Origin: Ascidiella aspersa
Lineage: Eukaryota
Direction of reading: 5' to 3'
Assembly (NCBI GenBank): GCA_963924565.1
Contig: OZ004608.1
Location: forward strand, 34,348,001-34,412,000
Length of the DNA: 64,000 nt
The position numbers were made by a program, and so were the translations under genes. The notes under the pieces were generated by a model that saw only the letters and a list, made by a program, of their open reading frames with translations, was not told the origin of the DNA and searched no databases. Below are positions 1-64,000 of the stretch, piece by piece. How positions within the stretch are numbered: position 1 is the first letter of the stretch; every line of letters starts with the position of its first letter.

Positions 1-14254: not shown

Positions 14255-14750
14255 GAAATAAGTGTTGCTATAATATTAAACGCGGTTAGTGAAATATTTA
14301 GGATTTGGAAAAACATGGTGAAAAGAGTGATTCAATCTACATATAAGTAAGAAATCTCGACTTACAGTGTCTTAGAAAAGGACAGATCAAAAGGCTGAGC
14401 TTACTTCATAAGTCAAAGATATTTGCATTAAACCTCACACAAAAAATGTCACAATTGTTCTCTGAATCACGAAGCAATGTCTTGATGAAAGGACAGACCA
14501 ATGTCAACAAGTTTGTTTTCAAAGGTGGAAGATGTTTGCATTAATTTCACAAGATAAGAGTTGCTATAATGCTAAACGCGGGTAGTAGGCTAAAACATTT
14601 ACGCCTTGAAAAGCGCGGTAAAAAGATTTATTCAATCTGCCCATAGCAAAGAAGTCACTAAGTAGTGTCTTTAGAAAAGGATAAATCAAAAGGCTAAGTT
14701 TGCTTCATAAGGCAAATATATTGGCATTTAATTCCACACAATAAAAGGTC
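14255..14750. repeat. About 295-bp-period tandem duplication
   Basis: gttgctataat..taaacgcgg..ttcaatct..agtgtct..agaaaagga..atcaaaaggct..cttcataag occurs twice. Confidence 0.8.
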
Positions 14751-16280
14751 GTTGAAAATGCTTGCATTGAATTACACACAAGAAAGGTCACAAACATGCA
14801 ATACCACCTTATATAGGCGCCCTGATTAGAACGTCGCCGCAAACGTAACGACGTAATCCAGCAACACTTTACATTCAAGGCGCCTTTTTCGTTTAATAAA
14901 AAAGGGCATTAAACCAAATTGGACAGCCTGTCCCGGCATAAGCGGGTCTGCTTTCGCTAAACTCCAGGCGCCTATAGGTTTACAACCAGTGAGACGACCG
15001 CATATTTACGGAAGCCGACAATGGAAATCCTTATCTCAGGTGGATCGCGGTACAAGCTAAACCCACACGTGCGTCACAGCTGTATCGCGAGCAACTTGTA
15101 GGCACGAAACTCGCATCTATATTGGGAATCTCGTGCCAAACCGTTCCAGCCTTTTTTTCGCTCCCACACGATGATAGATTTGTAAAGGCGTAGTTACCTT
15201 TGGTCGGGGAAGATTAAAAGCCCTCTACACCTGTGGTGTTTAAACTGAAGATTGCAAGGATGTTTAAAGGGGATGCACAATATATTTAAATACACCGACT
15301 TACAAATTATGTAAATTACGTCAGCCGTAGCGTATCTTTCTAATTGAGCTTTAACGGAGATATTTAATTTGACAGCTTGTGTGCTGCAAATAATTTAAAC
15401 TGCGGGTAAATAAGTATTGATTTGAGAGTTAAAGTATTTAAGTTTGAGATATTCTACTCAGGTGTAACTTAGGTGGTACATCAACACTGTACAAAAGCTC
15501 AAAATGGTACGCGAAAAAAAAAGTTTGGGAATCACTGGTTTAACTCAATAGTTTATGCTACAGACACCTTTACACTTTGAGGCGAAGTGTTCAGAGCTTT
15601 AATTTTCTGTTCCCGCTTGATTAGTCACCAAATGTATTTTTCCCTAATGAAGTCCTGTTCTGTGTACCTTTGCGGCTTTACAAACACAGCTGTGCATCTT
15701 TGAGACCTGAAGATAATTTAAGCCACAACTAAACATGCTGCTAAAGTTGTACTGTTTTTATTATTTTGATTTTATCTTTTTGGCCATTTATACTGTAAAG
15801 TCATACCGAGTATGAAAATGTAGTGGTTTATAGCGGCAAAGTATTAAACGTGTTTGTTGGACTAACTTGGACTTAGATGTTATCAACTCACTCAACTTTA
15901 TCGCAATACAAACCCGTTTGCTTGCTCAAAGTTGCTTTGATGTTTTAGATGATGTGATTAATCAGACAACATTTTATGATTACTTGCATTTGCTTATAGT
16001 GGTTGCACTAGACTTAAAACGCTACCCACGCAATCATCAACATGAGGCCTACATTGTGGTTTCAAGTCTCGCCGTTCGCGCCTCTAAGATAACTACACTA
16101 CATCACATCAGCACCTTTTGATGTGGGCTTTTGATTTGGCTTTTACGTGTCATCACCCGCATACCGAGATAAGGTCTCACTCAAGCAAACATGGCAAGAT
16201 ATTATATCGGTTAAGATGGACCTGCCGATCTTGGACTAATTGCGAAGTTGTGGTGCGATAAATGAAACACATTTCTGAAT

Positions 16281-16375
16281 TTTGGATAATGGTTGGAGGT
16301 TGTATTAAAACGTAGTAAGAATATCAAAGTTCATACAGAAGTAGGTAGCATCTTGAACGTTTCGAATAACTCTTT
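16281..16375 (-). mobile_element. Family P1 degenerate copy
   Basis: ataatggttggaggttgta..cgtagtaagaatatcaaag..catacagaagtaggtagcatcttgaacgtttcgaataactcttt matches the 17523-17722 element. Confidence 0.7.
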
Positions 16376-17522
16376 CGTTTCTGATTATTTTGCAAGCCAT
16401 AAATTTCTAAAAAAAACAAGATATACATATCTTTACAGATATTATGGCATAAGCTAAACAAAGCACATAAGACTAAAAAAAATGTTCCGCCTTACAAAGC
16501 TGACTTTTGAACGATTTAAAAGAATAAATTTCTTGTTATAAAATCATAAAAAAAGTGATTTTTGTATTAATATATGGTAAAAGTCTTAAAACTCGCGTTT
16601 TATTAAATCAGTCCCTTTTTAAAAGTGAGTTATTCTTTTTTGGTCGAATGGACAACTCATTTTGAAATACCTTAAAAGGAAATTCGCTTTACTTGGATTG
16701 CAGACAAACAATAATTGCCAAGCAGATCACTGATACTGCAATGATTATATACAAAACAGCTACTTTGGATGGAATCTGTCTACAGTCCAAACCTACCCTC
16801 CCAAGATCGCCAGCATTTCGTGTTCTGCTGTCTGTGTTTGTTGCTGGCTGCAGCAGTACACAAATCCACCCCCACAAACAGAACTCCAATCCCCCTGACA
16901 GACGCAAAATATTTTATCAGCACAATTCGCTCACACAGCGGTTTCAAATCTAGATGTTTTTCAATATTATGCGTAGTTCCACATACAATACAGCTCGATG
17001 TGGCTCTAACGCACATGACAGTCTGCTATGCATGTACAGGGGATGTTTAAAAAAATCGAATCGGAGTCAATACCCGATGTTAAGTGATAGTATCGGTAAT
17101 CGTCCGGTACTAGGGTAATATTGCCGCCGAAATTGATTATATTTTCAGCCATGATTTGCGATCCAACACAGTGACCTTGAAAGGTGAATGTATCAGAAAA
17201 TAGTCGGGAAATCAACTATAACACCCTAAAACAAATTGTGGCCTAATGTACACATTTTAAAATGCCATTGAAGGTTTCAATACTCTATATTGTTATTTTG
17301 CGCGTATTAGTGACGTCATTCGGTGTCGGTTCGAAAGGCGATACTTTTGGTCCAGAATAGCGGGCATTGGTGTCGGAAAGAAATGTCAAGACTTGACATT
17401 CTTGTAGGGTCTGATAGTTTGGCGTGATAATAAAAAGTCACACCCAACGAAATGTTTGCGCAAAATCAATATTGGGTTTCAAGTTGTTTTGTTGTAAAGA
17501 TTCGAACATCAGTTCACGAAAA

Positions 17523-17722
17523 CGTAATAAGAATATCAAAGCCCATACAGAAGTAGGTATCATTTTGGACGTTTCGAATAACTCTTTATTCATTTTCAAC
17601 ATCTCAACAGATGTTGAAAATGAATAAAGAGTTATTCGAAACGTCCAAAATGATACCTACTTCTGTATGGGCTTTGATATTCTTATTACGTCTTACTACA
17701 ACCTCCAACCATTATGCTCCAA
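17523..17722 (+). mobile_element. Penelope-like fold-back element, family P1, with hammerhead-like core
   Basis: Perfect 83-bp inverted repeat (17522-17604 / 17609-17691), a 31-nt unpaired tail, and a 12-bp TSD agttcacgaaaa (17511-17522, 17723-17734). Core TTGAAAA-T-GAATAA-agag-TTATTC-GAAA-CG-TC. Confidence 0.75.
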
Positions 17723-19993
17723 AGTTCACGAAAAGAAACTCAATTCGGAAAATATCCTGAAATTAACAACAAACCAAGAAAATCCAGTATCTTGAGGCGA
17801 CCCCCAAAAACCTATGGTCTGTTGCATTTCTAAACTTACCAAATGGCAGGGCGAAAAATCGATTACTAGCCTACAAGTATTTTAATAATCGGCTTAAACC
17901 TTATCTTAGCCGAAGTTTAGCCGGAAAATTTTGTAACCGTAAAACCGATGCCATACCGCTTATGCTCGACCAACAACATTTATTTTTTTTGTCGTTTAAG
18001 TACTCTTAGCTAGAAGGTAAAATCTATTTAATTATTCAAGCACAGAAACGAATCCAGTAACATTCGAAATGACTAACCTTGTTTAAGCTCATTCAGGGAT
18101 TCAATTTTTTTTAGATTGTCAACATAAGAACAGTTTTTAGCTGTGAAAGAATGTTTTGATGTATATAGGGTTATTAGCATACAAGAAGGCACCAGATCTA
18201 ACGATAGGCATCTTATTGGTTCACGACTAACATTGAAGATAAAATCAAAATGCCGCAGTAACCTCTATTCCATAGCGGCAATGCACATTGGGCAATTTTC
18301 TTGCTTCAATTTACTAACCAGTGATGAACGCGTGACTCACAGAGATGCGCTAGGCCTGATAAGCTTGTTTTGCAGACAAACTCTTGATCCGGCGAACAAT
18401 GGAAACGCGGGGCTTACCCAACTTTTCGTGCATCGAGGTTTTATCTTTGTTGCAATAATGCGATCTTATTTTTACTAAGCTGGCGATTTTGAGACGATTT
18501 TGTGGGAAAAAGTGGACGCCCAATTTTCGCCGTAATGTTGAACACGTTGTATAAGTCGTGTGAAATTATTTCCGAATTGAAATTATACACCAAATTAATC
18601 GTGCTGTCTTTAATGGATTTTAAAGGGTAATATATCCGATTAGAAAACTTTATTTATTAGAGTAAAATTATATAAATATTAATGCATTTAACTACAAGTT
18701 TCTTAAATTAAAAATGATAGCAACCCATAAGTATTGTTTTTATTAATAACATTAGTTTTGCTGTCTAATGATTGCCATATTAAATACGCAAAAAAACTTT
18801 TTTTGTTATTTAAAAAACTGTAAAAGCCACCAATAACTTAAGAAGCGAATAAATTTCAATTGCGCAGTTTAAAAAAAACTTTCATCGAAACGCCATTAGT
18901 TAAATGTGTTATGCGAACCCAACTAACAATAAAACTAAGTTATAAAGCATTCCCTTTTTGCGTTGTGAAGTACGATTTACCTAAAGAGGTGTTAATAACA
19001 TTTTAGCTAGAACGATGTCCGAAAAATGCGTGGGTGGGAAATACCGATCTTTATCAGAAATGACGGATGTCGGTATGCCTTGTATGTTTGGGGAGATATC
19101 CTATCTCAATGGTAAGATTCCCAACGCTTAGAACATATTTTAATAAAGTGCCCTTAATTTACAGAGAATGGGTTATTCTGAAAGTTACAAGAATGCGTAA
19201 TTATTTGGCTTGCTCTGACTTACAAAAATGTAAAGTCCGATCAAAAAAACGTTTTCTATGTTACCAAGTCTGTTTTTGATTTTTAAAAATACCCGTTGAA
19301 ACATAAGAGCAGCCTACGTTTAAGTGTTTTTGATCCTGACTACTTGCTCGTGCAAAAAATTCGACCTGAATAAATTGAAATGTTTATTTGTTAAAAAGGT
19401 GTTGTTCAAACGAATAAGGAAAACTTAAGTGCGGTGAATTTTGAGACACATGAATTGACACCTTAAGTTAAAAAAAAAGTAAAAAAGTTAATATAAATAA
19501 CAAATGCAAGGAATTAAATCGACAGTCAATAAAACTTTATACAGTTTTGAACACATCTTAGGGGTAAATTTTGTTTTACTAAATCATACTTTATAAGACG
19601 TTACTTATATATAATGACAATCGAATGCCCTAATTCAGTCACTCCGATAGTAACAATATTAGTTTCGCTTTTTAAAGTTCGTAGAAACCATTGTTTCTCG
19701 ACAGTTTTGCCTTTGAAATTAATTAGGCTCAAAAATAAAATTATACATGCCATTGACGTATTCGATTTACTAATTGGAGCTTTTTTGTCTAACTATGATA
19801 CAAGGCTAATCAAAATGATTTTTCTGAAATACTTTAGTTTTGATTAAGGCAAAAAAGAAAAGCCTATTTAAGTTTCTCAAGAACAACTTGCGACCATTGA
19901 GATTCAGTTTAACCCAGGTTAAGAAAAACGCCGCGAGAACAAAAAACGATTAAATTGTCATCTTTAATCAAATACAACGAAATTCGCTTCCAT

Positions 19994-20560
19994 TTATTTC
20001 TTGACCTTTCTCTTGGACAAAATCGTCCTAAAGGAATCCCTCAGTGTTTTCCTCTTCGAAGTATTCGAATCACTCCTCATCATATAATGATCGGGCAGGC
20101 TTCCGTACGGTGACGTCATACGCTCGTGACGTGATAGCACCTTGACGTCACCGTCGTCGTCGAAGAACGAGCGACGCTGCCAAACATCGGTGACATCACG
20201 ATATCTCTGCGGTCTCATTGTGACGTCATTTTGGCTGATTTCGCCCGACGGCTCGAAGGTCGTTGTTCGGCGCACCACCTCGCTTTCGCGTCGCGCGAAC
20301 TCGTCCGAAGGCGAGGCGCGAAACTTTACGAACTCATCCGAAGTAACTCGGGACGCTTCGCCGTTTGAGCGAAGTGTTGAAAGGTCCTGGCTGTTGTTGA
20401 TGGTTTCGGGGGAGGTAAAATGGTTGGAAAACTGCTGGTAACTGGAATTGTCATCGTCTGTGACTCTGGAAACAGTTTTGAAGTTTCTTGTTGAACATTT
20501 TCGGGTAGATTTACACTTACTGCCAGCATTCACTTTTTCGTTTTTACATGACTGAACCAT
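19994..20560 (-). CDS. Orphan Ser/Arg/Asp-rich, probably disordered ORF (188 aa from ATG); either a stand-alone gene or a terminal exon starting at 20465
   Basis: Long, GC-richer ORF in an AT-rich background, ending in a basic tail (KRKTLRDSFRTILSKRKVKK). Candidate acceptor tgtttccag at 20474-20466. No recognised domain. Confidence 0.5.
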   Translation of the reverse strand: MVQSCKNEKVNAGSKCKSTRKCSTRNFKTVSRVTDDDNSSYQQFSNHFTSPETINNSQDLSTLRSNGEASRVTSDEFVKFRASPSDEFARRESEVVRRTTTFEPSGEISQNDVTMRPQRYRDVTDVWQRRSFFDDDGDVKVLSRHERMTSPYGSLPDHYMMRSDSNTSKRKTLRDSFRTILSKRKVKK

Positions 20561-21335
20561 GTTGAAACTTATATGTATACTTTAGAAACGGTCGTGAGTT
20601 CAAACCTCACTAACGGTTAGCTTTATAGCCTTGGCTTGCTTACACGTAAATCCTTACATGTCGAAATTTTGTATAAACCTTTCAAAACGCAACAGGACAG
20701 GCGATCTATTTTTTTACGTGTTGCTTCGTGTGCTAAACTGGGTGTAATATACGTCACGAATTTGACAGAATACACAGGTTCAGCAGTTTGGGTCACGGTT
20801 TAAAGTAAATGTTAGTCATCTTGCGACAAAAAAGTCCAATCCAAGAATAACAGCGATTTTGATGAGATCACCAAGATATCATCATGTCGATATAGTTAGT
20901 CATCGAATGTTGTGGTTAGTCATCAATTAGAGGAGCTTGAACCCCATCACATGCAGAAATAGGAAATACTCACAAACATGGATATATGGTTAGATATGCA
21001 GGCAGTAGGAAATACATTATTGCAGGGTTACTCATGCACTGTGCCTTTCTCATTACAAACAATTTTACCATTTACTCTACAATCTGTGGTTGAAATCACT
21101 ATTAAAAGCTTTTTTGTACGAATCGTGTCGCGTCCATCTGTCTGTGATATTTCGCCTTTCTTGCCTTTTAGAGCTAGTAAATGGCGATAAAAGCCTCAAT
21201 AAAAAGTCCAATATAAAACTAAACATAGTGTATAAATTCGTACCGTTTACAAAACACGGAGTTCATATCAACTGACAAGGGAAATCGCAAATCTACAAGT
21301 CACACACTGTTTCAACAGAATCATCTTGAAAGATA

Positions 21336-21402
21336 TCCTTGTATATGGCCGTATTTGTCCTAATTCTAAATAGAGAAATCAGGTGGCACTGTATAAAGAC
21401 AA
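21336..21402 (-). mobile_element. Family P2 truncated copy (tail end only)
   Basis: ttgtatatggccgtatttg..taattctaaata..aatcaggtggcactgtataaagacaa shared with 27862-27930; 13-bp TSD atcttgaaagata (21323-21335, 21403-21415). Confidence 0.8.
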
Positions 21403-21722
21403 ATCTTGAAAGATAGAAACTCTGTCAACCGGCTTGCGATATCGAACATTTTTCGTAGCTTCGAGCGTTTGCAAACAAAATGTAACCCAGTGAATACGGG
21501 TATAGTGAGACACTGCCAAAACTAGGGGTGTTCGATATTATCGTATCTCAGTTGAAGTATAAATTTATCAAATAGTGTAAGTTAACAACCCCGAGGGTGT
21601 TTAAACCTCCTGAGAAAAATCAACTGAAAAAAATTACCTTTGCACGTTTTACCTTTTTTTTGTTTAAGCATACCAATAAACTCATCAGTATCGGACCAGA
21701 TCGCGGTACTCTTTGTCTAAAA

Positions 21723-22038
21723 CAGTGGTTCTTAACCTTTGGTAACCTGTCGAACCCCTATGCAATTCTACAAGCGTTCGTCGAACCTCAAATTTTTGCT
21801 TAGTATTCGTTTCTTCCTCCTAGCAGCTGAAACCGGGCATATTCCAATTTAACTTGAATTTATATAGGTTAAATTGGAACTTTCAATTTCTAAGGTTACA
21901 TGACACCTTGGCGCATAAAAGAGATTCGAATTAGTTTGAAATGACAGCATTTATGTTTCAGAGGACGTTCTCGCCGAACCCTTGAAACAGCTGCGTCGAA
22001 CCCCAAGGGTTCGATTGAACCCTGGTTAAGAACCACTG
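21723..22038. mobile_element. hAT (Charlie-like) MITE, second copy
   Basis: TIRs CAGTGGTTCTTAACC...GGTTAAGAACCACTG; flanks gtctaaaa/ctctgaaa resemble the nTCTAGAn target. Confidence 0.85.
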
Positions 22039-23341
22039 CTCTGAAACATCGAGCAGCCTATCGGTATCCGAAAAAAATTAATGGACATCATTACTCAAAA
22101 CAACGATTTTTAATTCGCTGCAAATAACAGTTTTGCACTGATCAAACATAGGTTTAAAACTAGGATTTTGTTTGTGTTTTGTTGCTTGTATGCGACACGT
22201 CTCATATGGCTTACTCAGTGCAATGTATTACCCGGTTATGGTTTGTACTTCGCGTAAATATCGATTCAAACTAAATTGTATTTTGAATTAAAAAAGGATT
22301 ATGTTCCCACTTCATTCTTTGTTTCATTCCACGTTCTTTTAATCACAACACCGCTACAGACATAATCTTTAAAATAGCGATGCGGCAATCCCTTTACAAT
22401 CCAACACCTCATGAAAATCTTCCAAAATTCCCCGATACAAATATAGAACCGAAGCGAGCTACTTGGAAAAGAAAAAAGTGTACGTCAGTAAGTTTCTTTA
22501 GGATTGCGAGGAGTTCAGATACGCTGGATACTTTAAGCTTTAATCGGATTTAATTTGCTGATGTTGTGTCAGCTGATCGAAGGCCTTATCCGTTCGGAAT
22601 TTATGCGATGATTGATAGTTTTGGTTGTTGACAAAACAATGGCCATTGTGAGCAATAGAAAGTGATTAAATGGGAGTTGGAAATGCATTTTTTGAAAAAA
22701 ACAAATATATTTTTCTGTTTTGCCAGAAAAGGATTACGGAGAGTTTTTTTAGGCAAATGCACCACCCTTTGAAATCAAATACTCGATGTTGGTCAACTGT
22801 ATTCTGTAATAGAAAAGCAAATATAAAAACCAGGCAAAGTCTTGGCGCTGATTAATTCAAACAAAATGTTGTTTAATTTCGATTTTGTATTAATATTCAA
22901 TTCTTAAATACAGCTTTTTCACCCTGGTAGATTTTTGCGTATGAATGATGTTGAAATGCAGATTTAAAAATGTAAAGTATTCGTGAAACAACAAGCAAAA
23001 TACCCGCAACACATAAGCGTTTGAATCTTTTTCTAAACAAGATTACCCTCTTTTTCTTTATCCATGATTTTTTACACTTAACCGAATGCACAAAAGCGTG
23101 CTTTTCTCAAACGTTTTCTGTGATCATACTTTAACCTGGCACCACGCCATACAATCATTGCCCAAGGCAGTTTGATGGAAATTCAAACCTCAGTCAACAC
23201 AAATAAAGTTCCGGTTCCGTATCATCAAGTTTTCGTCAATTTGGAAAGCAACACCGAAGCCCTTGGGCGGTTTTCGGTAAAAAAAAATTTCGCAGCCAAT
23301 AAGGCTCCCATTTTTACCATTACGCAAATAAAATACCAAGT

Positions 23342-23485
23342 CGTAATAAGAATATCAAATCCCATACTGGAGTAGGTATCATTTTGAACGTTTCAAATAT
23401 CTTAGGTAACTCAGTTATCAGTTAACTGTATGGGCTTTGATATTTTTACTACGTCTTACTGCATTCTTCAACCATTATGCTCCAA
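23342..23485 (+). mobile_element. Family P1 degenerate fold-back copy
   Basis: Same inverted arms and the tail ...caaccattatgctccaa. Confidence 0.7.
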
Positions 23486-24413
23486 TAACAAGTATTTCTC
23501 CCTTAGTTGTATGTATAGCGAACGTTTATTATTATCAACAGGCATCTTTTCAGAGTATAATAATAATATTTTGCTAGGAAAAAACAAGATAAATTTGCCT
23601 CTCGACGTAAAAATACAATAAAACTAGGAACAAAAAACAGGCTTCGAAACTCTCTTTGTGAACAGAGGCAAAAAATAGTGATAAAAAGTGAAAAACTCAA
23701 GTGTTTAATATAAATACCCCTTGAATAAATTAATACTGTGAAGGCACAGGGGTGGTTTATTACGTCACAGTGAGCAGTCATGGCGTCGCATTCGTCTTTT
23801 ATGCGGCGTTAAACGAGTCAATATTCTTTAGTTGCCTTTTCCGCCGGTTAGAGCAAAGAAATGGTATAAATCATATTTGTACGAAGGAAAAGTTAGGTAA
23901 ACGTTTTGTGCTTGTTAGCTTCGCAAGAGGTTATTGGAATCAATACGAAAAGCATTTTATTTTGCAAATAATTTATAGTATAAAGGTGTTAATATAATTG
24001 TAAAAGCAGATATGAAAGCTTGTCCAAATAAATCCTAAGAAAGTTACAATTTAAACAACTTTTTATAAAAAAAATCGTTTTTCTTAGTATCTAGGGATAA
24101 AATAGACCAATATGACATTGTTGAGGCTATGTTAAAAAAAACTACAAAGTTGTCAAAATTGAACGGGGATCAACAATTTAAGGCACTGAGTACGTCACAC
24201 GTGGAAGCTTGGTGACGTCAAAAAATATGTGTAACAAAAAAAAACGCAAAAAGTAAAAAAAAACGCAAAAACAAAAAAAAAGATAAAATCATGTCGTGGT
24301 CATTAGTTTATTGTGACATGCCGCGTGCGGTGTTAGTCCATTGTCGCGTCATACACGCACACACGCTGTGTTACGTCACAGAGGTCATGCGTCGGTCGGG
24401 TGACGTCACGGCT

Positions 24414-27400
24414 TTACCTAAGGAACTTTTTGGGGTGTTGCGGGGGCGTTGGCTGCAAGTGCTTGCCAGCTCCGTTACTGTAGTTTCCTGGGGAGGTGGA
24501 ACCGGATCTGATCGGTTCTAACCGGTTTGAGGCGGTTATGGCCGGTTCGAGCGAGTTCATGTTGGGAACGCTGATGAACTGGTTGGCGAAACGCGCTGGC
24601 GCTGAAAGAGGGTTCTGGCCCTTTTTCTGGAATAGAAGCAAATTGTTTTTGTTCAAATCCCTGGCTGTAAGTTGTAGTAGGATGAAGAAAAGTTGCAAGC
24701 TATATAGTCGTAGTAAGAATATCAAAGTCAATACAAAAGTAGGTAGCATTTTGAACGTTTCGAATATCTCTTTAGTCATTTTTAACATTAATTACAGATT
24801 CAAAATCCTACTTATCTACTTCTGTGTTTCATATTCTTACTACGTCCTACTGCAACCTCCAACCGTTATGCTTCGATGCAAGCGTATGTTTACTAAAAAC
24901 GCAAGTGTATATTTTTGCGGCTGATCTGAAATACATTGTCAAATGCGAACATCAAACTCAACTGTGTTTTCTAATACGGCAGCCTAAAACCAATTCTTAG
25001 AATTAGTTACATGATAGAAAATAACAACAGTCCCTGGGCCTTTTGGTGTTATAAATGATAGGCCACGGGAACTATTTTTGCATAAGTTTTGGAAATTCAC
25101 CCCTGGTCCTATTGAACAGTTATAACGTCAATTACAACTGTGCTACATAAACTACATATATATTGGGTAATTGGAATCGCTAAAATTACTTTAAAAACTC
25201 AATGTTGAATGCGACAAACTGTTCCGGATTTGTATTTTAAGTGGCAAGTTTGTAAAGTGACAGTCGCGTCTGATAAAAAGCGGATTCTGGCCCTTTTTCT
25301 GGCAAACAAAGGATCGTACAGTTGTGACTTATAGTTTATCGACGTACAAACAGCAGTTGTTTATCGACGCTATAATGGTTTGAGCTTTCGGTAAAACTCA
25401 GAATAAACAATAAAAGGAGCACACTTATGTAATGAAACACTTCGTATATGCTGGTTTCACACGAATAACAAGAAATGCCTAAAAAAGTTCTATACTTTAG
25501 AAGTCTTTGTGTGTTTTAAAAAAGGGGACTGAAAATGCACTCTCAATATACTCAAAAAAGGGTTTCGGTGAAAAATTTAAAGCGGAAATCCCTATTAAGT
25601 TAAATCAGCACGTGACTGGATTTGAAAGGGCCGCTTCTCAATTGCAAAATCGCGTCTAAATCTTAAATAACGACACGTTGGTTCGGGGGAATTTAAATAT
25701 CGAAGAGTTTTGGTAACAAGTCGAAAGCGAAACGAGTTATTTTAAAAATGTGAGCGAATTTAAAGCACCGTTTCTCAAATGAAAAAGAGCGTCAGACCTT
25801 GCATAATGGCGGGTCGGTTTCGGAAATTTAAAATTTAAAAGGTAAAACAAGTCCTTTCAAGTAACTCCAAAACGTGAACCAATTTAAAAAAAAACGTTTC
25901 TCAATTATACGCGTCGGAGTTTTGAATACTAACAGGTTAATTTTGGATATTTCAAATTTAAAAGCTGAGACCGTTTCTCGAAATAAAAAATCACATCAGA
26001 GGCTTATATACTGACATGATGGTTTTCACAAGTTTTAAAATCAAAATGTGACGATAAAGGGAAATGAGTCGGTAATGAGTCTAAACTAAAGCAAAAACCT
26101 TAAGTTAATCCCAAAATGTGAGGAAATTTAAATGGCGGTTTCTCAATGTGCAAAATATCAAAAACTCGTTAGAGTCTTCCAACTATACTCCGCTGCGGTT
26201 ATCCTAGGATGCAAACGTGTTACCAGATGCGGAAAGTGCTTCTTGCAGCCCCAAGGCAAACTATATGTTGGGAAGTTGTACGAATGAACTTTATCTCGAA
26301 GGTCATCGTTCGTGTAGAACAAAGACCCTGGGCTATTCGTTTGCATGTTGGGATATTTCGAGACGATGTGTAATTCATACAAGGGAAAAGAAGCCACTGT
26401 TGGAAGAATGCGTAGGGTATATTTACCAGTCACGAGTTGTCGATAAGGTGTCACGCGAAAATAGAAATAGATTCATGTTACCTGTGATTCCCGAGAAACC
26501 CAAAACATACGCCATTTTTAAAAGAAAGCTCTAATTACTGAGCAGGAAAAACGTAGCATGCGTGTAAAAAGAGTATATATCTGATTTTACAAAGATTTAA
26601 AAAAACAGGTGTATGTGAAGATTTTAAGTCATTATACCTTTCTATCGCACCTATGCGCACTACAATTTTTTTTTGGTTTAACTGATATCAGTCTGTCTAT
26701 TAAGGATTTGAATCAAGAGTACTATAATGTGTGCGGTTATCGTCGGTCAATACTTCAGAGGGATTGACCATAGTCATTCATATAATTAACCAGATGTAAT
26801 GACTTATGTTTCTAATTGAGTCAAGCGCACTTGTTGTTCTGTATTGCCTTTTATATTCTTACAGGTCATTTCAAAATGACCTGTCTACAACAATGATTAA
26901 CTAATGCTTAAACTAGTATATGTTTCAGGCTCGTCAGATCAACGTAACTATCCAGTATTTCCAACTCTTATTCGTTTTAAAACAAAGAGGAAAGATTATG
27001 TCTAAAGTGAAGTCATGAACCGATTCAAATCAAAGCCATTGTTTGAAACATTCGACAACAACGCAGGGTTGTTGTTACGTCACATTGGTGTATGTCTACT
27101 CAGTACTCACCTTAACTCGTGGGTTGAGCACACCGACATTGGGCGCCGTGCTGAAGACTTTGTTGAAGTTGGTCTCTCGGTTTACCAACTCGCGCTGGAA
27201 GTACTTTTTGTCATCCTAAAAAATAAAATACATTTCGTTATTAATTCGGGGAAAATTTCTAGTCAAAGCGCAGAGCTTCTACGACTTTTTGATGTGACAA
27301 GTTAGTCACATTTTTTGAGGTTTTCGCAAGCCAGTAATATTGACAAGTCAGTTCTGAATAACTTAACATCCAATTAAGTGAAAAGACACGCATGGCATTT

Positions 27401-30400
27401 ACAAACAGTGACTTAATCAAGTGCAAGCATAACCGTTAAAGTTTTCAGTGTTAAAATTTTGAAGCAAAGCTTATATAAAGTGTGAAGTTAAGCCTTAATT
27501 AATAAGTTGTGGATGGAGAATCAGGCTTTAATATTAGAAAAGCAAAAATAGTTTTGACCCCAAGCCTTGAACATAATAATATCGCACCAGTGCAATGGCA
27601 CCTTGTCACAGAATACTAGCTTATTGAAGGCGAAAAGGGTAACTTACTAGGTCCTGAAGCGTATGATTGCAGAAGTACGCTAATTTTCCGTTAACAATCT
27701 TGTTAGACATGACTATAATGACAAGAAAGTCGAATAGTCTGACAACAAGCGTCAAACGTAAGAATCAACTCACAATAAGCTTCTGCATTTGTTATACAAG
27801 ACACTTAGGAAAAAATTTCTCGTTTAAACGCAGAACTTAGGGTGATTTCTTGATACAGAAATCTTTGTATATGGCCGTATTTGTATAATTCTAAATATAG
27901 GAATCAGGTGGCACTGTATATAAAGACAAATTGTATTTGATTCTCGACAAGCTTTCGCACAACCGTGCTTCATCAGGTCAATGTATAAAATCAAAGTATA
28001 TAAAGGTTTTATACTTTGACCTGATGAAGCACGGTTGTGCGAAAGCTTGTCGAGAATCAAATACAATTTGTCTTTATACAGTGCCACCTGATTCCTCTAT
28101 CTTGATACAGAAAGTCAGTCACATTTGTTGAGGTTTTGGTAAGGCAGTATTACAAAACAAATCATTTGTAAATCACTCTCAGAACAAATCTCAACCGTCA
28201 GAATAACGCATAAAATGACTCACAATAAGCTTCTGCATTTGGTTCTCCCGTTCGATGACCAGCTCCTTGAGTTGATTGATCATGTCAACATCTTCCGGAC
28301 GACTCTCTCGTCTCTCGAATCGTTCCTCAGCCTCTCGCAATCTGGGAGGAAGAAGAAAAACAGGATTAAATCTGTTTCTTCGGCAAAAACTCAAGCAAGC
28401 GAGACAACAACAACCTTTTAGTTAAAATATTAAAAAGACACCCTTTTGACATTTGGAAACAATCCATAACCTTTAATAACCAAGAAAAAGCAAATCTTTA
28501 AACGGAAAGTAAAATGTAGTTCCCATTTTAAACATAGAAAAATAAAAAAGTCTGGGAGAATAGAAAAAACTACCTCATTTACACATCCGAAACCAAATCA
28601 AAATCACTTTTCATGTGGAGAGTAAAATCATTTTTATGTTTTATGTGGGTGGAGAGTTTATGGATAAACGATATTTATAAAATTAAAGTTAACAAAAAAT
28701 CAACAACGTACGCGACAGTAAGAGAAGAGAGCTTATCTTTAAACAATAGCAGCAACTTATGTATAAAGAATATTTTATTTTTTTATGTATAAAATAATAT
28801 TTAAAACACAAAAAAATCAACAACGTACGCGATATAAGAAATGGACAGTTTGTCTTTACACTATATAAAAAATTAATAGTTAATAAAAAAAAAGCAGCAA
28901 CTTACGCGATATTCAGGGTTGAGAGTTTATCCTTGAGTGCTTCAGTCGCCCGGTTGAAATCATTCACCATCGCTTGCTTCTGACGAATCACCTCCGCCTC
29001 GAATCGATCCTGCTTCCCCTGGAACTTTGTAAGCAGTTCTTCTTCCCTCCTGCGCATCTCCACGTTGGCTTCGCTCCTCACCCGGAGGATCTCGTGTCCT
29101 GAGGAGAAAGACGGTCATTGTGTGGCACTAGGATGCAGTGTTGTAATGACTTAAATCAATGACTTGACTTAACTTGACTTAACTTGACTTAACTTGACTT
29201 AACTTGACTTAACTTGACTTAACTTGACTTAACTTGACTTAACTTGACTTAACTTGACTTAACTTGACTTAACTTGACTTAACTTGACTTAACTTGACTT
29301 AACTTGACTTAACTTGACTTAACTTGACTTAACTTGACTTAACTTGACTTAACTTAACTTGACTTACTTAAGTGCATTTAAGTCACTGTTTTCAAATGAC
29401 TTAACTTGACTTAAGTCTTGTGGACAAATGACTTGGGTTAAAATGAAGTGATTTCCTGAGTATTTTTGTTATAAAACTGTGCTATTTATCCTAATTTTTG
29501 CAAATAAAATAATTTGCACTCGTGTCCTGAGGAGGAAGACGATCATTGTGTGGATAAAAAAATCAAGCTGAGCAAGAGTATGTGTTTGAAAGAGTAATAT
29601 ACAGTACACAGGGTGATTTTATTTTCTGCCATGTGTAAGCTATGGCTCTTTTATGGAAAAACTGAAAAATGTGGCGCTGGGTATCTGACCAGTCCACCCA
29701 ACACTAGTGGTACGCGCGCATGTTTAAGATCTTATAAAAATTTTCGGAAATTTAACGTAATTCTGTATAACTGTGGCAATAATGTTTTCTAATACTAAAT
29801 TAAACCGGTCAATCTAAAATCTAAAATTTGCAGCTTGCTGTAGGATCGGAAAATATATTTTTTTGGTTTTAAAAAACATAAATACATTTCATCAAAGTTG
29901 TTTGTTTTAAAACCGGGTGGTGCACAACGGCAAGAAAAAAGGTACCAAGTCAGAGCAGAGGTGTAGCCATGCAGGGTATTTTGCGCCAGGGGGCAAACTA
30001 TAAAATTGGCGCCCCTCCTTCATGTTTAATCACATTTTCTATTACAATAACATAATATACCTTACTTTAAACGTAAAAACGATTCACATTTTAATACAAC
30101 ATGGTATTTAAAGAAAAATCAGCCTCATTTTGGCTTTTGAAAGCCTCATTTTGGCGCCCCTGTACCTTGGCGCCCGGGGACATATGTACCCCACCGCACC
30201 CCCCTAGCTACGCCTCTAAGTCAGAGTGTCTTAACCTTATGTACGGCGACCTGAATACTAAGCGTATGTATAAGTAAATATAACAGAAAAGCGTTGGCAG
30301 ATTTAGGGGAGAAAAGGGTTAACACATTGTAGTCGGAAATAAGTAACCTTGTAAAATCATCCGACCAAACAAGATATAATATGTTGTTGTGGTCCAGCAT

Positions 30401-33400
30401 CGGTGTACATTTCCAACCAAAGTAAAACTACCTGGACGTTTATTCAACACAAGCATTACAACCGATTAGGAAGGTAGTTCAAATTTCCAATAACCACATC
30501 CGCAGAACGCATCGAAATTCACCACACAACATCACAAGATCTTTTAAACGTTTAAAAACCTAATATAGGTCGTAGTATACTGTATAGGTTAACCTGGATT
30601 ACAACTTTACAACAACTAACGATTTAAACACGCCTAAACGATTTTTGACCTTTATCGTAAATCCTTTGCAGGACATTATTTTGAAACCCATGCACGAGTT
30701 TGAACGACGCTCGTGGTATTGTTACATAATTGAGCCTATTGTCTTTCGTGAATGACACTAATGGGACATTAGAATGAGAGGGGCTCGAAAAGAAAACACG
30801 AAGGAAAACGTTTAGTAAAATATGGTTTGCTCGAATGCTTTTTTCAATTTTTTATTCTGTACAGGGCGGCGTTTTTCTTGGTAAGGTGCCTTTAAGAACG
30901 AGCAAACAGTAAACCATACTATAAAGCCTTTGTAACATCCTTAACAAGCACATTTTAGTGCAAAATGAGGCGGTGAATCTACAATTACATAATTTTCTGT
31001 AAAGCACTAAAACTAGTATTCATGCGACAGCAGATTTAACACGATACACCTACATTCGGTTGGGAGTCGATATAGCCTTTTTTCTCGCGAGTATAGCTTA
31101 CAAAACAACCTTACAATGCTTGCGTGCATGCGGTGAGGCTTCGCTTAAGTTCAGGGTGCATTAAAATATGCGCAATCGCAAAGAAAAGGGCGCTGAGGAA
31201 CAATTGCCTTGCGTTTCGGCTGCAATTTAGGCTTATCGCGCCTAGCCGGAATACACACGGCACCATTTAGGGAAGATGGCGTCGCTAATGTACGTGGCGG
31301 AGTGGAGCTGTCTTTAGCCAATACGCAGTTTTGTGTTAGAGATTGGGGTTTATTGTTTTAAGGCGAAAATGAGTTTATTGTTTTAAGGAGAAAAAATGAA
31401 GGCCACAAAAATATGATTACAGGGTTCTAAAGATCATCTGTGACTGTTCTCACGCAAACCAGTCTAACATGGGCCGATCGAGGCGATTCCTGCTACCTTT
31501 GCAAATTTTGGCAATGTTTTTGTTCTACCCCTTGGCCAATTTTAAAAGCCGCTGTAAAACGCGATGATTTTACTTTTTGAGGTGTAGGACTATAGATGTG
31601 TTACTATTGATCATTGAAGAACTCAGTGGGGCACTTTCACGTATGATAGTTGGCGTAACAACTAAAAAAGACCCAGGAAAAAGTCTTACTTATTCATAAC
31701 GACAACATCATTAAAGATTTATTTTTACTTATTTTTTCTGGAAGGTTTTAACCACAAAAAAGGCTATGAGAATTGGAAAAGATGTGATTGGAGGAACAAA
31801 TGTTTGCCAAACTAATCCACTATTATCCCACTAATATAATTTGAAATTATAATCTAAGACTGAAGTTCAGATTCCCAAACTGTGTTAAATAAAACAATCG
31901 TCTTTCGCATTTGTTGAAATATCCGCCACTATACTTTCACATCAATTTTCAACATCTCGAATGAAAAGAAAAAATGGCCGAAAAAGAGCCTCAAAAGGTG
32001 CCGGCCACTGTGAAGCGGCCTCAAACTCTGGCCAACAAAATTTGCGCGATCCCGAATTGGAAAGCTTTGAAACAAAAGGCGTATTGTCGTCACAAACAAC
32101 AATATACGAGGAATGGGGATCGGGGCTCGAGTGAATCATATCTGAGGTTTGGATCGCAGTGTATCGTGTACTTTGGCACGTGCGTGTGTTTATCTCGGTT
32201 ATATGTGGGTTTAAAGATGGAGAAATTGTGTATTGGAGCGACTGCGCAACATTGAAAACATGAGTTCTGACGCAAAGTGCGTATTGGACAAAGCAGGGTT
32301 TGAAAATTTAATAAAGAGATTTTACCACGGACGGTGTAAGATAACCAATGTGCTATGCAGGCAAACTTTCTTTTAAATTTTAAAAAGCATTACCCTTTTT
32401 ACGGTTCTTCTACGTTAAATTGATTTGGCTAAAAAAAGACAACAAACTTTAGTATTCTATGAGTGGGTTTAATAGGGCGAAATTGTGTACTTAGTTTTTG
32501 AACGAACTCGAGTTTCGGCCAAGACAGACTAAATTGTTCTTTTTATGTTTTTTTTCACATCGGTCTTTGTCACTGACATTATGCAAATCATGAAAATTAG
32601 CGGGCTAAAATAGTAAGGTGGTAGACACCTAAAACTCTTTGAAAAACTGTTTTTTTTATTTCTTTGAAATCTCATTAAAAAATGGGAAACATTGTGTTAG
32701 ATCATAAACAAAATTAATGCATAAAAAATATATATTACCAATTTTTAATTATACTAACGAAATCACTTTATGTTGGACTCGTAAAAAAGGGCTTTTAAAA
32801 TACGATATAATTTACCAAACCCGCAAAACACTTTAATCAAGTGACGAATTCAATTCGTGACGTCACCCCTACCTTTCATTTCGAGCTCCCGATTGACAGT
32901 TGACAACGATTCGTTCTGTTCCGTGACCTTGTCCCTGAGGTTGTGCAATTGTGACGTCGAACTTCGCAGCTCCATTTCGAGGTCGCTCAACTGGAACGAA
33001 AATATGTGTGACGTCATTTTAAGTTCTTTCAAATAAATGTAAAGATTGACCGGTGAATGAGTGTTTTTTTGTTTTTTTTTTGAGTGTCAAAATTTTTTTT
33101 TTTCTGCAAAAACTTAAGCCAAAATAAATGAATTGAAAACGAATTGCAATAAATTTAATTGAACTATAATTATATTTGTTTTTTATTAGTAAATTTTTTA
33201 TCTAAACGGGTATTTTTGTCGCGAACGTTTTACTTTTGGTGAAATTAGACGTGAATCTCAAGGGCGTCCACCATGTAAATTGGTTAAAAAAATAAAAAAT
33301 AATCTATTTATTTTTGCAAACAGCGGACACTTGAGGCAGTAACAAAATTGTATTTTTTTTTGAAAGGCTAAAGGGTGTCTTCGGTATATTAGATTTTATA

Positions 33401-36400
33401 TACCACTAAAATAAGTACTTCGTTTAAGCAAATTTAGTTAGTTTTAGTTTATTAGAAATTTGTAAATTAAAATAGGCATGAAAAATACTGTCTCCTATAG
33501 CCTTTAAATGTCCCAAGTGTGTTCAAACTAAGGGTTAAAAATGCACAAAGCACTGCGGTAAAATAAGGGAGGTTTCTAGTTACGTCCTTAAACTCCGAAA
33601 CAAGAATTTCTCAAACGCGACAAAAGCGGCGGTTATGTGTATTTTTGCGTCGCATAAGGCTGCATAGATGTCTATCGTGACTATCGTGTGCATTAAAGGC
33701 GACCAAATGACTGGGTTTGTCCAGAAATTGCACAGGGGCGCGGGATTTGGCGATAAGCAAGCCAAGTAAAGTGACTGATGCCAGCGTTCCAAATGTCTGT
33801 TCAAAGCTCAGACCAATGCGCGACCTTTTTATAAATTGGGCCGAAAATTTTTTGCTTTAGTTTGCTTTGGTATGTTTCCGACCGATTTTTGTCCGGAGCT
33901 TTTTAGAAAAAGTATACATCGTAGAATTAAAAAAATTCCAGATATGACGTAGAGTGATACGTAGGTACAATTCAAAGGTTTAGGAGCCTGCCCCCTCTAA
34001 GGACCTTTAGTTGGGGACAAAAAACTAAAATAGTGTGACGTCTTACTTTTAGTTCTTTGTGGCTATCTACTCCTATCTAGTATTTCGACCGAGACCAACC
34101 GCAAACAAATACAGCGTAAATCGAATGTTTCAGCAATCGCAAAGTTGTAGTTTTTCGTGGGCGATTTTTATCAGTGCGAATTTCTCACGGATTTTGAATC
34201 GATTTAAAAAATCGTGATTAAATCGCTGTTTGTCGGACGAAACAAGACGTTTTATTTCTGGAAATTGTATCTTTAAAAATCTTCGTGTCAGCAAGAGACG
34301 GTGGCAACTGAGAAACACAGAAAACTTATAATCGCAATCCTTTGAAGTTTAGAGATATACTGACGGCCTGAAGATATATTGCGATCTTTTAACTTCGTAG
34401 ATATAGTGAGATTTTCCAATTGCGCAGATACATTAAAATCCTACCACTTTGTAGATATATCGGGACTCGCCACTTTAAATATATTGAAATTTTCTTCCTT
34501 TGTAGATCGATTGATATTTTTAAAAAATTACCATTTTAGAACTAGAATTTACCAACCTTGCAGATATATTGCGATTATGTTTTTTCCTCAGTACCTAACG
34601 CTTTAGGGTTAAAAGCTTTCGTGGTTTCGTGTACACAGGAGCTGCGATAAGAATTGCTAGCGCTAGAAACGGTGAGTAATTATGCGTGATGCGTCAGTGC
34701 AGTGTGCAATATGCGGTTTATCCAGCTCTAGCTTCACATGTGTTGTAATGACTGAAGTCAATGACTTGACTTAAGTGCACTTAGGTCACTGTTTCCAATT
34801 GACTTGACTTTAGTCGTTTTGCTAAAATGACTTGATTTGAAGTCTTTTAGACAAATGACTCGGACTAAGTCATTGAGTCAAATGACATGGGTTGAAATTA
34901 AGTACTTTAATTTAACATTTTATTATAAAATTATGAGCTATTCATCTCAAGCATTGCACGTAATACATTAGATTGCTCCATGTTGTTTTTCGTTATTTTT
35001 AAGTCGAATTATATACAACCATATGACATCTAGGATCGGTTCCGATCCACTTTTATCGGGCATCCCTGATTAGGACCGTCACTAAATTTACCCCTAAAAC
35101 ATGTTTGTAAGCATTTCAAGAAAAAATCACAAAACTGCGAGCTTTCAACAGTTGTTCAAGCCTGAAGTAGTTAGGAAATTTCTCGAAAAAAGCCATCCGG
35201 AAACGCCTTGTTTACAAATATGATTAACGAGCTCTTTTTTCCATTACGACATTCGCGTATCTATGACGTCATAGTGCGTCTGGCATATCACTTTGCGCAA
35301 ATCGCGGCATTTCGTTTGCGCAGCGTCTGGCATTTCACAAGCAAGAAGACCTTGTTTCATCCCGTGTTATTTATCCGGGGGCCGCCTTTTTAGGGGTCAT
35401 GTTTAGGCGTTTTCTTAAACAATGACGTCACAATGCACGTCCGGAACATAAAATACGTCAGTTAAAAGTTATACTGGCAAATCACGTTATGTTCTCTTAT
35501 TATTATACTTTGAGTTAATTAAATTTAATAGCAATTGATTTTTCTTACAATAATTTTTTAGGAAACTGAAAAAAATTGGTTTAAAACAAATAATTATTGT
35601 TACAAGCACGGATTTAAAAAAGATAATGCTTATCTTTGATGTAAATTTCCATCCTTGAATGTTAATATGTAGGGCAGAAATTGTATGTTTAGGACCCAAC
35701 CTTTTTTTTGAGGGCAAATTTTACTTTGTTGTCATAATTTAGTTCTAAATATCACAAGTTGTAAATACTGAAACGTATCAGACACAAAAAACACAAAATG
35801 GTGACCAAACCCTCATTTTCGCGCACTAATAGGTTGACAAACCTAATTTTATGCCGCTTTTTTAATAAGATAAAAAACTAATTATTTGTTTACCTTTCTG
35901 TTGTATTCCTCGTCACGCCTTGCTGCGTTCTGCTGCTGAAGCTCCAGGTCCGACTTCGCTGTAGCGAGTTGGCCCTCGTATTGGCGAGTGACGTCATCAA
36001 TTGCCGAGGCTTGCTGGTGCAACATTTCGCTCCGTACCTCCTCTGGCGGAAAGAATATAATTTGGTTACAACACCTAGGTGGCGCTACAGAATATCTGAT
36101 ACAAGCTTAATTTAATCGGCCAAGCGATATAATGTCGTTTAGGTTTGTTAAATATTTAACGGTTAATCGACTTTGGCAACGTGTTTATTCATTTTATTGC
36201 AATGTTTCTCAACCTATAGGACGCGAACCGAAATTGTTTAGCCGTTTGATTTGGTTGTGTCGCCGACTGTGGTCGGGGTACGCGATTGCATTTATTTGGA
36301 TTAGGGCTGGGCATGATATGTCCAAAAAAATAGAAATTGCGGAATAAACGCAAATACATGGCGTATAACAATTGAACTCGAATTTATTTATGCTATTCGT

Positions 36401-39400
36401 GTCACTCCCCCTGGTCATTAATTGCACTCCTGAAGTTCCCGTAACAACATTCTTATTTCCAGCTAGTTATCCATAGGTTTTTACTTTGACTTAGTTAGTA
36501 TTTTACTCTTGAATAGTTCGGCCTTCTCATCTGTTTAAACATTGTGTAACTACGCGCATAAGTCGTAGTCCATAGGTTTATGTGTATATTGTCGCTCTTT
36601 GTGGATAACCGATGGGTTTAAGTTAGGAATGAACATTTGGTCTTCCATGGAAGCATTGAACTAAAATGCGGTTGGTTCTTTTTGAAGTTCCCCGAAACAG
36701 AATACTTATTTTCTGAGCATCCTTAGGTTTAACTATGCTTGGCTAGTTTGTAAGTTTTGTACAAAAATCCGTACTTCCATGTTAAACCTCATAATGATGT
36801 ATCCTCTTCACAGGAAGCTCAACAAATTTAAAGACATAATTACATTTCACAACTTATAATGTTGATAGATATTTTAGGGTCCCGAATCTCACCGAGGTCG
36901 TTCCGATAGTCCTCCTCTTTCTTCTCAATTTCTCCCATCTTCTCCCTTCTCATCTGATCCCTGAGAGCATCCAGGGCGATCTGCTGAGCGCGCATCTGGG
37001 AGTGCATCTCCTCCCTGGAACAATCAGCTCAAGTTAGTTCGCAGTTAATACTCATGTTAGCTTAAGCAACGATTTACTAAAAAGGCCTTAGGTAATCTTT
37101 GGAGCATAATGGTGGAGGTTGTAGCAAGACGCAGTACAAATAACAAAGCCCATACAGAAGAAGGTATCATTTTGAATGACGTTGAAAATGAATACAGAGT
37201 TATTCCAAACGTTCAAAAAGATACCTATACTTCTGCGTGGGCTTTGATATTTTTACTACGCCTTAGAATGATTTACCAAAATAAGTTAGTTCGCAGTTTC
37301 CACTCAGACGGTTGAGTGAGGCGAAAATGCAGACTTTGAAGCATTTTATTATTATTTTTAATGAAAAAAGGATATGTTTAGCGATGACTTGAAAAAGTTT
37401 AAAGGTAAACATATTTGTCCAATGTGACCGATCTGTTCTGTCTATTGATTTGGAATCCCCTTACATGTATACTGCTGAGTTTCGAAGAGAAATCAAACTG
37501 TAAATAGCATTTTCTAGGGGTATCTTTTACTTATTATTTCAGGAAAAATCGTAAATATGGGATTTGCTACGTCTTTCTGCAACCTAAACCAAAATAACGT
37601 CGAGGATGACTCGTTTTATCAGAACATTAGAAGAATGATACCAAGATTTATTTATATGTATGGAAAGTCACCTGTGTCCCGACTGAAGACGACTTTCCAG
37701 GTTGCGAAATTCACTTTCCTTGCGCTGCTCCAGTGCGGCGAGCGCCATCTTGTGAGAGCCCTCTAAATGTTCCACCTGGAAAGTTTAATGAGAACATTTG
37801 TCGATACTCACCTAAAAATCTATTTTATATTAATTTATGTAAATATGTGTTGCAAAAAGTTCCTTTTAGCAGAAGTTACGCCCGTCAAAACTTTAAGAGA
37901 CCGCGCAACATATTTTAATGCTTTGATATAAATTATATGAACCAGGAAATATCACTATATCCATAATGACCATAATAGTAATATTCCAAGAGCCTCTGGT
38001 AAAGTAGTTGGTATGAGTACGGATTTAAGTGATAAAATAAATATATTCTGTGGTAAACGTTTTAATTTTTATTGTTTTCAAAATTAGACTGACCTTCATT
38101 TAATCTAGGAAGCTAAAGGGGTCCGTCATATGATTAAGTTTGAGAGCCACTGCTTTGGGAAATACTTAAAAATCAGTGTTGATTTCAGTTTTCTTAGGTT
38201 ATTTTCAAGGTGTTTACTTTTGAATTTAACCTTCTCACCTTGGAAGAGAATTGATCCTCCTTCTCCTGCGCCTCGCTCCGGAGCCTTCTCTCCAGATCTC
38301 CCATGCTACTGCTCCTCTCTTCCAACCGGCGCTCCATCTCTCTCCGCTCCTCCTCGCTCTTGTGACGCATTTCGGACATCTGTGACGAAACAATTGGTTT
38401 TAATTTTGAAAAATGCTTTAAGGCAGTTGGTACTGTTCAGGGTTAGGGTGGGCAATGGGTGGGGTTCGAATTGGTAAGGGAGTTAGTGGTGAAGTCAGGG
38501 GCAGAATTTTGGAGTACGTAAAAGGTGGTTGGATCTTACTTCTCTTAGATTTGAGCTAGCCCTCTTTGAAGGGAAAGTAATATACGGGCAGGAGCCTTCG
38601 ATTTGGTGCCAAGTTTATTTATCACAAAAACGATTCAAACAGATTAAGTTGGGCATTGCGCTGTTATTCTAACCGACAAAACTTCTCAAAAAACTTAATA
38701 AAATTATAAAGTTAACATTACAAGCATTATAACATTATGAATTCATTAATGGCCAATGCATAACATTAAGATCACGGGCCAAAATACGAGTTAGCGGGAC
38801 AGTATAGTTGGACCACGCTGATTAAGTGAAAACAAGAGCATGTTGGTTGAAAACACGGGTTGGTAAACTTGGCTAATTACGATTATGCAGAACAGGTTTT
38901 ATTATAAAATTCAGCCACCACCCACCGAAATGAGAATAAAATCAACGTCAGAACAAAACACGGTTCGAAACACGACTACGGACAAAGTAAAGATTTTGGA
39001 ATAAGGACCTTGAGCCCATTAGAAGAAAACTAAATCGCCAGAACAAGATTTAAACAAGTAAAAACAGCAGCAGCATGGTCGAACCTGAGCGGCGAGTTGT
39101 CTGATCTGCTCCTCCCACCCCTCTTTAGCTGCTCTCATCTCCTCCTCTTTCCTCTGCTCCAAATCCCTCGTCATTTCACGTCGTTCGTCCACGTGCTGTG
39201 ACGCCAGGCGGCTCTGGAGCTCGGAAAGTTTCAACCTGCAGAACGTAACCAACGTAGGGATGTGAGCGAGTTTGAACGCATAGCAGCTAGAAAGCTTTAG
39301 TAAAGTCTGTTTTTGTTGGTATTTTTTCATAGTCGTGTTTGGAGTGGTGCTGTTTTAAACCGTAACGTTTTAAACGTCCGACTTAGAAGCAGTAAATTTT

Positions 39401-42400
39401 ATTGGGCCAAAATTAATCTCATTGACTTAACATTGCAGGCTTTCTAATGTATTGCAATCTACTAGAACTGGTGTACGTTGTTTAGTTATTTTATCATTTT
39501 TGATCTTTTTTTTAGTAATTAGAAATACATTTCACCTAACTGAATACAAATTTGACTTTAAGCGTAAAACAGAAAATCAAGTTCAAGTTTTTGACGATTT
39601 CTCAAACACACTGTTTATTATTCGATTTCACAGGATATGGCTTTGTGTTTTTTCTACTAGAAATTATTGCTTTGATATTTCAATTTCTCAGGTCAAAATT
39701 CATCTAATCGAAATTTCTGCAACCTTAAATATAAGTCATCACAATGCCCGAACAATGAAGTCATTCTTAGTTTTCTTACGTCATTCTTTCTTCCCACTTT
39801 TCGTCCAACTCCTTCCTCAGCCCCTCTAGCGCACTCTGGTGGTCGGAGTGCAAGCACGACACCTTGCGGTCGTGTTCGGCCTGCATATGCTTCATGTCCC
39901 TCCTAAAAGTAAAAATGATTTTCAAATTGCAAGTCGTGGAACCAAGAGGGTCCTTAGTTGTTTAAGGGAAAATTTCGTAATTCAAACAGAGTTGTTTCAA
40001 TATTTTTGTTTAAAAAATATCTTTTTAAATTTTTGTGCTACAGGTTGCAGATTCAAACCTTTATTTCAAAATATGATCCAAGGCAATGTATTTCGTGCAA
40101 AGTACGTTTTACTAATTGAAAAACATATGTAAATGTTACAATCTGAGAATAATGCAGGTAATAGCTCTCTTGGAAAAGTATTTTGTTGCTAATTCAGTAA
40201 AAAGCCACCTGGTGGTACTGGTTATTCTTACAATATAATTTCAGTTAAAATAGCTCTACATTTATTCCTCGACTCGTATTGTCTTCGTGCTGTAAACCTG
40301 ATTTAACTAAGCACAAGTTTACAAAAATCAACAACATCCGAAACCACGTAATGAACATGATTTGTTCACAGCTTTAAATAAACACAACAAACACACATAA
40401 AAATTGGTGCCCCACCTGACTTGGTCTGCACTGGTTTCCACCGTTCTTCTTCGCGCGTCAGAATCGCGGACCTCGTTCTCAAGGTCACCGATGCGCGCCC
40501 GAAGGTCACCGATGCGCGTGCTTGCGTCGCCCAGGCCGCTCTCGTGCGTGCTGATGACGTCGGTGAGCCGCGCGATCTGCGAAAAAAATGACGTCACATG
40601 ATCGGATTTTTTTTGTCTGTTAAACACAACATTTAGTGTATCACTGTTAAAGGGGTTGTCTTCTTTGCAATTTCCAAATATTCAATTCCGGTACTGCTCA
40701 GTTTTTTTTCTGTTCAGTAAGTATTGGGCATGTTACCGAGAAATGATTATGTTTTTCATGAGTTATAGTTGAATATATCAATCAAATTTTGTATAAGTTA
40801 AATTGGCACGAATTAAAATTAGAATATCAACTCAAGTAAATGATACCTACTGTATGGGCTTTGATATTCTTATTACGTCTTACTACAACCTCCAACCATT
40901 ATGCTCCAAAACTCAAATAGATTGATTTTTCCTGTAGTTATTTGTAAAGATTTGTAGGTTCTATATAAAAATCAAAATAAATAATAAACAGTTATATTGC
41001 TAAAGTGAAAATACAACAAAACTAGATAAGTGTTTTTCATGGGTTGATTTTGGGGCTGTGGGTTGTAGGCTTGATATTAATCCAGTTAATTTGAGGCATT
41101 ATTGAAATTAAATGGTTTATTTTATATTTTTTTATTTTTCAATGGTTTTGGGTTCAACTACAAATTGTAGGGCAAATATGAAAACTGGAACTTATACAGC
41201 ATTATCATTAACATTATCGAATCATCAACGACTTTGTTTAACTAACAAGTGATTTGGTAGAATAATGGTGTGATGGGAAATGTGTAGTGTCGCTGTCAAG
41301 AGCGCTTCTCATAGTTGAAGGACCCTCAGTATATTTGTTGACTCCAATCGTATATAAGTGTATTTAAATGCGTGGACTACAATAGTAGAAAATCACTATT
41401 TCCGAGTTTAGATGTTTTAAACATTAAAAACCCTTCGTCAGCTTTAGAGATATTTTAAAATTTAAAGATAGGCAAAAACGGGGGCAAATGTATTGTTTAA
41501 CATTAAATTATGCTTTTCTAATTTATGTTTTCACCTCTGAATTTTGTTGTATAAATTTTACACAAATTTTACAAACGGATCTTGCAAATGAATGATTTGA
41601 AGTTAAATTATGCTTAGCTAATTTAATTTTTCACTATAGTTTTATTTTCCTAAAGTAGATTAGACATATAAAAAAAAAACATATTTTCTTCAGGAAAAAA
41701 GTAAGCAACGTTTGCAAAACAACAATTGCAATCTCACACTCACACCTTACTTACAATCTCGTAAGGCAACGTAAAGCTTGTTTAACAAATAACAATCAGG
41801 CTGTGTGACGTCACAGTGGCACTTGGTTGTGAAGTCACGCAAGGCATAGAGCCCGGATGCGAGTTCCAGCTAATGTTATCAATTTACGATAATCCGTTCG
41901 TAACCTTCCAGCACACACCTAATTAAACTGGCGACTTGGAAAGGAATGCTGTGTATGTCGTGTGCGGTTTAAGAAGGCGTTTTGCGTCTCAGAGTAAAAT
42001 CTCTGAGATTTAACGATTTTAATGTGTTAATGAGAAATGTCTGATACTTGACATTATACCCCGTTAACGATACCCGATATTTAAGACAATATACCGCAAT
42101 CCGTTCCAACACCAAATTATGTCATCACTATAATCAAACAAGCAAAATATTTAAAATTGAAACGTTTAAAGGTAAAGTTTATTAGCCCAAATTTGCTTCA
42201 CCGTGTAGAACTCAGTTACTTATAGTTGTAAACCTACTACTTCTTTATGATAAATTCAACTTTTAAGGTAGAACCGCTACATTGGATCGAAAATTTTGGC
42301 TAGAACGAATTATTTTATTAATTTGGTATCAAAAATTAGTTATTTATCAATATGAAGGCAATTTTTTTGCTAATTTTTTTTAGTGAAAGGGGGGACAACC

Positions 42401-45400
42401 ACGAGTTATGTTTAGCCTTAGCAAGCACTTTCCTTAAAGATTCACGGCACATTTTAACGTCGCTTCTGTCAAAGTTCACTTTTTAATATACAAATCTACA
42501 TTAAAATGGCAGCTGTCTTACTCCGAGAATCTGGCGACACCCTGTACACCTATACTGCCACCATATTATCGTACAATTCAGTATAAACGGCAATGCGTTA
42601 AGGCGTAGTAAGAATATCAAAGCCAACAAAGGTATTTTTTTACATAATAATTAGCCAAAAATTTTATTTAGCGCTAAGAAGTTCAGTTACTCGCAGTTAT
42701 TCGCTTTCTGTTTATTGATAAATTTACTTCTCAAGGTACAAATCGCTACATTTTATGTTACCCAGTTATTCCCCTTCTGTTTTTTACATTTATCTTTTAA
42801 GGCGGAAATCGATGCATTTGATCCAAAAATCATGGCTGAATTTCCTATATTAATTTGGCATCGGATAGGCACCGATACCACCCGAGTATCGGGCGAGTAC
42901 CGCTAGTACTACTTGGTATCGGGTATCGGTTCCGATCCGATATAATCGGACATCGCTTCAATTTGAACCTTTGACCTTGAAAAGAGTAAAATATTTTGAC
43001 CACTCATGGAGTCCATTACCTCTTGTTGAGCAGTCTTTAGTTCCTTGGAGATGAGGTCCCTTTCTTCCTCCAGCTTCCCGATGGCGGAGGACTTTTCCTC
43101 CTCAAAGTTGGATGTCTCCCTCATGATCCGATCCTGCATTTCGCGGAGGAGCTTGTCCATAGCGTCCTGCGTCTGAGAGGAAGAAGAAGAAGAAGACTTG
43201 AAATATACCGGCCGAAATCTGTCTGCCTGACCAGAATTATAGTGCAAGCAAGCAAGGCTAGAAAATCAACTATCCTGCAGTGAGGTTCGAACTCACGACC
43301 TCCACCATACCGGGACCATTGCCCGACCAACTGAGTTAACCACGTTCGTAATGGGGCAAATCGAGAAACAACCATAGCACCGTTGCCTGCTGCATCCTGT
43401 TCGTAAAACTAGCCTGTGGTTAGGTTCTAACTCACGACCTTCGGTCAAACCGGGACCGTCGCTCAACCAACTGAGCTATTAGGATTATAGTGTATGATAT
43501 AAGTAAGGCCTTGAAATACATTTAGTAACCCTTTACAAACGGTTTTTAACCTGAGGTAGACAAACCACTCAAGCTACGCGGAGGCAATTTAGTTCTTATG
43601 CGGGGTGTATAAAAATTTACGCCAGTGCAATTTTTAGCTTTCAGGGTGATTTGTACTACAGCGTACTGGTGCTTAACTTGTGAGAAACGTTTTACTTGTG
43701 CTTACACCAACAGCTTTGAAATCTTATACGGAAGTTCAATAGTTGGCATTTTGTTGCTGCACGTGAGATTTTCGGCAAAACTACTGCCTATGAAATGCGG
43801 TATAAAATGATTTCATTCCTAAATTTTCACAAGCGCAATTGATTAAAATAAAAAAGTAATGCTTTTTTAGTGGTTGAGCGTAAACTGCCTTTAGCGCAAG
43901 GAAAGTTAGCTAACTTTATGGTTATTTTGCTCTTTTCTAAAAAAATACATTTTAAAGTGAAACGCTGAGTATATCGCAAACCGTGGATCAAATGCACAAG
44001 TTATTTTGGTATCGGATCGGCACCGATACACTACCCTAGTATCGGACTAGTAACGATACTGCACTTAACAAAGGGTTTTGCCTCCGATCCGATATTATCG
44101 GACAAGTTTGAATATACGCGGTTCAGACACAAAACACAACAGTCTTCGAAGTTAAAATACCACGCTTTTAGATAAGTTTCAGTAGCGCTTCTGTCTTAAG
44201 CTGAATACTTTCTTAACATCTAAAAAAGAGTGATACGCTGCCATTAAAGTCTTCAAAAAATATCCGTTAAATGGGTAAAGAGACCAATTTTACGCTTCGG
44301 ATGACAACTTAGTGAGTAGATTAGAGTAATTCTGTGTCAATTTGCGTGCAGCAAATATGTTTAAAACAAAAACGGCCTGGTCGTTCGAGGCCTTCAATTT
44401 TAACCATTTCAAATTGGTTCAACTGCGGAGAAAAATTTAACTCTAAACTAACCCAATTCAACCTTTTCTCTTGATATGGAAGTTTCTTGATCTCCCAAGC
44501 GCGTGCAATCAATTTATTTTTACTTGGACGCCAATCTTTGTCGACATTTATATACTACTGGTGCATTGTCGTTTTGGACAAGAAACGAAAAAAAATGCTA
44601 AAAAATGGGCGTTACAATAAAGAAATATTCGAAAAACAGCTGATGTTCGCAGGATGCGACAGTGATGCCATAAACGGTGCATTGCTTTGTCGGATCGCCG
44701 GTTGTCACATTAGCACCGGGACACAATGGGAAACTGACACGCGAAGTTGTGTGTGGACACTAAAGGCACTCAAGGCATACAGGTGCAGCTATTGCTGGTT
44801 TGTGGGGCTTTTTTGCGGTCTTTGTGGTAAATTACTCGAGCGTATGTAGGAAACGACCGCAAAAATCAGGAGCTTTGTTTAAGAATTTCTTAATACAGTG
44901 GTTGTTATTTATTTCGGGGGTGTCATTACCCTGAGAAAAAGTTAATCAAAAAATAATAATCAGTTTTTTTTAAACATTTATGGTCATTTTTTTTTTAAAC
45001 ATCTAAAATTTACCCCATACAAATCTTAAATTACCCACCCCTCAAAAAAATCTCCAGAAATTACTGCTTTAGCCTTAATATTTTTAATTCGTATTTAGAA
45101 ATTGCACATGTAGCGCAGGGATTAAAAGTGATAACAGGTTTTAATAGACTAAAAACTTTAAAGTGTTCGTCGAATTATTCGACTTATCTAATGTGTATAA
45201 CACGTGGGTTTGAACTTGTTGTAAGTTAGAAATTAACTCTTTTGACCAATCGATGTTATACTACGATTTGTGTTTACGACTTGGGTATACAATATTTATT
45301 TTACCGACAACGATTCATTCAATCAAAGTATGAAACAAGCGATAAACAGAACCTGGGTCGGTGTTGAAAAAACTGTTCACGAGTTTTTATTAGTTTTCCT

Positions 45401-48400
45401 TATTGTTTGACAGTTTTCGATAACATGTTTCGGTATGAAGTTAGGCGTAGACGTAAAAACCTAAAACTGCATTTTTAATTCCAAAAATATGCTTTTTGCA
45501 CTTTATAAGGGTGAAGTACAAGCATTTAATACAACAGGAACGGAATATAATAAGCTATTATTGTCAAATCGTGATCAAACGAAGCAATTCCTTAACATCC
45601 TATAATAATTGACTCTAATCGTTTGTCACAGTATTGGCCTTAAAACCGCAGCCGTATAACTAGGTCGCGTGAACCGAGAAATATTTCAAGTTACGTCATT
45701 GTTCATCGTTCACGGTTGATCGAGCGTACAGCCGACACCGTAGAGACAATCGAAACCATTGTTCAGTCACAATATAATGCGTGTCAACAATGTTCGGTTA
45801 GGTGCGCTAGACTAAGTGGCTACCGTCTTGAAACGAAAACAAAACATTTTGTTATGTAAGCTTATTTTGACTTATATTTACGACGGACAACTTGTATTGC
45901 GTGATTGTGGGTGTTACATTCCTTATCGGTGGGTAAAAAGTCAGAGTACAGAGTGTTTTTGACGTGTGTTTATGACACACGTGTTTTGTGTGATTGTGGG
46001 TGCCACATTCTTTGTCGACGGGTAAAATTCATACTACAAGATATAAAATCATGGTTTTGGAGTATTTGGACTAGAAAATAAAAATATTGGCTTTTTAAAC
46101 AACAAACTAATGAATCTCAAGTACTTCAGTCTAAAAAATCGCGGATAGCAAGTTTTTTTAACCAAAACAAAAAAATCATGGATACAGATACAGAGAATTT
46201 AAGCCTAGTTTATCCGTGTTAATTTAACACAGAAAAACTAACGACATTAATATAGGGACAGTCTAGTAAAATATTAACATATAATAAAATTATCGCCATA
46301 ATTAAGCAAAGGATTACCATAAATAGATTTGTTTCTGCCGATTCGTAGTACACAAAGGCGTTCATTATAAAACTTTTAGTCAGATGTTTGTTTAAATTCC
46401 ATTGCCAAATATTTCAGTAACATACAAAAAAATAATTTCCGGGCAATTGCTTGGCCTAAAATTCGTAAAGTACATTGAGGCTCAATTTCATCTACTTAAA
46501 AACTGAAGTCAAGGCCTCGAATTTGTTGGAATAACAAAAGGCGTGCCTCAAAGCCCACAGGGTCAAATTATCGAAAACGAGCTTTGAATTTGTTTTGCGA
46601 AAGAAAACTAGGCAATTGCCCTGAATAAGCCGACGGCAATTTGTTGCCTTAAACCGAAATTCTGGAGCCGGCTAAAATCAACTGGTACTTTACTCGATTT
46701 CACGTGTGGGATTTGTTGTTTTGGAAAATCGCCTGGACTTAGCTATAACCGGCAATGGGGTTAACCTTAAACCTACACGTTATCAGCGAAAAATTAGTTC
46801 TTTGCACCTAAAAATTTCCGCTAGAAAATATTATGGAATATTGCAAGACACAAGGATACCTATTCTTTGGTAAAAAGTAAAATCTTGGCAATTGATTTAC
46901 GAATTTGGGGTGAAAAGTCAAGCCATTTATAAATAGAGTTGAACGTAAAGCATATTGTCTAGACTCTAGAGGTTGTAGTTAGACGTTAAATAAACATCAA
47001 AGCCCATAGATAAGTAGGCAGCATTTTTGTGAGGTGTTAAAACAAATAAAAATTATTTGGAACATAATACTACCTACTTCTGTATGGGATTATTTATGGT
47101 TTGACATGCATTGTAAAAAGAACAGTTTAAAAAAATGCATGTGGTTTGTAGAATGGGTCACTTTCCTAATCTTTAAAAAGCAAATGCAGATTGTATATAA
47201 ACCGTAGGATTTCGGGATTAACAGGCTTTCAACAAACAAAGCCTTGAGCAAGTTTGTTAGCATTATATGCCACAGCTAATGGAGTCAAATGCTGCTTTTC
47301 AACGTTTTCCCAGAAGCACCGCAAGCTTTAACGTATTTGTTTATATAAACATCAGCGCCGGGTTTTAAATCTAGTCTAAGCAATACGCCGGTTCGAGGAT
47401 TATTTAGGCCAAGGCTTATTATAAGGAGATCAACTTTCTTGAAATGAGGCCAACCAACAGTCAAGTGAGCGCTTTGCGGTCCTCCACATAAAGATTCAAC
47501 TTGTTTGTATTAGCAGTAAATAGCAAAAACACAAAATGTATTTACGCACAAAACTTAGAATTAATGAATTAATTAAAAAAAAAAGTAAAAAAAAAATGTT
47601 AAATGAAAACACTTAAATTCAACCAAAGTCATTCGGTTAAATTAAGTCAAAGTCAAGTAATTTGTCTTAACGCCATAAGTCGAGTCAAGCTATTTAACTA
47701 AAACGACTTAAGTCAAGTCAAGTCATTTGAAACAGTGATTTAAGTGCAGTAAAGTCATTGACTTAAGTCACTTTCACACTGATATTATGAGATCAAATAT
47801 CTTAAAATAAGGCCAACCAACAGCAAAGTGAGCGCTTTACGGCGGGCGCACTTGAACCTTTCAAAGGCGAAAGGAGATTATCTGCTTTAGCGTCATAACT
47901 CCACTTTCAATCCACTTTTACCACTACGATCTTTGAACTTGCGCTATTTGAGCTTTCCAGTTTGAAAGGTCCTCTAATTGGTTTCGGATATACGTTTGCT
48001 CGTTTGCGGTCAACGCAAAGTAGAACAGTAAACGTTATTTACTTTTGTGCTTTTAAGGCGGCAAAATATAGTGTTTACATACCAGTGGGCTAAATCGAAA
48101 TTACCGAAGTGACAGTTATTGGGTTTTTCAGCTTTATTTTCAAGTTTCTAAACCCAAGAGTCGAATCTGGTGAGGTATATAACTAGATCTAAAATATCTT
48201 TTGTGCTTTTTTTGAACTTTTAGGTGTATTGTGTCAATCGCACTTCAACCCCTTAAATTTTCACTTGTGCTAAAATGACAAACTCTAACTTAGAAAAACG
48301 AATAGCTCAATATCAAGGGTGGAAGTTGGTTGATCACGTATTTTTAAACTGTATTAACTTTTGGGTAAATGACATGAGTTTGAATCAAGTCATTCACTTA

Positions 48401-51400
48401 ACGTATTTCACTAAAGACTTGTATAGTTTGAAATGACTTGTTTGCAAACACTGATACTCCAAGCGAAATGTAACAGAGAACGAAATTAAAACAACGAAAA
48501 AGCATGCGTCAGGGGACCAGTATATAAAACGACAGGTGAACTTGACGCACATACTTGTATAAACCGCTCTGTAAAGTCCAACAAATGTCAAAAATCCACG
48601 AAACGGTGACGTCAAAAAATAACACGAACATTTCATTTCCAGGAAATTATTTTTTCAAAATTAGGTAAATTGAGACTTAGTTTCGTCAACCTAAAATTGA
48701 AGTCAAATCCTCGTATTTGTTGCAATAACAAGATAGGTACCACAAAAACCAAAGGGTAAAAACTTATATTAAAGAGGGAACAGACTTCACACCTTTTTTA
48801 GTTTTTTTTAGTTTAAAAAATGTCTGATTATGTGTGTTAAGTCGGGTTTTTAATCCTGCAGTTTTATTGTCCATGTACTATACGCGTCTTCAAAACACGG
48901 ATCAACAAGCGGAATCCTGCTGCTAATGGTTTTGGATTCCATAAATATACGCACTTTTGTATATATATTCAGTAAACAACGGCGTAAAATTGCATTGTGA
49001 CCCCGAAAATTGTGTAACCAGGCGATATCGAAACGCCAAGGGTCATTCAAATTAATAAAATGGCAGGTGGCCTTCAGCGTATTTACAGTAAACCACACTG
49101 TGTACCTTATAAAACGTGAAAATCCGGCAATATCGAAGCGCCAAGGGTCAGTGCCAGTTAATAAAACCGACAAATTGCGCCGCAGACAATTGTAACCTAG
49201 TTGTAGGAGTCACTGTTCAGACACAGCAGACGCACTAGCTCAAAGCTACAGGCCAAGTCGCCAATGCAACCCCGCGGGGTCTGTGGCAAATTCCAGTAAC
49301 CCTAGAGAATTATCGCTTAAATGCTTCGCCTCGGCCTACACTGTATGTCCAAAGCAACCGGCTGCCAATGCTATGAGATCTGAAACCACGATAAGAGCAT
49401 TGCGGTGGTAGATATGAACACATTTGTGCGAGCACTTGGCAGTGAAAGTAGGCTATACGATTTATATCAGTAGGGGAACATAAATGGAATTCCAATCGAA
49501 TATGGTCAACTTTAAAACCTGGCCGACTCGATGTAAATGAATTTTTTACAAATTGTTGCTATGTTTATAATCATGGTATTTAATTTTAATTTAAGAATTA
49601 ATTTACGTATGGTACTGCCATGGATTTCGATTAACAACGACAAAGTCTGACTACTGATAGTTATATATATTCAACTGTGTTTTATGGTCACATATACACG
49701 TAAATTTACACAGAGCGACGTTATAGATTTTCGGCTTTACTTTTTTAGGACAAACTTAAGAAATCAAAAACGGCGATAGAAGATTCGCGTGACGGATATG
49801 AAGATATTTGTTGGTAGTAAAAGTAGACTGGGCTCTTCGAGTTACATCAGTGTGGAAACATGATGAAATTCTAATTTAATCTGATAACGTTACCCACTTT
49901 GATGTAGAGAAAGAAAAATACACAAAAAGTCGGTGCGATGTTTTAACGTTACTATGAAATTACACTGACAGAGCGTTTCACTAACGCAAATTGTACATAT
50001 ATTTTTGTGCCTGAATTAATAGTCTTATTTTAATACACCAATATTTACAAAGACTTAAAAATCGGCCACTTAAAAATAATAGCACATCAAAAATCAGTAC
50101 AACCACTCGTTTTTTTTATAATTAAAAAAAAACTAATTTACCTCGTTTTTCATGAGGTCTACTTCTGATTGGTGGCTCTTGGCCATAGAAGCTGCTTCCT
50201 TCTCAAACTGTTGCTTTAATTGATCCACTTCCTCTTCGTGTGTCATCTTTAGCTCGTCCAAGTCGCGCTGAAACTGCTTCTGCAAGGTTGTCTTCTCATT
50301 TGCCATTGTTTCCACTCGCTAAATTGAAAAAAATAATTGTGGTTGGTGCGTATAAGGGCAAGATGTGGCAAGCCTTCATTAATATGCCACTTTACTTTAT
50401 CAGTTTTTGACTTAATTTGGAACAAAATGCAATAATTTTGGGCAAAAAATAAAAATATTTAGTATTACTTTGTGTGTTTCTGTCATAATTTAGAACAAAA
50501 TGCAATAATCTAGATTATGAGCAAACAAAAACAAACATTTAAGATTTCTTTGTGTCTTTCTGCCATAATTGTTAGCAAAATGTCATAATTTTGAGCAAAT
50601 TAAAAAACTAATATTGATTTCTTTGTGCCTAACCCTAATTCAAGACAAATTTAGCTTAAATATTTGCAACTAGATTTTTGACAAACACTGAAAATACTGT
50701 TGGTGCAATTTAGTATGTCCAAATTGGACTTTACACACATAGGAATGCAAGTTTAACAACCAAATCCATCCAATCAAATATGGAGAAACTTTTCACCGCA
50801 CAGAAAATTGGGAGTCTGTTCAGGTTACACATAATTGGACATTGAACAACACTCGCTTGTAATTTAAAAACTATGTTGCTTACTGCATACGAAAGACCAC
50901 AAGAGTAATCCGACAAATGGTATTTTTAAAGATACTCGCCAAGGTACATGGACAAGGTCTTGACATAAAAGTAAATTAGAGAGTTTGTTACCTAGCATTA
51001 CTGATAAAAAGTATATGAATCCCATTTTTAAAGGCTTTAGAAGCTTGTTTATGTTTTTAAAACAAACATAAAAGGGTCTCAATTGACCTGAGCAGTACTT
51101 TCTTCCCACAAAATCTCTTTCAGCATTTTTTGGAAAATCATGGATTATGGGATTTCTAGTTTTCCCCAAGCATTTCACTTTCCGCATTTCAATGTATAAT
51201 TTGTGGATAATAATTTGGAAAATATTTCAGCAAAAGAGTAGGCGTAGCTTTAGATCAAAAAGCCAACAGTTTCATTAGAGATCCATGTTAGGTAATAGTG
51301 TAACATTTTTAATTAACCTCAAATTATTCGCATTTTGAAGACTTACACACAGACATATTTATCAACTCTATAAAAATAGATATGTTTTACCGTTCCGAGG

Positions 51401-54400
51401 ACTTTTAGTTGTTGCAGAAGTTGTCCGTTCTCATCGGTTTGTGACTTTTGCAGAGCGTTCCTTTCTGCTTCGATGTCGTGATACCTGCGTTTCATGTCTT
51501 TCATCTGCGATTCAAGGTCATGAATGCTTTCATCTTGTGTTAACTTGATCGCCTCCAAAGTTCCGATTATGCCTGCAAATAATATGTTACAATTTATATC
51601 TATGCTATAACTGCCTTCTTTTTACTTTACTTTTTACACTGCCTAAATATGAATTACATTATGTACTTAAATATATGTAAATGCGCCAATTGTATTATTT
51701 TTACTTTCAATGCAGTCTATACTTTGTTAAAATTTATTTTAACACCCTAATAGGAGATATATACAAACAATTTTTAATGCCAGATACATTAAAGGTGTTC
51801 TACCTCCTGTCAGAACTAACACAGAAAACTACTAACAGCAGAAAAATATTATTTTGTGAAACAGACTACAGATTATTTATCTCCTAATATGAAATTATCA
51901 TTAGGAGTTATATAGTTGATTTCCTTATAAATTTAAACAAATTATAGACTATTATTTATGTTATCAATCAAGCTTAGTTGGTTTCTTACACAAATTACAG
52001 ACTAGTTTCCTTATTGCACTAATTAATGTAAATCAAAGCTCACTTGATTTCTTGATGATGTCTCCGGCTTGTGAGTCGATTCTCTCACGAGCTGTCGAGA
52101 GTTCATCTTCAAGAAAACCGACCTTGTCTGAAGTTGCATTGTATTCCACCTGAAGTCGGCTCAGTTGGTCACGTAGATCCTGACAAAAACAAAAGAGTTT
52201 TAAAAATCTGGTCACATTTTGTATTAACTTTTTTATGAAAGACTATATTTTAACATAACATTTTCAGAGCAAATAACGTATTTATAATTTTTTACCAAAC
52301 TTATTTATTTCTACCAAAAATTATAGCCTAAGACTAATTTGGCCACATAGAATGTTTGCAATTTTGTTATTAAAATATTTATAAAACACTGTCGTATTTG
52401 GGAGAATAAATTATTGTATGATCAGGTTCTTCTGAACAGTATTTGCAAGCCCCAATTGAATCAGAAAACTTTGTGGAGAAAACACAACTACTTTACCAAT
52501 ATGCAAATAAACACGTAGCAAACAACAAAAATAAATATCTGTCTTATAGTACCTTAATATGATCCACTGTGCTGTTTGCTTTAGCATCTGAGCTGAGAAT
52601 TTTTTCATTCAAATGTTGAACTTCATCTCTTTGAATCGCAAGTTCGTCAGTAAGCTCCTTAATTTTTGCCCTCAGCGATAATTCCACACGGGAGTAATCT
52701 TTCTTAAGGACGGCTTCGCGCTCCTTCCATTGTCTTTCCAGCTCTTCATCTGACATGGAGGACGCTTTTAATGCCATCAATTCGCGCTCGTAAAAAGATT
52801 TTGCCTTTTCCATTTTGCCGTCGTAATCCTCTACGCATTTTCTCAGTTCTGATTTTGCCCCTTCGATTTCCGACTGCAGAGAACTAATTTGTATTTTCTG
52901 CGAGTCTTTCAACTTTTCCCGGTCGAATTCGAAATTCTTCTTCTGCTCCGACAACTGTTCCTTTAAACTTTGAACCTGATTTCGATAATCTGCGATTACA
53001 GAGTCAAGGTTTTTGTTGCGTTCCCTTTCGTCAGCCGAAAGTTTGCTGTCAAAGTCATGTATTCTTTGTTCAAACGCTCCCTTGGCCTCGAGTAGTTCCC
53101 TTGTTAGTTTGAAAATTTGTTCTTCGTTGTTTCTTCTAGCGTTTTCCTCCCGTTCTTCGACGCTTTGCTTGTAGGCGTCCATTTCGACCATTGCGAGTTT
53201 GCGCTCTTTTACATAAGAGTCAACACAATCTTCCAGGTTCCTGATTTTCCTACACAAGGAGTTCAAGGGTTTAATAGATAATCACTTGACAAATTGAAAA
53301 CAAAGCATTTAAATACATAAACACCAAGTGAAGTTTTTTTAGTTTTACCAGAGGTTTTAAACTAAGGGTAAAAAGAGCAAGTTTTCTTGTACAGTAAAAG
53401 TTTGTATGAGTAAATGATTTAAGTTAAAGTAACTCTTATACAGTTTTTTTTTTTAATTTATCCTGTTTTAACATTTTTTAGGGCCACCCACATATATCAG
53501 AAAGAAAAGGGGGTTATGATTTTTCTATAGGAGGAGCTACTTGATTTTTCTGAATATTTACTTAAACAATTGAAAATACAGCCTACATAAAAAAGTGAAT
53601 ATTTTATTGTCTGCAATGAAAAATAATCAACTTTTGAAGGCATTTAATTTAAGCTATATAAACTATATTGTCTGATAGTAAACTGCTGAATAAAATAAAA
53701 TTGATTTTGAATATTATAGTAATTTTCTATTTGCATAATAACGTTTAAAGAATCGGCAAAATGGTGTGCTGTTTTAGATCTATAAAAATATATTTTCATC
53801 TTCAAGAATGTCCAATGCCTAGTGTGTAAGACAAAAACTGTTGACACACAAATACACTTTTGGCTTACCGCCTTAGATCCAGTTCATTTCCAATCTTGAG
53901 TCGATAGTCTTGAATCTTCGATGCAGTTTCTGCCAATAATTGTTGCATTTCCTCCTCGTGCGAATCTTTAAGAGCCTCCATTGCTGCCTCATGGTCATCA
54001 TTTTTGGTGTTCAGGGCATAGATAACCTGGTTAATGTTACATTAAAACACAAGTTAACTTTAAGCAAATATTTGCAATCAATTTAATGCAATAAAATATT
54101 AAACTAAATCAAAATCTGAATGAAAAATAGCAAACAATTTCTGAAAAGCTGTTAAAAGGTTTGGCTTACATAATATTTGTTTTTAAAACTAAACTTGAAA
54201 TTCTAAAAAAAGTAACATTTTTCAACAACCAAAGTTAAACAACATTAGTTACCACTTACAGTAATTGGCCTACAAATTTACAAAAAAATCCCTAATGAAG
54301 CCATCCTAATATTTGGTTTTAAAACTAAACTTGGAATTCTAAAAAAATTAACATTCCAATAACCAAAATCCAAAGTTAAACAACATTAGATACCACTTAC

Positions 54401-54706
54401 AATAATTGGCGTAAAAGTTCACAAAAAATTCCCTAATAAAGCCTACTTAATTGGTTTAAAACTAAACTTAAACTTGTAAGTAACAATCCAATAACTAAAG
54501 TTACTCAAAATTATATACCACTTACAATAATTGGCCTGACAAAAAAATAAAATTTGACAGATATTCACCTTTGTAAGCTGGGCGATCTTCTTTGACATTT
54601 TGAGGTGCATATCCTGCATATCCCCTGCCATCTGGCCACCCCCATACATGGCTCCAGGTTTCTGCTGGCTGTTGTAATGTTGCCAAGACATCTTACCAGT
54701 CGCCAT
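24414..54706 (-). CDS. FAM184A: FAM184A-like long coiled-coil protein; 19 coding exons, about 1112 aa
   Basis: Exons (5'->3'): 54706-54569, 54026-53869, 53249-52553, 52179-52044, 51572-51391, 50318-50142, 43172-43020, 40576-40416, 39902-39780, 39235-39085, 38379-38239, 37775-37672, 37014-36893, 36042-35894, 32990-32873, 29098-28906, 28341-28224, 27215-27111, 24626-24414; all GT-AG and phase-consistent. Motifs [71 protein letters not shown] and NRLEPI match recalled human FAM184A. The ORF-track start at 54709 is GTG; the true ATG is 54706. The 3' end is uncertain (see finding at 19994). Confidence 0.92.
24709..24876 (+). mobile_element. Family P1 degenerate fold-back copy in FAM184A intron 18
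   Basis: cgtagtaagaatatcaaag...atattcttactacgtcctactgcaacctccaaccgttatgct; tgcaagc on both sides. Confidence 0.7.
27862..28099 (-). mobile_element. Penelope-like fold-back element, family P2, with two inverted hammerhead cores
   Basis: About 90-bp inverted arms (27899-27990 / 28007-28096), a 37-nt unpaired tail (27862-27898), and a 14-bp TSD tcttgatacagaaa (27848-27861, 28100-28113). Confidence 0.8.
28015..28054 (+). ncRNA. Minimal type I hammerhead ribozyme motif (mirror copy on the minus strand at about 27942-27981)
   Basis: TTTGAC-CTGATGA-A-GCAC(ggtt)GTGC-GAAA-GC-TT-GTCGAG: intact core, helix II, palindromic AAGCTT helix III, helix I with G-U pairs. Confidence 0.7.
29136..29518 (+). mobile_element. 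GACTT/AAGTCA-rich MITE family member with expanded internal satellite
   Basis: Starts CAGTGTTGTAATGACTT; related copies at about 13773-13930, 34737-34960, 47600-47782 (reverse), 57190-57388, 60590-60748 and 61468-61750. Confidence 0.7.
29161..29365. repeat. (AACTTGACTT)n decamer tandem array
   Basis: 18 perfect copies at 29171-29350 plus variant flanking units. Confidence 0.97.
29956..30218. mobile_element. hAT-type MITE
   Basis: TIRs CAGAGGTGTAGC / GCTACGCCTCTA; perfect 8-bp TSD agtcagag (29948-29955, 30219-30226); internal GGCGCCCC motifs. Confidence 0.85.
34345..34576. repeat. Degenerate ~25-30 bp minisatellite (tttgtagatatattg core)
   Basis: agatata motif repeated at short intervals. 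Confidence 0.5.
37099..37260 (-). mobile_element. Family P1 degenerate fold-back copy in FAM184A intron 12
   Basis: ttggagcataatggtggaggttgtagcaagacg...gggctttgatatttttactacg. Confidence 0.7.
40839..40909 (+). mobile_element. Family P1 5'-truncated copy
   Basis: aatgatacctactgtatgggctttgatattcttattacgtcttactacaacctccaaccattatgctccaa; flanked by aactcaagta / aactcaaata. Confidence 0.75.
42820..42954. mobile_element. ATCGG/CCGATAC-rich dispersed repeat (MITE fragment)
   Basis: atcggataggcaccgatacc...ttccgatccgatataatcggacatc; related pieces at about 7258-7335, 17040-17165, 35032-35067 and 43985-44105. Confidence 0.6.
43273..43484 (-). mobile_element. Two tandem tRNA-derived SINE heads / tRNA pseudogenes (43273-43345, 43412-43484)
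   Basis: A box TA(A/G)CTCAGTTGG and T-arm GTGAG-TTCGAAC-CTCAC; acceptor stems do not pair; B-box fragment also at about 20590-20612. Confidence 0.7.
46969..47088 (-). mobile_element. Family P1 old degenerate fold-back copy
   Basis: gaggttgtagttagacg..atcaaagcccatagataagtagg...tacctacttctgtatggg. Confidence 0.6.
50414..50630. repeat. About 75-bp degenerate tandem repeat x3
   Basis: caaaatg(c/t)..taat..gcaaa..ctttgtgt recurs. Confidence 0.75.
54170..54540. repeat. About 135-bp degenerate tandem repeat x3 in FAM184A intron 1
   Basis: tttaaaactaaactt..aaagtta..taccacttaca.taattggc recurs near 54181, 54318 and 54455. Confidence 0.85.
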
Positions 54707-55638
54707 CACCCATTAAGTGAAGTCGATGTACTTGCTGAGTTAAATCCAAGTTGTTCAGAGTTAAACGTAATCCAATTCCTTCTGACCAGTGTTCACATAA
54801 TTTTAATCAGCTTTGCAAACTGTCGCCTTGTAATTGATATTAAATTTTAAACATGTATTACAAAATAAAAATCTGGACCATTTTTTAAACCGAAATTGTA
54901 AAGTAAAACCTGAATATACCATTCAAACTGAGATAAGCATCTTTAAATAAAATATTTTGTTTTAAAAAAAGAACTTTTACAATAGTTTAACTTAACTATT
55001 ATCGTTTAAAACTTTTCTTTTTTGCAGATCTAATAAAAGTTTTGGTGATGCCAGATTTTGGAGTTAGATGAACAGGTATAAGTTTTTGTTTGCCTCTGCA
55101 TGCATTTCTTATAAAACACTTTATTGGTAGAAGTTTAACTGTTTTGTTTTATTTTATACTTCATGTAATTTTAATGTAGACCTATTCGCGACCCAAACAA
55201 GTCGTTTTGTGACGACAGATTGGGAAGACCTAACTAACACCTTAAGTCAACCTAATCAAAGCATGAACCATAGGGACTGAAACGCAAATCAGATTTGATA
55301 TAGTTGCTAAAGCATGTCAAGTAACGCAGAGCTTTTCTCAAAATCCATCAAAGTTATTAACTTTATATGATCCCAATTCAATAGCAAAGCGTTACAAAAT
55401 TTTCACAACAAACCTATTCAAGTTAAAAGTAACGTGACAAATAAAACCACTGCAGTAGGAACCTAGAAATTATGGGAGGAATGCGGCGTAGGAACACCCA
55501 CAGTCGAAAAAATGTCACGAACTGTCTGCATAACAAACCACTGAACTGATCGCTTGACAAAATGACTTGATGAAGTGTGTTCATTCAAGCAGAAAACGCC
55601 AAGAACTTCTATTTCAAGCTGATCAGTAAATACTGACG

Positions 55639-55652
55639 GTTGGCATGGAAAC
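55639..55652. promoter_or_regulatory. RFX X-box-like motif in the FAM184A/IFT74 divergent promoter
   Basis: GTTGGCATGGAAAC, one mismatch from GTTNCCATGGNAAC, abutting CCAAT. Weaker sites GTTGCTAAAGCATG (55303-55316) and GTTGCCAAAACATC (55847-55860). IFT genes are established RFX targets. Confidence 0.55.
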
Positions 55653-56318
55653 CAATGGAAGCAATTAAAGGATTACAGGTTTTTAACTTCAATTTTCCAC
55701 ATACAACAAATTAAAGTAAATAAAATCACAAAAGAAAATATTTTTTAAACTGAAATAACTTAATTTGCTCCAAAACTAGTAAAATTTGTGTTAAGTTTAA
55801 ATTATTGTTTTTTCTTCCGGTAGATGTCGTTGTTATTAAATTATTTGTTGCCAAAACATCCAACAAAGTACAATACATTAATAAAATGTTTTCTTAAGTT
55901 ATTAAAGGTTGCTTTTGTTTTTCTATTTATTCAATAAAACGAATGACTCTCTGTTTTTATTATTAACTAATTTTGATCAGATAAAACTTACATGATCTTT
56001 AACTTTTAAAACGAACGGTTTACTTTTAAGATTCCATTATACCCCACAGTTCAGGAATAATAAATACCAATGTGTAGTGTTTGTATTTTGAAATTAAAAA
56101 TAATATCGTTCAGAATTTTAAGATAACGCAATAGTTTTTGTATTAATTCAATACCATGGTACTTTTTTGTTCGAGTATCTTTTTGTACTATCTTAATTTT
56201 TTATAACAGCAATCATATAAGCCCAAATCAAGTTAATAACTAGTTCTACCAATTCTGCTTGCATAGGTAGCCTACAACGGAACAGTAAACTGTACAGTAA
56301 CAGATAGGCAAAAATGTA

Positions 56319-56586
56319 GGCGCTCTTTCACTATTGTACGTAAAAATTAATAAAAAAAAATTTTCTTCAAATGCCGCATACCACAACGCATATTGTTTGG
56401 GTTAGGGTGCGGGTTAGCGTTTGGTTGAGGGTGGGTCAAGCTATTATTAATAATAAACATAATATTACTTGACCAACCCTCAACCAAACGCTAACCCGCA
56501 CCCTAACCCAAACAATATGCGTTGTGGTATGCGGTATTATTATTTTTTTTTGCACAACTTTTCACGTACAATAGTAAAAGAGCGCC
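56319..56586. mobile_element. Palindromic MITE with 8-bp TSD (Merlin-like GG..CC termini)
   Basis: TIR GGCGCTCTTTCACTATTGTACGT / ACGTACAATAGTAAAAGAGCGCC; inner 67-bp arms 56374-56440 / 56468-56534 with one mismatch; TSD aaaatgta (56311-56318, 56587-56594). Confidence 0.85.
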
Positions 56587-56751
56587 AAAATGTATTACTG
56601 CAATAACTGTTGGGTTGTGTCGGGTAGTGCTATTGTTTACTTGAAATAACCAAGATTTAAATTTATACCAAATATTCTTATAATTTGTTTTAATATTTAG
56701 CTTTTTGCATAGTATTTTAACTTGAACAGTGAACTGTGCAAAATTGGTAAT

Positions 56752-59700
56752 ATGTCTGCGGGAAGGCCACCAAGTTCTATGCGAGGCAGACCACCAACCG
56801 GTTCCATGGGCCGGCCGCAGTCTGGAATGCGAATGGCTCCACCTGGAACCGGTCGGCCTGGAACCAGGGGAGGCCAGGCCCAAGGTGGAAGTGTATTTGG
56901 GAGTGGAATAAAAGTGGCAGACAGGTAGGCTAATGTCTTTTGAAAAGAATTTTAAAATAAAATAAATATTACTTATACTTTGTATGCATACTTTTACTCA
57001 ATTTTTTATTGACCATTTCTGACTTGTTTGCAACACTTTCTACTAGTATTGTTTTAACTTTTTGAATTTTGGGTGTATTAATCCAGACCCATGGTCCTTG
57101 CGTTTTTGTTAGTTTTTAGTAAAGATATTGCTTATACACTAACAAGTTTACCAATTTAAAAAGTTTAAGGTTTTATTTTTATGTCAATTATTTGACTTGA
57201 AGTTGATTTGAATCATGACTTGACTTGTTATATTTGCAAAAAGTTGGACTTGAACTTAAGTATTTTTTAACTAACCTGTCTTGAACTCAAGTTTTTTTTT
57301 TTCAAAGGTCTTGACTTGAACTTAAGGTATTTTTCAAATGACTTGACTGGGAATTAGGTCATTTCAAAATGACTTGTTCACAACACTGTTTACTAGCATT
57401 GTTTTTACCCTTTAAATGTTGGGTTTTTTAATCCAGACCCATGACCCAGCAGGGACTAAGTGGGTTGAAAATGGCCAACAAAACCGGTTCCCAGCGTCAA
57501 ATTCAGGACCGCACGTTTTGGCTCGGCGAGATTCGCAGCAAATGCACCCAACTCAATTCGGAGATTAGAAAGGTCGAAGGTGAAATAACACGCTACCAAG
57601 AAGAGAACAACACCTATCTCATGTTCGAGAAAAGAGCCGAAACTTTGGCATCAGAAATTTCAGGCATTCAGGTGCTTTTAAGTTTTCCATATTTTATTAT
57701 TTAACTGTAAATGTATATCTTCTACATTTAGCTCACATTTTGTAGGTAAAATGCCTATTTTTTTAAGTCAATTAATCCTTAGATACAGCTGAATGCTAAT
57801 CAAAGTCGCAAATTTAATAGAAAGTTTAGCGAAAATATTTTCAATTATCTTTTGTTTTTCCTGTTAAGGATTTTAATTGCATATCTGCACATATCAAAGA
57901 ATCTGGGCCTTAACTTAACATTCATAAAAATATTAAATAAATGCAGATTGTGGATATTGTACAAAAAAGGTGACTATTAAACATCTCAATTTATAAAAAA
58001 AAATGGATTTGGATATTTCAATATAAATAAAAAATAAAAATACCAAAAATCATAAATAAATATTTCACCAGGGTGAATTGCACGATTACAACATGATGAT
58101 CGATCGCATGAACATGAATCAAGAACTCCCCGATATGGTGGAAGACCTTAATGCGCTCAAGGTAAAAAACGACCGCGAAGCCGACAGTCTGGAGCGTATT
58201 TTTGAGCAAAAAGAAGGCAAGGAAAAGCAAATCGAGCAATTTGACAAAGAAATTAAGAGACAGAAGACATTGACTGAAAATCGAGTTCAGGACATGAATG
58301 ATGAGATGAGGCAAAAATATTCTGAGCTCAAACGTGAAGGAATTCAGGTAATTTGATTTTATCCTATGATTTAAATAATGTTTTCTTACTTGAATATTTG
58401 TTAACATACACCCATTGATTTCACGTATTCACATATATTATTCACACATATGTCTTTTATTTATTTCTGTATTGGTGAAACTACTATTAGACAAACCTAG
58501 GCAACTACAGCCGCCAAGCAGTTTAATCCGACCCACAGCTCATTTTCAATAAAATTTCTGTAACCAAAAAAAGCCTTTACTTTGTTCTTGAATCAAGAAT
58601 ATTTTATTAAATAAACCACATTGCATTCTCACCTATTCGTACTCCAACCAGTCAAAACAAGGACATTTATAGCTTTCTTTTGAGAGAAAATACACTCTAT
58701 ATTATATGTATTTCAGCTCCTATTTTAACCCATCCCTCTAAACCATTTTCTGTTTCTTATGCGGCCCATAGTCAAAAAGAATTAGGCTTTAGGAAGCTCT
58801 TCTATATAACAACAAAACATCATATTTATCACAGTTAATTGGACGCTTACAGGGGGGGAGGGCAAACAAAGGTGATTGATTGACTGATTTCTGTTAACTT
58901 TGCATTCAAACACTTTGATACCCAAAAGAAAACAATTCATTTTATTTTCATTTTATTCTATTTTTAGAACATGGATGAACTCACCAAGCTGCAAGATAAT
59001 CTTGAGGAGCTTTCTGCTAAGCAAGCCAACCTTGAGATGCAGATGCAGAGTGACGGGATGAAGCAAGAAGCAGTGATGCTCTACGAGAAGCATAACGAAC
59101 TCCTCCAGAAGAAAGAACATCTTGAAGATGAGGAGAAGGCAAGTCTGAGTCCAGAGCAGGAACAACAGGATCTCCTGGCCAAGGTCAGTATCTGAGGTTA
59201 AGGTCATTGTTTGCCCTATACTAGGAGTTGGCTGCGAAAACCTCGGTTTATACTTCATTCGTAACACCAAAAGAGCTATTTCTATCAATTTTAGGTCGTT
59301 GTTTTATTTAAATCAATGTATTCCTAATAGTTTTTTTTTTCTAATTTTTGATTTTTTTACAAAAAAAAAAACAAGATTCGCCCGATTTATTAGTAACATG
59401 AAAGAAGTTTGTTTATCCTATCTTCACATACGTTTTCTTTTATTACTAGCTTTTCTTTTGTCATTTTTTCTATTTTATCTTTTTTTTATGATTTTTGACA
59501 ATTGTGCCCATCTAAATAAGAGTTTTGTGTTTGCTTTGAGCAGGTGAAGAGTTACAACCAGGAGATCTCTTCGATGGATCGTCAGAGCACGGAACTTGAT
59601 GAGAACATTCAAGTAATGCAGGAAGAACTGCAACAGCTCGAAGATGAACTCGAAGACCAGGAGGTAAAACTCCTAAAAACACTATTTTGTTCTAAAAGAT

Positions 59701-62700
59701 CTAATGCAACCCACAACAACATTTTGTAGTTGAATTTGACCCAGCATTAAAGAATTTTGCACGCTCATCTTTTTCGCAGAGCGACTATAAATTTGGTTCT
59801 GAAGTTTTTGATTGGATATTTTTGTCTTTTTTGATGACTGCTACTATCTAATCAAAGCTTTGTGAGTTAGTCGGTAGTCGGTTCTGAAGTTTATGATAGG
59901 ATATTTTGTCTTGTTTTTTTTTCTGGCTGCTTCTCTCTAATCATAAGCTTTAGGATTACGAACGCATCTTTCACCATTCATCTTTCCGCAGAGCGACTCG
60001 GTCCTGAAGTTCCGTCAGATCCAGAAACGTGAGCAGACGATCGACGAGTTCGAGTCAACCTTTCAACAAACTCGCACCGAGGAGGAAGAACAACAGAACA
60101 TCTTGGGAGAAAACATCATCGCTTTGTTAGGAGAGATTTCAAAGACACTGACCACAGCCTCTAATCTGCCTTCGCACAACGAAATGCAGGCGCTAAAGGT
60201 TTGTGATTAATTATGTTAAAAGCGGCAAATAATTGTTTAACAGTTTTTTGTGTTTTTGTTTTAGCGCTTATTGTTACTTGAAGGAGAAATATAAATTAGA
60301 AATGTCAATTTTTGTCATTTCTTATGTTTAATAAAGGGTGAGTTTTTGCCAAATGTATGTAATACAGAATCTAGGCAAAACAATTTATTGATGTCATCCA
60401 GGTAAAACCTTGCATATTTTCTCATTTGAGTGCAATCTAAAAAATAAACGCCAAAAAAGACTATAAAAAGTAAATCAATATAAAAGTTGCATATTGTTTG
60501 AATGAGGATATCTTTAAAACTTGGGAATATGTGCTTTGGCATCAAAATTTAAAATCCACAATAAACTTGTTTGAACAACGTACTTTAAAATAAAGTCAAA
60601 TTAACTAGCAAAAATTTACCACCAAATTGTGTAATGAAAACACTTCAGTCTACTCAAGTCGTTTGCCCCAGTGACTTAAATTCCAAGTCAGTAAATTTCC
60701 CCAAAATACTTAATTCCAGCCATTGACCTTAAGTCAAAGCAACACTGTAAACCAAGTTACCCTGTCTTGTGTTTTTTACCCAGGATGATCTTCAATTCAA
60801 AGAAGGCGAGCTTCACAAGGCAGAGTCCACTTCTCAGTCTCTCGCCACCCAAAGCACAAGTCTCCAGTTTAAACTCAACAAAGTAGAAGAACTCGAGACG
60901 AAAATCGAAAACGAGAAAGAAGAACTGAATGAGAAGATTGAAGCAGCCCTGGCCGAGATTGAAGTTTTCAAGTAAGTAGAGGTTTTGAAAGCACTTTTAG
61001 GGATAAAACTTATGTGATTATGCTATAGGCTATAGCACAGGCCGATCACATTTCATCACCTAAAAAACGATAAAAAGTATACCGGGAAGTTTTTTCAAGT
61101 AAATAGAGGTTTTCAATGCACTTTTGGGGATAAAACTTTGGGAATAAGTGCTATAGCGTATGGCCGTATGCCTACCATATTTCATCACCCGAAAAAACGA
61201 CAAAAAGTATACCGTGAAAGAATTTTTGCGTTTAAAAAAATTATCAAATCTTTTTGGATAAATATACGCATATAAATATAGCAGCAAAAAAGACCTAAAC
61301 AAGGAAAATTTATTTGCCAAATCAAATCCCACATAATGGACATTCGGTTGTTTCCTAAACTTCACAGTATACAAAAACGGCTAATGATCTAAATTGGGAA
61401 TTAGACATAAACCCGGATATTACTGTGTGTGGTGCGGTGTAAACTAGTTGTTTTAAAATAAATTTACGGTCAAGTCATTTACAAAAATAACTTGTCCAAA
61501 TTTAACGTTAAAGTCATCTTTACAATTACCAAGGAAGCTGAAGCACTTTAGGTAGTAAGGAATGGATTCATTCGAATTAAGAAACTGATGATGCCCTATA
61601 GGCGAAATATATATTTCTGTTAAAATTTAAGAATTGATTTTATGTTTTACCTGTTTTTGTAAACAGTTTAAAATTACCAAGGAAGTCATTTGAAAACAGT
61701 GAGTAAGGTGCTCAAAAGTCAAGTCAATAACTCAAGTCACTCCATCACTGTTAGTGCGTATTTGGCTTGTTTATATCGTTGCTTTGTAAGCCTGATCGCG
61801 TGTTCCCTTTTTATACGTCCTGTTGTTTTAAAAAAAAAACAATCGACCACTGTTGCGTCACAACAGGCCGGCAAAAGCCTTGTTTACCTTTAAAAAAACT
61901 GTCCAGGGACTTGGATAAGCTGCGAGCGGATGCCGAGAAGCGCAAGCGCGATTTGGAGCAGGAGCGCTCGGAGCTGAGTGGGAGAAAGAGTGAGAGTAGG
62001 AGGAGAGCGGAGGAGGCTCATGCGGAGTACCAGGAGGTTGTAACAGCGCTGGAGGAGAATGACACACACGCTCAGCTGAGCAACTTGGTGAAGAAGTGGC
62101 AACACCTAGAGCAGAACAACTTCAGCTTGAAGGTAAACTGACTTTTCTTGTCTGTTTTTTTGATTATTATGAACTTCTTTATGTGTGAAAATCGAGATTT
62201 TTATCGAGGTAAAGTGGATTCGAACATTGTGTTTTATTACGACACCCGGTATTTTTGACGAACAGTACATCTGTCCAAACGTATACGAAGTTTTTATTAA
62301 TATAAGATTAAAAAAATACTAGTTTGGTTTCTTTACGTGTGGAATTATGCTGGGAACTTTAGCTATTTTTCTTTTCTATACAACGCATGTTTCTTTATTG
62401 AGTAGATGAGGGCAAACAACCTCTATTTTACTCAGTTTAAAAAAAACAACTTAATTAGGTGAAATTATAAAAAGCAAAACAATCCCAAATAAAACCCATG
62501 GGTAAAGGGTAGGTGCAAATCGTGGGAAAATCTAAATTAAACACTACTAAAACATTGTTAAATATTTAAAAACATCAAATAAACTATCTAGGGCGAATAT
62601 TTTTTGACTTGTCAAAAAAAGTCAAAATTTTGTCAAAATTTACACGTTAGGTCAAATTTTGTCAAAATTTACACGTTAAAGTCGAAATCGAATAAAATTG

Positions 62701-64000
62701 CACATAAATCGCTTACAAAATTAAAAAAAACTAAAGTCAGCTTTTTGAAATTGGTCGTTCGGTTATTTGAAATTAATCTTTCATTTTATCAAAGAAAAAT
62801 TTGATATATGTTAAAAGTCATTTTAATCGTATTATATCTTTATTAGAGCAATATGCACTATACAGTATAAAAAACGCGTGATTAACGACGCCTAGGTTAT
62901 TTAAATCAATGTATTTCTAACAGGTCAAAATTTTGTCAAAATAAATTATTTTTAGGTCAAAATTTCCTATTTTTTTTGGTCAAAAAATATTCGCCCTAAC
63001 GATAACTAATAACTATTTCGTGTATACAGTTCACAAAAAATTGTATTCCAGTGGTTGTTTTTTCAACTTTTACCTTTATGAGTTAATTCATTTGTAAATC
63101 CTAAATAGGAAGTCCCATTCCAAGTCATTAAGATGAAAATAAAATGTTAAACTATTAGGATTGTTCAACTCGTAAACTATTGTCGTGTATGTGTGGAAAT
63201 TATGCTAAGTTTAGAATTTGTTGCAGTGGCGATTTTTTTATCGAAGTTAAGTATATCCGAACTTTGTGATTATTTCGATTCCGATATCTGAAATATCGGG
63301 CAAACAGTACGTCTGCACAAACGGATACCAAATTTTAATTACAAGATTAACACAATCGCAAACACAATTACCAACCCCCTTCGTCGTTCAAGGTGCGACT
63401 GCTGTAGGCCTTTACAAACGCTTACCATATTGAAAGCCGACAATAGTTGATATTAAATTGGCAAATATACCTGGTATATTATACCACCGTACAGTAACGT
63501 AGAAAGTTTTATTTATATGAATTGTTATGTTGGTGTTTAGATTTCCTATGTGTAGATAACTTATAGGTTATTAAAGCTTAACGTATTGTTCATACTAAAG
63601 TCTTGTCACCGATGTTGCGATCAAGTACCACCTTTAAAACCACGATTAGAAAATAAATCGACACAGGTCAGAAATGCTTTAGAAACGCTACCGGCAACTC
63701 ATTTTTTAGGTAATCAACGGCGATTTGTTAAGTTTGCGCTTAATGATCGTCTTTTATTAATTCGTAAAAAGATTGCAGTATAGCGACACAATTTTTTTTT
63801 TGCGAGTAATAGTTTAAATGCTGGGGCTTGCAAAAATGGATTACAGTGTGGGTTTCGGTAATAAAAATGCTGGATATAAAAGCCTGCTGCCGAAAAAAAA
63901 ACAATCAAGTTCCCTGCAAGAGAAAATATAAAGAAATATAAAAATGTGATAAGAGCTGTTTTAACAAAACCTTACCCTTACCACCACAGGAATACATCGC
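56752..64000 (+). CDS. IFT74: Intraflagellar transport protein 74 (IFT-B core); 3' end runs off the window
   Basis: Exons 56752-56924, 57437-57671, 58072-58347, 58968-59183, 59544-59663, 59992-60198, 60784-60971, 61907-62132, 63990->64000; GT-AG and phase-consistent. Basic RPPS/RPGT N-terminus, [71 protein letters not shown] and EYIA match recalled IFT74. Confidence 0.95.
61538..61671 (+). mobile_element. Penelope-like short element, family P3, in IFT74 intron 7
   Basis: Perfect 14-bp TSD aattaccaaggaag (61524-61537, 61672-61685). Contains a hammerhead and interrupts an AAGTCA-family element. Confidence 0.75.
61580..61618 (+). ncRNA. Minimal type I hammerhead ribozyme motif
   Basis: AGAAA-CTGATGA-T-GCC(ctata)GGC-GAAA-TATA-TA-TTTCT: 5-bp helix I, helix II closed by G-C, palindromic ATATAT helix III. 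Confidence 0.75.
62190..63350. repeat. About 120-bp direct duplication (62190-62311 vs 63230-63350) in IFT74 intron 8
   Basis: tttttatcga.gt.aagt...cgaac.ttgtg...aacagtac.tctg.caaacg.atac..aagattaa. Confidence 0.7.
62589..62998. mobile_element. MITE with 20-bp TIRs
   Basis: TAGGGCGAATATTTTTTGAC...GTCAAAAAATATTCGCCCTA; internal gtcaaaattt repeats; TSD unclear (possibly TA). Confidence 0.7.

Follow-up and report, generated by a model that had tools for sequence, protein, structure and literature searches.

Fold-back insertions in the Ascidiella aspersa genome and the 5' end of a Penelope-like retrotransposon

We analyzed a 64,000-nucleotide stretch of the Ascidiella aspersa genome (assembly GCA_963924565.1, contig OZ004608.1, positions 34,348,001 to 34,412,000 of the forward strand; "the window" below, in whose coordinates all positions are given). 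It contains, at 17511–17734, a fold-back insertion, here called P1, in which a perfect inverted repeat carries a hammerhead ribozyme motif, and the locus raises the question of what such a hairpin is and how it came to be made. Our answer is that P1 is a pair of head-to-head copies of the 5' end of a Penelope-like element (PLE), produced by two primings of one uncut and likely capped sense RNA; to this explanation as a whole we assign a probability of about 0.7. Its parts are of unequal strength and are graded separately below.

The insertion and its parent element

The window copy of P1 has two perfect inverted arms of 83 bp (17522–17604 and 17609–17691) separated by a CAAC loop, a 31-nt tail (17692–17722), and a 12-bp direct repeat on its two sides (17511–17522 and 17723–17734). 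The original prediction, made from the window's letters, was of a perfect inverted repeat and a 31-nt tail between 12-bp target site duplications (TSDs), and its coordinates are borne out by an empty site: a 3952-nt contig of run X2, from another sample, joins 17510 straight to 17723 and has a single copy of the repeat, which shows the 12-bp repeat to be a true TSD and the insertion to be polymorphic. The fold-back had also been given as 83 bp long; the arms are indeed perfect over that length, but element sequence makes up only 81 of the 83 bp, the innermost 2 bp being absent from the parent element. From left to right the insertion consists of the left TSD copy; an inverted, tail-less arm (17522–17602, minus strand) equivalent to parent positions +1 to +81, which has 17522 in common with the TSD and a full hammerhead motif on the minus strand; a junction filler (17603–17610) not present in the parent, in which 17603 and 17610 are an extra G at -1 of each arm, probably a copy of an mRNA cap; a direct arm (17611–17722, plus strand) equivalent to parent +1 to +112, the first 37 PLE codons; and the right TSD copy, whose first 4 bases also match the parent (microhomology), so that 17611–17726 correspond to +1 to +116 of the parent ORF. 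The direct arm contains a minimal type I hammerhead motif (17612–17647, plus strand; predicted cut after C17645) and ends in the tail, which lies between two putative start sites of reverse transcription, +81 and about +112 to +116 (compare PMC11167929). One raw RNA run had no reads on the unique flanks of this copy.

A search of the 309-Mb genome with the right arm gave 1222 candidates; the 40 that were scored are all 100% identical to it, and some run on into coding sequence. At one of these loci, L061, which is 100% identical to 17611–17722, a 2666-bp unit in partial tandem has an intact ORF of 840 amino acids, with a reverse transcriptase (RT) followed by a GIY-YIG endonuclease (EN); the 2666-bp unit is also found at L147, and the genome has two intact parent copies, which differ from each other at 8 nt. 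The domains are RVT_1 at residues 406–554 (E = 1.8e-9) and GIY-YIG at 742–779 (E = 7e-4), the latter match being, at 20.2 bits, under the Pfam cut-off of 22.6, with the motifs GVIY742 and YIG755 present. According to PMC8557442, EN+ PLEs are marked by a CCHH zinc finger with two cysteines between GIY and YIG, and the parent has C749 and C751 in that place and histidines at 770 and 785–792. Other EN+ PLE features that it shares are a single ORF with RT and C-terminal GIY-YIG, a partial tandem that forms pseudo-LTRs (pLTRs), a tail on one end, and a TSD. No CX2-5CxxC linker was found between RT and EN (parent residues 541–745), and by the linker rule of PMC8557442 the parent is classed as Penelope/Poseidon-like. 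The three ATGs at +1, +10 and +40 are all in frame, and by eye it is the +40 ATG that the N-termini of homologues match.

It had been suggested that longer copies joined to an RT plus GIY-YIG ORF be sought, and the two copies of the intact 840-aa ORF are exactly that. Since the stub matches exactly the first 112 nt of this ORF, P1 is, to judge from the sequence, the head of an autonomous PLE and not a self-standing family, and the insertion is almost certainly two head-to-head copies of that element's 5' end. The original prediction of an abundant, recently active PLE-derived family is sustained by the twice-intact parent ORF and the polymorphic insertion; what must be given up is the idea of a family of its own. 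Exact copies of the head (+1 to +42) number 205 and of the tail (+69 to +107) 605 genome-wide, compared with eight near-identical matches that cover a parent protein query along its full 300 residues. Two further loci contain related frames: at L215 (C9:23.486–23.496 Mb) the P1 parent is present as four units in tandem, spaced 2671 bp apart, with frames of 816 and 698 aa that lack the normal C-terminus, and at L214 (C3:7.036 Mb) lies a more remote PLE frame, the third, of 815 aa and 25% identity, where a motif scan of 5 kb found no hammerhead.

At least seven further P1 pieces had been predicted in the window, most with the same fixed tail end; we find seven, five of them with the tail end exact or within a few bases (those at 16.3, 23.4, 24.8, 37.2 and 40.9 kb, not those at 42.6 and 47.0 kb) and none with an intact hammerhead core. 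They are an older solo piece from +16 to the tail end (16272–16375, minus strand, about 88–91% identical); an older two-arm piece with inverted +20 to +84 and direct +53 to +112 (23338–23485); another with inverted +1 to +83, direct +44 to +108 and a broken core (24706–24872), whose inverted arm has an A to C change at +43; a third in the opposite orientation, also with a broken core (37093–37265); a solo piece from +38 to +113 (40838–40910, plus strand, 96% identical); a short tail-less piece from +60 to +85 (42599–42624, minus strand); and an old two-arm piece, 76–83% identical, with a broken core (46969–47091).

The window has several other features. A second fold-back family (27890–28105) has the canonical core CUGAUGA, an extra A, GAAA-GC-UU and a helix I of 5–6 bp on both arms; it has 1989 genome candidates and two 3' ends about 35 nt apart, and no parent ORF was seen in 30 loci. 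Nested inverted repeats at 56314–56591 (71 bp at 97% and 47 bp at 81%) contain no hammerhead by motif scan. Probable host exons lie at 10198–11583 (plus strand, a long Thr-rich, mucin-like frame), 19994–20581 (minus strand, a Ser/Arg-rich frame) and 52544–53281 (minus strand, a coiled-coil-like frame).

Copy ends, paired arms and the mode of copying

Copy ends were tabulated for 100 of the 605 tail matches, those that come first along the genome, a few duplicated loci being retained. The direct arms end at +110 to +121 (28 of them at +113), 65 copies have an inverted arm, most of these ending at +74 to +86, and 61 have a TSD, with a mode of 12 bp. Of the direct arms, 29 have their start precisely at +1, and in 26 of those the -1 base is a G in place of the parent's T; among arms truncated at +2 to +65 a G occurs in 12 of 47 cases (P = 6e-8), a control that is imperfect because its base must mismatch the parent. 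The G is likewise seen in inverted arms (9 of 13, against 5 of 37) and in 11 of 12 solo copies, and genome-wide the -1 base of the 205 heads is G in 97, the parent's T in 62, A in 12 and, by subtraction, C in 34. A TATA-like box, TATATATA, begins at -32, 32 nt before +1. An extra G at +1 ends is as expected from copying an mRNA cap, and full-length L1 insertions carry an extra G that has been ascribed to the cap (PMC11702581); it could also be added by the RT without template at any fixed RNA end. No extra G was seen in 30 similarity-picked loci of the second window family at 28 kb, and we found no literature on cap-derived G or twin priming in PLEs among open-access titles and abstracts. In about 6% of RNA run X6 the depth over the parent ORF is 0–3, and reads of the head are from both strands, with 94% continuing into unrelated sequence.

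Arm pairing was scored in 65 inserts chosen without regard to the tail, of which 49 are head-to-head and 46 of those classifiable. A tailed arm faces a tail-less one in 41 of the 46 (P = 2e-8), the others being three with two short arms and two with two tails. We somewhat favour, as the process behind such pairs, twofold target-primed reverse transcription of a single sense RNA, uncut and likely capped. A promoter lying in the upstream unit, within its 3' UTR, such as has been described for the Penelope partial tandem (PMC2377424), would give a capped RNA that begins at +1; the PLE enzyme would cut the two target strands about 12 bp apart; and each target end would be primed at one of the tail borders (about +80 and about +113) of one RNA. 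Priming inside the 5' pLTR would give short cDNAs; these would extend as far as the cap and then be end-joined. There is a biochemical parallel in the PLE of an anole, whose enzyme both cuts and extends the two strands, initiates at a pair of internal positions flanking the tail, uses uncleaved RNA, and is predicted to be a dimer (PMC11167929). A fuller version, which we advance tentatively and at slightly less than even odds, is that a PLE dimer holds one capped sense RNA and primes twice, one target end per tail border, the stubs being cap-terminated palindromes, hundreds of them, that result from internal priming on the 5' pLTR. Retroviral strong-stop DNA is the counterpart that we propose for them. 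If this is true, the stubs preserve the start site and the cap along with the two sites of priming and the 12-bp stagger, and would decide whether the template of head-to-head PLE insertions is sense or antisense.

The two arms of an insert tend to have the same variants: at the polymorphic +35 (C or T) they agree in 27 of 32 pairs and disagree in five, against a background of 4%, and the rare A49G, where found, is in both arms (3 of 3). Such concordance would also fit a single cDNA (or an antisense template, as proposed for the Adineta PLEs) that folds back and primes its own second arm, which the endonuclease then trims at about +80. Self-priming on an antisense template has been proposed for PLEs (PMC3846280) and the tail ascribed to EN-mediated resolution (PMC8557442), and the symmetric 2-bp filler around the 4-nt loop of the window copy could be a snap-back. 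We nevertheless consider this origin of the inverted arm unlikely. Of 58 two-arm inserts, 26 have a tail-less arm that extends further 5' than the tailed one (the tailed arm goes further in 16), an outcome not obtainable from a tailed cDNA without later loss; an end fixed at +1 and bearing an extra G, on whichever arm, is in keeping with a sense, capped template; and the junction fillers vary among copies and are often asymmetric.

Concordant arms also fit two separate RNAs from one source locus, each copied at one break end, and L1 insertions made from two RNAs are known (PMC11702581). The five discordant pairs at +35 point in that direction, as does an A to C change at parent +43 (window 17653) found in eight direct, tailed arms and in no inverted, tail-less arm of the 58 two-arm inserts, a post hoc observation. 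By itself, however, a supply of two RNAs does not account for the use of one start site by each arm in 41 of 46 pairs, and we judge it as improbable as self-priming.

The hammerhead motif

The core of the window motif reads UUGAAAA (17614–17620), which in the standard numbering of hammerhead positions gives a U3-A8 pair. Helix II has 6 bp (17622–17627 with 17632–17637) and an AGAG loop, the second strand continues as GAAA-CG-UC, a palindromic ACGU stands in place of helix III, and helix I has 2 bp. The original prediction had the core, the 6-bp helix II, the GAAA-CG-UH and the helix I of about 2 bp right, and overlooked an unpaired U between A9 and G10.1. With this U as the extra nucleotide, the motif has all the features of the minimal (type I) hammerheads of PLEs, namely the core boxes, a 3-8 pair, an extra nucleotide after A9, a G10.1-C11.1 pair, a palindromic stem III and UH. 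At E up to 10 Rfam gave no hammerhead match in the window, its models having missed minimal motifs of this type.

The corresponding position in a sister PLE family of this genome is occupied by a C3-G8 motif, and 6 of its 8 pairs show double changes relative to the P1 parent. We also scanned 77 metagenome loci of related ORFs, leaving free positions 3 and 8, the extra base, H17 and helix I, and obtained 31 distinct motifs, against 0.6 in shuffles. Twenty-eight of the 31 are in the sense orientation, 28 have G10.1-C11.1 and 24 a palindromic stem III, and the 3-8 pair is U-A in 14 and C-G in 13 (27 of 31 together); one covariation count is partly circular, as its rows were chosen by the motif scan. 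The motif is, from these comparisons of related sequences, under selection in the parent. The U3-A8 pair, which had been taken for a compensatory variant, does covary across families; as a variant it is not unusual, being common beside related ORFs (14 of 31 motifs) and already reported for Schistosoma PLEs (PMC4209133). The sister family (L217 and L218, at C7:11.30 Mb and C3:20.86 Mb) has long open frames with 41% identity over the query, and its A9-U-G AUG is in frame. In both families here A9-U-G10.1 forms an in-frame AUG, and we rejected it as a general start codon: in the metagenome relatives none of 25 such AUGs opens a frame of more than 72 codons, and the +40 match of homologous N-termini (above) agrees.

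A monomer fold of the motif is not favoured (z = 0.24; -0.2 kcal/mol when constrained), and PLE hammerheads have been reported to cleave as dimers (Lunse et al., via PMC6765202). The parent hammerhead may cut only as a dimer or with the help of protein, and that of the stub would be a passenger, buried in the fold-back if transcribed at all. A different role, in which the hammerhead cuts the RNA in vivo and sets the unit that is copied, through a retrozyme-like or circular intermediate, could draw on the conserved, covarying motif and on the 4 direct and 2 inverted ends that we initially saw at +36. For the P1 stubs this is very improbable and largely refuted: the cut site lies within 205 exact copies, the stubs occur singly or head-to-head and not in tandem arrays, and copy ends show no excess there in a matched genome-wide test, which counted 3 true junctions at +36 beside 3 insertions at +46 and no more than 1 at +28. 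The apparent cluster of ends at +36 to +38 dissolved on inspection, since of 10 matches at +36 six are a CA-insertion variant, one is a small deletion and three are true junctions; a wider end pattern (368 matches) is dominated by old diverged copies and was left out of the counts. P1 also falls outside the non-LTR retrozymes, whose non-coding repeats are arrayed head-to-tail in tandem and contain a type I hammerhead apiece (bioRxiv 10.64898/2026.07.22.740005), in that its copies are solo or head-to-head and its parent is coding.

The CA of the insertion variant, seen in L329, L330, L333, L334, L336 and L337, falls precisely where the ribozyme is predicted to cut, and both C and T are found at +35 among its carriers. 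The insertion disrupts the reading frame from +1 and from +10 and leaves that from +40 unbroken, and loose RNA ends at this spot resemble it.

Lastly, the perfect inverted repeat and an Rfam mir-944 match of 46.7 bits might point to a MITE, a fold-back DNA transposon or a microRNA hairpin whose resemblance to a hammerhead is fortuitous. This reading can safely be dismissed: the match is far under the gathering score of 100 and typical of any palindrome, the arms are asymmetric with a one-sided tail and variable centres, and the exact match to an RT ORF and the variable 5' truncation refute the symmetric terminal repeats and fixed structure of such transposons.

P1 among known systems

The hairpin and the U3-A8 motif of P1 are ordinary features of PLEs, and the value of the family lies in its copy ends. 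The formation of head-to-head PLE insertions has been left open (PMC3846280), and the steps after initiation are described as not yet validated (PMC11167929); the end statistics make one such open step of PLE replication testable. The family is young, its parent is intact and its near-identical stubs number in the hundreds; it makes specific predictions, namely that the RNA is uncut and begins with a cap at +1 and that each target end has one priming site, and the intact parent enzyme is usable for in vitro work.

The motif resembles the minimal hammerheads of metazoan pLTRs in its extra nucleotide after A9, G10.1-C11.1, palindromic 15.2/16.2 and long helix II; it has U3-A8 in common with the Schistosoma motif and the 2-bp helix I with that of D. 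virilis. Those hammerheads also occur as opposite-strand pairs on truncated PLEs, and nothing categorical separates P1 from them in the comparisons that PMC4209133 affords. No intron was seen at the helix I border of P1. Among EN+ PLEs (PMC3846280, PMC8557442, PMC2377424), inverted-pLTR insertions likewise have an inverted, 5'-truncated copy beside a direct copy, and a TSD; a 30–40-bp tail on one end and partial tandems with a promoter in the upstream 3' UTR are further points of likeness. Unlike these insertions, most P1 inserts are reduced to the 112-nt head, and the P1 parent has an upstream TATA-like box where D. virilis Penelope has a TATA-less internal promoter. The P1 end data favour a sense template, as against the antisense self-priming of PMC3846280.

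The closest biochemical comparison is with PAc, the Poseidon of Anolis carolinensis (PMC11167929). In both elements the hammerhead overlaps the start of the reading frame (in PAc the predicted cut lies 26 nt past the AUG that stands where stem II begins, and in P1 the ATG is at +10 and the cut after +35), two internal start sites, putative in P1, bound the tail inside the ORF, the targets are AT-rich, and the template is (in P1, probably) uncleaved RNA. They differ in that P1 has U3-A8 and PAc C3-G8, and in that the P1 evidence is genomic and that for PAc biochemical; P1 shows the pairing of arms by start site, one to each, as well as the extra G, neither of which is among the features described for PAc in the portion of that paper used here. 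Finally, P1 as explained here parallels the twin priming of L1 (PMC11702581), with both target ends primed, a discrete TSD, an end-joined centre and an extra G at full-length 5' ends. L1 inversions, however, scarcely overlap and their second priming site varies, whereas in P1 both sites are fixed and the arms copy the same 81 nt, and the product is a palindrome.
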